Made by a program: the position numbers and the translations under genes. Source: a virus. From it: a DNA stretch of 64,000 bases. Shown piece by piece: positions 1 through 64,000 of this stretch. Positions within the stretch are counted from its first letter, which is position 1. Every line of letters starts with the position of its first letter. The DNA lies in the IMG/VR virus record IMGVR_UViG_3300009610_000028, positions 19,415 to 83,414 of that record. One strand, written 5' to 3'. The notes beneath the pieces were generated by a model that searched no databases, was not told where the DNA came from, and saw only the letters and a list, made by a program, of their open reading frames with translations.

Positions 1-201
1 CTTCCACGTTGGTGCAAGTGCGGCAAGCCTATCAAGTTTGTTGACGAGCTTCGTTGCGAAGATTGCTTCGCGGACGACTCGCAGAAATATACAGGCAAGA
101 GTAACCGCGTGCAGACCACCAGTTGGCCGCCGGACACAGATCGTAAGTCTTCCAGTCCTCTTGGCCGGAGCAAACCCAATGTTCAAGTTCCGGCCTGTTG
201 A
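1..201 (+). CDS. Partial small Cys-rich (zinc-ribbon-like) protein, 5'-truncated
   Basis: Frame 1 is open from the window edge (LPRWCKCGKP...RCEDCF) to TGA at 199-201. Not in the ORF track. Confidence 0.5.
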   Translation, partial: LPRWCKCGKPIKFVDELRCEDCFADDSQKYTGKSNRVQTTSWPPDTDRKSSSPLGRSKPNVQVPAC

Positions 202-772
202 TGTTCCTGAATTCAAAGCCGGAGACATTCTCGGCTTCTCAGGCCACGCACTACTTAGTGCCTGGATCAACCTAATGACCTATGGTGTTCCCTTTTGGGG
301 ATTGAGTCATTGCGGCATTATCGCCGAGCATCAAGGACGACTGGTCCTCTTTGAGTCATGTGCCGAAACTCCTGACCCCTGCATCGTTCAAGAGAAGTTG
401 GTCAGTGGATCGCAGGCACATGACATAGGCCAAGCCGTCGCGAGTTATCCCGGCAAGGTCTGGCACTATCCGCTGTACCGTAAGCTTTATGACTTCGAGT
501 CAAAGCGGCTGTCTAAGTTCCTGCGTGGAAGTTTGGGCATGCCATACGACACGATTGGCGCGTTTCGTGCCACTGGTGTCGGGTTCTCGACGCTTGAGTC
601 AATGCTTCGTCCGGCGGACCTGAGCAGCTTGTTCTGCTCGGAATGGTGTTGTGCGGCGCACAGTGACATCGGAGTCTTTCCGACCGATCACTCCGGCCGT
701 TACAGCCCCAATCGTTTTGTAAGGACAGAACGCCGACACGGCATCTTGCTCAAGCCCACGAGGTTGAAATGA
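179..772 (+). CDS. Permuted papain-like (YiiX/YebB, NlpC/P60 superfamily) cysteine hydrolase
   Basis: GDILGF, SHCGI, PYD and LFCSE motifs in permuted His-before-Cys order. GGAG precedes ATG 179. Confidence 0.8.
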   Translation: MFKFRPVDVPEFKAGDILGFSGHALLSAWINLMTYGVPFWGLSHCGIIAEHQGRLVLFESCAETPDPCIVQEKLVSGSQAHDIGQAVASYPGKVWHYPLYRKLYDFESKRLSKFLRGSLGMPYDTIGAFRATGVGFSTLESMLRPADLSSLFCSEWCCAAHSDIGVFPTDHSGRYSPNRFVRTERRHGILLKPTRLK

Positions 773-1368
773 AACAAATTCTAGCGGCTGCTTTGCTGTC
801 GCTTGTGATGTTGGCTGGTTGTGGACACGTCGCGATTGACTATGGCGGACCAATAAAGGGTGTAACCCCGGTCGTCAGGAAAGAGTATCCGACTGTCAAC
901 CTGCCACTTAACCTTCGCCAGCCGAATTGGCTTGGTAACAAACGTGAAGGTTCCTGCGTGCATGCCACTGTGGTCATGCTGTTCCGCTGGCAAGGCCGTT
1001 ATGCAATGGCCAACCACTGGCGAAACACTTATGGCAACGGAGAAGTTGCTGATGAGACGTGGGATGCAAGGGATAGCCTGGCAAAGAAATTTGATCGTGA
1101 AGGAGTCCGCTACGCCTATACCATTAAAGGTGACGTAGCGTTCCTCGAATGGGCTTGCTCGACACGTCGCGGTTGCGGCGTCACTGTCATGGGCGGCAAG
1201 CACATGGTTGCTCTAGTTCACTTCGACAACGAGTGGGCCGGCATCCTCGACAACAATGACATTGACACCATCACTTGGGTCGCCCGTGAGACCTTCGTGG
1301 CTGAATGGCAGAACAGCAACGGCTGGGCGGTGACGCCTGTTTATACGCCGGCCCCACCCCTGCCGTAA
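769..1368 (+). CDS. Lipoprotein with C39-like cysteine peptidase domain
   Basis: Signal peptide with lipobox LAGC. GSCVHA, HMVALV and ILDNN give a Cys-His-Asp arrangement. Confidence 0.7.
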   Translation: MKQILAAALLSLVMLAGCGHVAIDYGGPIKGVTPVVRKEYPTVNLPLNLRQPNWLGNKREGSCVHATVVMLFRWQGRYAMANHWRNTYGNGEVADETWDARDSLAKKFDREGVRYAYTIKGDVAFLEWACSTRRGCGVTVMGGKHMVALVHFDNEWAGILDNNDIDTITWVARETFVAEWQNSNGWAVTPVYTPAPPLP

Positions 1369-1382
1369 TGAAAGAGGAAAAC

Positions 1383-2030
1383 ATGCTCCGTCACCTGTTG
1401 GCGGTCGCCCTTTTGGTGGCCGCGATGTGTTCGCCGGTCGCTGCGCAGACTGCTATGAAAGCAGATGCTGCGTATGGCGTCCGCTATGTCGAAGAGAGGG
1501 TCGTCGAACTGCCTGGCGATCAACTCAAACCTTATCTCACAGTCTTTGGTGAGAAGGGTGATCCAAAGATGGCAGCGATGGTTAAGTGGTTTGAGACCAA
1601 CGATACCCTCAAGGGAATCAAGGACCAAACGCACTTCCTGGTGATGTACACGGACGATCCGATGTATCACCGCTACGCTGGCAACGTGCCTGCGTTGCCG
1701 TATGTGTGCCTACAAGCCGTGAACGTTGAGAAGCCAATTGCGGAATACGCCGGCTCTCAAGTTCCCATGACGGCCGACGCTCTGGCTAGGGGTCTTAACG
1801 TGACCGCCAGTAAAGCCGAGTGCTTCCGACGCCGGAATCAAGTGCAGCCTCAGCCTGGCCCTGGACCTGGACCATACATTGATCCAGCCCCGCAGCCGCT
1901 GCCGCCTACGCCTGGTCCCCCGTCTCGTCCCACGCCCCGCTTCCCTTGGTTCTTGCTCATCCTGATCGTGACTTTGAGTGCCGCTGGTGGCGCGGGTCGC
2001 GAGTGGTACAAGACCTACTACTCGAAATAA
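1383..2030 (+). CDS. Secreted protein with Pro-rich linker and C-terminal membrane anchor
   Basis: Signal peptide (MLRHLLAVALL...VAA), QPQPGPGPGP linker, hydrophobic FPWFLLILIV segment. GAGG RBS. Confidence 0.75.
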   Translation: MLRHLLAVALLVAAMCSPVAAQTAMKADAAYGVRYVEERVVELPGDQLKPYLTVFGEKGDPKMAAMVKWFETNDTLKGIKDQTHFLVMYTDDPMYHRYAGNVPALPYVCLQAVNVEKPIAEYAGSQVPMTADALARGLNVTASKAECFRRRNQVQPQPGPGPGPYIDPAPQPLPPTPGPPSRPTPRFPWFLLILIVTLSAAGGAGREWYKTYYSK

Positions 2031-2043
2031 GTCGGAGACAACA

Positions 2044-2427
2044 ATGTTCGTTCTGTCTGGTTCTACCCTGGCCATCCTTGTGTTGGGTGGCGTCTGTGCG
2101 TTCCTCGCCGGCAAATGGCTGTTCACCAAGGACAGCGAGGCCGAGGCCCGCAAGCGTGCCGCGATCAAGGTTGCGAGCACGATGGAAGCGATGGGCCTGG
2201 TTCGCCTGCCCAAGCTGCTTGAGTGCTACGCCGTCAATGACTGGAGTGGCCTGGCTCACGAGATCAAGCTTATGGCTGAACTCGCCGTCAACGAGAAAGC
2301 TCTGCTCGCAGAGTTTGACGTGACGTTCTCTCGCGTTCTCGACATGAAGCTTCGCTCGGAAGAGGGTCGCGCTCTGCTCGCCGCGAAGCTCGCCGCCACT
2401 GCCGCGCCCACGCCGGCTGTCGCCTAA
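2044..2427 (+). CDS. Membrane protein (one N-terminal TM helix)
   Basis: GGAG RBS, hydrophobic LAILVLGGVCAFLAG, then a helical soluble part. Confidence 0.75.
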   Translation: MFVLSGSTLAILVLGGVCAFLAGKWLFTKDSEAEARKRAAIKVASTMEAMGLVRLPKLLECYAVNDWSGLAHEIKLMAELAVNEKALLAEFDVTFSRVLDMKLRSEEGRALLAAKLAATAAPTPAVA

Positions 2428-2753
2428 TGCGAGCCTTACTGGCCGCATTTCTGTTCGCGATTCTGATTGCAGGTTGTGAGGTTCAATCCTCATCTTCTCC
2501 ATCGCTGGTCGCTGTTACCGCGACATGGTGCGAACCCTGCCAACGCGACAAACCAAAGCTCGTGGAAGTCAGTCAAGAGTTTCCTGTAACCGTGCTTGAC
2601 TTTGACCAACAGCGAGCGGATGCCGACCGCCTCGGTGTCTCAAGTGTGCCTACCTACGTCGTCTATGACGCCAACGGTAAGGAAGTGCAACGGTTCGACA
2701 ACTTGAAGCGTGCCATTTGGCTGCTTCGCAAGTTGTATCAATTGAGCAATTGA
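2427..2753 (+). CDS. Thioredoxin-family lipoprotein
   Basis: Lipobox IAGC, WCEPC active site, SVPT cis-Pro loop. Confidence 0.88.
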   Translation: MRALLAAFLFAILIAGCEVQSSSSPSLVAVTATWCEPCQRDKPKLVEVSQEFPVTVLDFDQQRADADRLGVSSVPTYVVYDANGKEVQRFDNLKRAIWLLRKLYQLSN

Positions 2754-2755
2754 TC

Positions 2756-2809
2756 GGTGGCCCTCATTAGAGGGCCGCTTCGTTCACCTACTGAGAGTGA
2801 ACGAAGCGG
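2756..2809 (+). promoter_or_regulatory. Two overlapping hairpins upstream of a small ORF
   Basis: GGTGGCCCTC/GAGGGCCGCT (2756-2779) and a perfect 13-bp CCGCTTCGTTCAC/GTGAACGAAGCGG (2775-2809). Confidence 0.55.
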
Positions 2810-2820
2810 AGGTTAAGGAA

Positions 2821-2946
2821 ATGGATTACTACGACAAGGTAATGATGCTCATCTTTGCTCTGAGTTGCTTATACGCAGCCGTCCGCATCGCTGAGATAAA
2901 CGTCACTGCCTCGTCGCCTAACCGCCGGACCAAGAAGGAAACCTAA
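2821..2946 (+). CDS. Small membrane peptide (41 aa)
   Basis: GGAGGT RBS. MDYYDKVMMLIFALSCLYAAV...RRTKKET. Below the track cut-off. Confidence 0.55.
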   Translation: MDYYDKVMMLIFALSCLYAAVRIAEINVTASSPNRRTKKET

Positions 2947-3546
2947 ATGACAGTACGCAACCCTCGCAGGTGCCGCCGCAACTGTCCAGAGGAAGCTCCT
3001 AAGCCGGGAATTGCACCAGCGCGTCCAGCGCAGTCACTGTCTGTGACTTCCAAATCGGAAGGTGATCGGATTTGGAGGCACGCGCTTTACGGTACGGGCA
3101 CGTGCATCGGAATGATCGAAGGCTATGCCCAAATGGGTATGCCTGGCGATCCTTTGGACACCATCAACGAATTTGTTAGGCGGCTCGTATCGGTCGCTGC
3201 TCACATAAAGGCCAAGAGAAATGAAAGTACGGATGCCCAGAGCGGACAACTTCCCGCTCGTGAAGATCACAGCCAAGGGTCTGAACTGGTCGAGCGAGAT
3301 GCTCCTGGATCAGACGCACAAGGAATGCGACATCCCGCTCCCAACAGGGACGGACGAGAACGACGTGGAAGTGACCGCGACGTTCTGCAACGGTCGGGGA
3401 CAGACGGTGGAAGATTGCGGAGTGCTGAAAGCACGAGTCGAGAAACCGAAACCGGCCCCAAAGAAAGCCGAGCCGAAACCGGAACCAAAGGTGGAAGCAA
3501 AGGCCGAAGCAAAGCCGGAAGCAAAGTCAGCGCCGGCGAAGAGTGA
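2947..3546 (+). CDS. Hypothetical protein; C-terminal half overlaps the next gene
   Basis: AAGGA RBS. The first ~90 aa fill an otherwise empty gap; the rest is low-complexity overlap. Confidence 0.5.
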   Translation: MTVRNPRRCRRNCPEEAPKPGIAPARPAQSLSVTSKSEGDRIWRHALYGTGTCIGMIEGYAQMGMPGDPLDTINEFVRRLVSVAAHIKAKRNESTDAQSGQLPAREDHSQGSELVERDAPGSDAQGMRHPAPNRDGRERRGSDRDVLQRSGTDGGRLRSAESTSRETETGPKESRAETGTKGGSKGRSKAGSKVSAGEE

Positions 3547-3559
3547 GTCAGTCGAATAA
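3221..3559 (+). CDS. Hypothetical protein with K/P/E/A-rich tail
   Basis: Globular-looking N-terminus, KPKPAPKKAEPKPE tail, followed by a terminator. Confidence 0.65.
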   Translation: MKVRMPRADNFPLVKITAKGLNWSSEMLLDQTHKECDIPLPTGTDENDVEVTATFCNGRGQTVEDCGVLKARVEKPKPAPKKAEPKPEPKVEAKAEAKPEAKSAPAKSESVE

Positions 3560-3564
3560 CTTCT

Positions 3565-3607
3565 GCGGGCCTTCTATGCCCGCGCCGCCGATCTGCGGCT
3601 TTCTTTC
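3565..3607 (+). terminator. Tandem hairpins, the second a Rho-independent terminator
   Basis: GCGGGC/GCCCGC, then GCCGC/GCGGC followed by TTTTCTTT. Confidence 0.6.
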
Positions 3608-3627
3608 AGCGATCCAAGGAGCCGTAG

Positions 3628-4089
3628 ATGGCCAATCTCGTTTACAACAGGTTCAAGAAAAACATCGCTGACGGCACGATTGACTTCGATGCCGCCGGCA
3701 CAGTCGTGCGGTGCTTGCTCGAACGCAGCACTTCCACCTATTCGCCGAACGCCGACGATGACTTCGTTGGTGATCTGACCGGGCTGGTGGAGATCACGGT
3801 CGCCAGCTATGCCCGCCAGACTGTTGCCAGCAAGGCGGTCAACCAAGACGACACGAATGATCGAGCGGAACTCGATTTCGATGACCTTGCCTTTGGCAAC
3901 CTCGAATCAGGTCAGACCGTCAAAGCTCTGATCTTCTACGTCCAGACCGGCGGCAGTGATGCCACGCCGAACGACGACATTCTGATCGCCCGCGTTGATA
4001 CCGACGCTGGAGCGATTCTTCCCGTGGCCCTGGCCGGCGGCGCGTTCAACGTCGCAGTGAATGCCGAAGGCTTCCTCCAACTCACGTAA
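3628..4089 (+). CDS. Virion structural protein (candidate fibre/filament subunit)
   Basis: AAGGAG RBS. MAN start, A/D/G/T-rich beta protein typical of phage structural proteins (YARQT motif). Confidence 0.7.
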   Translation: MANLVYNRFKKNIADGTIDFDAAGTVVRCLLERSTSTYSPNADDDFVGDLTGLVEITVASYARQTVASKAVNQDDTNDRAELDFDDLAFGNLESGQTVKALIFYVQTGGSDATPNDDILIARVDTDAGAILPVALAGGAFNVAVNAEGFLQLT

Positions 4090-4094
4090 ACAAC

Positions 4095-4610
4095 ATGGCT
4101 TTCTTTGCAGTCTTTGATCGGGTTAGTCCCAATCTGAACAAGTACATGGCGACGTTGTTCAACACGTCGGCCACACGCAAGGTTGTCGTCAATCGCATCT
4201 ACCGCTTCGATTGGCAAGTGCAAGCGGCGACTGGTGTGCAACTTGAGCAAGAGTTGCGGGGCATTACTGCCCGCAGCGGCGGTAACGCCGTGACGATTGT
4301 GTCCGAAGACCCTAACGATTCGTTGAGCGCCGGCATTACCGCCGAGCATGGTTCAACTGGTGTTACGGAAGGCGGACACGGACTTGTGCGACGGCTGTTT
4401 GCAACCAGTGAGGAAGTGGCGCTTGCTGCTTCAATCACACCGCCCTTTGTGTTGGGCCATGACAGCGATGCGCAACTCATCTACCAGCGCAGTGCAAACT
4501 CCAGCGGTCTCGTACTACGCGAGAACGACGGACTCACAATCAAGAATCTGACCAACAGCAACGTCGGCACTGTTAGCTACGTGTTCGAGTTTGAAGATCA
4601 GCCGGCGTAA
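4095..4610 (+). CDS. Virion structural protein, paralogue of the next gene
   Basis: Shares LFN and GxVLRxNxGL motifs and the C-terminal FxxE/FED end with 4623..5267. Confidence 0.65.
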   Translation: MAFFAVFDRVSPNLNKYMATLFNTSATRKVVVNRIYRFDWQVQAATGVQLEQELRGITARSGGNAVTIVSEDPNDSLSAGITAEHGSTGVTEGGHGLVRRLFATSEEVALAASITPPFVLGHDSDAQLIYQRSANSSGLVLRENDGLTIKNLTNSNVGTVSYVFEFEDQPA

Positions 4611-4622
4611 AGAAGGTGACTC

Positions 4623-5267
4623 ATGGCTCTGGCAGGTGATTCAATCCTGGTGACTCCAGGTTCTGGTGCAACGGTTGCGACCCATACCGTTTCGTCCAAG
4701 GAACATCAGGTAGTGATGTTCGCCGATCAGACCGGCCACATCTGGGGTTCCAAGCCGCTCTACTACTTTCGTGTTCCGTTTCAGGTTCACGTCGGCGCTG
4801 CCAATACGAAGCATTGGGATTTGTTCAATGCTGACGCCTCACTAATCGTGCGCGTAGTCAGCACCATAATGATTCCTGACACGGTTACAGCCGTGACAGG
4901 GCAAATGTTTGATTGGAACATGTCTCGCACTACGGCAGTCGGCACAGGCGGCACTGCGCTAACAGCATGGTTGCCAGATTTGAATCAGACCGCCTTGGAC
5001 GCGGACATTACCTGCCGCGCCAAACCAACAGGCGGTGCAACGAATTCTACCATTTTGACGCAATGGCAGATGAATTCAGAAGAAACCAATACCAACTCAC
5101 AGCTAGTGGCTTCATTAGGCGGCTATGAGGCAATGCCAGAACCATTACGACCTGTGAATGGCGGGCAGGGCATTGTCCTTCGTCAAAATCAGGGTTTGGA
5201 AATGCTGCAAGTCACTGCGGCCTCTGCGGGAAACAGTGCTTTCTTGATTGGATTTACTGTGGAGTAA
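4623..5267 (+). CDS. Virion structural protein
   Basis: T/A/G-rich, paralogous to 4095..4610 with an extra N-terminal segment. Confidence 0.65.
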   Translation: MALAGDSILVTPGSGATVATHTVSSKEHQVVMFADQTGHIWGSKPLYYFRVPFQVHVGAANTKHWDLFNADASLIVRVVSTIMIPDTVTAVTGQMFDWNMSRTTAVGTGGTALTAWLPDLNQTALDADITCRAKPTGGATNSTILTQWQMNSEETNTNSQLVASLGGYEAMPEPLRPVNGGQGIVLRQNQGLEMLQVTAASAGNSAFLIGFTVE

Positions 5268-5273
5268 CCTCGT

Positions 5274-6392
5274 GTGTCGCTACTCCTACTACTCAATCAG
5301 ATACCGCCGACCAATGTCTCGCTGAATGCAGTTTCGGCAGCGTGGTCAACAGTAGCGCCAACAGTCCGACGCGGAACGTCTCTCTCGCTTAGCCCGCTCA
5401 GTCGGACAATCTCAGTCGTCACTCCTACCATCACGGTAGGACGCTCGCTAAGCCTCTCACCGATTAGTCGCACGATCTCGGTTGTCGCTCCGACAGTCCG
5501 AGTTGGGACATCGCTTGCGTTGACTCCTGTCACCGCTGCCTGGTCTGTTGTCGCCCCGACCGTCTCAGCCAACACGCAAGTCTCGTTTGCTCCGCTAGTC
5601 GTCTCGACGCAGGCGGTTGCACCGAGCATCACGGTTGGAACCACGCTCGCACCTAATGTGCTGGTTGTGGCCTCTTCGCTCACTCAGCCTACGATCACTC
5701 GCGGCATCAACCTTACGTTGACACCGCTTGTCGTTCAGGCAACGTCTGTCGCGACTACGATCACTCGCGGCGTTGAAGTGACGTTGACCCCGGCTGATGC
5801 TCACTGGTCGGTGGTTGCTCCTGCGGTCACGAGTGGAACAACGCTTAGCCTGGCACCGCTGGTTGTGGCGACAAGCATCGTTGCTCCTGCGATTACGTTC
5901 GCCACGGATCACAACGTATCGCTTGCTCCGCTTGTTGTCAGTGTGACTTCGGTCGCACCAACAATCACAGTCGGACGCACACTTCAACTCAGTCCGCTTA
6001 GTGTTGCATTCTCTAGTCCACTGCCTAGCATCACGCGGGGTGTGGCTCTCGCGCTTTCACCAGCGGTCATCAGTTCGGCGATTATCGCGCCAGCGATTAG
6101 TCGCGGTGTATCTGCGACACTCACGCCGCTCGTACTGACGTTCACGCCAGTCGCTGTCACTCTTGGTGACATCACGACAATCGTCCTCAATCCGCTCGTC
6201 GTATCAATGACGTTCGGTTTGCCGTTGCTCACCGTAGAAGCCGGCGTTCACCCCTTCTTCTTTGAGTTTCTCCGCTCTGTGAACGTCGAGTTTCCGAAAC
6301 GTCGAAGGAATCGGTTTGTGATGCCAATCGTGAACCAGTATCCAATCGCGTTTGTGTTCGACCGGCAGGAACGATTGAAACTGGAGAGTTAA
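5274..6392 (+). CDS. Repeat-rich virion protein (about 14 x 22-aa repeats)
   Basis: Repeat consensus TSLSLxPLxVxxSVVAPTITxG through most of the protein. Confidence 0.8.
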   Translation: MSLLLLLNQIPPTNVSLNAVSAAWSTVAPTVRRGTSLSLSPLSRTISVVTPTITVGRSLSLSPISRTISVVAPTVRVGTSLALTPVTAAWSVVAPTVSANTQVSFAPLVVSTQAVAPSITVGTTLAPNVLVVASSLTQPTITRGINLTLTPLVVQATSVATTITRGVEVTLTPADAHWSVVAPAVTSGTTLSLAPLVVATSIVAPAITFATDHNVSLAPLVVSVTSVAPTITVGRTLQLSPLSVAFSSPLPSITRGVALALSPAVISSAIIAPAISRGVSATLTPLVLTFTPVAVTLGDITTIVLNPLVVSMTFGLPLLTVEAGVHPFFFEFLRSVNVEFPKRRRNRFVMPIVNQYPIAFVFDRQERLKLES

Positions 6393-6393
6393 T

Positions 6394-6702
6394 ATGGCCG
6401 GTCAAATTCATCAGTTCGACATTGGTACTGAGTTCATCTTTGAGTTCAGAGACCAAGACGCCATTCTCCCTCTCGATGACGCCACTCTGATCGAAGTCAT
6501 CTTTCGCAAACCGGGTGCTCCGAACGTCACTAAGGAACCAACCTTGGTGACAGATGGTTCCGATGGATTGGCCCGCTACATCGCCCTCGAAAATGATCTC
6601 GATGTAACCGGCAAGTGGCGAGCACAGGGTCACGTCATTAAACCTTCCGGCGAGTGGCACTCTACAGAAGCCGAGTTCACGGTCTATCCGAACTTGGATT
6701 AA
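6394..6702 (+). CDS. BppU-N-like Ig-fold adaptor protein
   Basis: DIGT, FRKP, DG..RY, DLDVTGKW.Q and FTVY pattern of small phage adaptor domains. Confidence 0.6.
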   Translation: MAGQIHQFDIGTEFIFEFRDQDAILPLDDATLIEVIFRKPGAPNVTKEPTLVTDGSDGLARYIALENDLDVTGKWRAQGHVIKPSGEWHSTEAEFTVYPNLD

Positions 6703-6711
6703 CGGTGGTCG

Positions 6712-6743
6712 AAAGATCGCCACTCTCAGGCCGGTGATCTTTT
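6712..6743 (+). terminator. Hairpin/terminator abutting the terminase start codon
   Basis: AAAGATCGCC/GGTGATCTTT stem ending one base before ATG 6744. No SD visible. Confidence 0.5.
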
Positions 6744-8420
6744 ATGAGTTCGATTTACGACGAGCTACGCGCGTCAATCGCGGACGGTCTCAAGAACCGT
6801 ACATTGACAAGCTGCTCACGATGGGCTGCTCGTCGCAGAATCATGGGCGGCGAATTCGCCGGACCATATTCGGATTGTAAGCATCCGTGGGTCAGAGAGA
6901 TGCACGACAGTTGGGCACCGTTCAACTGGGTAATGAAGGGCGCACAAGTCGGATGCACCGAAGTCGCCATCAACCGAGCGCTCTACACGATTGACAAGCT
7001 GCACCGGGACGTGATGTACGTCCTGCCCACCACGAAGAACGCCAGCAAGTTCAGCAAGGGTCGTTTTGGTACTGCTCTTGCTCTGAGTCCCTATCTCAAG
7101 GGTCTCTTCACTGACACGAACTCGGTGGACCTCAAGCAGGCCGGGGCCAACTGTCTCTACATCAGTGGCTCACGAGGCGACAGCAACCTCAAGTCGGTGC
7201 CTGTCTCCGAACTCGTTCTCGACGAGTTGGACGAAATGGACAAGTGGGCGATCAGTCTAGCGCTGACTCGTCTTCAAGGTCATACCGAGAAGCACGTCTT
7301 CGGTCTCTCGACTCCCACCATTCCTAATCGTGGCATCCACGAGCAGTTCAAGAATAGCACCCAAGAACATTTTGTGTTCCCGTGCCCAAGCTGCTCGCGG
7401 CAAATCCACCTAACGTGGCCAGACAACATTGAAATCCTCGGCGAAAGCCTGATCGACCCGAAAATCAAAGACTCCTATCTCAAGTGCCATCTCTGCAATG
7501 CTCGTCTTGAGCATCTCGACAAGCCTAACTTTCTAAAGCATGCGACATGGGTCTCCATGAATCCCAACGGGATCAAGGAGCACCGAGGCTTCCACGTCTC
7601 GCAGATGTACAGCTTCACGATGAGTCCTGCGGAACTCGTCTATTTCTACTTCAAAGGCTTCGGCAGCGAGTGGGACGCCAAACAGTTCCACAATTCGCAG
7701 CTAGGCGTGCCATTCATCAGTGACGGAGCACAAGTCACTGACGAGATGATCGACCGTTCTATTCGTAACCATACGAAGAACGATGACCGACCAGTGGTTG
7801 GCGGTGAGAAGATCATCACGATGGGCGTGGATCAAGGCGACTGGAGCTACTACGAAATCTGCGAGTGGACGATTGAGAGCTTCGGCCTCGATCTGAATGC
7901 AACGTCGCAATGCAAAGTGATTTGCGAAGGCAAGTTCTGGCGAGAAGACTTCGACCGTGAACTCAATCGACTAATGCGTGAGTGGCAAGTCCTCACGTGC
8001 GTCATCGACGCTGACCCCTTCGGCCTTGAAGCTCGACGATTCGCTCGTCGCTTCCCTGGCCACGTCTATCTCTGCCGCTATCGCAGCGGAGTGACGGCAC
8101 GGGAGATCGCGATCACCGATGACGAAGACGGCGCACCGATCATCACAGTGGATCGCTCCAACTGGATGAGTGCGGCTTTGGGACGGTTCAAAAACAACCC
8201 GTCTCGGATTTGGTTACCCGCTGATGTGTCGCATGAATACCGCGAGCACGTCAAGAACCTCGTCGGCACGTACAAGCAAGACGAGGAGTTCGGCAATCCG
8301 GTCTATGTCTATGAAGACATCGGACCAGATCACTTCGGACATGCCCGCTGCTATGCGGAGATCGCGTTGCCGCTGGTGGCAGTGCAAATGACCAACAAGG
8401 ATGTCAAGGCGTTCCTATGA
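6744..8420 (+). CDS. terL: Terminase large subunit (lambda GpA family)
   Basis: KGAQVGCTE Walker A, LVLDELD Walker B, STPT motif, CPSC/CHLC zinc pair, MGVDQG nuclease motif, C-terminal DHFGHA. Confidence 0.93.
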   Translation: MSSIYDELRASIADGLKNRTLTSCSRWAARRRIMGGEFAGPYSDCKHPWVREMHDSWAPFNWVMKGAQVGCTEVAINRALYTIDKLHRDVMYVLPTTKNASKFSKGRFGTALALSPYLKGLFTDTNSVDLKQAGANCLYISGSRGDSNLKSVPVSELVLDELDEMDKWAISLALTRLQGHTEKHVFGLSTPTIPNRGIHEQFKNSTQEHFVFPCPSCSRQIHLTWPDNIEILGESLIDPKIKDSYLKCHLCNARLEHLDKPNFLKHATWVSMNPNGIKEHRGFHVSQMYSFTMSPAELVYFYFKGFGSEWDAKQFHNSQLGVPFISDGAQVTDEMIDRSIRNHTKNDDRPVVGGEKIITMGVDQGDWSYYEICEWTIESFGLDLNATSQCKVICEGKFWREDFDRELNRLMREWQVLTCVIDADPFGLEARRFARRFPGHVYLCRYRSGVTAREIAITDDEDGAPIITVDRSNWMSAALGRFKNNPSRIWLPADVSHEYREHVKNLVGTYKQDEEFGNPVYVYEDIGPDHFGHARCYAEIALPLVAVQMTNKDVKAFL

Positions 8421-10198
8421 CTTTGTATCAAACGCGAATCATCGACAGCCGGCATCCCAACTTCCTGTCGAACGTAGGTGACTGGGAGAAGTGGCGACTG
8501 ACCTACCGGGGTGGGGAAGAGTTTCGCAACAAGTACCTCGAACAATTTACTAACCGCGAAGATCGACAGGACTTTGAAGCCCGCAAGCGAGTGACTCCTA
8601 TTCCGAGTTACGCGAAAGCGGCCATCAACGACATCCGTAACTCGATCTTCCAGCGGATGCACGACATCACACGTCGAGACGGCAGCAAAGCTTATCAACG
8701 AGCGATTGCTGGCTTGGATGACGGAGTAGATCGTCGTGGATCAACGATGAATTCGTTCCTCGGCATCAAATGCCTGACGGAACTTCTGGTGATGGGGCGA
8801 GTCGGCGTCTGCGTCGATTCCCCGGTAGTTGAAGGTGCTACGCTCGCCGACGCCAAGGGCGCTCGGCCGTATCTCTACAGCTATCAAGTTGAAGACATTC
8901 TCAACTACTCATGCACCAAGCCTGACGAGCCGAGTGAGTTCCAATCCGTGTTGCTTCGCGACACGTGCATGGACTACGACCAACGCACCATGCTGCCGCT
9001 TGGAACCTTCCAGCGGCTGCGGATGATGTGGATCGACAAAGAGACTGGCTTCGTCAATGTGCAGTTCTACAACGCAGCCGGCGATCCAATCGACAGCTAC
9101 GGGAACACATCAGGCCCGGTGCAACTCGAACTCACGAAGATTCCCTTCGTACTATTCGACGTTGGTGACTCGCTCATCAAGGATGTCTGTAACCACCAAG
9201 TTACGCTTCTGAATCTGATCTCCAGTGACGTGAACTTCGCGCTCAAGGCGAACTTTCCGTTCTACGTCGAGCAACGCGACATGCGTGCGGTCGGCAGCCA
9301 CTTGAAGGTCGCTGCTAACCCGGATGGCACCGCCACAACTGGTGGCCAAACATCCCACGACAACGAGATCAAGGTCGGTGCCACGCAAGGTCGGTTCTAC
9401 GACATCAAAGCGAACGCACCAGCCTTCATCAATCCGTCGCCCGACCCGCTCAAGGCGTCGATGCAGTTGCGAGCCGAAATCGCAACCGAGATTCGACGCT
9501 TGGTCAACCTTCGAGTTGAAGGCATGGCAGAACGAGCCAGCGCCGAGAGCAAGGCAATGGACAACCAAGGGCTGGAAGCTGGTCTCAGCTTCATCGGCCT
9601 GGTCCTGGAGAGTGGCGAACGCAAGATCGCCGAACATTGGGCCGCGTTTGAGGATCGAGTCGAAACCCGCCGCAAGGTGGCCACGATCAAGTATCCCGAC
9701 CGCTATAGCCTCAAGACCGATGCTGATCGCATCGACGAGGCCACTAAGCTCTCCAAGCTGATGTACACGGTGCCGGGCCAGACAGTGAAGAAAGAGATCG
9801 CCAAGATCATCAAAGATTCGCTGCTCGGTGGCAAGGTCAACGTGGAAACCATCTCGACAATCAATTCAGAGATCGACAATTCGGACTATACGACTAGCGA
9901 TCCTGAGACGATTGTTCTGGCCGTCGAGAACGGCCTATGCGGTGACCAAACCGCTTCTATGGCACTGGGCTTTGACGAGAACGAATACTTGCAAGCTCAG
10001 AAGGATCACGCCGCTAAAGCCAAGCGTGTTGCTGAGGCGCAAGCCAGCGTCAAGCCGGACCCAGGAGCACGGGGCGTCGATTCACTTTCGACCGATCCCA
10101 AGTCTGCTCCGAAAGAGAAGGCCGCCAGTCGGGATAAGTCCCTACAAAGTGACAATCAGAAGCGTGTTCGTGGCAACGGCCGCTTTCCCAAGGAGTAA
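8417..10198 (+). CDS. Portal protein
   Basis: 593 aa directly after terminase (ATGA overlap). HP...W...YRGG N-terminus, SAESK motif, disordered C-terminus. Confidence 0.85.
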   Translation: MTLYQTRIIDSRHPNFLSNVGDWEKWRLTYRGGEEFRNKYLEQFTNREDRQDFEARKRVTPIPSYAKAAINDIRNSIFQRMHDITRRDGSKAYQRAIAGLDDGVDRRGSTMNSFLGIKCLTELLVMGRVGVCVDSPVVEGATLADAKGARPYLYSYQVEDILNYSCTKPDEPSEFQSVLLRDTCMDYDQRTMLPLGTFQRLRMMWIDKETGFVNVQFYNAAGDPIDSYGNTSGPVQLELTKIPFVLFDVGDSLIKDVCNHQVTLLNLISSDVNFALKANFPFYVEQRDMRAVGSHLKVAANPDGTATTGGQTSHDNEIKVGATQGRFYDIKANAPAFINPSPDPLKASMQLRAEIATEIRRLVNLRVEGMAERASAESKAMDNQGLEAGLSFIGLVLESGERKIAEHWAAFEDRVETRRKVATIKYPDRYSLKTDADRIDEATKLSKLMYTVPGQTVKKEIAKIIKDSLLGGKVNVETISTINSEIDNSDYTTSDPETIVLAVENGLCGDQTASMALGFDENEYLQAQKDHAAKAKRVAEAQASVKPDPGARGVDSLSTDPKSAPKEKAASRDKSLQSDNQKRVRGNGRFPKE

Positions 10199-10201
10199 GC
10201 A

Positions 10202-10501
10202 ATGTCAGCAGTTCAAGTGGTGAAAGAATCGTTGCCAGGTTTCATGGCAGGTAATGGGACAGTCGGCGGAACGCCGGCTCAACTCACGACCATTGCGTTT
10301 CCAATCACCAAGCACGTCGTTGTCCAGGCTGCATCTGGCAATGGCAGTACGGTCAGCGTGGGGCCAGCCTCAGCGCAAGCCGCAAACGGATACATCCTGG
10401 CAGCGGGCGAGAGCACGCCGCCGATTTACGTGGACGATACGTCCAAAGTGTGGGTCGTCGGGGGTGCCGCCGACCAGGATTACAACTGGATCGCAAACTA
10501 A
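10202..10501 (+). CDS. Small beta-sandwich virion protein, paralogue of 11231..11548
   Basis: KESLPG, VVVQA..GN..TVSVG and DQDYNWI match KESVPG, GNTAPVWVG and DQDVAWI. Confidence 0.7.
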   Translation: MSAVQVVKESLPGFMAGNGTVGGTPAQLTTIAFPITKHVVVQAASGNGSTVSVGPASAQAANGYILAAGESTPPIYVDDTSKVWVVGGAADQDYNWIAN

Positions 10502-10513
10502 GGAATCAAATCA

Positions 10514-11218
10514 ATGGGTATTCTCGCCGACCTTCTTGCCGCCCCGCTCACGTACAGCAACACGCCTGGTGTTGGCCGACACGTGTATCGGAACCTGGAA
10601 GACATCCTTCGCACGTATGGTGACTTTGACTATCCGAGTGGTTTCAACACCGGGAACGAAGTTCAAGGTATCGCTGTTCACTCCGGCACAGTCAGCGGTG
10701 GCACGTTCACCTTGACTCCTCAAGTGACTGGTGCCGTTGCAACTGGCAACATCAACCACAACGCCAACGCTGCCACGATTCAGACCGCTATCGACACCGC
10801 AATGACTGGTGTCGCTGGTTACGTTGCCGGACATCTGGCAATCACTGGTGGACCTCTCACCACGACCCCGCTGGTTCTCACCTACAGCGGTGCCTCGGTC
10901 GATGCGACCAACTACGCCCTGGTTGTGGGTGACGGTGCTCTGCTCACTGGTGGTGGCACGCTCGGTGCGATCACGCAGACGACCGCTGGTCAATCTGCCC
11001 GCGCTGCTTGGGCCTTCCTCAAAGTGGCTGGCATCATCACCAGTGCTCCGCCGGATCAAGGCAGTTCTGGCACTCCAACTGTTGGCTCTGGCCGTGGGCA
11101 GTTCCCGTTCAAGCTCAACAACGACACCGTGATCGCTCTCATCGAAGAGGCGGCTTCCAAGGACGGTGGAATCGCGGCTGTGAAGACTTCCCTTCTGACC
11201 GCACTCCGCTTGCCGTAA
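10514..11218 (+). CDS. Virion protein with NEVQ-type domain
   Basis: NEVQ...SGGTFTLT...INHNANAATIQTA motif, also present in tail tube 2. Confidence 0.7.
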   Translation: MGILADLLAAPLTYSNTPGVGRHVYRNLEDILRTYGDFDYPSGFNTGNEVQGIAVHSGTVSGGTFTLTPQVTGAVATGNINHNANAATIQTAIDTAMTGVAGYVAGHLAITGGPLTTTPLVLTYSGASVDATNYALVVGDGALLTGGGTLGAITQTTAGQSARAAWAFLKVAGIITSAPPDQGSSGTPTVGSGRGQFPFKLNNDTVIALIEEAASKDGGIAAVKTSLLTALRLP

Positions 11219-11230
11219 GAGGTTTGACCC

Positions 11231-11548
11231 GTGGAGATCACAAAAGAATCAGTGCCTGGATTGCTACATGGGCACCAGGCTGCCGGCACTTCGCGGATTC
11301 GTCTCACTGATCTGGACATTCCAGTTCACAAAGGCGTGCTGATGCGATGCCCCGGATCGGAAGACGCGGGCGGTGGCAATACGGCACCCGTTTGGGTCGG
11401 TGGCAACGGCGTAACAGCCGATTCAGCCGCGACCGGCGGCATCCCAATCCTGCCAGGCGATTCGCTCTTCGTGCCGATTGAGCGGCCGATGTCGCTCTTC
11501 ATCATCTCGACCGATGCGGACCAAGACGTTGCGTGGATCGGACTATGA
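11231..11548 (+). CDS. Small beta-sandwich virion protein
   Basis: GAGGT RBS, GTG start, paralogous to 10202..10501. Confidence 0.7.
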   Translation: MEITKESVPGLLHGHQAAGTSRIRLTDLDIPVHKGVLMRCPGSEDAGGGNTAPVWVGGNGVTADSAATGGIPILPGDSLFVPIERPMSLFIISTDADQDVAWIGL

Positions 11549-12786
11549 GCATCATTTACATCAGCAGTAGGGGCGTGGCTGGCCCACAAGGCATTCAAGG
11601 CGACCCCGGTGCCGGTGTAATCAATTGGCTCGGCGTTTGGGACAGCGGCACTACTTACGAAATCAACGATGCTGTTTCCTACCAAGGAAGCAGCTACATC
11701 TGCCTCGTTCAGCATTCCAACCAAGTTCCTCCGAACCCGACCTATTGGGGCGTGCTCGCGGAAGTTGGTGACACAGGTGCAACCGGCCTGACCGGCGACA
11801 CTGGTCTTGGAATCACCTGGCTTGGCGACTGGGACAGCGGTGACCCATACGTCGTCAACGATGCAGTGGTCTTGGATGGCACGAGTTACATCTGCATCCA
11901 GGATCATACGAATCAACAACCGCCGAATGTCGCGTACTGGAACATCCTCGCACAGAAGGGTGGCACTGGAGCGACGGGCAACACGGGCGCAACCGGCGCT
12001 CGTGGCCTCACGTGGCGAAACGCTTGGAACAGCATCACGGCCTATGCAGTGGACGATGCCGTTCAATACAACGGCAGCGCATACATCTGTCTTCAAGCAC
12101 ACACGAATCAGTTTCCAACGAACCCTACCTATTGGAGTCTGCTGGCTTCAAAAGGTGACACTGGCACGACGGGCGACACCGGATTAACCGGAGCGGCCGG
12201 TGCTGACGGGCAGGGCTTCACCTGGCGTGGCTCATGGAGCGGCGCAATCACCTACGCTCCCTACGACGTAGTTGAGTTCGACGGGTCCAGCTACAACTGC
12301 ATTCTCGGCCACACGAATCAAACCCCACCGAATCCCACCTACTGGGAGACGATGGCCCAAGCTGGAGAAGATGGCGGCGGTGGCGGCAGTGGCGAAGGGC
12401 TGGTCACCGAGGCCGAGAACACGAACGCTGGTTCAATCTCAAAATGTCGCGTGGTCTATATCAGCGGCGTTGAAGAAGTTGATCTGGCGCGGGCTAACAA
12501 CACAACCACCGCCAAAGCTTTTGGCCTGGTTGCGGATAACTCCATCTCTGCGAGTGTCTCCGGCAACATTCAGATCAGTGGCATTCTCGAAGCCACAACC
12601 GGCCAGTGGGACACTGTGACCGGGCAAAGCGGTGGGCTGACATCAGGTGCCATCTATTACCTCAGCGCAGCCACCGCAGGCGCAATGACGACGACAGCGC
12701 CTGTCTCTGGATTCATCGTCGAACTCGGCAAGGCGCTGAGCACAACCAAATTTGACACCACGATAAGGCGGCCGATTCGGCTGTAA
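11545..12786 (+). CDS. Fibre protein: 4 CBM5/12-like modules with collagen-like linkers, plus C-terminal cement-like domain
   Basis: Four WxGxW...Y..NDAV...GSSYIC...H.NQ.PPN..YW repeats separated by Gly-X-Y triplets. Confidence 0.82.
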   Translation: MSIIYISSRGVAGPQGIQGDPGAGVINWLGVWDSGTTYEINDAVSYQGSSYICLVQHSNQVPPNPTYWGVLAEVGDTGATGLTGDTGLGITWLGDWDSGDPYVVNDAVVLDGTSYICIQDHTNQQPPNVAYWNILAQKGGTGATGNTGATGARGLTWRNAWNSITAYAVDDAVQYNGSAYICLQAHTNQFPTNPTYWSLLASKGDTGTTGDTGLTGAAGADGQGFTWRGSWSGAITYAPYDVVEFDGSSYNCILGHTNQTPPNPTYWETMAQAGEDGGGGGSGEGLVTEAENTNAGSISKCRVVYISGVEEVDLARANNTTTAKAFGLVADNSISASVSGNIQISGILEATTGQWDTVTGQSGGLTSGAIYYLSAATAGAMTTTAPVSGFIVELGKALSTTKFDTTIRRPIRL

Positions 12787-12790
12787 ATAA

Positions 12791-13273
12791 ATGGCTGCTC
12801 GCAAACCGCTAGTCATCAACGGCGGACAAATCGAACAACTCCAAGCCGGCGATACGCTTGATGCGTCAGTCACCGAAGTGGATGTGGTCAGCAAGACCAA
12901 TGACAACGCCAGTCCAATCGTCATTGGCAACGTTGTCTATAACAAGACAGACGGTGACGTTGACCTGGCTCGCGCAAACGCGCAGGGCACCGTTCAAGTT
13001 CTCGGCTTGGTCCGAGACGCAAGCATTGCCGCAGCCGCCGCCGGCAACATCCAGACAGACGGAATCCTGACAGCCACTACCGGCGAATGGGACGCTGTGA
13101 CTGGAGGGTCTGGTGGTCTCTCGCCCGGCGTGCCGTACTACGTCAGCGCCGCGACAGCGGGCTTGATTACAAGCACCGCACCTTCTAGCGCCGGTCAGTT
13201 TGTTGTGCGCATTGGACTGGCCAGTAGCGCTACCTCATTGGACATCTCAGTCGAACCCCCGATCAAGCTATGA
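12791..13273 (+). CDS. Head fibre/cement-like protein
   Basis: VDLARAN, GNIQ and TTGEWDAVTG..GGL shared with the C-terminus of 11545..12786. N-terminal RKPL peptide shared with 13270..15477. Confidence 0.75.
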   Translation: MAARKPLVINGGQIEQLQAGDTLDASVTEVDVVSKTNDNASPIVIGNVVYNKTDGDVDLARANAQGTVQVLGLVRDASIAAAAAGNIQTDGILTATTGEWDAVTGGSGGLSPGVPYYVSAATAGLITSTAPSSAGQFVVRIGLASSATSLDISVEPPIKL

Positions 13274-15477
13274 CCATCCGCAAACCGCTTACTATCACCA
13301 ACGGACAGATTGAAGCATTCCAATCCGGTGATCTAGTCAGCGGAGTTGCGAATGTTCTCACCAACACAACTCTCTATGTTGAGACTACGGGCAACGACAC
13401 GACCGGCGACGGTTCGATTGGCAATCCTTGGTTGACCATCGGGAAAGCACTCAGCTATCTCGCGGACAAATGGATCGAGAAAGACAACTTTGTCACGATC
13501 AACGTTGGTGACGGCAACTTTGCCATCTCTTCGTCGCTCACGATCAAGCATCCCTGCGGCGACCGGATTACGATCACTGGCACCAACACCCACGACAAAA
13601 CGTTGTCGAGCATTCAGAGTTCCTCCGGCTCGGCCGGTGCCTGGTCATACGTGCTCAATGTCAATACGGTGACCAACATTGCCGTGAATGACTACGTGCT
13701 CATTCGCGGGCCAGCCAATGGGACTCGACCAGAGTTTATCGCTGGTTGCCACGAAGTCACCAACGTCGATGCAGTCAATACTCGCATCACAATCGCGGTC
13801 AAGCATAAGCACACTTCTGTGGCGTCTGGCTCTGTCACAGGCACGGTCACGTGTGTGAAGACACGAGTGACAGTCACGGGCGTGGACGGATTGGTAGTCG
13901 ATCCCAATCACACGCTTGGCTTCATGGACAAGGTAGTGTTCGTGGGCGATGCCACGGCAACCAAGAGTGGAATTCTTAGTGGTCATGGTCTGGCCGCAGC
14001 CAATACCCATCTGTGGGTTGGCAACAATGTAGGCGTCGTGAACTTCCAGTATGGCGTACAAGTTGTCGGCGGCTCGTTCCGTGGCAACATTATCGCGTCT
14101 GGTTGTGTTTCTGATGGCGCACGTACATTCGCTGGTGCCAAAATCTATGCTTCGAGTGGAATCACGGCTACTGGCTGTGGTGCCTTTGGAGTCTTTGCCA
14201 CGCTGAATGGTTCGATCTATTGCCCGGCATCCCGGCTAACAGGTAACTCTGACAGCGGCGCTGGCGCTAGCGCTGGCGGGGTAGTTAGTTGTCCCTCGGC
14301 CCATCTGACGGGAAATACGCTCAACGGTGCTGTTGCTGAAAATCAAGGTTGCATTCTGTGCGACCTGGCTTTTATCAACAACAACTTGGACAATGGCATC
14401 ATAGCTCTGAATCAAAGCCATATCAGTTCGCCCTCAGCGACGATCCAAACGAACTTCAAAGGCGTGTACTGCGACAAAGGTTCTTACATCTATGTCGAAG
14501 GCAGTACCATCTCCAGCAACACGAGCGGAAGTTACAACATTTCCGCAGATACGCTTTCAGTCAATGGCTCGTACATTGACACGGGCGCAGCGGCAGGCTT
14601 CCCAATTCACGGTTCACCAGTGCCTGGTGGTCGTTTGACCCTGGAAAGCAACGTGGCGGTCTCAACCACCGATCAAGCTTCCGCTTCGACTATTTACTAC
14701 AAATCATTTCAACACGGCCATATCTGGCTCTACAACGGCTCGGAGTGGCTCCGGCGAACTCTGCCAGGCGGCCAAATCTCCGCAGCGTGCCCCACAGCTT
14801 CCGGCTCAAACAAGCCTTATGACGTTTTCATTTATGATGATAACGGCACACCAACCTTAGAGTTCCTGGCGTGGACGAATAACACGACACGCGCAACTGG
14901 CCTCCTTAATACTAGCTCTCCCTACTTGTGGACAAAGAGTGGTGACACCACGCGGCTCTACGTCGGGACGATCTATGTAACTACTAGCGGTAATACAAAC
15001 GACACACTGCGCAGTCGCCACGTGTGGAATATGTTTAACCGCGTAGTACGCGATATGTTTTGGATCGGCCCTCAAGCAAGTTACACATACAGTGCGAACA
15101 ATGTTGCACGCTATGTGAATGGTGGCACAGCACCATCGCTTTCAATAGTTGTTGGACTCTCTGAGGACATCTACCAAGCCGAAGCGCGAGTTACCGCCTC
15201 CAAATCTGTTGGAGCGAATGGTACAGCGATTGATATGGGCATCGCTCGCGATGCAACCAATACCACATTTGCGGTTGGTTGCCAGGCGGGAGTGATCCGT
15301 TCTACGACGGCAACTGATCTTGACCTCAGAACGCTGCAAACCACGTTCAGCGAAATCGCCCCTATTGGCTACCACGAATACAACTGGACTGAGCGTACTG
15401 GTACGAATTCCGTGACTCTCAACGTGGTTGGCACGAATGCCAATGAATGCGGCATGTTCGGTTGGTTCCCAATGTAG
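13270..15477 (+). CDS. Fibre/spike protein with parallel beta-helix (pectin-lyase-like) region
   Basis: LYVETTGNDTTGDGSIGNPWLTIGKAL start motif, G/N-rich coils, C-terminal GGRLTL domain. Confidence 0.75.
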   Translation: MTIRKPLTITNGQIEAFQSGDLVSGVANVLTNTTLYVETTGNDTTGDGSIGNPWLTIGKALSYLADKWIEKDNFVTINVGDGNFAISSSLTIKHPCGDRITITGTNTHDKTLSSIQSSSGSAGAWSYVLNVNTVTNIAVNDYVLIRGPANGTRPEFIAGCHEVTNVDAVNTRITIAVKHKHTSVASGSVTGTVTCVKTRVTVTGVDGLVVDPNHTLGFMDKVVFVGDATATKSGILSGHGLAAANTHLWVGNNVGVVNFQYGVQVVGGSFRGNIIASGCVSDGARTFAGAKIYASSGITATGCGAFGVFATLNGSIYCPASRLTGNSDSGAGASAGGVVSCPSAHLTGNTLNGAVAENQGCILCDLAFINNNLDNGIIALNQSHISSPSATIQTNFKGVYCDKGSYIYVEGSTISSNTSGSYNISADTLSVNGSYIDTGAAAGFPIHGSPVPGGRLTLESNVAVSTTDQASASTIYYKSFQHGHIWLYNGSEWLRRTLPGGQISAACPTASGSNKPYDVFIYDDNGTPTLEFLAWTNNTTRATGLLNTSSPYLWTKSGDTTRLYVGTIYVTTSGNTNDTLRSRHVWNMFNRVVRDMFWIGPQASYTYSANNVARYVNGGTAPSLSIVVGLSEDIYQAEARVTASKSVGANGTAIDMGIARDATNTTFAVGCQAGVIRSTTATDLDLRTLQTTFSEIAPIGYHEYNWTERTGTNSVTLNVVGTNANECGMFGWFPM

Positions 15478-15484
15478 GTGACAG

Positions 15485-15787
15485 ATGAGAGACATTCTCG
15501 CTTTGCATAATGCGTTACGAGACGCAGGACTCGACATCTCCGGTGTCAGTGATCCAGGGCCAAACGCCTACATCAACGGATGGAACACCACGCCCACAGA
15601 AGCTGAGCGTGCTCAAGCGGGTGCCATTCTAAAAGCATTCGATTGGACCGAGAAGCCAGCACTAACTCTCGCGACTATTGAAGCGCTTTCAAGTGATGAG
15701 AAATCGCGACTGATTGATTTGCTACTGACACAAGCGGCTGGCGTGCGACCGGACCTATTGGACATGGCGAAGAAACCAAAGGCGTAG
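15485..15787 (+). CDS. Hypothetical protein, possible fibre chaperone
   Basis: AGGTG RBS. Small ORF directly after the spike gene. Confidence 0.6.
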   Translation: MRDILALHNALRDAGLDISGVSDPGPNAYINGWNTTPTEAERAQAGAILKAFDWTEKPALTLATIEALSSDEKSRLIDLLLTQAAGVRPDLLDMAKKPKA

Positions 15788-15792
15788 GACAA

Positions 15793-17163
15793 ATGAGTAT
15801 CATTCATGTCAGTAGCCGTGGTGTTGCCGGTCCCCAAGGCATCCAAGGTGATCCAGGACCAGGCGTCATTAACTGGCTAGGCGAGTGGTCAGACGCCACC
15901 GCCTACGAAGAGAATGATGCGGTAACCTGGCTCGGCACGAGCTATATCTGCATCGTCGCTCACACCGATCAAGAGCCACCTGATCCCACCTACTGGGACG
16001 TGCTCGCTTCCAAAGGCGATGAGGGTGACGCGGGCGACCAAGGTGATGCCGGCCTCAGCATTGAGTGGCAAGGCAATTGGGATAGTGGTCAACCATACGT
16101 GGTGAATGATGCTATCACACTCGATGGCACCAGCTACATTTGCACGGTCAATCACACAAATCAATCGCCGCCCAACGCTGGCATTTGGAATGTGCTCGCC
16201 GCGAAAGGTAGTACAGGTCTCACTGGAAACACCGGCCTCACGGGTCCGATTGGAATCACCTGGCGAGGCGCGTGGAACTCAATCACGAGTTATGCCCTCA
16301 ATGACGCAGTGACTTCTGGTGGCAGTGACTACATCTGCATTCAAGCTCACAGCAATCATCAACCGCCCAACGTCATCTACTGGGACTTTGTAGCCTCGAA
16401 GGGCGACACTGGCACCACGGGTGACACTGGCGAGACAGGTGACACTGGTGCTACCGGCGATGGCTTCACATGGGAAGGTGAATGGAGCGGCGCAGAACCT
16501 TACCAAGTGCGTGATGTCGTTCAGTTCGATGGATCGAGCTACAACTGCATCCTCGGACACACCAATCAAACGCCACCGAATCCCACCTATTGGGAATTGA
16601 TGGCGTCGAAGGGTGACACTGGCACTTTTGACACAGACCCACTCACAGGCGCTGAGACCGGCACGGACGTAACCGCACAAACGGTGTCCACTCATCGGCG
16701 ACCTGAGACGATCCAATCGACGCACACATTCACTAACCAAAGCGTCACGATCACGGATCACACGACGGATGGCGGCCACGGCGGTGTGAAAATCTTCGAC
16801 TATCCCGAAGGCCATTTCGTGGTCGTTGGTGCTGTCGGCAATCTCACGATTGCTCGCGTCGGCACGAACCTGACAGCAACTGCTGCTCTGGTGTTCTCAC
16901 TCGGTACGACGGTCGCTGGTATCGACAACGATACGCTCACCGGAACCGAAGCTGACATCATTCCGTCAACAGCCGCCACGCTGAGTGGTGGAACAGTCAC
17001 GGTCAACTTTCAGAAGTCAGCCTTGCAATTCATCGACGGCACCGCCGGAGCGGCCGACGCCTACTTCAACGTGGTGTCTCCCGATGCTGGCATTTCTGGC
17101 AATGATGCTGTGCTCGTCAATGGCACTGTCATCCTCACCTTGATTCGCTTGGGTGACAACTAA
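15793..17163 (+). CDS. Second CBM5/12-like/collagen fibre protein with a different C-terminal domain
   Basis: First ~275 aa are colinear with 11545..12786 (MSII..SSRGVAGPQGIQGDPG). Confidence 0.82.
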   Translation: MSIIHVSSRGVAGPQGIQGDPGPGVINWLGEWSDATAYEENDAVTWLGTSYICIVAHTDQEPPDPTYWDVLASKGDEGDAGDQGDAGLSIEWQGNWDSGQPYVVNDAITLDGTSYICTVNHTNQSPPNAGIWNVLAAKGSTGLTGNTGLTGPIGITWRGAWNSITSYALNDAVTSGGSDYICIQAHSNHQPPNVIYWDFVASKGDTGTTGDTGETGDTGATGDGFTWEGEWSGAEPYQVRDVVQFDGSSYNCILGHTNQTPPNPTYWELMASKGDTGTFDTDPLTGAETGTDVTAQTVSTHRRPETIQSTHTFTNQSVTITDHTTDGGHGGVKIFDYPEGHFVVVGAVGNLTIARVGTNLTATAALVFSLGTTVAGIDNDTLTGTEADIIPSTAATLSGGTVTVNFQKSALQFIDGTAGAADAYFNVVSPDAGISGNDAVLVNGTVILTLIRLGDN

Positions 17164-17720
17164 TGGCCATCAACTTCGACTACTACGGCTCGCTCAGCGA
17201 AGCCAATGAATACTTTGACATGCGTCTCCACGAGAGCGCATGGTATGGGGCGACTCTCACGACTCGTCCCAAGGCACTGTGGGCCGCGACCAGAATCATC
17301 GACACCTTGAACTACAAAGGGTTCAAGAGCACTGTCTATGACTTGCTGGTTGCAAACAGCCTCACAGACTTGCCACGCGATCTCAGTGACACGAGCACTC
17401 CAACATTGGACGAAGTTCTGGCTGCTGAGGCCGCGCAGGTGCTGGAGTTTCCGCGAGGCTTGGATTCAACAGTGCCAGAGGCGATTCGCATCGCCCAGTA
17501 TGAGATCGCTCACACGCTCCTCGATGGCAAAGACCCAGAGTTGGAGCTTGAGAACCTTGGCATTATCAGTCAAGGCTATGCGTCAGTTCGCACAACCTTT
17601 AGCAGAACGCACGTGCCCGTTGAACATATCGTCAACGGCGTGCCTAGCTCTACGGCCTGGCGACTTCTAGTCCCGTTTCTTCGGGATGACGACGCGATTC
17701 GCGTTAGCCGGGTGTCGTAA
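17163..17720 (+). CDS. Head-tail adaptor (DnaT-like annotated family)
   Basis: YGSLSEANEYF, AL..AT..ID, LEFPR and VPEAIRIAQYEIA family pattern. Confidence 0.75.
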   Translation: MAINFDYYGSLSEANEYFDMRLHESAWYGATLTTRPKALWAATRIIDTLNYKGFKSTVYDLLVANSLTDLPRDLSDTSTPTLDEVLAAEAAQVLEFPRGLDSTVPEAIRIAQYEIAHTLLDGKDPELELENLGIISQGYASVRTTFSRTHVPVEHIVNGVPSSTAWRLLVPFLRDDDAIRVSRVS

Positions 17721-17756
17721 CACCAGGCTTCTAGGGCTACGGCCCATCCTTACCGG

Positions 17757-17786
17757 CTGGCAGAACCCGTGCCAGACCTACCGGGT
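17757..17786 (+). promoter_or_regulatory. H-type pseudoknot in the scaffold 5' leader
   Basis: Stem CTGGCA/TGCCAG. Loop ACCCG is complementary to CGGGT at 17782-17786. Confidence 0.45.
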
Positions 17787-17816
17787 CCAAATTCGGGGTG
17801 CAAGGAAATGTTGGTC

Positions 17817-18674
17817 ATGTTCGTGAATGATTGGTACAAGCTGTGCGCGCTCGTTGCCTGCTATGACGGCGAAAACGAGGAGATTCCTGATCCGCCTGTC
17901 GCTCCCAAAGAAGAGGAGATGAAGGCACCGGAAGGATTCACTGCCGAGCAGCAAAAGAAATTCAATGATGCCGTCGCGGCCGAGCGCCGCAAGCAAGAGA
18001 CGAAGTGGCGAAGTCAGCTAGAGAAGGCTGAGGCCACTTACAAAGAGATGCTCGCGAAGACGGAAGGTCTCAGCGCCAAAGAGCGTGCGACCATCCAAGA
18101 GAATCTCGATACGGTCTCTGGACAACTCCGCAGCAAAGAGCATCAAGCTCAACTGGAGAAGAAGGAGTTGGAAGCTTCCTACCAAGGGAAGCTCACAGAA
18201 GCTCAACGTCGGGCCGAGATCGCTGAACAGCGTTATCGCGATTCGACCATCATGCGTGCGCTACAAGACGCCGCAGTTGAGCACGAGGCGTATAGCGCCT
18301 CACAGGTCGTCACGCTTCTCCGTGAGAAGACCAAGCTCGTCGAGACGCTCGACGAGAAGACCAACAAACCCAACGGACAGTTCAAGGTCGTCGTCGAGTT
18401 TCCTGACAAAGACAACACGACTGGCCAAGAGGTAATGACCACCAAGACGCCGGCAGAGGCAGTGAAGCGGATGACAGAGGTTGCTGAGTTCCAAAACCTC
18501 TTCCGCAAGAACGTCGTGTCTGGTGTTGGTGGCAACTCGGCTATCGGTGGCCTTACACCGGGTTCAAACGGGCGTATTGATGCGGCGAAGCTAACGCCGG
18601 AGCAATACCAAAAGGTGCGAGCAGAGAACCCTGAACTGCTCGGTCTGCGGCCTACTACTAAGCGCCGCCGTTAA
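17817..18674 (+). CDS. Capsid scaffolding protein
   Basis: Charged coiled coil with FTAEQ motif, immediately upstream of the capsid gene. AAGGA lies 10 nt before ATG 17817. Confidence 0.85.
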   Translation: MFVNDWYKLCALVACYDGENEEIPDPPVAPKEEEMKAPEGFTAEQQKKFNDAVAAERRKQETKWRSQLEKAEATYKEMLAKTEGLSAKERATIQENLDTVSGQLRSKEHQAQLEKKELEASYQGKLTEAQRRAEIAEQRYRDSTIMRALQDAAVEHEAYSASQVVTLLREKTKLVETLDEKTNKPNGQFKVVVEFPDKDNTTGQEVMTTKTPAEAVKRMTEVAEFQNLFRKNVVSGVGGNSAIGGLTPGSNGRIDAAKLTPEQYQKVRAENPELLGLRPTTKRRR

Positions 18675-18729
18675 AGCGATCAGGGGTCGAATTTCCCGAA
18701 ACAAAGAAACGTCCCTTTTGGAGACAAAC

Positions 18730-20148
18730 ATGAACCTGTGGTATCTCTCTGTGGCCGCTGTGGCGTGCTACGCAAATGACAATGATGCTTTCGTGCCCGA
18801 ATTGTGGGCGAACGAGGGGTTGGCCATCCTCGAAGAGAATATGGTCGCCGCGAATCTCGTTCACCGCGATTTCGAGCCGGAGATTCGCAACTTCGGCGAT
18901 GTGGTCAACACCCGCCGGCCGGGCACCTTCGGCATTCGCCGGAAGGTTGACGGAGACACACTGAGCCAGCAAGACGCGAACGCGACGAACGTCCGTGTGC
19001 CTCTGGATCAGTGGTTCTACAACTCGTTCACGATCAAGGATGGCGAGGCTTCGCTGAGCTTCCAAGACCTCGTGGACATCTATCTGCTCCCCGGCATGCA
19101 GACCATTGCCCGCTCGGTTGACCGCGCGGTGCTCGGTCGCATCCATGCCTTCTTCAACACTCCGACCAAGCGAGCCGGCAAGCTCGGTGGCTTGGATTCC
19201 ACGACCGCCAAGGATTACACCTTGGAGGCTCGCCAGATTCTCAACGAGAACCTGGCCCCTCTCGACGGACGCCGGAGCCTTGTGCTCTCGCCCGCGAGCG
19301 AGACCGGAATGCTCAAGAACGAACTCTTCATCCGCGCCAACGAGCGTGGTGATGGTGGGTCGGCTCTTGAGAATGCGACCCTCGGTCGTATCCTCGGCTT
19401 CAACACGTTCCTTGACCAGAACGTGAACAACATCTCGACTGGTGCCGAGACTATCGCTGGCACGATCACCAACGCCCTCGCGGCTGGTGGATCGGGCAGC
19501 CAAGCTTGCACCGTCACGGCGTATGAGGTCAATGTTGGCGAGTTCGCGACGGTGGCTGGCAACATGCAGCCCACCTACGTGACCGCCCGCACGGCTTCGA
19601 CCAACACCACTGCCGTCACCTTCAATGAGGCCAACAAGTACGCCACGCTCGCTTCGGCGGTCCTGACTGTGTACAAGGCTTGCGATGTCAACGGCGCTTA
19701 CGCCGCTGGCTACAGCAAGGGCATCATCCTGGATGGCTGGAACACCGATCAGCCCCCGCAGGCTGGTCAGTTGGTTGCGTTCAACACCGGCAGCAACCGC
19801 CGGACCTACACCGTCATCAACAGCGAGCTTACCGCCGCTGGCGAGCAGACTGTGTACCTGGATCGGCCGCTCGAAGTCGCCCTGGCGAACAACGACCTGG
19901 CCTTCCCCGGTCCCTACGGTAGCTTCAACTGGGCGCTGCACCGCGAGGCCATTGCCCTCGTGAGCCGTCCGTTGGCCATGCCGAACAACCGCATGGGCGT
20001 GATGAGCCAAGTTGGTGTCCACAACGACATCAGCATGCGCGTCAGCATGCAGTACGACATCAGCGCCGGTGGCACCATCGTCAATCTCGACCTGCTCTGC
20101 GGTGTCGCGGTTCTCGATAGCCGTCTGTGCGTGCCGCTGCTTGGTTAA
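18730..20148 (+). CDS. Major capsid protein (HK97 fold, P22-coat-like) with tandem insertion domains
   Basis: VPELWA, LVHRDFE, GDVVN..RP, LGRILGF, HREAIALVSRPL and DLLCGV motifs. GGAG RBS, strong codon bias, terminator downstream. Confidence 0.92.
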   Translation: MNLWYLSVAAVACYANDNDAFVPELWANEGLAILEENMVAANLVHRDFEPEIRNFGDVVNTRRPGTFGIRRKVDGDTLSQQDANATNVRVPLDQWFYNSFTIKDGEASLSFQDLVDIYLLPGMQTIARSVDRAVLGRIHAFFNTPTKRAGKLGGLDSTTAKDYTLEARQILNENLAPLDGRRSLVLSPASETGMLKNELFIRANERGDGGSALENATLGRILGFNTFLDQNVNNISTGAETIAGTITNALAAGGSGSQACTVTAYEVNVGEFATVAGNMQPTYVTARTASTNTTAVTFNEANKYATLASAVLTVYKACDVNGAYAAGYSKGIILDGWNTDQPPQAGQLVAFNTGSNRRTYTVINSELTAAGEQTVYLDRPLEVALANNDLAFPGPYGSFNWALHREAIALVSRPLAMPNNRMGVMSQVGVHNDISMRVSMQYDISAGGTIVNLDLLCGVAVLDSRLCVPLLG

Positions 20149-20170
20149 TCCAAGGCAGTAGCCTTCATCG

Positions 20171-20209
20171 GGCTGCCCGGTCCAACCGGGCCGGGCAGCC
20201 TTTCTTTTT
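20171..20209 (+). terminator. Rho-independent terminator after the capsid gene
   Basis: GGCTGCCCGG/CCGGGCAGCC stem plus TTTCTTTTT. Confidence 0.88.
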
Positions 20210-20224
20210 ATCTCCGAGGGGAAC

Positions 20225-20479
20225 ATGCCCACGATTCTAGCAGTGGGTGAGTTTGGAGATGCGGTCGCACTGGTGAAACAGTTTGGCCCCTTCTTTCTCG
20301 CCGTAGTTTTCTTTCTGTGGCGGGACTGGCAGCGTGAAAACCGCCTCTCCAAACGCATCGACGAGCTAGAAGACGAGCATCGTCAAGTGCTTCTACCACT
20401 TGTCAAAGAGTCTTCGGCTTGCATCGCAACCAACACGCACGTGTTGGAACGCATCGAGAAATACCTTGACCGTTTGTAG
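20225..20479 (+). CDS. Holin-like single-TM protein
   Basis: QFGPFFLAVVFFLWRD TM segment followed by a coiled coil (BhlA-like layout). Confidence 0.55.
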   Translation: MPTILAVGEFGDAVALVKQFGPFFLAVVFFLWRDWQRENRLSKRIDELEDEHRQVLLPLVKESSACIATNTHVLERIEKYLDRL

Positions 20480-20488
20480 GAACATTGC

Positions 20489-20995
20489 ATGCAACCGCCT
20501 ATCAACAGAAATCTCAACCAGCGGATTCGCATGGCGCTCTACGCTCTCAAGCGGGACTACGGAGCACCAATCGACATCTACAAGCTGGTCAGCAGTTCAA
20601 CCGACGTGCGGACAGGGGTGAAGTCAGTCACCAAAACTGTCACTCATGTGCGTCGGGCAATTGTAGTCCCATCAAGAATTGATCGTATCGCTCAGCAAAC
20701 GATCTCCCTTATCTCAGCGAACAAACAGTTCGTTACCGGCGGCACTTGGGACGCGAGTCAGCGCGAATTCATCATCGACCGCCGAGACGTGCCAGTTCTT
20801 CCAGAACTCACTGCGGATGATTGGATTGTTTACAACAGCCGCAAGTATCAGGTCCGACAGATTGAAGCATTCGAGGTTGACGCCGGGTGGGTGATTGTCG
20901 CCCGCGAATTGGTAGGCGAAGTCCCCGAACAAATCTTTGATCTCTCAGCGGAATCACATCTTTCACTTACAGATGCCGCCGAGCTAACGGCATAG
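20489..20995 (+). CDS. Head closure (stopper) protein
   Basis: Position. YGAPIDIY, DVRTG and DDWIVYNSRKYQV pattern. Confidence 0.65.
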   Translation: MQPPINRNLNQRIRMALYALKRDYGAPIDIYKLVSSSTDVRTGVKSVTKTVTHVRRAIVVPSRIDRIAQQTISLISANKQFVTGGTWDASQREFIIDRRDVPVLPELTADDWIVYNSRKYQVRQIEAFEVDAGWVIVARELVGEVPEQIFDLSAESHLSLTDAAELTA

Positions 20996-21003
20996 GAGCA
21001 ACC

Positions 21004-21516
21004 ATGCCGGCGAACCCTAACTGGGCACGATGGATTTTCGCTTCCGTGGCAGACACGCTCAAAGCGGTCGCCACCGACATTGACTTGCCGGTGCTCGTAG
21101 AGCACTTCGATGAGCGCACAGCCGCCTTCGAGCAAGCCACCGACAAAGTGGAAATTCGCATCACGGGACCGTTCACTCAGGAACTGTCTCACAACTACCA
21201 CCGCATCTGGGTTGATGCGAACGTGCTTCTCACAAGCCGCTACGACGGCGCGAAGAAGAACCCGTTCAACATCATCAAGTACGCGGGTTTGTTTCACGAG
21301 GCTATGGCGGCCCCGATTCCTGTTTGGAATTTCGGGAACGAGCCAGGCGACTACCAGGATGGAAATGTGGATAGCCAGGTATTTCTTGGCTGCCTCGAAC
21401 CTCGGCCTGGGAAGAACGACAGCATTCGAGTCTTGCACTTCGGACAGATGGACAAGACCGACAAGATCAAACAGACGGCCGTGGATGCACGGTATGTCAT
21501 CTACCTCAACGAATAA
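21004..21516 (+). CDS. Tail terminator/completion protein
   Basis: Position directly before the tail tube, size, AGGAG RBS. Confidence 0.55.
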   Translation: MPANPNWARWIFASVADTLKAVATDIDLPVLVEHFDERTAAFEQATDKVEIRITGPFTQELSHNYHRIWVDANVLLTSRYDGAKKNPFNIIKYAGLFHEAMAAPIPVWNFGNEPGDYQDGNVDSQVFLGCLEPRPGKNDSIRVLHFGQMDKTDKIKQTAVDARYVIYLNE

Positions 21517-21531
21517 TAGCAGGAGATACGA

Positions 21532-22260
21532 ATGGCTCGTATTGAATTGCGAGACGCCGTTATCAAGATCAAAGACGGTCTTGCTGGAACGGCGCTCATC
21601 AACGAGAGCATGGCGATGTCGGGCGATACTGACCTGACCATCGACACTGTTTCTCTCAACACCACGGATACCGATCTGGTTCCCGTTGGTGCGCGTTTCA
21701 CTGTGCAAGGCGAGACCGCGAGCACGACTGTTCACACTGTTACCCAACGCACGGGTAACCCGGTGACGAACATTGTCTTCACGCCCGCTCTCACCGCCGG
21801 CACCTATAGCAACAACAACGTCCTCACGTTCACCAGCCAAGAAGTCGAGATCAAAGTCGGCGATGGCGATGTGACCTACACGGAATCGAACGAGTACAAC
21901 TACGATCTTGATCGTGGTGATCTTGACACCGTGCGCGAGGGCAACCAAGTCCCGATGGATGTGTCGTTCGACATTGTGTACGAACACATCACCACGGGCA
22001 CGAATGAGACCATCTCTCCAATGGATGCTCTCAAGCGGAAGGGTGGGGCCACTGAATGGGTCTCCAGTGCGAGCGATCTCTGCGAGCCTTACGCCGTGGA
22101 TGTCGAAGTCACGCACGCTTCGCCTTGCGGCACTTCGCAAGACGAGACCACGACCTTCCCCGACTTCCGTAGCGAGTCGCGCGAGATCAGTTTCGCCGAT
22201 TCGGTCATCTCTGTCTCTGGCCGCTGCAATGCCGTCGAACCCATCGTGGCCCGCAGCTAA
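21532..22260 (+). CDS. Tail tube protein 1
   Basis: AGGAG RBS, acidic T-rich, upstream of chaperone and tape measure, paralogue adjacent. Confidence 0.8.
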   Translation: MARIELRDAVIKIKDGLAGTALINESMAMSGDTDLTIDTVSLNTTDTDLVPVGARFTVQGETASTTVHTVTQRTGNPVTNIVFTPALTAGTYSNNNVLTFTSQEVEIKVGDGDVTYTESNEYNYDLDRGDLDTVREGNQVPMDVSFDIVYEHITTGTNETISPMDALKRKGGATEWVSSASDLCEPYAVDVEVTHASPCGTSQDETTTFPDFRSESREISFADSVISVSGRCNAVEPIVARS

Positions 22261-22270
22261 GGAGATATAA

Positions 22271-23293
22271 ATGGCACGGATTGAGCTTCGAGACGCCATC
22301 GTGCGTTTCAAGGATGGTTTTGGAGGGAGCGGCCTAGTCGATGACACGGCAATTGCTGGCGGCAACGACAGCTTGTCCATCGACACGCTCACCGGCCTAA
22401 CCAACAGTGTGACGCTGGTCCCTGTCGGGGCACGCTTCACAATCAACACGGTTGCGGACACGGTGTTCACCGTGACCGAATCAACTGCGAACGAGATTCA
22501 GCGGCTGACGATTGACGCTACTAGCGGCAACTTCACCCTAGACTTCGACGGCGAAGAGACCGCCAACATCTTGTTCAACGCGAATGCTGCCGCGATCCAA
22601 GCAGCGCTGGTTGCTCTGTCCAACATTGGACCGAGCGACGTGGTTGTCACCCTTGTGAGTGGCAGCATCTTCGACATCGAGTTCACTGGAGTCTATGAAG
22701 GACTCGACGTGGCCTTGATTATTGCAACGGACGTGGACCTTTCCGGCGGTGGCGACACCGTGGGCGTGGTTCTCCGCGAGCCGGCTGCCAGCACGAACTA
22801 CATCGAGTTCACCCCTGTCTTGGACGGCGGCGATCTGCCGGCGAACAACGACACGATCACGTTCCTGCCTCAGCAGATCGAAATCAAGGTGGGCGATGGC
22901 GATGTGACCTACACGGAATCAAACGAGTACAACTACGATCTTGATCGTGGCGATCTCGATACCGTCCGTGAAGGCAACCAAGTGCCGATGGATGTCGCGC
23001 TCGACATTGTGTACGAGCACATCACGACTGGCACCAGTGAAACCGTTTCGCCGATGGACGCCTTGAAGAAGAAGGGCGGAGCGTCGGGATGGTTTAGCTC
23101 AGCTTCGGATCAATGCGAACCCTACGCCATTGATGTTGAGATTGAGCATGCGTCTCCCTGCGGAACTTCGCAGGACGAGATTACGGTGTTCCCAGACTTC
23201 CGCAGTGAGTCCCGTGAAGTCAGCTTCTCGGATGCGGTGATCTCTGTCTCTGGTCGCTGCAATGCGGTCGAGCCGATTGTGACTCGCGTCTAA
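22271..23293 (+). CDS. Tail tube protein 2 (with ~95-aa NEIQ domain insertion)
   Basis: Same MARIELRDA start and near-identical EIKVGDGDVTYTESNEYNYDLDRGDLDTVREGNQVPMDV core. Confidence 0.8.
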   Translation: MARIELRDAIVRFKDGFGGSGLVDDTAIAGGNDSLSIDTLTGLTNSVTLVPVGARFTINTVADTVFTVTESTANEIQRLTIDATSGNFTLDFDGEETANILFNANAAAIQAALVALSNIGPSDVVVTLVSGSIFDIEFTGVYEGLDVALIIATDVDLSGGGDTVGVVLREPAASTNYIEFTPVLDGGDLPANNDTITFLPQQIEIKVGDGDVTYTESNEYNYDLDRGDLDTVREGNQVPMDVALDIVYEHITTGTSETVSPMDALKKKGGASGWFSSASDQCEPYAIDVEIEHASPCGTSQDEITVFPDFRSESREVSFSDAVISVSGRCNAVEPIVTRV

Positions 23294-23313
23294 ACAGTTC
23301 TCAGTCAGTTCAT

Positions 23314-23350
23314 AGCCGGGCTGACGCTCTGCGCCAGCCCGGCTTCTCTT
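23314..23350 (+). terminator. Rho-independent terminator after the tail tube genes
   Basis: AGCCGGGCTG/CAGCCCGGCT stem plus TCTCTT. Confidence 0.75.
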
Positions 23351-23373
23351 AACTATGCGAGGGAGAAATCGCA

Positions 23374-23895
23374 ATGAAGATTGGTGGAGTTGATCCGAAG
23401 ACTTTGACCCCGGAGTACACGCTTGTTCTTCCGCGTGGCGAGTCTGTCATCGTATTCAAAGCTCGTGGTCTGAAAGATTACGACGAGTTCAACAAGCTGT
23501 GCCCTGAGCCGTCCGTGCCCCGGAAGCTCACGAAGGACGGCTACGTTGATGACCTCAAGAACACAAACTACACGATTGATCGTGCCAGCTACGAGAAGCG
23601 ACGGCTGGCTTACATGATCGTCAAGTCACTGGAACCATCGGCCATCGAGTGGGAGACAGTGAACATCGACGTTCCCGGAACGTGGGCAAATTGGGAAGTC
23701 GATCTCAAGAACTCGGAATTCTCGCAAGTCGAGATGAACCGAGTTGTCGGCCTTGTCCTCGAAGCGAACTGCCTTGACGAACTCAAGCTCAAGCAGGCCC
23801 GCGATGTTTTTCTACGTGGTCCTCAGCCGGGGTCGGCCGCATCAAGTGGCCAGACTACCGAACCGGAGAATACGCCGTCTGGCGTGCCTGCGTAA
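23374..23895 (+). CDS. Tail assembly chaperone (gpG-like)
   Basis: Lies between tail tube and tape measure. GAGGGAG RBS. GTT TTT slippery run near the end. Confidence 0.75.
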   Translation: MKIGGVDPKTLTPEYTLVLPRGESVIVFKARGLKDYDEFNKLCPEPSVPRKLTKDGYVDDLKNTNYTIDRASYEKRRLAYMIVKSLEPSAIEWETVNIDVPGTWANWEVDLKNSEFSQVEMNRVVGLVLEANCLDELKLKQARDVFLRGPQPGSAASSGQTTEPENTPSGVPA

Positions 23896-24056
23896 GGCTA
23901 GGCATTCTCCCGCCCAACGTGAATCCACGTTGGGACGAAAACGGCCCAATGACTCAGGCCATGATCGTCGCCTTCGATCAGATCACGACGAACGACGAAA
24001 TGGAGCATGAGGCTCGAATGCTTGGGGCAGGGAAGCCCTCGGCCAAGAAAGCATAA
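23808..24056 (+). CDS. -1 frameshift extension of the tail chaperone (gpT-like)
   Basis: The -1 frame stays open from GAT GTT TTT CTA (23803-23814) to TAA 24054-24056: ...WPDYRTGEYAVWRACVRLGILPP...QAMIVAFDQI. Confidence 0.7.
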   Translation, partial: FSTWSSAGVGRIKWPDYRTGEYAVWRACVRLGILPPNVNPRWDENGPMTQAMIVAFDQITTNDEMEHEARMLGAGKPSAKKA

Positions 24057-24068
24057 GGGCTGTGGACC

Positions 24069-24587
24069 ATGAAATTCACGGGCAAGTTCAAAGCACCACG
24101 ACTGGCGCTCAAGCAATACCAAAAGCGCCTTGCTCAACAACTCAACACAGCCATCGCGGAAGCGACGGCTGAATGGTTGGGCGCAGTAGTAGATCGGGTG
24201 CCGGTGTGGAGTGGTGCATCACGCGCTACGTTCCTGCCGCTCGCCCGCGCAATCGACTACTCGTTGACCATTCAACCCTCCGTATTCGCAGGGCGGAATC
24301 GAGTCAACCTCGGCTTGTCACGATCAGACGGCGTAGTCGTATCTGATCCTGCCGCCGGCAAGTTCTTCATGCACTACGAGACGAGCTTACCGCATCTGAT
24401 CTGGAACGAGTTTCACAACGCAAACATCGACCCCGATCCTACTAAGTTCCGCGACGTGGACCTTATTGACCCAGGCCCTTACGAGTTTCAAAAGCTCGGC
24501 CAGGAAGCCTTCGAGCGTTACGCGGCAGGCGTCTCTCTGCCTGATCCGTATCTTTCTCTTCGCGTCAGAACAATCCGGGTGAAGTAG
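24069..24587 (+). CDS. HK97 gp10-like neck/tail completion protein
   Basis: VPVWSGASRA corresponds to the family PVDTG.LR motif. Confidence 0.6.
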   Translation: MKFTGKFKAPRLALKQYQKRLAQQLNTAIAEATAEWLGAVVDRVPVWSGASRATFLPLARAIDYSLTIQPSVFAGRNRVNLGLSRSDGVVVSDPAAGKFFMHYETSLPHLIWNEFHNANIDPDPTKFRDVDLIDPGPYEFQKLGQEAFERYAAGVSLPDPYLSLRVRTIRVK

Positions 24588-27500
24588 ATGGCTGATATTA
24601 CCCAGACACTCGGCTTTGACGCCGGGCAGGCTCTGGCTGCGCTCCAGCAGCTAGACGGCAGCCTTGCCACGTTCGAGGCACGGCTGCAAAGCACGGCGAC
24701 TGCGCTCAATACCTTCAAGACAGGTGGGCGTGGCATCGCTGGTGGCTTCACGAGAATTGGTAACGCCGCTGGTACAGCAACCACGGCACTCAATTCATTC
24801 CATCAAGCGGCTGCGGCAGCGAACCAAGCGGCGGTCCCACAGACGCCCGCTAACATCCAGGCGCTCATCCAAACGCTCACTCAGGTTCAAAGTAGCCTGA
24901 ACGGACTGGTTGGATCGGCGAACAAAGCACAAGCCGCGATCAACAAGCTCGCGACAAGCTCTGGACAGAATCTGAAAGCAGCCCAAGGGGCGGCCTCCAA
25001 ACTGGTAGTCACCTTCGGCACGCTGGCACGAGTCGTACAGACTCAGTTGATTGTGCGTGCCCTCTCGACCCTGCGCAGCGGACTAGAAGATTCAGTCGGC
25101 CAGGCAATTAAGTTCGAGACGCAACTAGCTCAGATTCAAACGATTGGCGGGCAGACAGTTGGCAGCTTGGGCGCAATCGGCGCACAAGTCCGAGCACTCA
25201 GCGAAGAGTTCGCTCAGCCGATTGAAGACGTAGCCCAAGGCTTCTATGACATCTTGTCGAATCAGATCGGCAACGCCGCTGATTCGGCCCTGGTGCTCCG
25301 TGAGTCCTTGCTGCTCTCCAAGGTCGCTGTGTCGAGCACGGCCGATGCCGCGAATGCTCTGTCGAGCATCATCAACAGCTACAACCTGAACGCCTCCGAC
25401 GCTGCCGACATTAGCGGCAAGCTGTTCGCTGCGGTGGATGTCGGGCGATTCGTGCTTAGCGACATCGCGAACACCATCGGTCGAGTGACAACGCTCGGTG
25501 CTGAGATGGGCGTCACGCTGGACGAAGTGCTCGCCTCTCTCTCGACGTTGACGATCAACGGTGTCAAGGCTGACGAAGCCATGACGCTCTTGTCGAATGC
25601 GATGCGTGGTCTGCTCAAGCCGACAAAGGCTATGCAGGCGGCGTTCGCCGAACTCAACGTCGATAGCGCCGAGATCGGTATTGCCACCTTCGGCTTCCAA
25701 GGCTTCCTAGAGAAGTTGCGGGAGACGACGAATGGCACCGCCTCGGAGATCACCCAACTCACTGAGAACATCCGCGTGGGTCGCGGAGTGTTCGGCTTGA
25801 CCGGAAAGGCCGCCGAACAATACCAGAAGGCCCTCGAAGAGATCAGAAAGAGCGGCGCGCAAAACGCTCGCGAGAAGTCGGCTCTGATCCTGGAGACCAA
25901 TGCTCAGCAAGTCCAGAAGGAATTTACCGAGCTTCGCAACCTGTTGGTTGTGGACTTCGGTCAGAAGGCTCTGCCTGTCATCAAAGAACTCTTCGACGCC
26001 TTCGGTGTCGAAGGGAAGACTGGAATCCTGGCGGTCACTGACTCCCTATTGTTCTTCCTTAGCTCACTTGCAAAGGCACAGAAGGAAGCCTCCGAGTTTT
26101 GGGGTCCGATCATCACGGGGGCCTTGCGGTTTTCAGACATCATCACACTTGGAATCATTCCAGGTCTCGGTGAGTTGAACGATGCGCTCACTGGCAACGC
26201 ACTGAGCGTTGACCAAATCCGGCGCAAGCAGGAAGTGCAGTTCAATGAGTTCAGCAAGAACGTCGATCAAGAGGCCGCGCTGCTCTTGATCGCTGAGAAG
26301 AAGAAACAAACCTCTCGGCAAGAAACGATTGACATTGCGTTCAAGTCACAACTTGAACTCGCTGCTCAAGTCGATGCGATCTACAAGAAGGATCGCGACA
26401 GTGCCGTTGCTGCCCAGAAGCAAATCACGGATCGCATCAAGGGCCAATTGAAAGAGCGGCTCTCGTTGATCGAGAAGGTCATCAACGAGCTTGAGAAGAA
26501 GCAGCAAGACTCGCAGCGAATCGTTGATAAGAATCGCAAAGAGAGTGCTGACCTCTTCCTCAAGGGCGAAGAGAAGTTCTTTGACCGACGCATTCGGTTT
26601 TTCAGCGAAGAGCAAAAAGCTGTTCTTGATATTCAGCGGTCACAGGAACTGAGTCGCCGAGCGTCCGACCTTGCGAACAAGCAGGACTTCGAGGGCGCAG
26701 ACGAGCTTCTCCAGAACGCAGACGCCCGCGCCAATGCGGCCTTGGAACTCGCAGACAACCGGCTCAAGGAAGCGAAGAGTTCCCAAGAGCAGTTCGACGC
26801 CCAACAGCAAATCCTGTCAGCAGAGAACGAGGTCAAGAGGGTTCTACAAGAACGCCTCAATCTGCGAGCACAAGAGAACAAGCTGGCAGAGGAACAAGCG
26901 GCTGCGGCTCAGAAGGAAATCGTTGCCCGTCGCGAACAGTTGAAAGACGCGAAGGAACTGATCGGTCAGATCACCAAGTTCCAAGTGCTCGCCAAGGATG
27001 AAGGCAAGAGCATTGGTGATCGAGAGACCGCGAAGAAAGCAATCGAGCCACTCGCAAAGCAGCTTGAAAGCGTCTTGAGTCGCGGCGATCTGAGCATCGA
27101 GCAATTTCTAGGTATCCAGGACTTCACAAAGAAGATTCGCGGTGACTTTGAAAGCGCACTCGATGGTCGGCCTGTCAGTTTGAACTTTGCCTTCCAAGAA
27201 GGCATCAACGACATCTTCAACAAGCTGAACGGACATCGCGTCGAGATCACTGGACTTATCAACAAGCTCGAACTGTCGAGCGAAGCGAAGTTCAGCGAAG
27301 TGACCGGAGCGAAGGAGATTCGCAAGGCATTAGTCGATAAGAAAAACGAACTCGGCAAAGCCATCAACGATCTCTCCGGCATCCCGCAGAGCGAAGCGAA
27401 TCTCAAGAAGACTCGCGAGCGGGCTGGCAAACTAGCTTTAGACCCCTCGCTGGAAAATGCCAATAAGTTTCTCAGGGGCGATCTGACTGATGTTCAGGCT

Positions 27501-28361
27501 GAGGCCGAGAAGGCAATTCAAGGCCAGGCGAACATCCTCGAAGTCCTGATCGACCACTTCCTGACGGCTCGGAAAGAGATGCAGGCGGAGGCTCAAACCC
27601 TCACGGGCGAAGAGAATCAGGTCAAGCGCGATACGCTTGTCACAGGTGCCGAAACTCTGTTCACGCTAGTCGGCACTCTCAAAGAGTTGCAAGAGGGCGC
27701 GATCAAGCTCCAGGCTCTCAAGAACTCTGAGTCCCAGGTAAACGCCGCTATCAACCAGAATCAGGCCGTTGGCCTGGGCGCTGAGTTTGATAAGACGAAG
27801 CTTGCGGAGAATCAGCAAGCGGCCATCGACAAAGCGAAAGAACTCAATGTGCAGACGGCTGGTGTTGGCACGGCTGCCATCGCCGGCGCTGCGGCGGCGG
27901 CTCAGCCGCTTGACGGTTTGAAGGGCAAGCTGGACGCTGCGGCAACTTCTGCTGCTCGACTGAAAGCGATCCTGAATGACATCAACGCTCCCGACATTGA
28001 AGAACCCGATTTCGAGTTCGACATGCGGGGTGGAGTGATTCGTGGATTCAATCGTGGTGGTCGGATCAACAGTCGCTACTTCGCCAAGGGCGGACTCGCT
28101 CGTGGCACCGACACAATTCCAACGATGCTTGGCTCTGGCGAAACAGTCGTCGATGCCAAGAACAGTTCTCGCTTCTTCTCTCAACTCCAAGCAATTCGTG
28201 CTGGTGTGACGCCCAACTTCGACCGAAGTCCAGGCGTGACCCATCACAACACCACTGTGGGTGACATCATCATCCAGGGCGCTCAGCAACCTAACAAGGT
28301 TGCACGAGAAGTCATGTCTGCGATCAAGCGTGAGCAACGTCGCAACACGAGCCGCCTGTAA
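24588..28361 (+). CDS. Tail tape measure protein (TP901-family core)
   Basis: 1257 aa, Ala/Gln-rich helical. FETQLAQIQT core and C-terminal FAKGG...GTDTIPTMLGSGE motif. Confidence 0.93.
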   Translation: MADITQTLGFDAGQALAALQQLDGSLATFEARLQSTATALNTFKTGGRGIAGGFTRIGNAAGTATTALNSFHQAAAAANQAAVPQTPANIQALIQTLTQVQSSLNGLVGSANKAQAAINKLATSSGQNLKAAQGAASKLVVTFGTLARVVQTQLIVRALSTLRSGLEDSVGQAIKFETQLAQIQTIGGQTVGSLGAIGAQVRALSEEFAQPIEDVAQGFYDILSNQIGNAADSALVLRESLLLSKVAVSSTADAANALSSIINSYNLNASDAADISGKLFAAVDVGRFVLSDIANTIGRVTTLGAEMGVTLDEVLASLSTLTINGVKADEAMTLLSNAMRGLLKPTKAMQAAFAELNVDSAEIGIATFGFQGFLEKLRETTNGTASEITQLTENIRVGRGVFGLTGKAAEQYQKALEEIRKSGAQNAREKSALILETNAQQVQKEFTELRNLLVVDFGQKALPVIKELFDAFGVEGKTGILAVTDSLLFFLSSLAKAQKEASEFWGPIITGALRFSDIITLGIIPGLGELNDALTGNALSVDQIRRKQEVQFNEFSKNVDQEAALLLIAEKKKQTSRQETIDIAFKSQLELAAQVDAIYKKDRDSAVAAQKQITDRIKGQLKERLSLIEKVINELEKKQQDSQRIVDKNRKESADLFLKGEEKFFDRRIRFFSEEQKAVLDIQRSQELSRRASDLANKQDFEGADELLQNADARANAALELADNRLKEAKSSQEQFDAQQQILSAENEVKRVLQERLNLRAQENKLAEEQAAAAQKEIVARREQLKDAKELIGQITKFQVLAKDEGKSIGDRETAKKAIEPLAKQLESVLSRGDLSIEQFLGIQDFTKKIRGDFESALDGRPVSLNFAFQEGINDIFNKLNGHRVEITGLINKLELSSEAKFSEVTGAKEIRKALVDKKNELGKAINDLSGIPQSEANLKKTRERAGKLALDPSLENANKFLRGDLTDVQAEAEKAIQGQANILEVLIDHFLTARKEMQAEAQTLTGEENQVKRDTLVTGAETLFTLVGTLKELQEGAIKLQALKNSESQVNAAINQNQAVGLGAEFDKTKLAENQQAAIDKAKELNVQTAGVGTAAIAGAAAAAQPLDGLKGKLDAAATSAARLKAILNDINAPDIEEPDFEFDMRGGVIRGFNRGGRINSRYFAKGGLARGTDTIPTMLGSGETVVDAKNSSRFFSQLQAIRAGVTPNFDRSPGVTHHNTTVGDIIIQGAQQPNKVAREVMSAIKREQRRNTSRL

Positions 28362-28363
28362 CT

Positions 28364-28394
28364 GAGTGGCCGCAACGTGTGGCCCTCTTCTTTT
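28364..28394 (+). terminator. Probable terminator after the tape measure gene
   Basis: GGCCGCA/TGTGGCC stem plus CTCTTCTTTT. Confidence 0.55.
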
Positions 28395-28440
28395 GCCGCC
28401 GGCTCAGGCGGTCGCGCATTCATCTCTTTGGGGAGACCCT

Positions 28441-28995
28441 ATGGCTGACGTTAAGACTCATATTCCACTCCGAGGTAAATTCCGCGTCGAGCACTGGCGT
28501 GAAGGCAAGTTGCTCCGCGTGCATGAATTTCCCAACGGCATCACAACCGAAGGCAAGAACCGCTTGCTCGATGTGATGTTCCACGGCACCACTGCCCACG
28601 GCACGTGGTATCTGGGACTCATCGACAACGCGAGCTTTACCGCGTTGGCCGCTGCCGACAACTACGACAACATCAACCAGGCCGGCAACGGTTGGGATGA
28701 GTTCGATGACTACACTGACGCCAACAACGCCAGTAGCGCGGTCACTCGGCCTACATGGGCTGAGGGTGCTGCGGCGAGTTCTTCGATTACCAACTCCACT
28801 GCTGCCATCTACGACATCACCGCGACTGGGACGGTGAAAGGAATCTTCGCTGTAGCAGGCACGAATGCTCAGACGAAGAACGATCACACTGCTGGAACCG
28901 CGCACGCCCTCTGGGCCACGGCGTTGTTCAATCAGGGTGACCAAGCCGTGAATAACGGTGACCAACTTCGCGTCACATACACGGTGAGTGCATAA
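28441..28995 (+). CDS. Virion structural protein (candidate tail filament subunit)
   Basis: GGAG RBS. NGITTEGKNRLLD, WYLGL and GDQLRVTYTVS motifs. Has its own downstream terminator. Confidence 0.75.
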   Translation: MADVKTHIPLRGKFRVEHWREGKLLRVHEFPNGITTEGKNRLLDVMFHGTTAHGTWYLGLIDNASFTALAAADNYDNINQAGNGWDEFDDYTDANNASSAVTRPTWAEGAAASSSITNSTAAIYDITATGTVKGIFAVAGTNAQTKNDHTAGTAHALWATALFNQGDQAVNNGDQLRVTYTVSA

Positions 28996-29005
28996 CTCCC
29001 TCGCC

Positions 29006-29045
29006 AAGGCCGGGTGTGGGTGCAAGCCCCGCCCGGCCTTGTTTT
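29006..29045 (+). terminator. Rho-independent terminator
   Basis: AAGGCCGGG/CCCGGCCTT stem plus GTTTT. Confidence 0.75.
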
Positions 29046-29061
29046 CTATATGGAGGGTGCA

Positions 29062-30165
29062 ATGAGCGTAAGAGACTTTGACGGCTTCGAGAGCTATGGC
29101 ACCACTGGTGCTGTCGCCAGTTACTTTGGCAACCGTTATACGTGGTACGACACTCCGGGTGGCGATCAAGTCCCATTCTACAACAACCTGGAAGTTGCCA
29201 CCGGCAGACTTGCAGGCTTCGGTGTCAAGAATGGTGCAAGTGCGGCAGCCTGCTATTTCCGCTTGCAGAAGTCAGGCCCGTTCGCAGACGGCAATGTCAC
29301 GGTTGGCTTCGCGTGCAAAATCGGCGGTGAGCATAAGTTCTTCACCCTTATCGAACTGGCACTCGAAGACGACTTTGATTTCGTAGAGGCCGAGAACTTC
29401 AATCTCCGCACAGAAGCTGACGGGAACATTTCGGTCTATTTCCAGAACTCATTGCTCGACACGACTACCGGCATTGATCTGGACGACAGCGACTGGCACT
29501 ACATTGAGTTCAACGCCAAGTGTCATCCCAGTGCTGGTTCATACCAATTGATCGTCGATGGCGTAACTGCATTGTCGGACACGGGTCTCGATAGTCAAGT
29601 CTTCCCCGATGCCGGTCACTTCATTGAAGGCCGATACGAGGGAATGGAATGGGGCAATCAGGACGATACCGATCCCGATTATCAGTTCGACGATATGTAC
29701 ATCACGCTGGACGATGCGTCTGGCTTGAATGACGGTGTGCTAGGTCCACGAGTTGTGGAAGCGATCACTCCCAATGCGGACGGTGACACCACTGACTGGA
29801 CTCCAAGCACGGGAACCGATAACTACGCGCTGGTTGATGAGAATCCGCCAAACGACGACACCGACTACAACGAGGCAGCCGACTCCAGCAACGTCACAGA
29901 CTTGTACCAATACACGAGTCTTTCAACAATCGTTGGTGCGGTGAATGCGGTGATGATTCTCACCACACTGAAACATGACACAAGCATCGGTTTCTACGAC
30001 ACGCTCTGGAAAGAAAACGGCACACAAGACGATGACAGCGGCCCAAGCATCTCCACTGATTACGAACAGCGCCCGGTACTCGTAGAGCAAAGTCCTGACG
30101 GTCCTACGAACTGGACGGTCTCACGAGTAAACGGCGCACAATTCGGGATCAAGGAGGACGGCTAA
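29062..30165 (+). CDS. Concanavalin A/LamG-like tail protein
   Basis: DGFESY start, WHYIE, LIVDG and FDDMY lectin-fold motifs. Very acidic. GGAGG RBS. Confidence 0.7.
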   Translation: MSVRDFDGFESYGTTGAVASYFGNRYTWYDTPGGDQVPFYNNLEVATGRLAGFGVKNGASAAACYFRLQKSGPFADGNVTVGFACKIGGEHKFFTLIELALEDDFDFVEAENFNLRTEADGNISVYFQNSLLDTTTGIDLDDSDWHYIEFNAKCHPSAGSYQLIVDGVTALSDTGLDSQVFPDAGHFIEGRYEGMEWGNQDDTDPDYQFDDMYITLDDASGLNDGVLGPRVVEAITPNADGDTTDWTPSTGTDNYALVDENPPNDDTDYNEAADSSNVTDLYQYTSLSTIVGAVNAVMILTTLKHDTSIGFYDTLWKENGTQDDDSGPSISTDYEQRPVLVEQSPDGPTNWTVSRVNGAQFGIKEDG

Positions 30166-31208
30166 TGTCAGCTATTCGCATTACTCGTCAGATCGTTGAA
30201 GTTCTCGGTAAAGACCCGACCTTTCCAACGTTGGTCGATGCCAGCAGTCCGATTAGTCTTACGTCAACCGCCAGCGTCGGTTTCACGAAGTCGATCTCGG
30301 CAACCAGTACAATCGCGCTCACGCAAACTGCGTCGGTCAAGGGCACAAAGAATCTTAGTGCATTAAGCGAGGTCACCCGGCAAGAGCTTGATCCTGAGAC
30401 GCTGGAAATCATTGAAGTCGGCCTCAGCCAGAATGTGGGTCTCGGCCTCACGGTATCCAAGAGCATCGTCGATTCGATCCCGCTAACGCAGGACGCGGAC
30501 GGCGTTCGCTATGATGCCGACGCAGAGATTCTCACTGCTGACAGCACGATCTCACTGGCTCACTCGTCATTGATCGTTGAAGAGCCGTTGGGAGATTCTG
30601 TCATCACGGTGACTGACTCGGCCGACGTGATGGTGGTTAAGCCACTCTACAGCACGTTGGAACTGACGCATGAAGCGTCGGTCAGTGGCACCTGGGCGCG
30701 ATCTGCGGAGAGCGAGATCGAGCTTACTCAATCGGTTGGCATGGTGTATATCCCCGGCGGCGGGGTCAAGCTGTGCGAATCTGACATCGACCTAGATGGC
30801 CCGTACACTGGTGTCACTTCTCCCTTCGCCCTGATCTATCCAGCCACGGGCGGGGCGACTGATACCGTCGAGTTGAAAGCCCCAAATCTTGGCAATCGAG
30901 ATCGGCTCAGCTTCGACAAGATCAATGAAGAGACAAGAGGCGGCACGTTGATCGTGTTCGCTGATCCCATCTGGCCAAAGGTGCAAACCCTGGCGCTAAC
31001 CTTCTCTGGCCTCACGTCAGCGGAAGGCCAAGAGCTTCTCCGATTCATGCAAGAGCATCTCGGCGAAGAGATCAGGCTAAGCGACTGGGAGCAACGAGTC
31101 TGGCGCGGAATCATCACAACCCCAAACGAACCACTCGTTCAAGACGGGCCAGGATGTCAATTCACCGCCAGCTTTGAATTTGAAGGCGAACTGACAACCC
31201 CACCGTAA
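30165..31208 (+). CDS. Repeat-containing tail protein with C-terminal Dit-like domain
   Basis: S/T-rich ~19-aa repeats (SISAxSTIxLTxTA), then ~130 aa similar to 31220..31618. Confidence 0.7.
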   Translation: MSAIRITRQIVEVLGKDPTFPTLVDASSPISLTSTASVGFTKSISATSTIALTQTASVKGTKNLSALSEVTRQELDPETLEIIEVGLSQNVGLGLTVSKSIVDSIPLTQDADGVRYDADAEILTADSTISLAHSSLIVEEPLGDSVITVTDSADVMVVKPLYSTLELTHEASVSGTWARSAESEIELTQSVGMVYIPGGGVKLCESDIDLDGPYTGVTSPFALIYPATGGATDTVELKAPNLGNRDRLSFDKINEETRGGTLIVFADPIWPKVQTLALTFSGLTSAEGQELLRFMQEHLGEEIRLSDWEQRVWRGIITTPNEPLVQDGPGCQFTASFEFEGELTTPP

Positions 31209-31219
31209 GCGAGGCGAGC

Positions 31220-31618
31220 ATGTTCACGTTTGAAGCGCCCGCTTCGGGCGTTGTCACAACGGTGTTTCTACCGAACCCGTTGTTCAGCGACACCGAGTCC
31301 CTCACGGACACGGTACAAGTCAAGCGTGCAATGGATGGCACGCTCTACAGCTACATCAAGACGAAGAATGGCCGCAGGCGTCTTCAATGGACCTTTCGGA
31401 CAACGCGGAACAAGGGATTGGAATTCCGCGCCTTCCTCTTGACGTATTTTGCTTCCAAGGTTCGAGCAACGGACCACAACGGCCGCGTGTGGGTGGGCAA
31501 CTTCACCAACAACCCGTTTGAGTTCGACACGACAAGTCGTGCGGCACCGGCTATCTCGCCGATGCCCAGAGGCGAGACCCAGGAAATCACGATTGAGTTC
31601 GAGGGAGTGGAGCAATGA
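31220..31618 (+). CDS. Distal tail (Dit-like) protein
   Basis: RAMDGTLY, LQWTF, RVWVG and IEFEG motifs. Lies before the hub gene. Confidence 0.6.
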   Translation: MFTFEAPASGVVTTVFLPNPLFSDTESLTDTVQVKRAMDGTLYSYIKTKNGRRRLQWTFRTTRNKGLEFRAFLLTYFASKVRATDHNGRVWVGNFTNNPFEFDTTSRAAPAISPMPRGETQEITIEFEGVEQ

Positions 31619-34206
31619 GAGACATTTCGGTGACCTCGTTGGCCGAGATCGCCATGAAGACTGGCACTGAGCCAATCAACATCTTGGCGATCCAGTGGGT
31701 GGATGGTGGAAGCCTTGACCAATATGCCGACCGCGATCTCGCAGGCGGGATCAAGGGCAAGATCAAATTCCTTAGCGAGCTAGACGCAGTAATCAATGTG
31801 TCTGGTGGCGGGCAATCTCAGGCAATTGAAGTCACTCTCGATGACACCGATGGCTCGATCAAAGCCATCCTCGATGCCAACGACATCCATAAGCGTCCGT
31901 GCTATATCTACCAATGGTTCGAGGGCCTGGACCTGACCGAGAAGTTTCTGATCTTCCAGGGTCAGGTGTCTAGCCCGATCACCTGGAACGAATCTGGACG
32001 CCAGGTCTCGTTCACCGTGATCTCAAAACTCGAAGACCGTGAAGTCGGCTTCTCGGCCGAGGACGGAGCATTCGAGGCCATCCCGGAAGAGATTGTTGGC
32101 CAACCCTGGCCAATGATCTTCGGCACTGCGTTGCATGTACCCGCACTCGCAATCAGTAAGCCACGGGTCGGAACGATCACGAGTGGTGCAGCCATCCGTG
32201 ACTTCACGATCCCGCTCCAGATCGACGTGCTCGCTTTGCAAAGAGCGAACACGCTTTCGATTGCTTTGATTTTCCGCAACAACGCGGAGCACGCCGAAGA
32301 AACCGGCGACCTGGCGGCAAAGACCGACTTCCTGAATCGCAAGGCCCAAGCGGAGACGCGGGCCGGAGAGTTGCTCTTTCAAGCCGGCCAACTCCAGGAT
32401 GCGCTCGACGAACAAATTCTCCAAGAGACATCGACGCTGACCATCCTCGGTGGCGAAGACTTCCCGCAAGGCACGTCGATCACACTCGACATCAACGGCG
32501 GGCTGTTCACTGGTTACTTCTCTGGCGTCAACGGAACGACCTTCCACATCACGGATAGGCAGCACCCAGAGTTCGGCAACATCGAGACGCCGTTTATCGA
32601 AGTGTTGTTCGTTACGAAGTCACCATCGACCGGGCCACTTGAACTTGTCGGCTATAGCGAAGAGGTCACTGGCGATAGCGCTGGATTCTTCTTTGCCCAA
32701 GCCGGCAGTCGCGTGAAGCTGGCCGGTGCTGAGCCGATTGACCACGTGGTATCCATTGTGCCCGGCGAAATCATCAGCGTACATGCGTACCGCGCCTTTG
32801 AAGGCGTTCGACGCCTGGTCACGGTGCCGCCGAACTACTACACGACACGCACGCAAAGCTTCGGTTCAATCAGCGCAGAGATGGTTCGCCTGGTGAAGCC
32901 GCTGTCGAACTACGAAGACGAAGGATGGGACGACGACATTTATGTCACGTTCGAGTCCGACGTTGGTCCGAACGTGGTTGACATCCTAGAGTATCTGATC
33001 GAGCAGTACACGCCGGAGTTGACAGTTGATGCCACGAGCTTCAACTACGTCAAGACACGCCAGGAAGAATACCCGGCAAACTTCGCTCTGCTCGAACGCA
33101 AGAATGTGGTCCAGGTATTAGAAGAGATTGCTCGGCAAGCCCGCTGCGCAATCTGGCTGACGGGAGACACGTTCTACCTTCGCTATTTGTCTGAGGAACC
33201 TTCGCCTACCGTGAGCATCGCGGAAAGCGATGTTGTGCCGAAGACAATGGAAGTCTTCCATACCAACACGGAAGACTTGGTGACGAAGTATGTGGCTGAG
33301 TGGCGTGAGCACTACGCCGTCGCTGAGCCGAACAAGGTAATCCTCAAGCACAACGTCAAGAAATACGGAACGCAGGAGCTTGTTGAAGACTACTACATCT
33401 ACAACACGCAAGAGCTTGTCATCAAGAGTGCCACGTTCTGGCTCATTCGGATGGCGAACACTTGGAAGAAGATTCGCTTCTCGACCTACCTGACGAAGCT
33501 GCAACTGGAGACACTGGATTCTGTCGATCTCGACTTCACAAACACCTACGTTGCCAACGAGTCTGTCGTTGGAATCATTGAACAAGCCAACTACGATTCC
33601 GACAACAACCAGATCGCCTTTGAGATTTGGACGCCGGTAAAAGCCGGCACGATGGTCGCGTATGACTTTGCGTTCCCGGCCGACATCGACCAGACGCTTA
33701 TCTTCCCGACTATCGAAGAGGAGTTCGCTGGTAATGCTGGTGGCGATGGTCCTGGCAAGGATGCTGACGGTGATCTCGGTAGCGGTACGATTGTGACAAT
33801 CACTGGCTACCGCGCGAACCAAAGCTACGGCGACAAGAATCCTTCTGACACTGGTGATGTTGCTCCGCCACTCCCACCCATTGTCACCACAGGCGTATTC
33901 GATGTCACGAATCCCAACCTGACGAGTCCTGTCTTCCAGAAGAACGCTTCGTACAACCCCGGCGCATCTGCGACTGGTGGGTCAGTCATTGACATCCACA
34001 CGACGATTATCAATGACTCGCTGACGAACAAGCAAGCCAAGCTCGACACGTTCTTCAAAGAGATCGGCACAGATTTGAAGCTGCACATGGACACCAACGC
34101 CGTAATCGACGATGGCACCAATGAAGGAACGTTTGACTTCTTCTATGACTCCGTGAACTCACCCAACAAGTGGGCCGCCGGACGTGCGAAACTCTTAGAC
34201 GTGTAA
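31615..34206 (+). CDS. Tail tip/baseplate hub protein
   Basis: 863 aa. IFQGQV and VGQPWPMIFG motifs seen in siphovirus tail-tip proteins. Confidence 0.75.
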   Translation: MRDISVTSLAEIAMKTGTEPINILAIQWVDGGSLDQYADRDLAGGIKGKIKFLSELDAVINVSGGGQSQAIEVTLDDTDGSIKAILDANDIHKRPCYIYQWFEGLDLTEKFLIFQGQVSSPITWNESGRQVSFTVISKLEDREVGFSAEDGAFEAIPEEIVGQPWPMIFGTALHVPALAISKPRVGTITSGAAIRDFTIPLQIDVLALQRANTLSIALIFRNNAEHAEETGDLAAKTDFLNRKAQAETRAGELLFQAGQLQDALDEQILQETSTLTILGGEDFPQGTSITLDINGGLFTGYFSGVNGTTFHITDRQHPEFGNIETPFIEVLFVTKSPSTGPLELVGYSEEVTGDSAGFFFAQAGSRVKLAGAEPIDHVVSIVPGEIISVHAYRAFEGVRRLVTVPPNYYTTRTQSFGSISAEMVRLVKPLSNYEDEGWDDDIYVTFESDVGPNVVDILEYLIEQYTPELTVDATSFNYVKTRQEEYPANFALLERKNVVQVLEEIARQARCAIWLTGDTFYLRYLSEEPSPTVSIAESDVVPKTMEVFHTNTEDLVTKYVAEWREHYAVAEPNKVILKHNVKKYGTQELVEDYYIYNTQELVIKSATFWLIRMANTWKKIRFSTYLTKLQLETLDSVDLDFTNTYVANESVVGIIEQANYDSDNNQIAFEIWTPVKAGTMVAYDFAFPADIDQTLIFPTIEEEFAGNAGGDGPGKDADGDLGSGTIVTITGYRANQSYGDKNPSDTGDVAPPLPPIVTTGVFDVTNPNLTSPVFQKNASYNPGASATGGSVIDIHTTIINDSLTNKQAKLDTFFKEIGTDLKLHMDTNAVIDDGTNEGTFDFFYDSVNSPNKWAAGRAKLLDV

Positions 34207-34217
34207 GGGAGCGAAGG

Positions 34218-34787
34218 ATGAAGCTGGCGAAGGAGAGCATTGATCGTTTCTTTGACTACGACATTCACGTCGAGAGTCGAACGATCTGGCTAGGTGATGA
34301 CGAAGATGGCATCACGGAGAAAACATCGGAGCGTCTCGTGAAGGCGCTCCACATGCTGGCCAACGCCGCGCCCGACAGGGAGATCACTATCTTCCTGAAT
34401 AGTCTGGGCGGCTGTTGGTTCAATGGCATGGCAATCTACGATGCGATTCGGGCCTGCCCATGCCCGATCACTTGCTACATCATCGGCGCTGCGATGTCGA
34501 TGGGTAGCATCATTGCACAGGCATGCGACCAGCGTCTGATCTATCCGAACGCAACCATGATGGTCCACGACGGGTACGAGACACGGGTCGATGACATCCC
34601 ACGGACGTTTCAGAACTGGGCGGACTACTCGAAGCACACCCAGAAGAAGATGTACGAAATCTATGCTGAGCGGTCTGGACGGCCAGTGACCTTCTGGCGG
34701 AAGAAGTGTTCGGCCGATCTCATCCTGACAGCGGCCGAGGCCAGGGAGCTTGGCCTGGTCGATGCGATCTTCGGAGAGCCAGCATGA
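34218..34787 (+). CDS. clpP: ClpP-type serine protease
   Basis: IFLNSLGG, GMAIYD, AMSMGS (Ser), MMVHD (His), DLILTAAEARELGLVD (Asp). Confidence 0.92.
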   Translation: MKLAKESIDRFFDYDIHVESRTIWLGDDEDGITEKTSERLVKALHMLANAAPDREITIFLNSLGGCWFNGMAIYDAIRACPCPITCYIIGAAMSMGSIIAQACDQRLIYPNATMMVHDGYETRVDDIPRTFQNWADYSKHTQKKMYEIYAERSGRPVTFWRKKCSADLILTAAEARELGLVDAIFGEPA

Positions 34788-35581
34788 TTTTTACGCTCGA
34801 TGATTGGAATGGCCTCATCACTGACATCAATGCCTTGGCCGTTGACCCGCCGGCTGGCTGCTCGGCCGTGGCTACCTTGCCACTAGCCGTTGATCCCCAC
34901 ATCTTCAAGAAGACGGACATTACCAGTGCGCGTGCCACGCTCTTGCAGCTATGCTATGAGAATGCGTTTCCGTCGCCCCTGGTAATCTGGCTTCAAGATA
35001 ACATCGACGAAATCGAAGCTGCGATTGCCACAGGATGGTGCAACTGCGATTGCGATAATTGTGATGCACTCTATGCGGGCATCTGCGCGATCAGCGATCT
35101 CGCGAGTCTGGATCGTGAACGGTTCCCCGACATTAGCTGCACCAATCCTGAGAACGAAGCCGGCGCTCACAAGATCAGCGGTCATAGACACTGGACCGTA
35201 ACCTGGCACGAAGCTACGGAAGTCACGCGAGTTGAGTTCGCGGACGTGGATTGTGAAGGTACAGGAACGTTCGGAACACTGCCGTTCGATGTGGGGATCG
35301 TGGACGACGATAACTCAGGCAGCGATCAGCGGACGAAGATATTCTATACAAACAACGAGGCACGCGCTCGGCTGGTGTATGACGTAGTTACGCGAGCGCT
35401 CGCTTCGCCCTGTGCGATTGTGGGCTTTCCTTGGGTGACGCCGTTCTTCGCTGCACCAACAATCGCTTTGGAAAACACCATCTTTCCCACTTTCATTGAC
35501 CAAGAGTATTTCCACAGAAGCAATAACTGCTTCGGAAGCAATCCGTTTCCGTTCTCAATCTTTGATGCAGTCGATTGCTAA
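34784..35581 (+). CDS. Cys-rich hypothetical tail-associated protein
   Basis: ATGA overlap with clpP, CNCDCDNC cluster, last gene before the terminator. Confidence 0.65.
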   Translation: MIFTLDDWNGLITDINALAVDPPAGCSAVATLPLAVDPHIFKKTDITSARATLLQLCYENAFPSPLVIWLQDNIDEIEAAIATGWCNCDCDNCDALYAGICAISDLASLDRERFPDISCTNPENEAGAHKISGHRHWTVTWHEATEVTRVEFADVDCEGTGTFGTLPFDVGIVDDDNSGSDQRTKIFYTNNEARARLVYDVVTRALASPCAIVGFPWVTPFFAAPTIALENTIFPTFIDQEYFHRSNNCFGSNPFPFSIFDAVDC

Positions 35582-35585
35582 AACG

Positions 35586-35620
35586 AAAAAGGCCCGCCTG
35601 GATTCCAGGCGGGCCTTTTG
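35586..35620. terminator. Bidirectional Rho-independent terminator
   Basis: AAAAAGGCCCGCCTGG-ATT-CCAGGCGGGCCTTTT between convergent genes. Confidence 0.92.
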
Positions 35621-35624
35621 GCGT

Positions 35625-36245
35625 TTACAGGATGTCCATCATCAACATTGCCCGGTACACTTCCGTCTCTGCGATGGCATCACAGAGAGCGTCGTGTGGA
35701 TTCGGGTTGTGGACGTTGAAGCGGTTGCACAGAGCACCGAGGCCAACCTTGGGAAAGAGTGGCGTCAGTCCGGCGAATGCTGCCTTGTCGTTCATGTGAA
35801 TGGCGGTCAGCATCGCGTCACGAGCATGGCTATGGAATAGCTGCTGCGCGAGATCGACGCCTAGCCAGGCTTCTAGGAACTTGGACTCGAAGGCCCAGTT
35901 GTGGGCCAGCGGTACAAGACATTTGCCAAAGGGCAGATCGAGGCTGGCGACCCACGCCGTCAGCAGATCGGCTACCTTGCCCGGCTCTGGAGCGTGGAGA
36001 AGTAAATCCTCCATGCTGATGCCGTGAACGAAGCCTGCCTTGTGTTCTTGACGTTCGGGATAGTTGGGCTTGATTGTGGTGTAGAACGGTCGCACGCCTT
36101 CCAGCGGGCGAATGTCAGAGTTGAGTGGCACCACGGCGATTTGAATCGGCTCGTGGAAACCGGCACGACGGCCGGTGGTCTCCAGATCAACAGATGCCAG
36201 GAGGTTGCCGTTTAGATTGACCAAGCCCGAATAGGTCTTGGTCAT
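35625..36245 (-). CDS. DEDDh 3'-5' exonuclease (DnaQ family)
   Basis: VDLETTG, AHNWAFE, HDALCDA. Confidence 0.9.
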   Translation of the reverse strand: MTKTYSGLVNLNGNLLASVDLETTGRRAGFHEPIQIAVVPLNSDIRPLEGVRPFYTTIKPNYPERQEHKAGFVHGISMEDLLLHAPEPGKVADLLTAWVASLDLPFGKCLVPLAHNWAFESKFLEAWLGVDLAQQLFHSHARDAMLTAIHMNDKAAFAGLTPLFPKVGLGALCNRFNVHNPNPHDALCDAIAETEVYRAMLMMDIL

Positions 36246-36898
36246 GCGGCAATTGCCTCCCACGGCTCGATGACTTCCACTTCTAGCGCTCGACGCATGA
36301 CGCCTGGCCCGCGTTCCGGCTTGCAGCCTTCATCGCAAAGCCATCTCGCATACATCTCACCCCATCGGCGAAGTTCTTCAATGTCGCCAGTTTCGCCGAA
36401 GATATTATCCCAACCGTCGAAGTTGAGTAGCTCCCGATCCGGCTTGTTCTTCCCAGGCCCATAGCCTGGTCGAACGATCTTGATTAGTTCACCGCCGACT
36501 TCCTTAACGGCCGCCGCCTCGTTGTAGAAGCGCGTGTCGGGGATCAGCACTATGTCCAAACCGAGATCGCTCTTGAGCACATAGTCGAGCCACGTGCGTT
36601 CATAGACCTTCTCGCGGACTGCCGCCGTGCCCATGTCGATCCAAATCTGGCGCGGACTTTTGCCGACTGCCGGCAGCACGACTTCGCGTAGGCTTGCGCC
36701 GGGTTCCGTTTCGTAGAACTCAAGCTCTCGCAGGCCCGCCCAAGCATAAAGCTGGTGACATACGTCCTTGAGCTTCATCGCCCACGGCACCTTCCCGACG
36801 CGAATATCAGGATTCAGGTGTCGAACGTTGGCGATCACTGAGTTTGCGAACGTGTCTTTGCCAACACGGGCATAATGCCCGATGGCGATAACTTTCAT
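36242..36898 (-). CDS. Deoxynucleoside monophosphate kinase
   Basis: GHYARVGKDT P-loop, SPRQIW, IPDTRFYNE. GGAGG RBS. Confidence 0.88.
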   Translation of the reverse strand: MKVIAIGHYARVGKDTFANSVIANVRHLNPDIRVGKVPWAMKLKDVCHQLYAWAGLRELEFYETEPGASLREVVLPAVGKSPRQIWIDMGTAAVREKVYERTWLDYVLKSDLGLDIVLIPDTRFYNEAAAVKEVGGELIKIVRPGYGPGKNKPDRELLNFDGWDNIFGETGDIEELRRWGEMYARWLCDEGCKPERGPGVMRRALEVEVIEPWEAIAA

Positions 36899-37056
36899 TC
36901 TTGCTCCTCCAGTAGTTGTATGAAGTCTCCGCCGTACTTTCGTAGGAGGGACTCTTCGTCTTCTGGCCACTGGTCAAGCTCGATCTCCACAACCAGTTCC
37001 GCGCCTTGCACGGAACGAGAGACCGGGCCGACCACCCGATAGATACCGACGCGCAT
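36895..37056 (-). CDS. Small hypothetical protein (53 aa)
   Basis: MRVGIYRVVGP...YGGDFIQLLEEQE fills the gap exactly, with an ATGA overlap. Below the track cut-off. Confidence 0.65.
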   Translation of the reverse strand: MRVGIYRVVGPVSRSVQGAELVVEIELDQWPEDEESLLRKYGGDFIQLLEEQE

Positions 37057-39774
37057 TTATTCCTTCCTCGTCAACCAACCATCGACCACAATCCAAGGTC
37101 GCACGTCAGCCGGAGCCTTTTGCTCCCATGAGAGATTGCCGATCATTCGCTTGTTGTCCGTGTACGCCCCATACGGGAAGCGACGGCGGACTTCTTCGAT
37201 TACCACGCTCTTCTTCCACTCGTAGCGCTTCTCGGCAGGTAGCCACTCTTGGAACTTCTGGAAGAACTTACTGAACTCGACCATCTCGCCCGGTACTTCG
37301 TGCAACTCGGCAAGGAAATTGTCCAAAGCACTGCGGTTCATTTCCTCGGCGTGCTCTTTGTTTCGAGTCTTGATTGCTGGAAGCAAGAGGCGGCTGTGAG
37401 GCGAGGGCAGAGTCAGGTCCATGATCGTCCGCATGAAGTGCGAAGCTTCCTCTTCGAGCTTCGACATCAGGTGTCGTTTGGGAATCTCGTCGCCGGGCAG
37501 AAGGTCGGGCACGAAGAGCACGCAGATGCGTGTGTCACCAGGCGGGATCGGGCAGGCTTTCAACTCATTGGCAACGTGAATGATGTGGAGCGTGTTCGGC
37601 TGCGAGTACGCATCCGTCCGCATCTTCCTGATCCACAGCACGGGGCTGGTCACCCAATCCTTGAGCTTGTTGTAGGCCGATGCGCCGGCGGTCGAGATGT
37701 CTTTCTCTTCGACGTAGGCCAGCACGCAGTTCGCAAGCTCGCCGTTGAAGTCTCCCGTATTCGTGAGTGCCCGGTCGGCTGATGCCACGCCCTTTGTCAT
37801 CAGCAATGCGATTGCCTCATGCAAGATCGACTTGCCGCTATTCTGATTCCCATACAGGAATAAGTAGGGCAACGGATGGAACGGCTCTTTGAGGAGTGAA
37901 GCGGTCCAGTACAGAAGGTAATCGGCACCGTTCTTGATGTTGTTCTCGTGGCACCACTCGTCGCGGCGCACAGCGGCATCGAGGTCTTGGCCACAATGCT
38001 TGAAGATGCGATCCCAGTGCGGATGGAATGGGGCCTCATCGTCACTCAGATTGGCGGGCTGGAAGCGATACTGAGCCGCATCGAGGTTCCACTGGCGGTC
38101 GCCGGGGTACTCTGCCTGGAAAGGCAGGTTCACCAGCTTCCATGATTTGCCGATGGTGCTTCCAAGGATGAGTTCGACTTCTGGCTTCGTGTTACCTAGC
38201 GTCAGGAGGCGCAGCTTCACCTTCTCGGTCGAGAAGCGTTGCCAGCCACCGTCCGTGCTACGCAGATACCAGCCAGCGTCCTCGCGTGACGGCGTGATGA
38301 GTTGGCGGATAATGTTGTCGTACTCAGCGAAGCCGGCATCCTCTTTCTTCGTGTCCGTTTGGACCTCGAAAACTTTGACCCACTTGCCTTTCTTGCTTAG
38401 CCATCCGTCAATGTCACCGCGATCACGATCCTTCTCACGCTTGAGGATTTGCATCACCAGGCGGCCGTCCTTGTGCGGCTTGAGGACCGCTCGTCGGCTC
38501 TTGAGCTTCTCTGGGAACGTGATCTTCTGTCCGAGAACCTCGGCAGCTTTCACGGCATCTTCGACGTTCTTGAATGCAAAGCCCCCGACATCCGGGTCTT
38601 CCTTCCCACCGAGCGACTTGGCGGCGACGGCTAGGTTTGGCCGCCTGTTGAAGAAACATTCCGTCCAGCCCTCTTTGTCCTGATTCCAGGTCTCGGCCTC
38701 ATTGATGCCAGGAGAGAAGCGATAGACTCGCCAGCCGCCATGTTCCAAAGGGAACATGAAGCAATTTGGTGTGCCGGGGTCTTTACCGTTGGAGATCGTC
38801 TTGAAGACGCCGACCAGTTCAAGCTCCTCGGCTTGCTCACTCATCAACTTGGCCAGGGCGCAGGTATGCGTCTGGAGAAGATGGTGGTCGGGCACCCAGA
38901 TCGCCGTGAAGCCTGACGACGCCAAGGCGTCCAGGACAGCCTTGTGCTTCTCGTCGAGCGGCACGATCTTGCGAGCGGACGCCAGCGCCTCGAACGGATC
39001 GAGATGCTCGTCTTTCATTTCGGTGTGGACGCGGACCTTGGCGCGGCGTCGAGTAACAACCTCGATGTGATCCCGCCAGTTAGTCGGCAGATCAGAGAGC
39101 GACAAAGTTTTCTCGGCCGACTTGATGAGCTTGAGACCCTCGTTGGCCTCGCTCATCTTGCGATGCCAAATCCACATATTGCCACCGCAGGCGTCGATCT
39201 GACTTGCAAAGTCAAACCCCGTCTCCGACGACATCATGCCGAGCACGGCTCGGCCGAGGGCCGCGTGCTCCGTGTGATTCGATGTTGGAATGCCGGCTTC
39301 GTCGAAGTACACGTAAAGGTGCAGACCGTTGCCGCCAGTGCTCTTACGCACTTCGACATACGGCAGACACTTTGCGGCTTCCTTGACTCGATCAAGCTCT
39401 TCATCACTGACGCCGATGCCCTTGGCATGGCCCACGATGGAGTCGAAGTCGAATCCGAGTGCGCGGCTCTTGCGTGCTGACCAATCCCATCCTGTCCAAC
39501 CGATGCCTTCCGCGTGAAGGTCGAGTGGCCAGCGGAGTTCGTAGTCACGAAACTCTGGCGATGAGGATGCGTTCTTTGGAATGCGGATGTTGAACCACTC
39601 GTACACGCCATCTGTGTAGGTGTTCGGCTTCCCGTCAACACGTTCGCCGTTTCCGGCAGCGACGTTTATCTGTGTCTCCATGAATGGAGTCCAGCGGTCC
39701 AGGAGATCGGGACCGTTGTGACTGGCGCGGCGTGCGCGCAGGAAGTTCTGGATGGCTTCCGTAACCTTGGGCAT
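37057..39774 (-). CDS. DNA primase-helicase (PrimPol-like N-terminus, SF3/D5-like ATPase)
   Basis: FDFD and STGGNGLHLY primase motifs. GNQNSGKS Walker A, FNGEL, YVEE. GGAG RBS at 39774. Confidence 0.85.
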   Translation of the reverse strand: MPKVTEAIQNFLRARRASHNGPDLLDRWTPFMETQINVAAGNGERVDGKPNTYTDGVYEWFNIRIPKNASSSPEFRDYELRWPLDLHAEGIGWTGWDWSARKSRALGFDFDSIVGHAKGIGVSDEELDRVKEAAKCLPYVEVRKSTGGNGLHLYVYFDEAGIPTSNHTEHAALGRAVLGMMSSETGFDFASQIDACGGNMWIWHRKMSEANEGLKLIKSAEKTLSLSDLPTNWRDHIEVVTRRRAKVRVHTEMKDEHLDPFEALASARKIVPLDEKHKAVLDALASSGFTAIWVPDHHLLQTHTCALAKLMSEQAEELELVGVFKTISNGKDPGTPNCFMFPLEHGGWRVYRFSPGINEAETWNQDKEGWTECFFNRRPNLAVAAKSLGGKEDPDVGGFAFKNVEDAVKAAEVLGQKITFPEKLKSRRAVLKPHKDGRLVMQILKREKDRDRGDIDGWLSKKGKWVKVFEVQTDTKKEDAGFAEYDNIIRQLITPSREDAGWYLRSTDGGWQRFSTEKVKLRLLTLGNTKPEVELILGSTIGKSWKLVNLPFQAEYPGDRQWNLDAAQYRFQPANLSDDEAPFHPHWDRIFKHCGQDLDAAVRRDEWCHENNIKNGADYLLYWTASLLKEPFHPLPYLFLYGNQNSGKSILHEAIALLMTKGVASADRALTNTGDFNGELANCVLAYVEEKDISTAGASAYNKLKDWVTSPVLWIRKMRTDAYSQPNTLHIIHVANELKACPIPPGDTRICVLFVPDLLPGDEIPKRHLMSKLEEEASHFMRTIMDLTLPSPHSRLLLPAIKTRNKEHAEEMNRSALDNFLAELHEVPGEMVEFSKFFQKFQEWLPAEKRYEWKKSVVIEEVRRRFPYGAYTDNKRMIGNLSWEQKAPADVRPWIVVDGWLTRKE

Positions 39775-39828
39775 GTGTACTCCAGAAGGGAGAGAAGACG
39801 CCACGATGGCGTGCTTGACTTGCTGGAG

Positions 39829-39861
39829 ATACTAGAAGCAGAATGTTCGCCGGATTCCAAC
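39829..39861 (-). promoter_or_regulatory. Leftward promoter-like motif
   Basis: GTTGGAAT-N9-ATTCTGCTTCTAGTAT on the minus strand upstream of the primase. Confidence 0.7.
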
Positions 39862-39954
39862 CTCGCGGCTGTCTAGCCGTTAGAACTAGCAGAATCGGTA
39901 TCGGTTGTAGCGATGCGCCTAATTACTCCGGTCCTGTCGGACATACTGCGCAAT

Positions 39955-39972
39955 GAATGAATTGATTCATTC
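39955..39972. repeat. Palindrome in the AT-rich centre of the divergent region
   Basis: GAATGAAT-TG-ATTCATTC. Confidence 0.6.
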
Positions 39973-40139
39973 TTCTATATTACCTCACGCACAAGAAAGT
40001 ATAGAAGGCTAACATATATGCCGGTAATGTAGGCCGCCGTCTCGTTCATCTGGCACTACAGTCGTCACAGTCGTTACTGTCGGCACAATCCCTACAGGCT
40101 ACGCATTCTTAGGCAATCTCTGCTTGCCGCGTTGGCCAC

Positions 40140-40172
40140 GTTGGAATTCCTCAAGAATTCTGCTTCTAGTAT
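40140..40172 (+). promoter_or_regulatory. Rightward promoter-like motif
   Basis: GTTGGAAT-N9-ATTCTGCTTCTAGTAT, with boxes and spacing identical to the leftward copy. Confidence 0.7.
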
Positions 40173-40199
40173 TGGCAAGTAAGAACGGAGAACAGCCGC

Positions 40200-41096
40200 A
40201 TGGACGACAAGGTTGCGTTCCTGCCCGTTGATCGTCTTTTAGAACCTAAGAGTCTGCTGCGGCTGGTTGATCGGAACTCACTCGACTACATGCAGATGCT
40301 GGACAGCATCCGCGAGTGGAAGGTGTTGAAGCCGATCCTCGTTAGACCGTCCTCGCAAGACGGGTACTACGAGATCATCGACGGTCTGTATCGCTATAGC
40401 TGTGCTAAGGATGCCGGCCTGGCAACAGTGCCCGCGCACATCAAGCACGGCGTCACAGACGACGACGTACTGATCCTGCAAATTCAGACGAACGCGATCT
40501 CGCCTGAAACAAAGCCGATGGAGTACGCCGAGCAGATGAAACGTCTGCTCGTGCGGAAACCGGACTTAACGGTGCGTGAATTGGCTCGCCTCATCCGCAA
40601 GTCAACCTCATGGATCAATGATCGCCTCGGATTGCTAAACCTTCGCAAAGAGTTGAAGCAAGTTGTGGAGCGCGGAGAAATCTCGCTCGCCAATGCTTAC
40701 ATGCTCGCGAAGATTCCCAAGTCGATGCAACTCGACTATGTGGACCAAGCGAAGACGATGCCAGGTAGAGCCTTCAAGGCGCTGGCCGCTGCTTGTGTAA
40801 AGCGATTCATGGAGGCGGTGCAACAGGGAAAGATGGATGCCTTCTATGCGGAGCAATTCTCTCCGCAGGCCCATCTCAGATCGCTAACGGACATCGAGAA
40901 CGAGATCAGCAAGCAAGGGGTCGGAGCACTGGTTGCGGTGGGTGAGGGCTGCCAAACCGTGCTGGACGGCTTCTATGCGGGCCTGCGTTGGGCCTGCCAT
41001 CTCGATAGAGCCAGCGTGCAGGAACAAGAAGCCACGATTCGTGGCCGGGAAAGGCAGGTGCTTGATGTATCTGCGCTAGACGAAAGTCCTAGCTAA
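40200..41096 (+). CDS. parB: ParB/Spo0J-like protein 1
   Basis: LKPILVRP, YEIIDGLYRY, HTH (TVRELARLIRKSTSWINDRL). Confidence 0.85.
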   Translation: MDDKVAFLPVDRLLEPKSLLRLVDRNSLDYMQMLDSIREWKVLKPILVRPSSQDGYYEIIDGLYRYSCAKDAGLATVPAHIKHGVTDDDVLILQIQTNAISPETKPMEYAEQMKRLLVRKPDLTVRELARLIRKSTSWINDRLGLLNLRKELKQVVERGEISLANAYMLAKIPKSMQLDYVDQAKTMPGRAFKALAAACVKRFMEAVQQGKMDAFYAEQFSPQAHLRSLTDIENEISKQGVGALVAVGEGCQTVLDGFYAGLRWACHLDRASVQEQEATIRGRERQVLDVSALDESPS

Positions 41097-41146
41097 ATTT
41101 CCTCTCACATTGAAACAAGAACCCTCAAATTTCGGAAACCACACAA

Positions 41147-41887
41147 ATGAGTAATGCTTTAGCCGTCCTTGATCCGAATCTTCTCCCTTCAACGCAACTC
41201 GGCACTGACGACCAGTTTGAGGAGGCCAGTCGTAGTACCGGCTTCCTCGGTCGCATGCAGTTGTACTCGAAGGGCCGTGCCATTGATGAGGGCCTGATTC
41301 CGCCGGGCAACTACGGTATCCCGGAGACAGACAAGAAGATCATCAACCTTGGCAAGGAGATCGACATCCTCCCGTTGGCCCGCCGCCTCAAGGCACTCGA
41401 CATGAGTGACAAAGATGCGGTGATCGCGAACTACGATGCAACGAGTGACACGTTCCTCGACATTCAAGCGCGCAGCAAGGAAAGCGAATCGGGCTGCCAA
41501 TGGGGCACCAGCTTCCTCGTCATTGAGCGAAGCACGAGACGGTTCCTGGAGTTCTTCTGCGGCACCAAGAGTGCCCGCCCTGTCGCTGGCGAAATCGCCT
41601 GGTACTGCCCGCTGAATCAAGCGGACATCGACCGCAAGGCTGCCAAGGGCGACGACGTGAGCAAGCTGTTCGTCCACGGTCCTCTGCCTTGCACCCTCAA
41701 GGTGCGGCTGGCCAAGGGCGGTAGCTTCTCGTGGCACGTGCCAGAGCCGCAAGAGTGCTCGATGCCCTTCACCAATCTCCCGAAGATGGAAACCATCATC
41801 GCGGAGATCAACAAGTTCGTCGCGGCGAAGACGGATGGCGATGAGACGGTCAAAGAGCCGGCCGGCAAGAAAGTCCGCGCTCGCTAG
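41147..41887 (+). CDS. Hypothetical protein, possibly ssDNA-binding
   Basis: Strong codon bias. Aromatic/Gly pattern (PGNY, SWHVP) resembles phage SSB-like proteins. Confidence 0.55.
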   Translation: MSNALAVLDPNLLPSTQLGTDDQFEEASRSTGFLGRMQLYSKGRAIDEGLIPPGNYGIPETDKKIINLGKEIDILPLARRLKALDMSDKDAVIANYDATSDTFLDIQARSKESESGCQWGTSFLVIERSTRRFLEFFCGTKSARPVAGEIAWYCPLNQADIDRKAAKGDDVSKLFVHGPLPCTLKVRLAKGGSFSWHVPEPQECSMPFTNLPKMETIIAEINKFVAAKTDGDETVKEPAGKKVRAR

Positions 41888-41983
41888 ACCCATTTTGGCG
41901 GTCTAGTCCTTTTGCCGGACAGAGACTTCTACACCGTTCCGGGATTCGTCCCGGAGCGGTTCTACTTACACAACGAGGCACAC

Positions 41984-42208
41984 ATGCGATACGTCTTGAT
42001 TTTTCTGGGCTTGCTCGCACTGCCTGGCTGCCATCTACAAATGGGCACGCAGCCGGCCAATCCGTATGGCATGCCCAAGCCGCCCACCACGCCGCCCTAC
42101 GAGAAGCCGTACTACGAGCCTCACCCTGAGCCTCGATACGACTACTACCAGGGCCACGGCCCGCAGCCGGTTCATGTGCAGCCGGCCCCGCGCCCGTACC
42201 AGTATTGA
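41984..42208 (+). CDS. Small Pro/Tyr-rich lipoprotein
   Basis: GAGG RBS. MRYVLIFLGLLALPGC lipobox-like signal. Confidence 0.65.
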   Translation: MRYVLIFLGLLALPGCHLQMGTQPANPYGMPKPPTTPPYEKPYYEPHPEPRYDYYQGHGPQPVHVQPAPRPYQY

Positions 42209-42244
42209 TGCTTGTCTGTCACGCGGGCGTTGCCGGCGTGACCC

Positions 42245-42340
42245 GACGCCGATGGTGTAACGGTTAGCACGCGGGAACGGGTTCGGTGCATGCGCCGATC
42301 AGCGTCTCCGGCGGATGCGGTTCGACTCCGCACGGTGTCC
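42245..42340 (+). ncRNA. tRNA-like RNA with extended anticodon arm
   Basis: Acceptor GACGCCG/CGGTGTC, D arm GTGT-AACGGTTA-GCAC, T arm TGCGG-TTCGACT-CCGCA. A 39-nt arm replaces the 17-nt anticodon arm. Confidence 0.7.
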
Positions 42341-42370
42341 TTCTATGCGGCGTGGCCACGCCGCGATCTT

Positions 42371-42415
42371 CGGTGGAGTGGGCTGCGCCTTTCAAGCGGG
42401 GCCTGCCACCGTTTT
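42371..42415 (+). terminator. Long hairpin with T tract
   Basis: CGGTGG/CCACCG closing stem plus TTTT. Apical loop CTTTCAA. Confidence 0.45.
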
Positions 42416-42432
42416 CTTACACAGGATTTGCC

Positions 42433-42675
42433 ATGAAGGTTTGGTCGTTGCGCCCATTGGACGAAGCACTTGGTCCGTGGGTTCCGTGGGAAGACAAGTG
42501 CTTTGGATTCGTGATCGCCGCTGAGGACGAAGCGACTGCTCGTGCTATGGCTGCCGGCGATCCTGGCGACGAGGGGGCGGATGCCTGGTTCGATCCTACG
42601 ATGTCCTCTTGCATCGACATCTCTTCTAACCCACCGGCCGAAGCCACGGTCATCATGCGCGACTATGCGTCATAA
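42433..42675 (+). CDS. Small phage hypothetical protein
   Basis: AGGA RBS. DKCFGFVIAAEDEATARAMA motif common in phage early proteins. Confidence 0.7.
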   Translation: MKVWSLRPLDEALGPWVPWEDKCFGFVIAAEDEATARAMAAGDPGDEGADAWFDPTMSSCIDISSNPPAEATVIMRDYAS

Positions 42676-42685
42676 AGGATAACGA

Positions 42686-43213
42686 ATGCCTGTCGAAGCC
42701 GTGCTCATTCAACAGCCGGCAATCGACTTCACAACTCTTCTGACAATCAGTGGCCAAGCTCTCGGCCACAACATCGCCCGCGAGGCTGACACCAGTCACC
42801 GCAAGATGGCGGATGCTGAGAAGTTCCTGTCGTGCCTCTCAGCACTGCGGGATGAAGTCGTTGCACCAACTCCCAATCTTCTATCGCACGTCTCGTTCAG
42901 CGTCCTCTTGATCGCTGACAACTACGACCTACTAGACATCCTCGAATGCGCCTCCGGTATGCCGTTCGTGCGGGCTGAGACTACAGCCCCACAGGACATC
43001 GACCTGTGCGTCATCAGTGGAACGCTCCAGCAGTGGCGAGATGCCGTTGCCACGGGCACGTCCGAGTCAGTGTCGTCAAACGTGCGCCTCTGCTACTCAA
43101 AAATCCTTCTGCTGTTTGATCGCGTCGGCCTCTCGAACGTCTGGAAAGACTACGAGAAGCGCCCGTCCGCAGATCACAGCGGCTTCTACTTAGAGGACAA
43201 ACGGCGTGTCTGA
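42686..43213 (+). CDS. Divergent ThyX-fold protein
   Basis: LLSHVSFSVLL, VISGTLQQWRDAV and SNVRLCY recall ThyX segments. The RHR signature is absent. Confidence 0.55.
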   Translation: MPVEAVLIQQPAIDFTTLLTISGQALGHNIAREADTSHRKMADAEKFLSCLSALRDEVVAPTPNLLSHVSFSVLLIADNYDLLDILECASGMPFVRAETTAPQDIDLCVISGTLQQWRDAVATGTSESVSSNVRLCYSKILLLFDRVGLSNVWKDYEKRPSADHSGFYLEDKRRV

Positions 43214-45212
43214 AATTCTCGATGTCAAACTCACTACTCGAACTTCAAGCGGAAGACTGATTCGTTCATCGGCCAAGATTGAATACAAGGACGGCCGCAT
43301 CTACTTCGTCAAATCGCCCTTCTCGCTCAAAGACGAGATCAAGGCAATGCGGGGATCGCACTGGCACGGCCGGGAAGACGATTCCTACGAAGACTACCGG
43401 AAGATTTGGTCGGTCGATGACTGCCAACGCAATCGCTTCCAACTTGGCTTCCTCATGGAAGAGGATGTCTATGCCTGGTTCGACCGCGACCTGATCCAGC
43501 ACACCTATGAAGGCACGACGCTCGATGGGCTGCCCAAAGAGTTGATGCCCCACCAGAAGGACTTGGCGGATAGCGGCCTGACCTATCACTTCCAACTGTG
43601 GGCTGCGGAGATGGGCGTCGGCAAGACGCTGGCCGCCCAGAAGGTGATTGAGAAGAGCGGCGCGAAGCTTTGGTATTGGATCGGACCCAAGTCGTCGATA
43701 CCCAACATCAAGCGTGAGTTCCGCCGATGGGGCTTCAACTTCGATGGCCCAATCAAAGTCGAGTTCATCACCTACGAAGAACTCGTTCGTCGCGTTGACG
43801 ATTGGAACTGGGAAAGCGACAAGCTTCCCCAAGGCGTGATCTTCGACGAGTCCAGCCGCCTCAAGGGCGCTACGAGTCAACGGACCAAGGCCGCTCAGCG
43901 GCTGGCCGATTGGATTCGCGAGCACTACGGCGTCGAGAAGGGCTTCGTCATCGAGATGAGCGGAACGCCGTCTCCGAAGTCGCCTGTCGATTGGTGGAGT
44001 CAGTGCGAGATTGCCTGGCCTGGCTTCCTGCGAGAAGGCAGCCCGAAGGCGCTGGAGCAACGCTGCGGCTTTGTCGTTATGCAGCAGTTCGATGCGGGAG
44101 TGTTCCCGAAGCGGATTGGCTGGAAGGACGATGAGCGGAAATGCAAGCACTGCGGTCTCTTTGAAGAGGCCGGTGTTCACGAGCTTGATCCAGACGCGGC
44201 CGAGGCGGACTTTCACCGCTACGATCCGAGCATCAATGAAGTTGCCTTCATGTACGACCGGCTCAAGGGCCTGGTCGTAATCAAGCACAAGAAAGATTGC
44301 TTGACGTTGCCGGACAAACGCTACCGGAAAATCATGTGCCCGCCCAACGCGAGCACGCTCCGAGTGGCCAGTGCGATTGCCGAGAGTGCGCCCAACACGA
44401 TCACGGGCTTGACGCTGCTCCGCGAATTGAGCGACGGCTTCCAATACCGCGACGTGGAAGATGGAGAAATTCCTTGCCCGCACTGCCCGAAGAGTTGCGG
44501 GGAGATTGAGGAATGGTTCGATCCTTCTGACGAAGAGGCAACCTACAGTGCCATCGAGTTCCTCAGTGAGGAGTTCGTGGCCAAGCTCCAGAAGCGAATC
44601 GTGCCTTGCACGCGCTGCGGTGGCGACAAGGTTGTGCCGAAAGTTGTTCGGATCACTCGCGAGATTCCTTGCCCGAAAGACAAGGCTCTCAAGCAACTGC
44701 TCGAAGAGTGCGAAGAGACCGGCCGGATCGTGATCTTTGCTGGCTTCACTGGCAGCGTGGATCGCGTCGTTACCTTCTGCCAGAAAGAGAAGTGGTCGGT
44801 CGTTCGCTGCGACGGCCGTGGTTTCCAAGTCACCGACAAGGATGGCAACGTTATCACGCAGGGCGGCGAAGAGGCGCTCAACTACTGGGCCGACCGTGAG
44901 AACCAACACGTTGCCTTCGTGGCCCACCCTGAATCGGGCGGCATGAGCTTGACCCTGGTCGAAGCACGGATGGCCGTGTACTGGTCGAACAGCTTCAAGC
45001 CTGAGTACAGATCGCAAAGCGAAGATCGTATCCACCGTAAAGGAATGGATGAAAATCTTGGCTGTGAGATCGTTGATCTAATTCACCTGCCAACTGATTC
45101 GCGGGTGCTCGAAGTCATCCAAGCCAACCGCAAGTTGGAACTGATGACGATGGGCGAGTTCACGGACGCTCTCGAAGGTGAGGGCGCGGATGTCGAAGAA
45201 CTCGCGGCCTAA
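43206..45212 (+). CDS. SNF2-like superfamily 2 helicase
   Basis: EMGVGKT, IFDES, SGTP, GGMSLTL, QSEDRIHRKG. Confidence 0.92.
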   Translation: MSEILDVKLTTRTSSGRLIRSSAKIEYKDGRIYFVKSPFSLKDEIKAMRGSHWHGREDDSYEDYRKIWSVDDCQRNRFQLGFLMEEDVYAWFDRDLIQHTYEGTTLDGLPKELMPHQKDLADSGLTYHFQLWAAEMGVGKTLAAQKVIEKSGAKLWYWIGPKSSIPNIKREFRRWGFNFDGPIKVEFITYEELVRRVDDWNWESDKLPQGVIFDESSRLKGATSQRTKAAQRLADWIREHYGVEKGFVIEMSGTPSPKSPVDWWSQCEIAWPGFLREGSPKALEQRCGFVVMQQFDAGVFPKRIGWKDDERKCKHCGLFEEAGVHELDPDAAEADFHRYDPSINEVAFMYDRLKGLVVIKHKKDCLTLPDKRYRKIMCPPNASTLRVASAIAESAPNTITGLTLLRELSDGFQYRDVEDGEIPCPHCPKSCGEIEEWFDPSDEEATYSAIEFLSEEFVAKLQKRIVPCTRCGGDKVVPKVVRITREIPCPKDKALKQLLEECEETGRIVIFAGFTGSVDRVVTFCQKEKWSVVRCDGRGFQVTDKDGNVITQGGEEALNYWADRENQHVAFVAHPESGGMSLTLVEARMAVYWSNSFKPEYRSQSEDRIHRKGMDENLGCEIVDLIHLPTDSRVLEVIQANRKLELMTMGEFTDALEGEGADVEELAA

Positions 45213-45228
45213 CTCTCAAAGGATTTCC

Positions 45229-46557
45229 ATGAGCAAGAAGATCAGCCCGGCTAAGGCTGCGCGCATAAAGGCCGACATCGCAACTGAGATGACGCAGGCC
45301 AAGATCGCAAAGAAGCACAAAGTCAGTCGATCCGTTGTCAGTGACATTGCTACCGGCCGTCTGCATAAGAACGTGCCCTGGCCCAACGGTGAGCCGGTCC
45401 CGAAGAGGTCGGGCGGCCAGCGAAAGAAACTCGATAAGGTCGATCCCACAAACAAACGCATCTTGGAGCTTGAGGCGGAGATCATCCATCTCACCGAGGA
45501 GCGGAATCGCGAACGGGCAAAGAACAAGGCCAGCGCCAAGACGCAGGGACTGTTCCGCGCCATCGTGAAAGAGATGGAAGATCGGGTCGTGCCCTTCAAG
45601 CATCTGCCCAAGGCTATCCAGTCACGCAAACGCGGCAGTGCAATCGAAGAACACGTCGTAATGCACTTGAGCGACGGCCACCACGATCAGGTCATCACAC
45701 CAGAAGAGACACTCGGTTTCGAGCAGCACGATTTTCCAATCGCTTGCTGCCGCGCTGAGCAATACGTGGACACGGTGATCGACTGGTGCAAGGGCACGCT
45801 CGCTCCTAAGTTCGATTTCAGAGTGCTCTGGATTCCTGCCTACGGTGACCACACCAGCGGTGAGATTCACGGACACGGCAATCGGTCGTACTACCGCAAT
45901 CAGTTCAAGAACTGCCTGGCGATTGGACAACTCCATGCCCTCATGTATCGCGATCTGGCTTGCCATTTCGATCAAGTCAATGTCGTGTACCTTTCCGGCA
46001 ATCATGGTCGGCGTTCGACGACAAAAGATTATCACGGTGCCCAAGACAACTTCGACTTCCTCATCGGTGAAGTAGCTCGACTGCATTGCCGGGACATGGC
46101 GAACGTTTCGTTCCTCATCCCGAATGCGTACTCGATCAATCTCGACATCAACGGCGTCGGGTTCAACTTCTCGCATGGCGACGACGTGAAGGGCAACGGC
46201 GGCATCCCATTCTACGGAATGGTGAGACGCCAGAAGGGTCTCTCGGCCCTGCATGCGATGAGCGGTCAACAACGAGTCCGCTACTTCTGCATGGGCCATC
46301 ATCACACGACAAGTGCCCTGTCCGATCTGGACGGCGAACTGTTGGTGAACGGTGCCTGGGTCGGAACCGATCCTTATTCGTTCAACTCGTTCAGCGGCTA
46401 CCGCGAGCCGGCACAGCTTCTCCACGGAGTCAATCCCAAGTACGGGATCACGTGGCGGATGAACGTGAAGCTTCGCCAAGAGTCGGAACTGTTCGGTCCC
46501 AAGCGATACAAGATCGACGGCGGCCGTGATGTTGGTCCCTTACTCCTGGAGCGCTAA
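45229..46557 (+). CDS. HTH-coiled-coil metallophosphoesterase (calcineurin-like)
   Basis: N-terminal HTH (TQAKIAKKHKVSRSVVS). SDGH, GD, GNHG, HGD, GHHH motifs. Confidence 0.85.
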   Translation: MSKKISPAKAARIKADIATEMTQAKIAKKHKVSRSVVSDIATGRLHKNVPWPNGEPVPKRSGGQRKKLDKVDPTNKRILELEAEIIHLTEERNRERAKNKASAKTQGLFRAIVKEMEDRVVPFKHLPKAIQSRKRGSAIEEHVVMHLSDGHHDQVITPEETLGFEQHDFPIACCRAEQYVDTVIDWCKGTLAPKFDFRVLWIPAYGDHTSGEIHGHGNRSYYRNQFKNCLAIGQLHALMYRDLACHFDQVNVVYLSGNHGRRSTTKDYHGAQDNFDFLIGEVARLHCRDMANVSFLIPNAYSINLDINGVGFNFSHGDDVKGNGGIPFYGMVRRQKGLSALHAMSGQQRVRYFCMGHHHTTSALSDLDGELLVNGAWVGTDPYSFNSFSGYREPAQLLHGVNPKYGITWRMNVKLRQESELFGPKRYKIDGGRDVGPLLLER

Positions 46558-46728
46558 ATGACGAGCGACGAAGACTGCAAGCAACGCGCTGAGCAACTTC
46601 TGGCCTACATGGCGGGCGACGAAGACGTGTGGGATGGCTACGGCGTTTACGAAGTAGCCAGCATCCTCGAACCACTCGCTCACTTCTACCTGGAGAACGC
46701 ATGCCTGCCTTCCGCAAGAAGCCCGTGA
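46558..46728 (+). CDS. Small hypothetical protein (56 aa)
   Basis: GGAG RBS. MTSDEDCKQRAEQLLAYM... starts immediately after the previous stop. Confidence 0.55.
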   Translation: MTSDEDCKQRAEQLLAYMAGDEDVWDGYGVYEVASILEPLAHFYLENACLPSARSP

Positions 46729-46985
46729 TCGTCGAAGCGTTCCGCGCTGCCGAGCGGACGATCATCGCCGCAGAACTAACGCTGCACAAGCACGATCTGC
46801 TCGCCGAGGAAGGTGACTGGATCATCAAAGGACTCAATGGAGAGATGTATCCCTGCAAGGACGACATCTTTCGGGCGACGTATGAGCCGGTCGGGAAAGA
46901 AGGCGTGTGGGCGTTGCTCGCCGCCGGACCCGACACACCCAATGACGACGAACCAATCATCCTCAAATTCCCTGGTGTCGAATGA
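46701..46985 (+). CDS. PGDYG-like conserved phage protein
   Basis: FRKKPVIVEA and EGDWIIKGLNGEMYPCKDDIFRATYE. Confidence 0.85.
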   Translation: MPAFRKKPVIVEAFRAAERTIIAAELTLHKHDLLAEEGDWIIKGLNGEMYPCKDDIFRATYEPVGKEGVWALLAAGPDTPNDDEPIILKFPGVE

Positions 46986-47269
46986 ACCTGAACAGTGAGC
47001 TTGATGCAATGCGGCTGCTCATCGAGCAGCGTTTGAACGGTCTGATCCTCGCGACAGCGCCTTCGGAGAAGTCAGAGATCAGCCAGGTGCTGCTCCCGCT
47101 TCTCGACTTCGCCAAGCTGCTCATCGAACTGGACCTCAAGTTGGTCCAGCCCGTCACGGTGAAGCCGAAGCGGTCTTACAACCCTTTCGACGACATCGAA
47201 GACGATGATGAGGATGACGACTTCATTCCCGATGAGGATGACACGGACCTCGAAGAGTGGGGTCTATGA
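46982..47269 (+). CDS. Hypothetical protein with acidic tail
   Basis: ATGA overlaps on both sides. DDIEDDDEDDD tail. Confidence 0.7.
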   Translation: MNLNSELDAMRLLIEQRLNGLILATAPSEKSEISQVLLPLLDFAKLLIELDLKLVQPVTVKPKRSYNPFDDIEDDDEDDDFIPDEDDTDLEEWGL

Positions 47270-48012
47270 ATTCATCGTTTCTCGCCTTCCCATCCTACGA
47301 CGGGAAGGTTGACGCCCGTGCCAGCAAGGGCGCGTTCTTTGCAGGCCGGCATCCAATCTACGTCTCCTGTCAAGGTGACAGTCTCCTCGCGAAGAACTTC
47401 AACACGCTCTATGCCACGGCATTAGAGATGAAGTTGGTCAATCCTGACATGAAGTGGTTTGCGATGCTCCACGCGGACATCGAACCAGAAGAGTTTTGGC
47501 TAGACAAGCTTATCGCTGAGGCCGAACTGCACGACGCGGATATGCTATCCGTTGTGGTGCCAATCAAGGATGACCGGGGTGTCACAAGCACTGCGTTTGC
47601 TAAGCCTGGTGATCGGTTCAATATGCACACCCGCCTGACAATGAATCAGGTGAACCACGCATCGTTTCCACAGACGTTTGATTTGCATCAAGCGGCTGAT
47701 GCGTTGGAGCGGTTGCCAATTCATCTACGGATGAAGAACGTGCCGCGCGAAGCTCTGCTCGTCAACACGGGCTGCTTCTGTTTGAATCTCGATAAGCCGT
47801 GGTCCGACCAACTATGGTTCACGATCAACGACAAGATCGAGAAAGTGGATGGGCACTACGTTGTGCTCAACGAACCGGAAGACTGGTTCTTCTCGCGACT
47901 CCTGGCCTCACATGGCGCGAGAGTGATGGCAACAAAGCACGTGCGTTTGAGCCATCACGGCGTAACACCCTACAAGAATTGGGAAACCTGGGGCCAACCC
48001 AAAGACCTGTAA
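47266..48012 (+). CDS. GT-A fold glycosyltransferase-like protein
   Basis: FPSY, MLHADI (DxD variant), NTGC, PEDWFFS, LSHHG. Confidence 0.75.
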   Translation: MNSSFLAFPSYDGKVDARASKGAFFAGRHPIYVSCQGDSLLAKNFNTLYATALEMKLVNPDMKWFAMLHADIEPEEFWLDKLIAEAELHDADMLSVVVPIKDDRGVTSTAFAKPGDRFNMHTRLTMNQVNHASFPQTFDLHQAADALERLPIHLRMKNVPREALLVNTGCFCLNLDKPWSDQLWFTINDKIEKVDGHYVVLNEPEDWFFSRLLASHGARVMATKHVRLSHHGVTPYKNWETWGQPKDL

Positions 48013-48020
48013 AGGAACGT

Positions 48021-48161
48021 ATGAGCGATTCTCTAATCTACTTTCTGGGCCACCGTCCGCTGTTCAATCTCGTTCGGTGGGCCGCTTTCTTCACCACAGC
48101 GGGGTTCGGCTTGGGTTTCGGCCTTTCGCTGAGCACCTTCCTGATGCGGGTGATCTTCTAG
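48021..48161 (+). CDS. Small membrane protein (46 aa)
   Basis: AAGGA RBS, hydrophobic GFGLGFGL helix. Confidence 0.55.
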   Translation: MSDSLIYFLGHRPLFNLVRWAAFFTTAGFGLGFGLSLSTFLMRVIF

Positions 48162-48220
48162 TCAACATACCCGGTGTCCCTCTCCCGCTTGCGGTGACGA
48201 ACATAAAGGCCGGGTTTTAC

Positions 48221-48292
48221 TGTGCCCTAGCACAATGGTAGTGCTCGTCACTGTTAATGACGCGGTTCCTGGTTCGAGTCCAGGGGGCACAG
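48221..48292 (+). tRNA. trnN: tRNA-Asn(GTT)
   Basis: Full cloverleaf: TGTGCCC/GGGCACA, GCAC/GTGC, CGTCA-CTGTTAA-TGACG, CCTGG-TTCGAGT-CCAGG. CCA not encoded. Confidence 0.95.
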
Positions 48293-48311
48293 CTTCACAA
48301 TGGAGGTTTGA

Positions 48312-48794
48312 ATGTTTCACTCACCGATGGCACCCGATGCTCACGACAGCATGGATCGAACTATTGAGTTTGGTTACGACGTGATGATCGGAGGAACGGT
48401 TGCATGGAAGATCGAAAGGATCAGTCGGTTCGAGGAACGGCGTACTCGGATTTGCTGTCTTCGAGACGGGGAGCACGACTCCGAGACAGAGAAGGACATC
48501 AAAACGCTCGAAAGTTGGGGCGTCTATGTTCGTCAAGTTCCTCGGATCGGGTTTTGGGAGAACACGATTGGCGGTGGTTGGTGGCGTTTACATGACACTC
48601 CGATGGTTCGCCAAGTTCTTCAAAGGATCAATAAGCACGACGAGCAACTAAGCGACATGCTCACCGATGCCTTCGATGTTGTGTTCAAAGCGGGCTATCG
48701 TCCGCATGTTCTGATTGCTGATGCGGTTGGCGACGTTCGCTGGACGCCAGTAACAAGTAAGAACGTTTGCGCGAGGAATGACAATGGACGCTGA
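48312..48794 (+). CDS. Hypothetical protein
   Basis: GGAGGT RBS, ORF. Confidence 0.7.
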   Translation: MFHSPMAPDAHDSMDRTIEFGYDVMIGGTVAWKIERISRFEERRTRICCLRDGEHDSETEKDIKTLESWGVYVRQVPRIGFWENTIGGGWWRLHDTPMVRQVLQRINKHDEQLSDMLTDAFDVVFKAGYRPHVLIADAVGDVRWTPVTSKNVCARNDNGR

Positions 48795-48960
48795 ACGTGT
48801 TTTCAAAGCTCTGCTCGACGAACTGAACAACTTCGAGAAGGGTGAAGTGTGCGTGGCGCTCGCGGAGTTTCTCCGCGACCAAGACTATTTCGTCGCCGAG
48901 GACGAGGACGAACTGTTTGACCTGGCCCTGGAAAACACGGACCTCGTTGAACCCGAATAG
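48784..48960 (+). CDS. Small acidic hypothetical protein
   Basis: GAGGA RBS, strongly acidic 58 aa, followed by a terminator. Confidence 0.65.
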   Translation: MDAERVFKALLDELNNFEKGEVCVALAEFLRDQDYFVAEDEDELFDLALENTDLVEPE

Positions 48961-48967
48961 GATATAT

Positions 48968-48993
48968 GCCCGGCCTCGCGGCCGGGCTTTCTT
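48968..48993 (+). terminator. Rho-independent terminator
   Basis: GCCCGGCC-TCGC-GGCCGGGC plus TTTCTT. Confidence 0.8.
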
Positions 48994-49000
48994 CGTCTCT

Positions 49001-49834
49001 ATGGAACGCATCGCAAAGTACGACGCCTATCGGGTGCCCACGCCACGTATCTACGTGGACCTCGATTTCAACTGCCGGCTACCGTTCACTTTGGAATCGG
49101 TGCAGAGCCTGGCTGACAACATTCGCGACAACGATCTTGAGATTCCGGTCGTGCTCCAGCGCGTGAGCGACATGGACAACCCGATCTCAGGATTCGACTT
49201 CCGTCTCGTCGCTGGTTTCCGTCGCTACTTCGCGATGGTCTATCTGCTCAAGTGGACGGAGATTCCTGCAAACATCCGAGAAGGAATGACGGATCGTCAG
49301 GCGGAGATTCTCAACCTGACGGAGAACCTGGAGCGCCGAGACCTGAACCCACTGGAAGAAGCGCAAGCACTTGCTCGACGCTTCCCACCTGGCACGCCGC
49401 TTCGCACGATTGCCAAGGCCGTGAATCGCGACAAGCGATGGGTTAGCCAGCGTCTTCACATCATGGAGCTTGCCGAACAACTCCGACCGAAGGTGGCAGC
49501 CAAGATGCTGACGCTGCTCGATGTCGAGATGCTCGTCAAGCTGCCGCCGGAGAGACAGATCGAAGGTGCCAACGAGTTGATCCAAGCTCGCGGCAAGAAT
49601 AAGCACAAGCTCAAAGTCAATCCTGAGTTCCGTCGCAAGTTCCGCGAGAAGCGGGGCAAAGAGGAAGTGAACCGCAGGATCGCCCAACTTCTGCAACTGG
49701 GACTCGGCGGACTAGCAACCCGCTTCGGTGCCTGGTTTGTGGGTTATATCAGTGATGAGGATTTTGACGGCGACATACGGCTTGCCCTCAAATCTTTGGA
49801 CCCAAAATCGGCACAACCTGCATTTGCCGGGTAG
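49001..49834 (+). CDS. parB: ParB/Spo0J-like protein 2
   Basis: LVAGFRRY, LTENLERRDLNPLEEA, HTH (LRTIAKAVNRDKRWVSQRL). Confidence 0.9.
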   Translation: MERIAKYDAYRVPTPRIYVDLDFNCRLPFTLESVQSLADNIRDNDLEIPVVLQRVSDMDNPISGFDFRLVAGFRRYFAMVYLLKWTEIPANIREGMTDRQAEILNLTENLERRDLNPLEEAQALARRFPPGTPLRTIAKAVNRDKRWVSQRLHIMELAEQLRPKVAAKMLTLLDVEMLVKLPPERQIEGANELIQARGKNKHKLKVNPEFRRKFREKRGKEEVNRRIAQLLQLGLGGLATRFGAWFVGYISDEDFDGDIRLALKSLDPKSAQPAFAG

Positions 49835-49863
49835 CAGGAATTCTCCCGACCCTCCAACTCAAT

Positions 49864-49999
49864 GAGGGTCTCAGCGAGCGCTCTCTAGCGCTGAACCTAT
49901 AACCGCACGGCCGCAAAGCTAGGACTGCCGTTGCCGGGCTGTAACGCATTTCATTTCGACCGTGGCTGGTCGAGCACCCTGCGGATCGCTGAGACCCTC
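49864..49999 (+). ncRNA. Candidate structured non-coding RNA (136 nt; strand not established)
   Basis: Perfect 14-bp terminal inverted repeat enclosing several nested stems, filling the intergenic gap. Confidence 0.6.
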
Positions 50000-50010
50000 C
50001 AAGACACTCT

Positions 50011-50406
50011 ATGTACCCAGATCACGAGAAGGACTTTCTCATCCCAGTCAAGCTCAAGAGCGGGTTAGTTGTTTACCTGCTTGAAGAGGATGACGCCGAC
50101 GCTGTGAAGGCCGCTGATCGAGCCGGCCGACCGCTTCCGCCACCGAAGAATCACCGGCTGCTGCCGTTCGGTCAGGGAGTCAAAGAGATCACTAGCGAGC
50201 GCTTCGAGTGCCACTACCGAGATGAGAGTCTCGGCACCTTTCGCACGCTCTATGAAGCTCTTTCGCAATGGGACTACGCAGAACGCTACGAGCGCTTCTG
50301 CATCATTCGTGATCGCGAGCAAGCGGAGATTGACTCCCGCTATTACTCCGAACTGACATTCGACAAGGACGGCTACAAGGTGTTCAAACCTCGGCCGAAA
50401 GAATGA
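50011..50406 (+). CDS. Hypothetical protein
   Basis: ORF with ATGA overlap into the polymerase. Confidence 0.7.
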   Translation: MYPDHEKDFLIPVKLKSGLVVYLLEEDDADAVKAADRAGRPLPPPKNHRLLPFGQGVKEITSERFECHYRDESLGTFRTLYEALSQWDYAERYERFCIIRDREQAEIDSRYYSELTFDKDGYKVFKPRPKE

Positions 50407-52931
50407 GCAAGATTTACATCGACTCCGAGACGTGCGGCCTGCACTCTCAGATGGTTCTCTTGCAGTACGCAGAAGAAGACGGCCCGATTGTTTTGCACGA
50501 CGTATGGACTCGCCCGATTCGTGAGACGCTCCAGATCATCGAGTGGTTCTGCGAGAACACGGTGGTTGGATTCAACTTGGCGTTTGACTGGTTTCAAATC
50601 GTCAAGACGTACACGACATTCCGGCTGGCCAATCCTGACTGGATTCCCCACGAGCACATCAACGAAATTGCAATGCTTGAGCCGGCCGCCCAAGACGGCC
50701 CGTGCGTCAAGCCGGCCAACGCGCTCGATCTGCTGCTGCACTCCCGTAAGGGACCGTATCAATCTCTGATGGCCCGCGAGGACATCAGAATCCGCAAGGT
50801 GCCTACCGCTCTAGCGTATGCCCTCGCAATGGAACTGGAAGATCGCATCCATCTGGATGACATCTACTTCGCCAAGAGCGCCGACAAGGATGCTCCCAGG
50901 TGGCAAGTGTTCGACCGGAGAGCGCCTGATGGCACACTCGACGAAACGTTCAAAGATGTCGTTCTTCGTTTCAACGCCGCAGGCGGACTCAAATTCCTGG
51001 CCGAGCATGCTTTGGGATTCCAACCGAAATTCCATTACAAGGATGTCGAGCCTGATCCTGCCTGGCGACCCTATGAACTCGGATACGCTCCAACCGCTCT
51101 GGCCGTCTCAAGCCCCGAAGCTAACTGGGAAGTTTGGGGTAACAAAGACGGGAAGGATAAGCTGCTCGGCCGAGCCTGGCCGGCGGTCATCGACAAGTTC
51201 ATCGACCATTGGGCCACTCGCACCGATGCTCGCGAGTACGCCACGGACGACATCGTTTACACCAGAGCACTCGACAAGCACTTCGGTTGCCCGACGCCTG
51301 GTGATGATGACTCGATCCTGGCTTGCATGGTGCCGGTCATTCGTTGGCGTGGCTTCACGATCAACGTCGAAGGCATGAAGGGATTGTTGGCGGACGCTCA
51401 GAAGATCGTCGCCAGCAGCCCCGTCAACATCAACAAGCCGTCTGCCGTTCGTGCGTACCTCTTAGAGGTCATGGACGACATCGAGAGTCTCAAGATTCAG
51501 GAGAGCACGAAGAAAGCGAACCTTGAGGCCGTCTCGAAGTACGAAGTCAAAGCCAAGCTGATCGAAGAGGAAGACGAAGATGAAATCGGAACCGAGGGAA
51601 TCGAAGGTTGGGAAGAAATCAAAGACCCCGAATTCTGTCTCAAGTGCGATGGCACTGGACACCTTGGACCGAGCACTACTTGCGCTCGTTGTAATGGCCT
51701 CGGAGTTCTCAAAGCTGGAACAAAGCATCCGGCTGCTGTGCGAGCAAAAGAGCTTCTCAAAGTCAAGGTCGCCGCGAAAGAAATCGAACTCTACTCGAAG
51801 CTGATCTTCGCCAAGAAGTTCCACGCGAGCTTCAACATTGTGGGCACGTTGTCCAACCGCATGTCGGGTGGCGACGGCTTGAACGCCCAAGGGATCAAAG
51901 GCTCGGATGAAGTCCGTTGCATGTTCCCGCTGGCCTGGAAAGGCTACCAACTTTGCGGCGGTGACTTCGACTCATTTGAAGTGACCATCGCAGACGCGGT
52001 TTACAACGACCCTGAACTACGCAAGACGCTGGTCACCAAGGCAGCTTGCAAGTGCAAGGGCGAAGACAAAGAGTGCGACGACTGCGAAGGCACGGGCATC
52101 ACGACTAAGAAAGTCCATGCTCTATTCGCGATGATTATCTTCGACTGCACTTACGAAGAAGTGATCGCAGACAAGGACAAGTACAAGAAGGGCAAGGGTG
52201 GCGTGTTCGCCGAGATTTACGGCGGCAACGAAGACACCCTGGTCCGCAACCTTGGCATCAGCAAAGAGCTTGCGGTCAAAGCTCACAACGGATGGGCCGA
52301 ACGCTACAAGGGCATCGGCAAGTCACGTGAGCGGACGATCAAGAACTTCTGCTCGATGAAGCAGCCGGCCGGCGCTGGATCACAAGTGATCTGGGATGAG
52401 CCAGCCGAGTTCGTCGAAAGCTTCCTTGGTTTCCGTCGCTACTTCACGTTGGAAAACAAAATCTGTCGTGCCTTGTTTGACTTGGCACGCAAGCCGCCGA
52501 AGGGCTGGAAGAATCACCCGGTCAAAGTCGTCCGACGAGATCGCGTGCAAACAGCCGGCGGCGCAGTCGCTTCCGCTCTCTATGGGGCCGCCTTCCAAAT
52601 CCAGGCTGCCAACATGCGGGCTGCGGCCAACCACGAGATTCAGTCACCAGGCGGCCAGATCACCAAAGCGGTGCAGCGGGCCATCTGGGATTTGCAGCCT
52701 CACGGGATTCACGAGCTACTCGTCGGTCCCATGAACGTGCATGACGAACTCATGGTGAGCACTCACCCAAGTGTGGTGAAGCAAGTGACGCATAAGGTTC
52801 GGACGGTGGTTGAATCATACCGAGACAAAGTGCCACTCATCGGTATGTCCTGGTTCGAGGAAATGGCGAACTGGGCAGAGAAAAAAGATGGCGCTCAAAA
52901 GGTCAAGATTCGTGCCCCGGAGATGATGTGA
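50403..52931 (+). CDS. polA: DNA polymerase family A with 3'-5' exonuclease
   Basis: IDSET, FNLAFD, YATDD exonuclease motifs. DFDSFE (A), KGGVFAEIYG (B), VHDEL (C). Confidence 0.92.
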   Translation: MSKIYIDSETCGLHSQMVLLQYAEEDGPIVLHDVWTRPIRETLQIIEWFCENTVVGFNLAFDWFQIVKTYTTFRLANPDWIPHEHINEIAMLEPAAQDGPCVKPANALDLLLHSRKGPYQSLMAREDIRIRKVPTALAYALAMELEDRIHLDDIYFAKSADKDAPRWQVFDRRAPDGTLDETFKDVVLRFNAAGGLKFLAEHALGFQPKFHYKDVEPDPAWRPYELGYAPTALAVSSPEANWEVWGNKDGKDKLLGRAWPAVIDKFIDHWATRTDAREYATDDIVYTRALDKHFGCPTPGDDDSILACMVPVIRWRGFTINVEGMKGLLADAQKIVASSPVNINKPSAVRAYLLEVMDDIESLKIQESTKKANLEAVSKYEVKAKLIEEEDEDEIGTEGIEGWEEIKDPEFCLKCDGTGHLGPSTTCARCNGLGVLKAGTKHPAAVRAKELLKVKVAAKEIELYSKLIFAKKFHASFNIVGTLSNRMSGGDGLNAQGIKGSDEVRCMFPLAWKGYQLCGGDFDSFEVTIADAVYNDPELRKTLVTKAACKCKGEDKECDDCEGTGITTKKVHALFAMIIFDCTYEEVIADKDKYKKGKGGVFAEIYGGNEDTLVRNLGISKELAVKAHNGWAERYKGIGKSRERTIKNFCSMKQPAGAGSQVIWDEPAEFVESFLGFRRYFTLENKICRALFDLARKPPKGWKNHPVKVVRRDRVQTAGGAVASALYGAAFQIQAANMRAAANHEIQSPGGQITKAVQRAIWDLQPHGIHELLVGPMNVHDELMVSTHPSVVKQVTHKVRTVVESYRDKVPLIGMSWFEEMANWAEKKDGAQKVKIRAPEMM

Positions 52932-53188
52932 TGAAGCCAATGATCCTTACCGAACCCGTTTCGTGGCCGAATGGCTCAAACGTGTTGGGAAGCATGTTCC
53001 AAGGAACTGCCTATGCAGCCGCTGTGCTCACTCGTGAGCAGATTATGGCCAAGCACGATCTCACCCTTGAGCAAGTAATTGCGATTGAGGATCAGGTCAA
53101 CGCTAAGACGATTCTGGATGCGCGTTTCTCATGGCCGGATGGCCCACGCTACGACGTGATGATGATGCTCGTTGCTTTTTGTGGCTAA
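52928..53188 (+). CDS. Hypothetical protein
   Basis: ORF coupled to the polA stop. Confidence 0.55.
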   Translation: MMKPMILTEPVSWPNGSNVLGSMFQGTAYAAAVLTREQIMAKHDLTLEQVIAIEDQVNAKTILDARFSWPDGPRYDVMMMLVAFCG

Positions 53189-53203
53189 GCCACTGGAGAT
53201 GAT

Positions 53204-53467
53204 GTGATGGACGGTTTGAAACTGATGGTTCTGCAAGTCTTGAACTCCAGCGTTCAAGAGATTCTGGACGGCTTCGAGATCGCCGCCAAACAAAGCCCGC
53301 GCGGCGTTGGCGGAGCGTTCTGTCTGATCTCATTGGAGAAGGCCGTGTGGCAGATCGAGGCGGAGATTGCCGCTGGTCTCGACGCCGATGGCGAACTCGC
53401 AATCCTTGTTCGCGACATCAAGGCCAAGGCCGAAGAGATCAAGGCTGTCGGTCCTGGAGATATGTAA
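53204..53467 (+). CDS. Hypothetical protein
   Basis: GGAG RBS, ORF. Confidence 0.65.
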   Translation: MMDGLKLMVLQVLNSSVQEILDGFEIAAKQSPRGVGGAFCLISLEKAVWQIEAEIAAGLDADGELAILVRDIKAKAEEIKAVGPGDM

Positions 53468-53682
53468 TGCTCGCGATTGGCGGACCTTGCCACGGCAACT
53501 TCCTGGAAGGAACTATGGGCCGCGATGTTATCGACGTGCCCGTTCCTATTAAGCGCCAGAACCCGTTTGCTGATTGGCCGCCAGAGCCTTCGCCTGAGCC
53601 AACCTATCAGACGGTGCGGTACGAACGATTGGTCATCGTGACACGTTCCGGTCAGCGTATCCCTGTGTGGGTAGTCGAATGA
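53467..53682 (+). CDS. Small phage protein (IGGPxHG motif)
   Basis: MLAIGGPCHG start, TAATG coupling. Confidence 0.7.
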   Translation: MLAIGGPCHGNFLEGTMGRDVIDVPVPIKRQNPFADWPPEPSPEPTYQTVRYERLVIVTRSGQRIPVWVVE

Positions 53683-54062
53683 TCGTTTACAAGGTGCAAA
53701 CTCATCTCGATTCCGTAGGCGGCTACGACAACGTGGTCGCCTTCAACCCCGACTACGTTTGGTCGGTGATGAAGTTCAAGCGCTACTGGCCGTTGCCGTG
53801 GCCCTTCATCGAGATCGGTGTCGTGATGAATCTCCGCAAGGCGGAGAAGGCTGCACTGGAGAAAGCGCTGAACCACGCAAAGGTTCTACGCCGCCGGATC
53901 AAGACACGCATTCTGCGTGTCACCACACTCAACGGTACGGAGACTAAGGACATCATTTGGGACAACGGCAACTGGCTCGACCTGAAAGAGGTCACGTGGT
54001 ACTGGCGTCCGTGGTGTTGGTTTTTCAATGCGAAAGATAAGACAGGCAAAGCACGGTCCTGA
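53679..54062 (+). CDS. Hypothetical Trp-rich protein
   Basis: ATGA overlap, ORF. Confidence 0.6.
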   Translation: MIVYKVQTHLDSVGGYDNVVAFNPDYVWSVMKFKRYWPLPWPFIEIGVVMNLRKAEKAALEKALNHAKVLRRRIKTRILRVTTLNGTETKDIIWDNGNWLDLKEVTWYWRPWCWFFNAKDKTGKARS

Positions 54063-54522
54063 GTGGTACATCCAAAAGGACTTGATGGAGTTTCTCAAGG
54101 ATCGTAATTGGCTCGTCGAGCGGATGATTGGCAACGCCTACCAGTACGGCATCCCTGATCTGTGGGTGCATCACAAGAAGTTCGGCGGGCGGTGGATCGA
54201 CGTGAAGAATCCGACGCGCTACAGCTTCACCAAAGAGCAGCGACACAAGTGGCCGCTCTGGGAGAAGTTTGGCTGCGGAATCTGGATTCTCACTGCTGCA
54301 ACGCAGGACGAATACGACAAGCTGTTCGCCCCTCCTAACTGGCGCGATTATTGGAAGCCGTCTTACGACAAGACGCACGACATCGACGCCCTTCTCGACG
54401 AGCTTGAACATGAAGCTGCAAACGAAACCCTCGCGCTGGCAATGCGCGATCACAGCCTTCGCGATGGCATTGAACCTGCCGGTCGCGGAGCTAATAGAAC
54501 AAGTCGGGCACGACGGAAGTGA
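54028..54522 (+). CDS. VRR-NUC-like PD-(D/E)XK nuclease (resolvase candidate)
   Basis: E..IQ, GIPDL, WIDVK, FTKEQ. Confidence 0.8.
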   Translation: MRKIRQAKHGPEWYIQKDLMEFLKDRNWLVERMIGNAYQYGIPDLWVHHKKFGGRWIDVKNPTRYSFTKEQRHKWPLWEKFGCGIWILTAATQDEYDKLFAPPNWRDYWKPSYDKTHDIDALLDELEHEAANETLALAMRDHSLRDGIEPAGRGANRTSRARRK

Positions 54523-54892
54523 GATCATCTTCGAGAACCAGACCGAACCGGGATGCCGGGCTGGTCACAGTCTCTACGAGTTGATCTACCAATCCCTCAA
54601 GCTCGGCTATGCGGTAACTCCGATGCCGTTGATCCTGGCACACGCCAGCATTGACCATCAACAGTACCGCGAGGTTTGGGATTTGGAAGACGGTTGGGAC
54701 ACCTTTCATCTATTCGGTGTCATGCGGCGGGGCGTTGTGGAATGTCACGGCCCACGCTGGAAGCACATGGTCGCGTTCGACCAAGGCACTGTCTTCGATC
54801 CCGATGGCGACACCTTCCCATTTCTCCGCGAGGAGTTTGAGAAGCGCCAACTCTATCCAGTATTTCTTTGGCGAGTGGACAAGATCGCATGA
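54410..54892 (+). CDS. Cytoplasmic C39-like cysteine peptidase
   Basis: Q......QCAITAFAM (Cys), KHMVAF (His), VFDP (Asp). No signal peptide. Confidence 0.65.
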   Translation: MKLQTKPSRWQCAITAFAMALNLPVAELIEQVGHDGSEIIFENQTEPGCRAGHSLYELIYQSLKLGYAVTPMPLILAHASIDHQQYREVWDLEDGWDTFHLFGVMRRGVVECHGPRWKHMVAFDQGTVFDPDGDTFPFLREEFEKRQLYPVFLWRVDKIA

Positions 54893-55557
54893 ACCTAATG
54901 GAACATTGTAGGGCCGCTGGATTCAGCGAACCTCTCTCACGACAGAAGAACCTCGAACTCTACTCTCGACTCAAAACTGATCCCGCCGCACGTGAAGAAA
55001 TGATTATGGGCAACTTAGCCTTGGCCACCGTGAAGGTGGAATCGTTTCTCTCCGAAGTGCCGCAGATGGCTTACTACCGCGATGACTTAATCAGCGTCGC
55101 GGCATCAGCAATCATGCGGGCCGTGGACATGCTCAAGAAGAGCAACCAAAAGATCAAGAACCCCACGGGCTACATTTATCGTTCGATTGAGGTTGCACTT
55201 AGCAACGTCTCCGACGAAGAGTCCACGATCTCGATCTCACGCGAGACGAAGCGCGTTGCCCGCAAAGAGGGTAAGGACATCGACGAACCTGTGGCAATGC
55301 CGCAGAGCGCGCAAACCACACTCTTTGCTGCACTCGAAACGCCAAATGAATTGGCGCTCATGGAGTTGAAGGAAGAGATCGAAGCCTGTTGCCAGGACGA
55401 GACCGACTTGAAGATCGTTCGCATGCGTGCGGATGGTTACACCGATCAAGAGATTTGCCAAGAGACAGGCATCAACGACGCCACGATTTCTTACCGTGGC
55501 AAGAGGATCGAAGATCGCTTCGTTGAGCGATGCCCGGAGTATGGACGCCGTGCATAA
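54889..55557 (+). CDS. Sigma70-family RNA polymerase sigma factor
   Basis: AREEMIMGNLALA (2.1), DDLISVA (2.2), GYTDQEICQETG HTH (region 4). Confidence 0.78.
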   Translation: MNLMEHCRAAGFSEPLSRQKNLELYSRLKTDPAAREEMIMGNLALATVKVESFLSEVPQMAYYRDDLISVAASAIMRAVDMLKKSNQKIKNPTGYIYRSIEVALSNVSDEESTISISRETKRVARKEGKDIDEPVAMPQSAQTTLFAALETPNELALMELKEEIEACCQDETDLKIVRMRADGYTDQEICQETGINDATISYRGKRIEDRFVERCPEYGRRA

Positions 55558-56125
55558 AACAATCCTTCTCGACATCGACGGAGTGATGAACCGCTTCCAG
55601 TGGTACATCTTCCAACGGCTCGGAGTCCCGATGGACGACGAGTCACAGTATCCAGTCGAGTGCGGGTGGGACATCGTGAAGGCGGCGAACACGCTGCTTG
55701 GTTGCGAACACTACTCGAAGACATCTTTCTGGAACTCAGTCACCCGTGAGATGTGGGCCGACGTTCCACCATCTGAATTCTTCGGCTATCTGCTTGGCAT
55801 GGCCGAGTCAATGGTCGGCCAAGAGAACGTTCACTTCCTCACGTCGCCCACGCTCGACGCTGACTGCTTGGCTGGCAAAGCGGACTGGATAAAGCGGTTT
55901 GCACCCAAATGGATGCACCGCAACTTCCTGATCGGCCCACCCAAACATCTCTGTGCTCAGCCTGGCGCGGTGCTCATCGACGACGCCGACAAGAACGTCG
56001 ATGCCTTCAACGCTCATGGCGGCAAGGGAATCTTGCTGCCTCGGCCGTGGAACAGTCTTCACGGCAATGATCCGCATTTCCACGTCTCGCATGAGATCAA
56101 CAACTATGTCAGCCAAAGATTCTAA
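55541..56125 (+). CDS. HAD 5'(3')-deoxyribonucleotidase 1
   Basis: LDIDGV, FLTSP, GKADW, LIDD, PRPWN. Confidence 0.85.
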   Translation: MDAVHKTILLDIDGVMNRFQWYIFQRLGVPMDDESQYPVECGWDIVKAANTLLGCEHYSKTSFWNSVTREMWADVPPSEFFGYLLGMAESMVGQENVHFLTSPTLDADCLAGKADWIKRFAPKWMHRNFLIGPPKHLCAQPGAVLIDDADKNVDAFNAHGGKGILLPRPWNSLHGNDPHFHVSHEINNYVSQRF

Positions 56126-57212
56126 GCGCCGCGAACTGCTGCAACTCGCCGAGACCTACGCGGCCGGCAAGTTCAAGATCGCTGGCCTCTGGGTCAGCGA
56201 GAAGCTCGACGGCACACGTTGCTTTTGGGACGGCGGGATCACCCGCGAAGTCTCGACCGATCAAGTGCCGTGGGCCGGCATCCTCGATCCGAAAACCATG
56301 AAGCGGAAGGGCAAGATCAAGCCGAAAGCGACGGGCCTCTGGTCGCGCTACGGCAATCCGATCATGGCCCCGGATTCATTCCTCAATACTCTTCCTGCCT
56401 GCCCGCTAGACGGCGAACTGTGGGCGGGGCGCGGCAAGTTTCAACTCTGCCGCTCGATCTGTGCTGGTGACGAACCCGATCCACGGTTCCATCAGATTTC
56501 ATACGCGGTTTATAGCTGCCCGTCGTTTGAAGACTTCCTGATGCCTGGCCTCATCAAGAACGCCCAGATGTATTGCGACCTCAAGGCCAACGCCGTCGAG
56601 TGGGCCAACGACCGAGCTAAGAGCATCCCCGGCTTCGGCCAGGTACATGCACAGGCGACGTTCGATGAGGAGCTTATGTTCCTCCGCGAGTTTCTCGAAT
56701 CTCAGAACGACAAGGTGTTCATCCACCAGCAGTTCAAGATGCCGACCGTGGAAACGGAAGCCCTGGAGTTCGTCGAAGAGTTGCTCAACGCTGTGCTCGA
56801 CAAGGGCGGTGAGGGCCTAGTGATCCGTGACCCGGCCGCCAGGTGGATCGCGAAGCGCCACAAGGGGCTGCTCAAGTTCAAGCCCTACGAAGATTCCGAA
56901 GCCGTCATCGTCGGCTACACGTCTGGCAAGCCCGGCAAGGAAGGCAACCGCCTCGGAAAGATCGGCGCTCTCATCGTCAAGTGGGGCGAGAAGGAATTCA
57001 AGATCGCGTCGGGCCTCTCTGGCAAGACGTGGGAGTTCAAGGACCAACTCATGTCGCAGTATGCGGCCGAGCATCCTGACGAAATCATGCCCGCTCACTT
57101 TGAAGGGAAGACACTTGGCAAAGGCGACACGATCACTTTCAAATACCGAGAACTCTCTGACGACGGTGTTCCGAAAGAAGGCCGCTTCTGGCGTGTCCGT
57201 GGACTGGAGTAA
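56106..57212 (+). CDS. ATP-dependent DNA ligase
   Basis: SEKLDG, LDGELW, GEGLV, LLKFK, OB fold ending ITFKY. Confidence 0.92.
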   Translation: MSAKDSKRRELLQLAETYAAGKFKIAGLWVSEKLDGTRCFWDGGITREVSTDQVPWAGILDPKTMKRKGKIKPKATGLWSRYGNPIMAPDSFLNTLPACPLDGELWAGRGKFQLCRSICAGDEPDPRFHQISYAVYSCPSFEDFLMPGLIKNAQMYCDLKANAVEWANDRAKSIPGFGQVHAQATFDEELMFLREFLESQNDKVFIHQQFKMPTVETEALEFVEELLNAVLDKGGEGLVIRDPAARWIAKRHKGLLKFKPYEDSEAVIVGYTSGKPGKEGNRLGKIGALIVKWGEKEFKIASGLSGKTWEFKDQLMSQYAAEHPDEIMPAHFEGKTLGKGDTITFKYRELSDDGVPKEGRFWRVRGLE

Positions 57213-57615
57213 GCCGTTCACGAAGAAAGACTTCTCGCGTCTCCGAGCCGTGTGCGACGTGGTGCGCGAAGCTTTGATCGGACCCATCCCGTGCGACTAT
57301 CGTCTCGCGGGCAAGAGCAAAGAGAACGCAGCGGCTTCCTGGATTCCAGGCTCTGGCTGGTTCTTGAAGATTCACTTCTACGACGGGTTCTTCGACCGCT
57401 CACTGGAGAACCAGCTTTACACCATCGTGCATGAGCACGTTCACGTGATGGAGCAACCGACCGATCAAGCGCTTGCCCGCTGCGAGCGTTTGGTTCCCAA
57501 GAAATACCACGACGAGTATTGGGAGCGGATTCACGTCGCCCGCGAGATCACTGTCGAGCGGGCAGCCGGCGCTCTGATGCCTCTGCTACTCCCAAAGATT
57601 GCGGAGGTTCTGTGA
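57193..57615 (+). CDS. Putative zinc metallopeptidase (HExxH)
   Basis: TIVHEHVHV followed by a downstream Glu. Confidence 0.6.
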   Translation: MSVDWSKPFTKKDFSRLRAVCDVVREALIGPIPCDYRLAGKSKENAAASWIPGSGWFLKIHFYDGFFDRSLENQLYTIVHEHVHVMEQPTDQALARCERLVPKKYHDEYWERIHVAREITVERAAGALMPLLLPKIAEVL

Positions 57616-57953
57616 TTCCATTTGCAATCGCCTGTGCGATCCTCGGCGTGCTGCTAATCGTGCAGACTCACAACGCAGAGAAGTGGGAACGACTCTGCCG
57701 CGAGGCGTGGGCACGCGATGTCATCCCGCGTTCTGCATTACCCAAGTCTGATTGTGAAGCTCAGGTCGGTTCCTTGCGAGCACCGATCTACAAGCCTTTC
57801 GCAATCTTTGATGCCACGGAAACGATTGACGCTCGCGACTATTCCGTGTTGAAGGGCGGCGAAGTCATCGAAACAAGTCCGCTGCCATTCCGTGTGAGCA
57901 TGGTCAACGGCGACCGACTCTATCTCGCCTTGGACGCGAAGCGCCAGGCGTAG
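57612..57953 (+). CDS. Membrane-anchored hypothetical protein
   Basis: GGAGGT RBS, GTG start, N-terminal hydrophobic helix. Confidence 0.65.
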   Translation: MIPFAIACAILGVLLIVQTHNAEKWERLCREAWARDVIPRSALPKSDCEAQVGSLRAPIYKPFAIFDATETIDARDYSVLKGGEVIETSPLPFRVSMVNGDRLYLALDAKRQA

Positions 57954-57999
57954 CTCTTCCTGACTGATCCCCAAACCTTCTGCGCTCAAGGTGCGCCCT

Positions 58000-59082
58000 A
58001 TGTCAACAAACTTCATCGAGATCGTTCAAATCGACGCCGTAAAGGCGCACCCGAATGCTGACAAGCTGGAGCTTGCATGTATTCGTGGGTCAGAGACTGC
58101 CATCCAGAAGGGATCGTTTGTCGCTGGCGACATTGTGATTTTCTTTCCGCCGGACATGCTCATCCCGGAACACGTGGGTGAGTTACTTGGCGTCAAGAAG
58201 TATCTCAAGCACTCGATCATGGACGGATTCAAGCGGCAGTGCCGTGTGTCCGCTTGTCGTCTGCGGGGTGAGCCGAGCTACGGCTTCATCATTCCCTACT
58301 CGCATGCTCCGACCAAGGAAGCTGTGCCGGTCGGGACCAACGTCGATCACTGGTTTGACGCTCAGAAGTACGTCCCTCCAGTGCGTACTGGCTGCGAAGA
58401 GTCAGAGCGTGACGATGCCCGGTTCCACCAATACACCGGCATCGAGAAGTACGACCGTTACCCAGAGGCAATCGCTCCAGGAACGCCGGTCAGGATCACA
58501 GAGAAGATTCACGGCACAAATAGTCGTGTCGGCATCATCCAAACGCCGGCTGGTGAGTTTGAGTGGATGGCCGGCTCGCATCGTGTTCGCCGCCGCCGGC
58601 CAGAGGAGGGTAAGCGGTCACTCTACTGGTCACCGCTCGACAACCCGAAGCTGGCTGAGCTTATCACCGCGCTACACGACGGAGTTCACTCTGTCATCGT
58701 CTTCGGTGAAATCTACGGCGGCACCGTCCAAGACATGGACTATGGCGTGCCTGGTTGCACCGGCTATCGCGTCTTCGACATCTCGATTGATGGGAAGTAT
58801 GCCGACTGGTCGCTTGTGCTAAGCGCCTGCCAACAGTGCGGCATCGAACTGGTGCCGCTGCTCTACGAAGGACCGTTCAGCCACGAGCTTGTGAAAGAGC
58901 ACACCTACGGCCCCACGACTCTCGCCACACGCGAAGAGATCAAGACCAGCTTCAAAGATCGGGAAGGCTGCGTCATCACACCACTGACAGAGACATTCTA
59001 CGCCCCGACTGGCGGCCGACTGATTCTCAAGTCAGTGAGCGCTGACTACCACGACCGCAAAGGTGCTCAAGACAATGAATAG
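58000..59082 (+). CDS. RNA ligase (DRB0094/Rnl5 family)
   Basis: HPNADKLE OB domain, TEKIHGTN, FGEIYG, FDI, REG, LK motifs. Confidence 0.92.
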   Translation: MSTNFIEIVQIDAVKAHPNADKLELACIRGSETAIQKGSFVAGDIVIFFPPDMLIPEHVGELLGVKKYLKHSIMDGFKRQCRVSACRLRGEPSYGFIIPYSHAPTKEAVPVGTNVDHWFDAQKYVPPVRTGCEESERDDARFHQYTGIEKYDRYPEAIAPGTPVRITEKIHGTNSRVGIIQTPAGEFEWMAGSHRVRRRRPEEGKRSLYWSPLDNPKLAELITALHDGVHSVIVFGEIYGGTVQDMDYGVPGCTGYRVFDISIDGKYADWSLVLSACQQCGIELVPLLYEGPFSHELVKEHTYGPTTLATREEIKTSFKDREGCVITPLTETFYAPTGGRLILKSVSADYHDRKGAQDNE

Positions 59083-59587
59083 ACAAATCCTTCTGGACAT
59101 GGACGGGGTGATCGTCGATCTCCCCTGCCCGGTCCCGGCCACTCCCGACGAACTACTCCAGTTCTATCGCGGCGAGTTAGCTCAAGATCGGGACAAGGTG
59201 TGGCAGGGCATCGACGCCGACTGGTGGGCCTATCTGCCCTGGACCAACAACGGCAAGGAAATCCTAGCTCTCTGCGAGAAGTGGGTTGGCAAAGAGAACG
59301 TCGTTCTCTGTTCATACCCGTGCAACGCGGAATCCGCCGCCGGCAAGATTCTGTGGATCGAACACAACATGCCGGATTATGCGTTCCGGTACATCTTGAC
59401 GCCTCAGAAGTACCAGATCGCCAGCCCACGAATGCTCTTGCTGGATGACAACGACAAGAACGTGAGGCTGTTTCGCAGTGAGGGTGGCGCTGCACTGCTC
59501 TGTCCCCGTCCCTGGAACACGAACGCGAACCTAGCCGATGACTGCGCCAAGTTCATCGACGTGATGCTGGAGAACATGACCGCATGA
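59075..59587 (+). CDS. HAD 5'(3')-deoxyribonucleotidase 2
   Basis: LDMDGV, GKILW, LLDD, PRPWN. Paralogue of 55541..56125. Confidence 0.85.
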   Translation: MNRQILLDMDGVIVDLPCPVPATPDELLQFYRGELAQDRDKVWQGIDADWWAYLPWTNNGKEILALCEKWVGKENVVLCSYPCNAESAAGKILWIEHNMPDYAFRYILTPQKYQIASPRMLLLDDNDKNVRLFRSEGGAALLCPRPWNTNANLADDCAKFIDVMLENMTA

Positions 59588-60060
59588 CCCAATACGTTCT
59601 GTGCTATGCCGTGCCTGACACCATCGACTGGGACGACGTGCTTCTGATTGAGAAGCTCAAGCCTGAATGGCAACGCGGGAAGCTCAACCTTCCCGGCGGC
59701 AAGATCGAGGAAAACGAGTCGATCCACGAGGCTGCCTCTCGCGAGCTTCGAGAAGAGACCGGCATCTACTGCGGTCTCAATGACATCACGCTGCTCGGTC
59801 GCATCTACGGCGAGTGGGGCGATTGCTATGTGTGCCACTGCGTCTATCGCGACAACCAGCATTGGGAGCAGAAGGAAGCCGAGAAGCTCGTCAACCTGAA
59901 CTACTCAGACGCGATCCGCGACGAGCGACTCATCGACAATCTGCGGCTCATCATTCCCTGGTGCCGCTGCGAGCTAAATGGCTGGTCACTTTACCAGGGA
60001 CCAATGCACTATCCGAATCAATGGGAGATCAAGCACGATGCGGAAACCGAAGTATCTTAG
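59584..60060 (+). CDS. Nudix hydrolase
   Basis: GGKIEENESIHEAASRELREETG Nudix box. Confidence 0.93.
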   Translation: MTQYVLCYAVPDTIDWDDVLLIEKLKPEWQRGKLNLPGGKIEENESIHEAASRELREETGIYCGLNDITLLGRIYGEWGDCYVCHCVYRDNQHWEQKEAEKLVNLNYSDAIRDERLIDNLRLIIPWCRCELNGWSLYQGPMHYPNQWEIKHDAETEVS

Positions 60061-61030
60061 TCATTCGTCCCTGACACTGTGGGGCAAGGACAAGGAAGAG
60101 TTTTTCATCAAGCACCTGGCCGAGACGCGGGCCGCCAGGATCAAGCAAGAGAACTACATGGCGGTTGGTGCTGGCTTCGATGCCTTCGCCAAGTCTGCCC
60201 TGCATGAAGCGCTCTTCGGCGCTGGCTCGGACCCACAGTTCGAGTTCACCGCGATCTTTGAGACGCAAGTCGAGCCACACAATCGAGACTTCTGCCGCGA
60301 GGCGGGTCAGTACGTCTTCGATTGCTACAAGCTCAGCGGGGCCTACGACGAGCTTCTCGCGATGCTCCAGAAGTCGAAAGAGTCACCGCGATTCGAGTTC
60401 TCTGTGGAAGGCGTGCTCAATGGCCAGGTGCCGTTCCTCGGCAAACCTGACTGCCGGTTTATCCACGAGTGCGGCGTCCACGTCATTCTCGATTGGAAGG
60501 TCAAGAGCTTTTGCAGTGCCTACGCGGCCAGCCCTTCCAAGAACTATCGCCTCTGTCGCGATGGTTGGATCGGGAAGCAAAGCAAGAGTAACAATACGGC
60601 GCATAAGAACTATGTGCCCTACGACCATCACGGCTTCGAGATCAACAAGTCGTACATGGAAGAAGCCAACGACGATTACGCCGACCAGCTTTGCACCTAC
60701 GGGTGGCTGCTCGGTGAGAAGATCGGCGACGAAGAGGTCGTGGTCTGCATTGACGAGATCGTGGCAAAGCCAATGCCGGAAGGCAAGCCGCAGTTGCGTA
60801 TCGCCAATCATCGCGCCCGCGTGAGTGCTCAGCATCAAATGAGCGTGCTCAATCGTGCGGCCGATTGTTGGGACGCGATCAGCAGTGGCTACATCTTCCG
60901 AGACCGCAGCCGCGAGGAAAGCGACGAGCGCTGCGTGCAACTCGAACGTAAGGTGGCGATGCTCGCTTCCGATGGTTCAGTTGAAGATGAACTCTACGCC
61001 CAGATGGCGAGGCCACAGTCATACCGATGA
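60038..61030 (+). CDS. PD-(D/E)XK (RecB/Cas4-like) exonuclease
   Basis: LSHSSL, GKPD, ILDWK, QLCTY. Confidence 0.8.
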   Translation: MRKPKYLSHSSLTLWGKDKEEFFIKHLAETRAARIKQENYMAVGAGFDAFAKSALHEALFGAGSDPQFEFTAIFETQVEPHNRDFCREAGQYVFDCYKLSGAYDELLAMLQKSKESPRFEFSVEGVLNGQVPFLGKPDCRFIHECGVHVILDWKVKSFCSAYAASPSKNYRLCRDGWIGKQSKSNNTAHKNYVPYDHHGFEINKSYMEEANDDYADQLCTYGWLLGEKIGDEEVVVCIDEIVAKPMPEGKPQLRIANHRARVSAQHQMSVLNRAADCWDAISSGYIFRDRSREESDERCVQLERKVAMLASDGSVEDELYAQMARPQSYR

Positions 61031-61497
61031 GTTTTGAAATGCGTCCATCCGAAGCGCGGGACGCACATTACCTCATAGACATCGACACGAAATGTTTCTT
61101 CTACGCCTGGACGCCCGAAGAGTGGCGTCAGGTGAGCCAAGAGTGTCTGGCTACCGTTGTCACTTTTAACGGTGAGCCAATCGCGATGGCAGTCTTCGGG
61201 AAGAATCCTGATGGCGATGTTGAGATCGTAAAGGTGGCCGTCAAGCAAGCCTTCCGCCTTCGCGGAGTCAGCCGGCGGCTCATCTACAACTGTGCTCTCT
61301 ATGCCCGCGAGATCGGGGCAGCAGCCCTGGTCATGTTGATCCCGGAGTATCGTTTGCGACCCGGCGATCCTGACGACCTGAGTGTCTGGCTCGGCAAGCT
61401 CGGCTTCCGCGCTACGACCATCTTCCGCAAAGAGTTCCACGCCTACGGTCGCGATGAAGACGGCGTGCAGTTTTCCATACCCATCCCCTTGAGTTGA
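61027..61497 (+). CDS. GNAT acetyltransferase (RimI-like)
   Basis: VAVKQAFRLRGVSRRLI acetyl-CoA motif, KLGF, DEDG. Confidence 0.8.
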   Translation: MSFEMRPSEARDAHYLIDIDTKCFFYAWTPEEWRQVSQECLATVVTFNGEPIAMAVFGKNPDGDVEIVKVAVKQAFRLRGVSRRLIYNCALYAREIGAAALVMLIPEYRLRPGDPDDLSVWLGKLGFRATTIFRKEFHAYGRDEDGVQFSIPIPLS

Positions 61498-61500
61498 TTC

Positions 61501-61830
61501 ATGTCAAGACGCACATACCTGGAGTACCAGGACACTCAGACAGCCATCCGCAAACCGAAGAAAACGTTCGGCGATGCGATGGAGATGCTCAAACGAGCGA
61601 TCAAGAAGCGAGCCATTCAGCTTGGCCACATCATCGTTCCGAAGCCCGCTAACTACTGGTGGGAATACTTCGTGCCCACGCCTTGCGACAAGGGCACGCT
61701 CATGCAGGTTGGCTTCATCAAAGGAACAACCAAGAGTGAAGCCCGTGCTCGGCTCAAGCGTGAGTTGAAGATGAAGAAGCGGCTTCCGCCAGGCACCAAG
61801 CTCGTAAGGAGCGGCGATGCAGATTGCTAG
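61501..61830 (+). CDS. Basic hypothetical protein
   Basis: ORF, K/R-rich, TKSEARARLK. Confidence 0.65.
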   Translation: MSRRTYLEYQDTQTAIRKPKKTFGDAMEMLKRAIKKRAIQLGHIIVPKPANYWWEYFVPTPCDKGTLMQVGFIKGTTKSEARARLKRELKMKKRLPPGTKLVRSGDADC

Positions 61831-62047
61831 TCAAGCTCTGGCCCGCATCAAGGAGTCTCCGATGCGGGGTGAAGGCATTGCCACCATCTTCGAGGCAATG
61901 GCTGGCGCTCTCAAGTTCGGGTCACCAACTGCTCACTTCGCGTTGGATTTTCAGCATCCCGATGACGTGCTGAACGACTCCGATCTCATCCCGGTCATCA
62001 CTCTATCTCTCAGGCCCGCACGGGTAACGGAAAGCACCCACGAGTAA
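61817..62047 (+). CDS. Hypothetical protein
   Basis: AAGGAG RBS, TAATG coupling to nrdJ. Confidence 0.65.
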   Translation: MQIASQALARIKESPMRGEGIATIFEAMAGALKFGSPTAHFALDFQHPDDVLNDSDLIPVITLSLRPARVTESTHE

Positions 62048-63747
62048 TGTTTCAATCCGAAGTGAACCCAATGTTCCGCTCGAAGTTCAGCGAGGACATT
62101 TTCAACGCCAAGTATCGGCATACTGGCTGCGAGACGTGGGCGAAGCTGGCCGAGGTTCTGGTTGACGACGTTTGCGGAAAGGTTGGTGATAAGCATCCAC
62201 AACTACTGACTGATGACGAGATCAAGACGCTCAAGCAGTACATCACCGATCTCAAGTTCATCCCCGGCGGTCGCTATCTCTATTACGCAGGTCGCGGCAA
62301 GAAGTTCTTCAACAACTGCTACCTCCTGAAAGCTGAGGAAGATAGCCGCGAAGACTGGGCCAACCTGTCATGGAAGGCTGAGTCCTGCCTGATGACTGGC
62401 GGCGGGATCGGCATCGACTACTCGATCTATCGCAAGAGCAACTCGGTTCTATCTGGCACCGGCGGCCTGGCCTCTGGGCCGATTCCGAAGATGCTGATGA
62501 TTAACGAGATCGGCCGCAACGTGATGCAGGGCGGCTCTCGCCGATCTGCGATCTACGCTTCTCTCAACTGGAAGCATGGCGATGTTGACAAGTTCCTGAC
62601 CGTCAAGAACTGGGACAAGATCGGAGTGCCGGGCACGAAGCTCACGCTCGCCGATCTCAAGCAGCTTGACTTCAACTGGCCAGCGCCGTTGGACATGACC
62701 AACATCAGTGTCAACTATGACACGGATTGGTATCTCCAATACTGCAAGACGAAAGACCCTGGCGAAGTCTTTATGAAGAACCTGTTGCAGGCCGTCTCCT
62801 CGGCCGAGCCAGGATTCTCATTCAACTTCTTCGAGCAAGAGGCGGACACACTCCGCAACGCTTGTACCGAAGTGGTTAGTGCCGACGACTCCGATGTCTG
62901 CAATCTCGGCAGCATTAACATGGGTCGCATCGCAACGATTGAAGAGTTCAAACAAGTCTGCGAACTGGCCACGAAGTTTCTAGTCTGCGGCACACTGCGG
63001 GCTGATCTGCCCTACGAGAAGGTCTATAAGGTGCGCGAGAAGAATCGCCGCCTGGGCCTCGGTCTGATGGGCATCCACGAATGGATGCTGCAACGTGGCT
63101 ATCGCTACGAAGTCACGCCAGAGCTTCACGACTGGCTGCGGTTCTACCGGGGCATGACGAACAAGGTCTCAACCGAGTTCTCCGACAAGCTCTCGATTTC
63201 GCGGCCCATTGCCAAACGCGCGATCGCGCCTACAGGCACGATTGGCATCTTGGCGGGCACGAGCACTGGCATAGAACCGATCTTCGCGGTTGCGTACAAG
63301 CGCCGCTACCTGCGAGAGGGTACGAAGTGGCACTACCAATACGTGGTTGATTCGGCCGCCCAAGAGTTGATCCAACTCTACGGCCTCAATCCTGAGAAGG
63401 TGGAAAGCGCACTCGACCTGGCAGACGACTATGAGCGCCGAATGAAGGTCCAGGCCGACGTACAGGATTACGTTGACCAGGCCATTAGCTCGACGATCAA
63501 CCTGCCGAAGTGGGGCAGCAAGCACAACAGCCCCGACACAGTGAAGGACTTCGCGATCACGCTTGCGAAGTATGCCCCGCGTCTTCGCGGCTTCACTTGC
63601 TATCCCGATGGTGCTCGCGGCGGACAGCCGTTGACATCGGTGAGCTACTCCGAAGCGGTCGAGAACCTTGGCAAAGAGTTCGAGGAAGCCGTGGAGACCC
63701 ATGACATCTGCTCGCTAACCGGGCATGGAGGAGTGTGCGGAGTATGA
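62047..63747 (+). CDS. nrdJ: Class II (B12-dependent) ribonucleotide reductase
   Basis: PGGR, NNCY, GGGIG, RRSA, NACTE, CNLGS, APTGT motifs, C-terminal Cys pair. No beta-subunit gene adjacent. Confidence 0.9.
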   Translation: MFQSEVNPMFRSKFSEDIFNAKYRHTGCETWAKLAEVLVDDVCGKVGDKHPQLLTDDEIKTLKQYITDLKFIPGGRYLYYAGRGKKFFNNCYLLKAEEDSREDWANLSWKAESCLMTGGGIGIDYSIYRKSNSVLSGTGGLASGPIPKMLMINEIGRNVMQGGSRRSAIYASLNWKHGDVDKFLTVKNWDKIGVPGTKLTLADLKQLDFNWPAPLDMTNISVNYDTDWYLQYCKTKDPGEVFMKNLLQAVSSAEPGFSFNFFEQEADTLRNACTEVVSADDSDVCNLGSINMGRIATIEEFKQVCELATKFLVCGTLRADLPYEKVYKVREKNRRLGLGLMGIHEWMLQRGYRYEVTPELHDWLRFYRGMTNKVSTEFSDKLSISRPIAKRAIAPTGTIGILAGTSTGIEPIFAVAYKRRYLREGTKWHYQYVVDSAAQELIQLYGLNPEKVESALDLADDYERRMKVQADVQDYVDQAISSTINLPKWGSKHNSPDTVKDFAITLAKYAPRLRGFTCYPDGARGGQPLTSVSYSEAVENLGKEFEEAVETHDICSLTGHGGVCGV

Positions 63748-64000
63748 GCATCGACCAAATGCTCAGGAATCTCTATCGGTTTGCGGCCATCAACTCAGAC
63801 GATCTCTCCAACCAGAACGCGGCTCTGCTGCTCGACGGTAGTGAGATCGTGTCGATTGCCTGCAACAAGATTCCTGATGGCGTGGTCAAGACGCCAGAGC
63901 GTATCTCGCAGCGGCCCATGAAGTACGCCTTCATCGAGCACGCCGAGCGGGGCGCGATCTACGAAGCGGCCCGCAAGGGCCACAAGACTGAGGGCCTCAC
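63744..64000 (+). CDS. dCMP deaminase, 3'-truncated by the window edge
   Basis: MSIDQMLRNLY...KYAFIEHAERGAIYEAARKG with HAE motif. ATGA overlap. Not in the ORF track. Confidence 0.85.
   Translation, partial: MSIDQMLRNLYRFAAINSDDLSNQNAALLLDGSEIVSIACNKIPDGVVKTPERISQRPMKYAFIEHAERGAIYEAARKGHKTEGL

What the first reader, a model, noticed from the sequence alone, without database searches (positions are those of the whole stretch)
17817..18771. Scaffold and major capsid share a 13-residue N-terminal leader (NxWYxxxAxVACY)
Seen: the scaffold starts MFVNDWYKLCALVACY-DG and the capsid starts MNLWYLSVAAVACY-AN. That is 8 of 13 identities with no gap, in two otherwise unrelated proteins. The residues after the motif in the capsid (ANDNDAFVPELWA) look like an ordinary capsid N-terminus. 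Established: staphylococcal phage 80alpha scaffold and capsid carry a shared leader removed by the host cysteine protease Prp, which matures ribosomal protein L27. Inference: this is an analogous but different cleavable assembly leader, cut after VACY. The head module has no prohead protease, but the genome encodes candidates: the cytoplasmic C39-like peptidase (54410), the permuted papain (179) and ClpP (34218). It could be an undescribed protease-licensed capsid assembly system.
Basis: partly seen in the sequence, partly recalled or inferred. Interest (0 to 1): 0.82.

Follow-up and report, generated by a model that had tools for sequence, protein, structure and literature searches.

The report
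Shared capsid/scaffold leader with phage peptidase
An uncultured phage of Planctomycetota puts the same short N-terminal tag on its head-scaffolding and major capsid proteins, and it also carries a small leader-peptidase-like cysteine protease that probably removes the tag; this would be a new, phage-encoded form of capsid maturation.

Summary
The scaffold (17817-18674) and the P22-type coat protein (18730-20148) begin with the same leader, NxWYxxxAxVACY, and share 8 of 13 residues. The motif occurs nowhere else in the six frames of the window.

The leader is an extension. Cultured relatives start about where it ends. All 120 best capsid homologues carry it, with consensus MNxLYLSxAxVAC[YF]|[AD]NDNDA. 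So do the scaffolds of 53 related loci.

Scaffold and capsid leaders evolve in concert within each phage: 3.65 against 1.75 identities over P10-P3, reached by 0 of 10,000 permutations. The DNA of the two leaders is not alike.

The 80alpha mechanism, with host Prp and a long L27, is not supported. Prp was found in 0 of 61 genomes of the likely host phylum, and the one host L27 read is canonical. The ClpP-like gene is absent from 12 of 12 relatives. S78 and S49 proteases are absent from 5 of 5 complete relatives.

Only one peptidase is conserved: a stand-alone 160-aa protein (54410-54892) with an invariant Cys-His-Asp. Its model matches C39 double-glycine leader peptidases best (Z 12.8). It occurs in 7 of 7 relatives that are at least 80% complete, and in 0 of 50,697 cultured phage records and 0 of 201 host-phylum genomes.

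Cleavage, and the enzyme-substrate link, are inferred and not shown.

The parts
17817..17864 (+). Scaffold leader, 16 residues MFVNDWYKLCALVACY (19 if the ATG at 17808 is used). The predicted cut lies after Y16, before DGENEE.
   Evidence: It scores 16.2 bits with a matrix trained on capsid leaders only. Homologous scaffolds carry a leader ending C[YF]|[DE]G.
17817..18674 (+). Head scaffolding protein, 285 aa: leader, acidic linker, coiled-coil body and a basic C-terminal tail.
   Evidence: phrog_206 head scaffolding protein, E 7e-11. Conserved in 5 of 5 complete relatives.
18730..18771 (+). Capsid leader, 14 residues MNLWYLSVAAVACY. The predicted cut lies after Y14, before ANDNDAF.
   Evidence: The phrog_283 profile starts at residue 15. 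Of 120 capsid homologues, 115 were anchored automatically and 97 of those have a 14-residue leader; P1 is F in 63 and Y in 52, and P2 is C in 111. In the AF2 model, residues 1-36 have pLDDT below 50 and residues 1-23 have no secondary structure.
18730..20148 (+). Major capsid protein, 472 aa, P22-coat type.
   Evidence: phrog_283 E 2e-54 and PF11651 E 1e-25. 1346 homologues at E<=1e-10 among the 8000 candidates scored.
54410..54892 (+). Stand-alone cytoplasmic papain-fold cysteine peptidase, 160 aa, with C12, H119 and D130 invariant. It is the candidate leader peptidase.
   Evidence: Alignment A1 of 14 sequences. AF2 model with pLDDT 88.5. Best structural matches are C39 double-glycine leader peptidases: 6mpz Z 12.8, rmsd 2.5 over 120 residues; PCAT1 Z 12.8; ComA Z 12.4; Foldseek E 6.5e-5. 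Present in 5 of 5 complete relatives and in 3 of 5 further incomplete ones. No Pfam family matches.

Best explanation
The scaffold and the coat protein are each made with a short N-terminal leader, of consensus M-N-x-L-Y-L-S-x-A-x-V-A-C-[YF]. A phage-encoded, stand-alone cysteine peptidase of the C39 (bacteriocin leader peptidase) fold, at window 54410-54892, reads the leader in the cytoplasm. It cuts after the invariant aromatic residue.

The cut would leave a coat protein starting ANDNDAF. That is close to where the coat proteins of leaderless relatives begin. It would leave a scaffold starting with its acidic linker.

By analogy with C39 domains, recognition would rest on hydrophobic knobs of the leader (P4 V/L/I, P9 L, P10 Y, P11 L) sitting in a groove away from the active site. 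The S1 and S2 pockets would be widened to take [YF] and Cys in place of Gly-Gly.

The likely purpose, by analogy with 80alpha, is to couple or license the folding and assembly of the two proteins that build the procapsid.

Shown here:
- The leader exists, is an extension, is conserved and evolves in concert in the two genes.
- The peptidase has the fold and the triad, and is the only conserved peptidase.
- It is specific to this phage group.

Inferred: the cleavage itself, its site, the enzyme-substrate pairing and the purpose.
For: 1. The leader is shared and non-random.

2. It is an extension. The phrog_283 profile aligns from capsid residue 15. All 60 matches in cultured phages start at query residue 12 or later. 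The capsids of Vibrio phage D478, Streptomyces phage Keanu and Clostridium phage phiCP34O start a few residues before the FIPxxW motif, with no leader.

3. It is conserved. All 120 capsid homologues carry it; P1 is [YF] in 115 of the 115 anchored ones. Both genes carry it in 53 loci.

4. It evolves in concert. In 46 distinct scaffold/capsid pairs, identity over P10-P3 is 3.65 within a phage against 1.75 between phages. None of 10,000 permutations reaches that. Examples are LNTPxLAC[YF], VIANAxxxAF and LFSAxExVAY, each found in both genes of one phage. The DNA is not alike: 18 of 39 nt.

5. In the AF2 capsid model the leader is unstructured, with pLDDT about 30.

6. The peptidase has invariant C12, H119 and D130. 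Cys sits at the start of helix 12-20, and His and Asp sit on consecutive strands. This is the layout of LahT150, with Cys27 on helix alpha1 and His101 and Asp117 on strands beta4 and beta5 (PMC6363468, passages). The best fold matches are C39 leader peptidases (structure rows).

7. Phyletic pattern. The peptidase is in 7 of 7 capsid-selected relatives that are at least 80% complete. Of 9 records found through the peptidase, 6 hold the capsid gene, and all 6 carry leaders on both genes. It is in 0 of 50,697 cultured phage records and 0 of 201 genomes of the likely host phylum.

8. No alternative protease was found. ClpP is in 0 of 12 relatives, S78 in 0 of 5 and S49 in 0 of 5. Host Prp is in 0 of 61.
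Against: - There is no direct evidence of cleavage. No virion proteome or N-terminal sequence exists for this uncultured group.
- The peptidase lies in the replication region, between the DNA polymerase and the ligase, not in the head module.
- It overlaps an HTH / sigma-70-region-4-like gene (54868-55557), and two database entries fuse the two. That could point to a regulatory role.
- Co-occurrence of two core genes of one phage group does not show a functional link. No clade was found that has one without the other.
- C39 enzymes cut after Gly-Gly, whereas this leader ends in Cys-[YF]. No Pfam C39 model matches any of the 14 members, even at E<=10.
- PeiR (Z 12.6) and staphopains (Z about 10.7) score nearly as well, so the fold match is to the papain clan and favours C39 only narrowly.
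- In 80alpha, cleavage itself is dispensable (PMC5744158, abstract and passages). A shared leader therefore need not act through its removal.
Confidence: 0.5

Rival explanations
1. The leader is not removed. It is a docking or assembly peptide carried by both proteins. It might bind a common partner such as the portal or a chaperone, or pair with itself to tether the scaffold N-terminus to the coat N-arm. It might instead act in regulation. The peptidase would then have another job, for example processing a regulator.
For: - Concerted evolution fits a shared binding partner, or leader-leader pairing, as well as it fits a shared protease.
- In 80alpha the scaffold leader is essential for assembly while its cleavage is dispensable (PMC5744158, abstract and passages).
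- The peptidase gene overlaps a sigma-like/HTH gene and is fused to it in two database entries.
Against: - The boundary is very sharp: P1 is [YF] in 115 of 115 anchored capsids and P1' is A, D, G or E in 114 of 115.
- The coat sequence after the boundary begins close to where leaderless relatives start.
- The scaffold leader is followed by a low-complexity acidic or Gly/Ala linker.
- The only conserved peptidase has the fold of dedicated leader peptidases.
Confidence: 0.27
2. The leader is cut by a host protease, as in 80alpha, but by a planctomycete enzyme other than Prp whose normal substrate the leader mimics.
For: - There is a precedent: 80alpha CP and SP are cut by host Prp at a motif shared with L27 (PMC5744158, passages).
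- Leader variation between phages could track differences between hosts.
Against: - Prp (PF04327) was found in 0 of 61 genomes of the phylum, while the controls rang in Bacillus, Thermotoga and Lactococcus.
- The L27 of the Planctomycetaceae MAG that holds a prophage remnant starts MAHKKGQGSS, with no extension.
- No host substrate or enzyme was identified.
- The phage itself carries a suitable conserved peptidase.
Confidence: 0.12
3. The ClpP-like protein of this phage (34170-34787) is the head maturation protease and trims the leaders.
For: Its best PHROG matches are head maturation protease families (phrog_94, E 1e-34). It matches Pfam CLP_protease at E 6e-32.
Against: - PF00574 is absent from 12 of 12 related records, 5 of them 100% complete. 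The absentees include the closest large relative, G002, which has 77% capsid identity. All of them keep the leaders.
- The gene lies after the tail genes, not in the head module.
Confidence: 0.03
4. The leader is a lipoprotein or secretion signal, because xVAC resembles a lipobox. Alternatively, the resemblance is an artefact of chance or of wrongly chosen start codons.
For: The scaffold has L-V-A-C, which fits a lipobox.
Against: - There is no positively charged n-region.
- Only about 8 partly polar residues precede the Cys.
- The lipobox -1 position (leader P3) is V or T in 32 of 115 capsids, and the -3 position (leader P5) is Q in 29.
- Cys is replaced by A, V or M in distant relatives, while the aromatic residue after it never changes.
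- Capsid assembly is cytoplasmic.
- Chance is excluded.
Confidence: 0.01

Closest known systems
Staphylococcus phage 80alpha capsid and scaffolding proteins processed by host Prp (MEROPS C108)
   Same: Two otherwise unrelated head proteins, CP and SP, carry the same short N-terminal leader (13-14 residues in 80alpha; 14 and 16 here). The junction is aromatic followed by a small residue: F|A in 80alpha, [YF]|[AD] here. Neither phage has a classical prohead protease (PMC5744158, abstract and passages).
   Different: The 80alpha leader copies the N-terminal extension of host L27 and is cut by the host enzyme Prp. Here the likely host phylum has no Prp in the 61 genomes searched, and the one L27 read is canonical. 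The leader sequence is unrelated. The candidate enzyme is phage-encoded and has a papain/C39 fold, not the Prp fold.
C39 peptidase domains of bacteriocin/PCAT ABC transporters (LahT150, ComA, PCAT1)
   Same: They are the best structural matches: Z 12.4-12.8, rmsd 2.5-2.6 over 120-123 residues. The catalytic layout is the same, with Cys at the start of helix 1 and His and Asp on consecutive strands. [quoted passage not shown] P4 is hydrophobic here too: V, L or I in 98 of 115 capsids.
   Different: There is no detectable sequence membership. The protein stands alone in the cytoplasm and is not fused to an ABC exporter. The presumed site is Cys-[YF]| instead of Gly-Gly|. The presumed substrates are large structural proteins, not exported peptides.
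Streptococcus phage Cp-1 protease (clan CR, with Prp)
   Same: It is a phage-encoded cysteine endopeptidase that removes an N-terminal extension from the major head protein, the first 48 residues (PMC12445089, passage; PMC9405229, passage).
   Different: Cp-1 protease belongs to the Prp clan (His-Cys dyad), not the papain fold. The passages read describe no leader shared with a scaffold.
Classical prohead proteases (HK97 S78, lambda C S49, ClpP-like S14, T4 gp21 S77/S80)
   Same: They perform the same general task: proteolytic maturation of head proteins.
   Different: Those are serine or assemblin-like enzymes. They are encoded in the head module, packaged in the procapsid, and remove long delta domains or digest the scaffold. 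S78, S49 and ClpP are absent from the 5 complete relatives. The T4-type family was not searched.

Membership tests
80alpha-type Prp-dependent CP/SP leader system | The same short N-terminal leader on the major capsid and scaffolding proteins | tested here: met
80alpha-type Prp-dependent CP/SP leader system | The host encodes Prp (PF04327) | tested here: not met
   Found in 0 of 61 genomes of the phylum of the MAG that holds a prophage remnant, with positive controls ringing. The best E in that MAG is 0.4. It is also absent from the phage record.
80alpha-type Prp-dependent CP/SP leader system | The leader copies an N-terminal extension of host ribosomal protein L27 | tested here: not met
   L27 of the Planctomycetaceae MAG starts MAHKKGQGSS, directly at the conserved core. 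Only one host genome was read.
80alpha-type Prp-dependent CP/SP leader system | The leader is proteolytically removed in vivo | not testable with these tools
   This needs N-terminal proteomics of particles.
Peptidase C39 (PF03412), bacteriocin-processing | Papain-like fold closest to solved C39 domains | tested here: met
   6mpz Z 12.8, 8vp3 Z 12.8, 5xe8 Z 12.4; Foldseek E 6.5e-5 to 1e-3 for PCAT1 and ComA. PeiR at Z 12.6 is nearly tied.
Peptidase C39 (PF03412), bacteriocin-processing | Cys-His-Asp triad, with Cys at the N-terminus of helix 1 and His and Asp on adjacent strands | tested here: met
   C12, H119 and D130 are invariant in 14 of 14 sequences. The model has helix 12-20 and strands 118-124 and 127-130. 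No residue-by-residue superposition was available.
Peptidase C39 (PF03412), bacteriocin-processing | Sequence match to the family model | tested here: not met
   No Pfam hit for the window protein at E<=0.01. None of the 14 members matches a C39 model at E<=10.
Peptidase C39 (PF03412), bacteriocin-processing | Substrate leader ends in Gly-Gly (or Gly-Ala/Ser) | tested here: not met
   The presumed substrates end in C-[YF]: P2 is C in 111 of 115 and P1 is F or Y in 115 of 115.
Peptidase C39 (PF03412), bacteriocin-processing | N-terminal domain of an ABC exporter | tested here: not met
   This is a stand-alone 160-aa ORF. Nearly all of the 150 best family representatives are 105-196 aa. Three longer ones are fusions to HTH or NYN domains.
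P22-type coat protein (PF11651 / phrog_283) | Match to the family model above the curated cut-off | tested here: met
   PF11651 at 90.9 bits against a cut-off of 24, E 1e-25. phrog_283 at E 2e-54.
Classical prohead protease (S78, S49, S14) | A family member encoded in the phage and conserved with the head genes | tested here: not met
   PF04586 in 0 of 5 and PF01343 in 0 of 5 complete relatives; PF00574 in 0 of 12 relatives. The window's own ClpP-like gene is an accessory gene. The T4 gp21 family was not searched.
Bacterial lipoprotein signal peptide | A basic n-region, a hydrophobic h-region and the lipobox [LVI][ASTVI][GAS]C | tested here: not met
   There is no basic n-region. Polar residues lie within the 8-10 residues before the Cys. 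The -1 position is V or T in 32 of 115 capsids. Cys is not conserved in distant relatives.

The most novel reading that the evidence does not exclude
This large group of uncultured Planctomycetota phages would run a self-contained, phage-encoded tag-and-peptidase system for head assembly. A stand-alone C39-fold cysteine peptidase would have been recruited from leader-peptide processing. It would have been re-tooled from Gly-Gly to Cys-[Tyr/Phe] specificity. It would co-evolve with a 14-residue leader placed on both the scaffold and the coat protein, and it would license procapsid assembly by removing that leader. That would make it a third, independent solution to capsid maturation, besides packaged prohead proteases and the hijacked host Prp. 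It would also be a natural library of orthogonal leader/protease pairs.
Probability: 0.45. Interest if true: 0.78.

Novelty: new variant of a known kind. Interest (0 to 1): 0.68.

Why it matters
A leader shared by capsid and scaffolding proteins is so far tied to one mechanism: the staphylococcal phages that borrow the host ribosomal protease Prp. Its purpose there is still unclear.

Here the same design appears in an unrelated phage group. There are over 1300 capsid clusters and about 1700 peptidase representatives. The host phylum lacks Prp in the genomes searched. The leader sequence is different, and the likely enzyme is phage-encoded with the fold of bacteriocin leader peptidases.

If confirmed, this shows that tagging the two procapsid-building proteins with one removable leader is a recurrent solution. 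It would give a second, genetically self-contained system in which to ask what the leader is for. It would also extend the C39 fold to a new specificity and a new class of substrates.

The pairs of co-varying leaders and peptidases could serve as orthogonal cleavage tags. The claim is directly testable by co-expression in E. coli.

Tried and rejected
- Host Prp and L27 mimicry were rejected.
- ClpP as the maturation protease was rejected because it is absent from 12 of 12 relatives.
- S78 and S49 were not found in the 5 complete relatives.
- The permuted papain (38-772) is in 2 of 5 complete relatives. The lipoprotein papain-like protein (769-1368) is in 1 of 5 and has a signal peptide with a lipobox. 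I set both aside as envelope or lysis enzymes.
- The lipobox reading of the leader was rejected.
- A search for a third leader-bearing protein in six genomes found none above noise. Hits of 8-11 bits lie inside ORFs or in short frames. A portal motif W..WR..Y[DE]GG picked up by a regular expression lies about 30 residues into the portal, and I took it as coincidence.
- Complex prediction of the peptidase with capsid residues 1-40 gave no verdict: score 0.01 against a mark of 0.32, with controls not run. I count it neither for nor against.
- Sequence searches of the peptidase against PDB sequences and against Pfam gave nothing meaningful.
- The word-based protein search found only 9 peptidase relatives. 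The exhaustive profile search found 1740.
- The genome-contig scan with the capsid found one degraded prophage remnant only.
- Literature searches found no paper that links a C39 or papain-like peptidase to phage capsid or scaffold processing, and none describing this phage group's virion proteins. The searches were C39 + bacteriophage + major capsid protein + scaffolding + cysteine protease, Planctomycetes + phage + major capsid protein + virion proteome, and prohead protease + papain-like + phage. This is judged from the listings and abstracts only.
Full report
**What is there.** The window is bases 19415-83414 of an 83.4-kb IMG/VR virus record, estimated 77% complete. Its head genes run as follows:
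- terminase large subunit, 6744-8420 (GpA type);
- portal, 8417-10198 (phrog_145);
- several fibre-like genes;
- an Ad1-like adaptor, 17163-17720;
- the scaffolding protein, 17817-18674 (phrog_206);
- a P22-type coat protein, 18730-20148 (phrog_283 E 2e-54; PF11651 E 1e-25).

The pattern WY.{5}VACY is found only at these two places in all six frames. The two DNA stretches share only 18 of 39 bases, and shared residues mostly use different codons. The likeness is therefore kept at the protein level. It is not a DNA repeat or a recent gene conversion.

**The leader is an extension and is conserved.** The phrog_283 profile aligns from capsid residue 15. All 60 cultured-phage records with a distant capsid homologue (32% identity or less) align from query residue 12 or later. 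Three of them that I read begin a few residues before the conserved FIPxxW motif and have no leader: Vibrio phage D478, Streptomyces phage Keanu and Clostridium phage phiCP34O.

By contrast, all 120 best capsid homologues carry the leader. They come from a search that found 1346 proteins at E<=1e-10 among the 8000 candidates scored. A pattern anchored 115 of the 120. Among those:
- 97 have a 14-residue leader;
- P1 is F (63) or Y (52);
- P2 is C (111);
- P4 is V, L or I (98);
- P6 is A (99), P9 is L (82), P10 is Y (110) and P11 is L (94);
- P1' is A (83) or D (24).

The five not anchored also end in CY by eye. In related viral loci the gene upstream of the capsid is the scaffold, and it carries the same kind of leader followed by an acidic or Gly/Ala-rich linker. 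A scoring matrix trained only on capsid leaders picks out capsid and scaffold N-termini, and nothing else, as its top hits in six phage genomes. I found no third leader-bearing protein.

**Concerted evolution.** Both leaders could be read in 53 loci, giving 46 distinct pairs. The scaffold leader resembles the capsid leader of its own phage more than that of other phages. Over P10-P3, which leaves out the near-invariant P1 and P2, identity is 3.65 against 1.75. None of 10,000 permutations reaches the observed value. Two segments drifting independently would not show this excess, so the two leaders track a common constraint that itself changes between phages. Cys at P2 is replaced by A, V or M in both genes of distant relatives, whereas the aromatic P1 never changes.

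**What reads the leader.** The 80alpha model does not fit. The likely host phylum is Planctomycetota, on two grounds. A degraded prophage remnant lies next to an integrase in a Planctomycetaceae MAG. One capsid and one peptidase homologue come from a single Planctomycetota MAG contig. That Planctomycetaceae MAG has a canonical L27. Prp was found in 0 of 61 genomes sampled from its phylum, while the control genomes rang. A review states that all species with long L27 also encode Prp (PMC9405229, passage).

The window's ClpP-like gene (34170-34787) does match head-maturation-protease PHROGs. However, it is missing from 12 of 12 related records, five of them 100% complete, and all of those keep the leaders. 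S78 and S49 proteases are also missing from the five complete relatives.

I compared all ORFs of the record with the five complete relatives. Of the core proteins, 19 were also put through Pfam and none matched a peptidase family. The conserved polymerase-sized protein (50403-52931) was not scanned. C12, H34, H119 and D130 are invariant in 14 sequences. The AF2 model is confident, with pLDDT 88.5. Its best matches in two independent structure searches are the C39 leader-peptidase domains LahT150, PCAT1 and ComA, at Z 12.4-12.8 and Foldseek E from 6.5e-5. A pseudomurein endoisopeptidase and staphopains follow close behind.

The layout of the triad matches that described for LahT150. [quoted passage not shown] No Pfam model matches the phage protein. 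An exhaustive profile search finds 1740 representatives, nearly all stand-alone proteins of about 150-170 residues. Their nearest Atlas clusters are 87-95% viral.

**Phyletic pattern.**
- The peptidase is present in 7 of 7 capsid-selected relatives that are at least 80% complete.
- Starting from the peptidase instead, 6 of 9 new records hold the capsid gene, and all six have co-varying leaders on both genes. The three without a capsid gene are 19-57% complete.
- It is absent from 50,697 cultured phage records and from 201 genomes of the host phylum.

**Weighing.** Shown here:
- The leader is a real, ancient module evolving in concert in the two genes.
- The peptidase is a conserved, phage-specific enzyme with a leader-peptidase fold.

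Not shown: that the leader is cut, where it is cut, and by what. The co-occurrence is that of two core genes, and I found no informative exception. The peptidase sits among replication genes. It overlaps a sigma-70-region-4/HTH gene, and two database entries fuse the two, so a regulatory role cannot be excluded. In 80alpha the scaffold leader is essential but its cleavage is not (PMC5744158, abstract and passages). This keeps alive the reading that the leader works as a docking or folding element.

The AF2 capsid model leaves residues 1-36 unstructured. This fits a removable or flexible tag but does not decide between the two. The complex prediction gave no verdict, and I count it as no evidence either way.

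My odds are:
- about 0.5 that the phage peptidase removes the leader;
- 0.27 that the leader is not removed;
- 0.12 that a host enzyme other than Prp removes it;
- the rest on minor alternatives.

**Novelty.** The design, one leader on both coat and scaffold, is known from 80alpha. A phage-encoded cysteine protease that trims a head protein is known from Cp-1, in the Prp clan (PMC12445089, passage). New here would be the leader sequence, the host phylum, independence from the host, and the use of a C39-fold enzyme with an aromatic P1. Three literature searches found no description of this, judged from listings and abstracts. I did not see supplementary files, which were closed, or subscription journals.

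Noticed in passing
L046 2039-2941; also L045, L047, L048, L049, L056, L058, L059: In a subclade of relatives the capsid gene is split by an insert of about 0.9-1 kb that encodes an Endonuclease VII-type ORF (PF02945, E 4e-5). The break falls after ...LEENMV in most, and after ANDNDA in L045 and L047. Rfam Intron_gpI matches L046 2039-2941 over the full model at 35.3 bits, E 4.8e-7, which is below the gathering score of 50. The match bridges the two capsid pieces. This is probably a group I intron with a homing endonuclease, and the leader lies on exon 1.
   Followed up: partly
window 34170-34787 (+): This ClpP-like gene (PF00574 E 6e-32; PHROG head maturation protease E 1e-34) sits after the tail genes. 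It is absent from 12 of 12 related virus records, so it is an accessory gene of this phage with unknown role.
   Followed up: partly
window 54868-55557 (+): The gene overlapping the 3' end of the peptidase encodes a 229-aa protein with a C-terminal HTH, weakly like sigma-70 region 4. Two database proteins (P0143, P0206; 383-384 aa) are fusions of the peptidase with such a domain, and P0211 joins a NYN domain to it. The pairing is kept in G003 and G005.
   Followed up: partly
window 54410-54466: Public gene calls (P0121, 142 aa; the Atlas record) start the peptidase at Met19. That would drop the invariant catalytic Cys12. Conservation from Met1 in 14 sequences supports the ATG at 54410.
   Followed up: yes
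L060 5531-6684 (MAG of an uncultured Planctomycetaceae bacterium): A degraded prophage remnant holds a truncated scaffold and capsid fragments with internal deletions, next to an integrase-like ORF. It was the only capsid relative found in the scan of 185,579 species genomes, and it is the main clue to the host phylum.
   Followed up: partly
window 21532-22260 and 22271-23293 (+): Two adjacent genes both begin MARIELRDA and share a long C-terminal block (IEIKVGDGDVTYTESNEYNYDLDRGDLDTVREGNQVPMD...). The second carries an insert of about 100 residues with weak major-tail-protein PHROG matches. They look like tandem paralogues of a tail tube-like protein.
   Followed up: no
window 10202-17163 (+): Fibre-like and collagen-repeat genes lie between the portal and the adaptor/scaffold/capsid genes, which is an unusual place for them. 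One example is 11533-12786 (phrog_5073 tail fiber, E 1e-60).
   Followed up: no

Follow-up and report, generated by a model that had tools for sequence, protein, structure and literature searches.

A replication-gene operon in a clade of uncultured phages contains a tRNA-shaped RNA gene that cannot read codons, since a hairpin that is free to vary in length and sequence stands where the anticodon arm would be. We put at roughly 85% the probability that this element belongs to a conserved, functional family of non-decoding tRNA-like RNAs kept by related phages at one syntenic slot. The main role of the slot RNA may be processing of the operon transcript, a reading to which the arrangement of the locus leads us to give a little less than an even chance. 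Gene finders and Rfam both miss the element, and a public gene call even runs a protein across it; phage annotation can thus overlook a conserved class of tRNA-shaped RNAs.

Anatomy of the element and its surroundings

The element lies on the + strand of the window, by which we mean the whole 64,000-nt stretch of viral DNA that was analyzed; coordinates below are those of the window. The original prediction had described intact acceptor, D and T arms with one extra A before U8, a long imperfect helix (42272-42310) that lacks a 7-nt loop, and three flanking structures, namely an upstream hairpin, an 18-nt palindrome and a long hairpin. The arms lie where it placed them, with A-T-G as the junction, the helix folds exactly as described, and the flanking structures are all in position.

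41984..42208, + strand: gene next upstream of the RNA cluster; proline-rich ORF (74 aa), lipoprotein-type signal
42218..42242, + strand: GC-rich hairpin GTCACGC...GCGTGAC, ending 2 nt before the 5' end of the element
42245..42340, + strand: whole tRNA-like RNA gene, 96 nt including discriminator C42340; CCA not encoded
42245..42251, + strand: acceptor stem, 5' strand GACGCCG, pairing with 42333-42339 (7/7 pairs, one of them G.U)
42252..42254, + strand: acceptor/D junction A-T-G, 3 nt; two nt (TG or TA) in the other 11 members analyzed
42255..42270, + strand: D arm GTGT / AACGGTTA / GCAC, closed by a U.G pair; loop contains GG
42272..42310, + strand: 39-nt arm replacing the anticodon arm, a two-part hairpin without a 7-nt loop
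42272-42279/42303-42310, + strand: lower stem of the long arm, 8 bp with one A.C mismatch
42280-42282 and 42299-42302, + strand: internal loop of the long arm (3+4)
42283-42298, + strand: upper hairpin of the long arm, 6 bp with a CATG loop
42311..42315, + strand: variable-loop equivalent GCGGA
42316..42332, + strand: T arm TGCGG / TTCGACT / CCGCA, canonical, with a 5-bp stem and a TTCRA-type loop
42333..42340, + strand: acceptor stem, 3' strand CGGTGTC, and discriminator C, followed by the pyrimidine-rich trailer TTCTAT
42347..42364, + strand: perfect palindrome of 18 nt that folds into a hairpin (7 bp, GGCC loop; -11.8 kcal/mol, z -2.31)
42372..42418, + strand: long hairpin with loop CTTTCAA; stem-loop 42372-42410, then G and TTTTCTT (-21 kcal/mol, z -1.84)
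42433..42675, + strand: downstream gene p80, 80 aa; the next cistron past the RNA cluster

Like a canonical tRNA, the element has a 7-bp acceptor stem, a 4-bp D stem, a 5-bp T stem and a TTCGACT loop; it lacks a 5-bp anticodon stem with a 7-nt loop, a two-nt junction between acceptor and D arm, and detection at standard thresholds. Ordinary viral tRNAs and a bacterial tRNA-Glu(TTC) share the 17-base core of its D arm without a single difference, and a pattern scan of genome contigs found one stretch, an ordinary tRNA-Glu. The acceptor 5' strand GACGCCG occurs also in relatives L047 and L061 and in an insert-bearing tRNA of L191.

Four G.U pairs in the element would be A.C if read from the opposite strand, and the long arm folds at -15.6 kcal/mol on the + strand and at -11.0 kcal/mol on the minus strand; these G.U pairs and this strand-specific stability point to an RNA encoded on the + strand. 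Folding energies are otherwise unexceptional: the z-score of the long arm is only -1.38, with equally good folds in 19 of 200 shuffles, and that of the whole element is -0.50, its minimum-energy fold not being a cloverleaf. A loose "tRNA frame" pattern also arises by chance, at 0.31 per simulated window (at least one in 29 of 100 simulations). The above-chance status of the element therefore rests on homology, synteny and covariation.

The upstream hairpin at 42218-42242 folds at -17.4 kcal/mol (z -4.31, matched by 0 of 200 shuffles) and is a candidate 3'-end stabilizer for the preceding transcript. Judged by eye, the hairpin and T tract at 42372-42418 are terminator-like; a consensus promoter and terminator scan of 41000-43500 did not list them, and returned 0 promoters and one terminator-like site, on the other strand. 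A repeated mobile hairpin was considered for both the upper hairpin of the long arm and the palindrome at 42347-42364 and was rejected, since within the window the former has no second copy and the latter is unique.

Detection by gene finders and RNA-family models

ARAGORN and Infernal runs with tRNA, tmRNA and YrlA models, which the original prediction had named as checks, were carried out, and at standard settings none of them identified the element as any of the three. With ARAGORN at default settings and Rfam at its gathering scores, the element is not called, the sole call in the window being a tRNA-Asn at 48221-48293. The tRNA model RF00005 has no match at E<=10 in 331 bases around the element, and YrlA (RF02553) likewise has none at E<=10, the topology of the element being that of an ordinary tRNA and not permuted. 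No tmRNA is found by ARAGORN -m at a lowered threshold, nor by Rfam. A tmRNA, a YrlA RNA and a long-variable-arm type II tRNA were all rejected as identities, and lowered-threshold ARAGORN yields only a poor, mismatched Asn solution. The best Rfam match, in E-value mode, is mascRNA-menRNA at 25.8 bits (E 0.003), short of its cut-off of 42.5 bits, in an alignment that covers the acceptor and T arms.

The public gene call that runs across the element is P0004 (129 aa, the p80 gene), which starts inside the RNA and is probably too long.

A family at one syntenic slot

A structure-based scan for the frame found 12 distinct members, the window element included, on the gene strand and between the homologues of p246 and p175; the window element (42245-42340) sits between 41887 and 42686, in this p246-p175 slot. 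A pattern scan of IMG/VR gave 77 pattern matches, 15 of them with full frames; among the 11 distinct full-frame sequences, 7 are of this type (2 of them new) and 4 are ordinary tRNAs. The family thus comes to 14 distinct members, of which 12 were analyzed in detail. In the shared frame the acceptor follows GACRCNG/CNGYGTC, the D arm GTGT..GCAC and the T arm CCGGG, and the window element has the family's D-stem pairs (U11-A24, G12-C23 and U13.G22), a discriminator that is C or U, and no CCA. No member has a 7-nt anticodon loop: the middle region always forms one hairpin, 20-61 nt long, and in the short members (middles of 20-24 nt) its loop is 3-4 nt. Arm sequences cannot be aligned between members, and no motif is common to the family.

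Strong matches to a covariance model of the family are single-copy and located in the slot. The motif is present in 13 of 70 distinct slots and absent from the other 57; the five closest relatives carry a different, 124-nt RNA there, and in other relatives the slot holds real tRNAs (Met at 6 loci, Glu at 3, tRNA-Glu(TTC) included, plus Thr and Leu). The window element is the most divergent member, with its extra junction nucleotide, a different T stem and a frame identity of 0.60-0.78 to the others. The family model gives it 27.6 bits, against 28.2 bits for the window's true tRNA-Asn and 42-94 bits for the other members; because the model scores the tRNA-Asn equally well, membership of the window element rests on synteny and shared stem sequence.

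Searches by blastn found no match for 41000-44000 in the phage collection and nothing at E<=0.01 for 42205-42432 among 80 related loci, and a wider query against the related loci returned only the identical contig L100 and coding matches to p80. When only the window element was used to build a covariance model, that model found nothing at E<=1 in 40 relatives' records; given the family that the structure-based frame scan later found, this result was a false negative. ARAGORN calls none of the elements of the window, L047, L061, L050 and L018. A single metagenome scan found no relative with a helicase identity between 78% and 100%.

Covariation and conservation of the frame

Retained pairing had been taken in the original prediction to argue against simple decay, and covariation across homologous loci had been proposed as a check; the 14 members that share the frame at one slot, and compensatory changes in its stems among the 12 analyzed in detail, strongly support that argument. 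Across the 12 members analyzed, the acceptor and T stems are 97.2% paired (40-51% in slid controls), and 6 of their 12 pairs have compensatory changes on both sides, a number reached in 0 of 500 shuffles. Pairing is kept in the T stem of the window element, though its sequence differs from that of the relatives. Eight members have G-C as the first D-stem pair, three have U-A and one has A-U; U13.G22 is found in 12 of 12, and acceptor pairs 1, 2, 3, 5 and 7 are fixed in 11-12 of 12. Mean identity over 45 pairs is 0.80 for the frame, 0.72 for p175 DNA and 0.73 for helicase DNA, so that the frame is at least as conserved as the neighboring genes.

Two forms of the long arm occur between identical flanks in metagenome run X3, at depths of 2.1 and 2.7. 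Site-specific inversion of the arm was rejected because the listed differences are, by eye, unlike a reverse complement, and DGR-type mutagenesis because the listed changes are not confined to A.

A possible role in transcript processing

The original prediction offered three options: a tRNA mimic or decoy, an RNase P/Z processing signal, or an intron-containing substrate. A structured, non-decoding tRNA shape is what the family has; the processing signal appears to fit the anatomy best of the three, and the intron is disfavored (see "Alternative explanations"). Under a processing role, host tRNA-maturation enzymes would recognize the tRNA frame. Cutting by RNase P at G1 would give the upstream message a 3' end formed by the stable hairpin at 42218-42242, and a 3' endonuclease such as RNase Z, acting past the discriminator, would free the downstream message; the same 3' cut would release a small stable tRNA-like RNA, possibly given CCA. 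The element would in this way punctuate a polycistronic transcript, a role comparable to that of plant mitochondrial t-elements and to that of mascRNA at MALAT1.

The surroundings of the family are consistent with such a role. In all 11 members examined, a GC hairpin precedes the element by 2-6 nt and a pyrimidine-rich trailer follows it. Relatives have their p175 start codon 20-40 nt downstream of the element; in the window, p175 is separated from it by one further gene and two hairpins, and the element is placed between cistrons, as a t-element-like signal would be. The real tRNAs that occupy the slot in other relatives suggest that it is a tRNA-type processing position. RNase P requires only the stack of acceptor and T arm; the conserved D arm and near-invariant acceptor suggest a partner more specific than the processing enzymes. 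Absence of the element from 57 of 70 slots, those of the five closest relatives included, counts against the processing reading, as do the unexceptional folding energies and the divergence of the window element.

If the processing role holds, phages apply mitochondrial "tRNA punctuation" with a tRNA stripped of its decoding part, and separate ends and stabilities for the cistrons of one operon would be explained. The family is also a natural experiment on which parts of a tRNA are needed by maturation alone.

Comparison with known tRNA-like RNAs

The mascRNA and MEN-beta RNAs (RF01684) are likewise tRNA-like without a decoding anticodon arm, and their acceptor and T arms align with those of the phage element; their processing sets the 3' end of the upstream RNA. 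They form a mammalian nuclear family with no homology to the phage element, which differs in having a full D arm and a long arm. Closer in setting, the rnaC and rnaD RNAs of phage T4 (species 1 and 2) are small non-decoding RNAs with tRNA-like ends, processed together with tRNAs; they sit in tRNA gene clusters and have other architectures. YrlA Y RNAs (RF02553) also join a non-decoding tRNA-like module to a long helix, but they are circularly permuted, the T arm preceding the D arm, with a loop-closed acceptor and ends that form the Ro-binding stem, whereas the acceptor of the window element ends open.

The t-elements of plant mitochondria, as described by Forner et al. (2007, PMC1920247), are RNase P and RNase Z signals at mRNA ends. 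By this account, they too are non-canonical, non-decoding tRNA-like cloverleaves within longer transcripts near mRNA ends, for which cuts by RNase P and RNase Z have been proposed or shown; they can be released as stable small RNAs, and real tRNAs fill the same role elsewhere (PMC1920247); real tRNAs occur in the phage slot as well. They differ in belonging to an organelle and in that their cleavage was mapped experimentally (PMC1920247), cleavage of the phage RNA being only inferred. The phage family further differs in its well-conserved D arm and acceptor sequence and in its long, freely varying hairpin. In the literature searched, a partial collection, no anticodon-less tRNA-like phage gene is described.

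Alternative explanations

It is somewhat unlikely that the element is a stable tRNA-shaped RNA with an independent function, its frame serving as scaffold for processing and stability. The variable hairpin would then be displayed as a binding site or antisense element, or the whole RNA would act as a decoy or sponge titrating a host or phage protein that recognizes the tRNA body, for example a tRNA-directed defense enzyme. Such a job would suit an acceptor sequence and D arm conserved beyond the needs of pairing, an arm that varies freely among relatives and within one population (run X3), and the clade's other tRNA-shaped genes, in which a conserved structured domain replaces the anticodon loop or arm. 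A decoy for an anticodon nuclease would, however, require an anticodon loop; no arm motif is common across the family, most relatives are without the element, and the flanking proteins have no recognizable family. Decay of a tRNA, for instance of a former tRNA-Glu of the slot, into a functionless pseudogene seems quite improbable. It would account for the ordinary tRNAs, tRNA-Glu(TTC) included, that occupy the slot in distant relatives, for a D arm of the kind seen in tRNA-Glu, for the extra junction base, and for the modest fold z-scores and the many relatives that lack the element. Decay would also erode the stems and T loop, yet the frames are fully paired with compensatory changes and, in pairs with ~70% gene identity, more conserved than adjacent coding DNA, and 12 of 12 middles still form a hairpin.

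We consider it very improbable that the element is a tRNA precursor, from whose anticodon loop a hairpin mini-intron of 20-22 nt is excised before the phage RNA ligase joins the two halves into a decoding tRNA. ARAGORN in intron mode does propose a tRNA-Leu(CAG), split between positions 32 and 33 by a 20-nt intron, but this tRNA would be aberrant, with C37, an A.C stem mismatch, a non-canonical intron site, a short variable loop and discriminator C; bacterial tRNA-Leu is long-armed and has A73. Seven unpaired nt flank the upper hairpin, TTC-A among them; excision of the 16-nt hairpin alone, however, yields an 8-bp stem with G at position 33. An archaeal bulge-helix-bulge intron was rejected, since by eye the unpaired stretches face each other without a 4-bp spacer helix. 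Introns in phage tRNAs have been published (Devoto et al. 2019, PMC6784885): the Lak megaphage tRNA genes resemble ours in being over-long and missed by bacterial finders, and resemble the relatives' insert-bearing tRNAs with their conserved 48-50-nt insert, but in neither the window element nor the syntenic family does any excision give a consistent canonical tRNA. Removal of those relatives' inserts restores a canonical anticodon arm in 5 of 5, a point for the intron reading; the syntenic middles of 20-24 nt with 3-4-nt loops have no room for an anticodon, and exhaustive excision scans give a different anticodon for each member and none that is consistent, a noisy test in that ARAGORN accepts many variants and added padding may cause some calls. 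Finally, a DNA-level signal is barely credible, whether as an attachment site that copies a tRNA gene of the host or as a piece of a replication origin. The intergenic region of the element is indeed rich in hairpins and surrounded by replication genes (ParB-like, helicase, exonuclease), and some relatives are classed as proviruses; but the provirus-class records carry it mid-record (G010, 36177-36260 of 75407; G015, 51047-51155 of 113838), no recombinase adjoins it, and the G.U pairs and strand-specific stability indicate a + strand RNA.

RNA ligase, insert-bearing tRNAs and flanking genes

The phage does encode an RNA ligase, as the original prediction said (PF09414 with a PHA02142 OB domain, 57991-59082), a point in favor of the mini-intron, but the evidence does not support a connection between ligase and element. 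As a core gene of the whole clade, the ligase occurs in all 6 near-complete relatives (6 of 6), and the window-element model had no match in any of them at E<=1; this lack of a tie to the element also weighs against the mini-intron. One of the near-complete relatives, G015, carries another member of the element family. RtcB is absent from the record of this phage.

Relatives also have insert-bearing tRNAs, in which excision of a conserved 48-50-nt insert leaves a canonical anticodon arm (5/5), and sister genes in which a structured domain of 48-50 nt, itself conserved, either lies within the anticodon arm or takes its place. Some true tRNAs of the clade carry the same 48-50-nt domain between positions 27 and 28.

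It is doubtful, if conceivable, that the tRNA body serves this clade as an all-purpose chassis on which both non-decoding RNAs and interrupted tRNAs are built, with a ligase-based cut-and-rejoin system. Three kinds of gene would fall under this reading: the slot element, with a fast-evolving hairpin that differs even within one population, the sister genes, and the true tRNAs with the inserted domain. Were this so, the clade-wide ligase would act with a putative nuclease as a protein-based system that cuts and rejoins tRNA-shaped RNAs in viruses that infect bacteria, and the window element would be a substrate or decoy of that system, not mere punctuation. The insert-bearing tRNAs and the conserved ligase make enzyme-driven tRNA splicing in phages testable.

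Pfam and PHROGs have no family for p246, the 74-aa ORF, p80 or p175. The Atlas holds nothing usable for p175 and, for p246, nothing beyond hypothetical families of viruses, a minority of whose members carry Pam3_Gp34 and DUF5895. A search with p80 returned only identical copies and one relative at 46%, and p80 homologues in L002-L004 have 49-55% identity; ORFs similar to the upstream 74-aa ORF are visible in L003 and L004.

Anatomy and setting of the element

The window covers bases 19415-83414 of an IMG/VR virus record (83.4 kb, ~56% G+C). It carries an RNA gene with the acceptor stem, D arm and T arm of a tRNA (its frame) and a hairpin in place of the anticodon arm. The genes around it, among them three for proteins without recognisable family (p246, p80 and p175), all lie on the + strand.

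Features of the element and its neighbourhood, in order
40200-41096, +, ParB-like gene
41147-41887, +, p246
41984-42208, +, 74-aa lipoprotein-like ORF, followed by the RNA cluster
42245-42340, +, whole tRNA body, read from the sequence
acceptor stem of the body, +, 7 bp, GACGCCG/CGGTGTC, one G.U pair
acceptor-D junction, +, 3 bases (2 in tRNAs)
D arm, +, GTGT/AACGGTTA/GCAC
arm in the middle, +, 39 nt
variable loop, +, 5 nt
T arm, +, TGCGG/TTCGACT/CCGCA
3' end, +, discriminator C, CCA not encoded
42433-42675, +, p80, first gene after the RNA cluster
42686-43213, +, p175
43206-45212, +, helicase
after the helicase, +, exonuclease

The three arms with their extra junction base are found at 42245-42340 (+) as the original prediction described them, and so are the upstream hairpin, the palindrome of 18 nt and the long hairpin, which has the loop CUUUCAA and is followed by TTTTCTT. 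Folding of the 39-nt arm likewise returns the pairing described there: a lower stem of 8 bp containing one A.C mismatch, a 3+4 internal loop, and an upper stem of 6 bp closed by a CAUG loop, at -15.6 kcal/mol (the minus strand is weaker, -11.0 kcal/mol). The arm has a z of -1.38, with 19 of 200 shuffles equally good, and the upstream hairpin a z of -4.31; folded as a whole, the element is unremarkable (z -0.50), with a predicted shape that is not a cloverleaf. Given modest z-scores, and a loose frame pattern that arises by chance 0.31 times per simulated window, structure statistics alone are insufficient for this element.

Annotation passes over the locus. ARAGORN and Rfam at gathering scores make one call in the window, a tRNA-Asn at 48221-48293, and leave the element uncalled; the Rfam tRNA model does not match it at E<=10, and its top permissive Rfam match is mascRNA-menRNA at 25.8 bits (E 0.003, cut-off 42.5 bits). 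The public gene call P0004 (42286-42675, 129 aa, GTG start) begins within the RNA element and spans half of it together with both downstream hairpins; homologues favour the 80-aa p80 starting at 42433.

A family with one slot and one frame

A helicase search recovers 80 loci in viral contigs, the best at 78% identity, and as many in metagenome contigs. In 80 related loci blastn finds no counterpart of the element, and a covariance model made from its single sequence finds none in 40 other records at E<=1. On 8 records, the Rfam tRNA model gives over-long tRNA matches that ARAGORN misses. A scan that requires the T arm, the 7-bp acceptor and the D stem and leaves the middle free shows this design to recur in 11 further distinct sequences, in the intergenic slot between p246 and p175 homologues: loci L047 (identical to L049 and L120), L141, L071, L061 (identical to L062), L050, L121, L018, L029, L038 (identical to L118), L026 and L027. 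A pattern scan of IMG/VR yields 77 matches, 15 with full frames; these comprise 11 distinct sequences, 7 of the slot-family type (two of them new, L207 and L228) and 4 ordinary tRNAs. The family thus has 14 distinct members and is apparently limited to this phage clade. The motif occupies 13 of 70 distinct slots, and strong matches to the family model are single-copy and located in the slot.

Members share the acceptor GACRCNG/CNGYGTC, a junction of two bases (three in the window member), a T arm that is mostly CCGGG/T.CRA../CCCGG, and a discriminator C or U with CCA absent. The D stem carries U11-A24, G12-C23 and U13.G22 in 12 of 12 members, with a first pair that varies (G-C in 8, U-A in 3, A-U in 1). 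The middle is always a single hairpin of 20-61 nt, with 3-4-nt loops in the short ones, and cannot be aligned between members.

Across the 12 aligned members, pairing in the acceptor and T stems reaches 97.2% (40-51% in slid controls) and 6 of 12 pairs have changed on both sides, values reached by none of 500 shuffles; the window member supplies several of the T-stem double changes, keeping its pairing with another stem sequence. Mean identity over 45 pairs is 0.80 for the frame, against 0.72 for p175 DNA and 0.73 for helicase DNA. Judged by this covariation and by conservation above that of p175 and helicase DNA, the frame does not behave like a dead tRNA gene. The compensatory changes, looked for across homologous loci as had been suggested, bear out the view that retained pairing opposes simple decay.

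Within the family the window member diverges most, and it alone has the extra junction base. Under R2, a family model built from six short members, it scores 27.6 bits, no better than the unrelated tRNA-Asn of the window (28.2; other members 42-94), so its place in the family rests on a shared slot and strand, on the acceptor sequence and D-stem pattern, and on architecture. Its D arm resembles the tRNA-Glu type and is identical over 17 bases to that of a bacterial tRNA-Glu(TTC); descent from a slot-resident tRNA-Glu is possible but unproven, since viral Gln and Val tRNAs have such a D arm too.

Variation of the arm in nature

Two contigs of metagenome run X3 cover the element, at low depths and as contigs that cannot prove linkage. 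The first, at 42243-42337 with depth 2.1, has a single letter that departs from the window. The second, at 42243-42364 with depth 2.7, carries 19 substitutions, and 6 letters are inserted or deleted; among the differences listed, 12 substitutions and 5 indel events all fall within 42273-42315, the arm and variable loop, and six further differences lie beyond those listed. Flanking sequence (42243-42272 and 42316-42364) is unchanged, and depth in the neighbouring contigs is 5.1-5.7. This apparent replacement of an arm block within an unchanged frame matches the pattern between relatives.

An independent assembly (L100) breaks at 42296, inside the arm, and contig ends of run X2 fall at 42267 and 41971. 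Such breaks fit sequence heterogeneity in or beside the arm and prove nothing.

What the slot may require

A hidden decoding tRNA, the intron-containing substrate of the original prediction, is disfavoured. In intron mode ARAGORN reads the element as a tRNA-Leu(CAG) whose 20-nt intron would separate positions 32 and 33; this product is aberrant, having C37, an A.C stem mismatch, discriminator C and a short variable loop. If the 16-nt upper hairpin alone is excised, an 8-bp stem remains that carries 7 unpaired bases (GGT + TCAG) and puts G at position 33. Where the middle measures 20-24 nt there is no room for an anticodon loop, and exhaustive excision, a noisy test, gives sparse anticodons that differ from member to member. 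The RNA ligase mentioned beside this proposal is indeed encoded (PF09414, with an N-terminal PHA02142 OB domain). Its tie to the element is not supported: of 14 relatives searched, 8 have the gene, and so do all 6 of those at least 90% complete, which makes it a core gene of the clade and not an element-specific partner. It lies at 57991-59082, close to a separate ATP-dependent DNA ligase (55953-57212).

The simplest reading is that the slot requires a substrate for host tRNA-maturation enzymes. Ordinary tRNAs take the same slot in other relatives (Met at 6 loci, Glu at 3, and also Thr and Leu). In each member examined, a strong GC hairpin stands 2-6 nt upstream and a pyrimidine-rich trailer follows, and relatives start p175, with a GGAG-type ribosome site, 20-40 nt beyond the element. 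RNase P would cut at G1, so that the hairpin caps the end of the upstream message; cleavage behind the discriminator by a 3' endonuclease would free the downstream message, and for both cuts a tRNA lacking its anticodon should still be adequate. A stable RNA with its own partner, acting as scaffold or decoy, is a serious rival: the near-invariant acceptor sequence and conserved D arm go beyond what RNase P requires. Together with the absence of the element from most relatives, this conservation suggests that processing may not be the whole story.

Non-decoding tRNA-like RNAs are already known (t-elements, mascRNA, YrlA), and phage T4 rnaC and rnaD are further examples. mascRNA performs equivalent processing for MALAT1, and the slot element is likened to it in that role. 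The proposed job, tRNA-maturation cuts, is also that of the t-elements of plant mitochondria, tRNA-like structures described as processing substrates in transcripts (PMC1920247). A literature search of partial coverage found no anticodon-less tRNA-like gene family described in phages.

Other structured RNAs in relatives

The five closest relatives carry a different conserved candidate structured RNA at the element's place, not present in the window and with no match in Rfam; 8 of its 28 predicted pairs show compensatory changes.

Candidate 124-nt RNA
L002:1593-1716
L003:2581-2705
L004:2814-2936
L005:3126-3248
L007:3063-3187

Over-long tRNA genes stand in arrays about 1 kb downstream of tRNA-Asn in virus records G002, G003, G004, G006 and G013. 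Five of the genes contain a conserved structured insert of 48-50 nt, lying between nucleotide 27 and the base after GCGTTA, with motifs AACCGCT..., TTGCC...GGGCCGAA and ...AGCGTTATC. Removing it in silico leaves 71-73 nt, an anticodon stem paired 5/5 (four units) or 4/5 (one unit), and 7-nt loops reading Asn GTT (two units), Arg TCT, Ile GAT and TTT. ARAGORN misses these genes and Rfam gives no family for the insert, which may be a new class of intron or intervening sequence in phage tRNAs.

Insert-bearing tRNA genes
L003:9254-9376
L004:9185-9306
L190:58-180
L191:254-373, -
L005:8600-8720

Further tRNA-shaped genes
L003:9385-9510
L003:9514-9610
L004:9316-9445
L190:187-316
L191:115-244, -
L187:130-251, -
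L182 (G004:19516-19613), -

Some sister genes hold the insert's conserved domain within a 5-bp "anticodon" stem that covaries but shows no recognisable anticodon. Others have, in place of the anticodon arm, a related two-part arm (8-9 bp, an internal loop, a GNRA hairpin of 4 bp, CGAA) that is built like the one of the window element and covaries between L003 and G004. Flanking the insert-bearing arrays are free-standing copies of a motif GGGCCGA-N8-10-GGTTATC, which TGATGA often follows and which resembles the 3' part of the insert (L003:9180-9215 and 9611-9640; flanks of L188, L191 and L182).

The slot in L009-L081 and L100-L179 is a mosaic of recurring non-coding modules, including one with GGGGATTCCAGCA (17 of 70 distinct slots), one with GAYGYGCATCAWGGGCG (13 of 70) and a conserved hairpin immediately upstream of the tRNA-like element. 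Distant relatives have aberrant tRNA-like frames in or near the slot, with AACGNCG-type acceptors or long arms (L008:1791-1930 and 2026-2130; L074:3105-3188, tRNA-Leu(GAG) to ARAGORN; L142:1851-1939; L164:198-279). The D-arm core of the window element recurs in two unrelated viral contigs (L089:3198-3296; L098, -, around 436-494), where one tRNA has a CTA (amber-reading) anticodon and a long variable arm and the other has ~10 extra bases in its anticodon loop.
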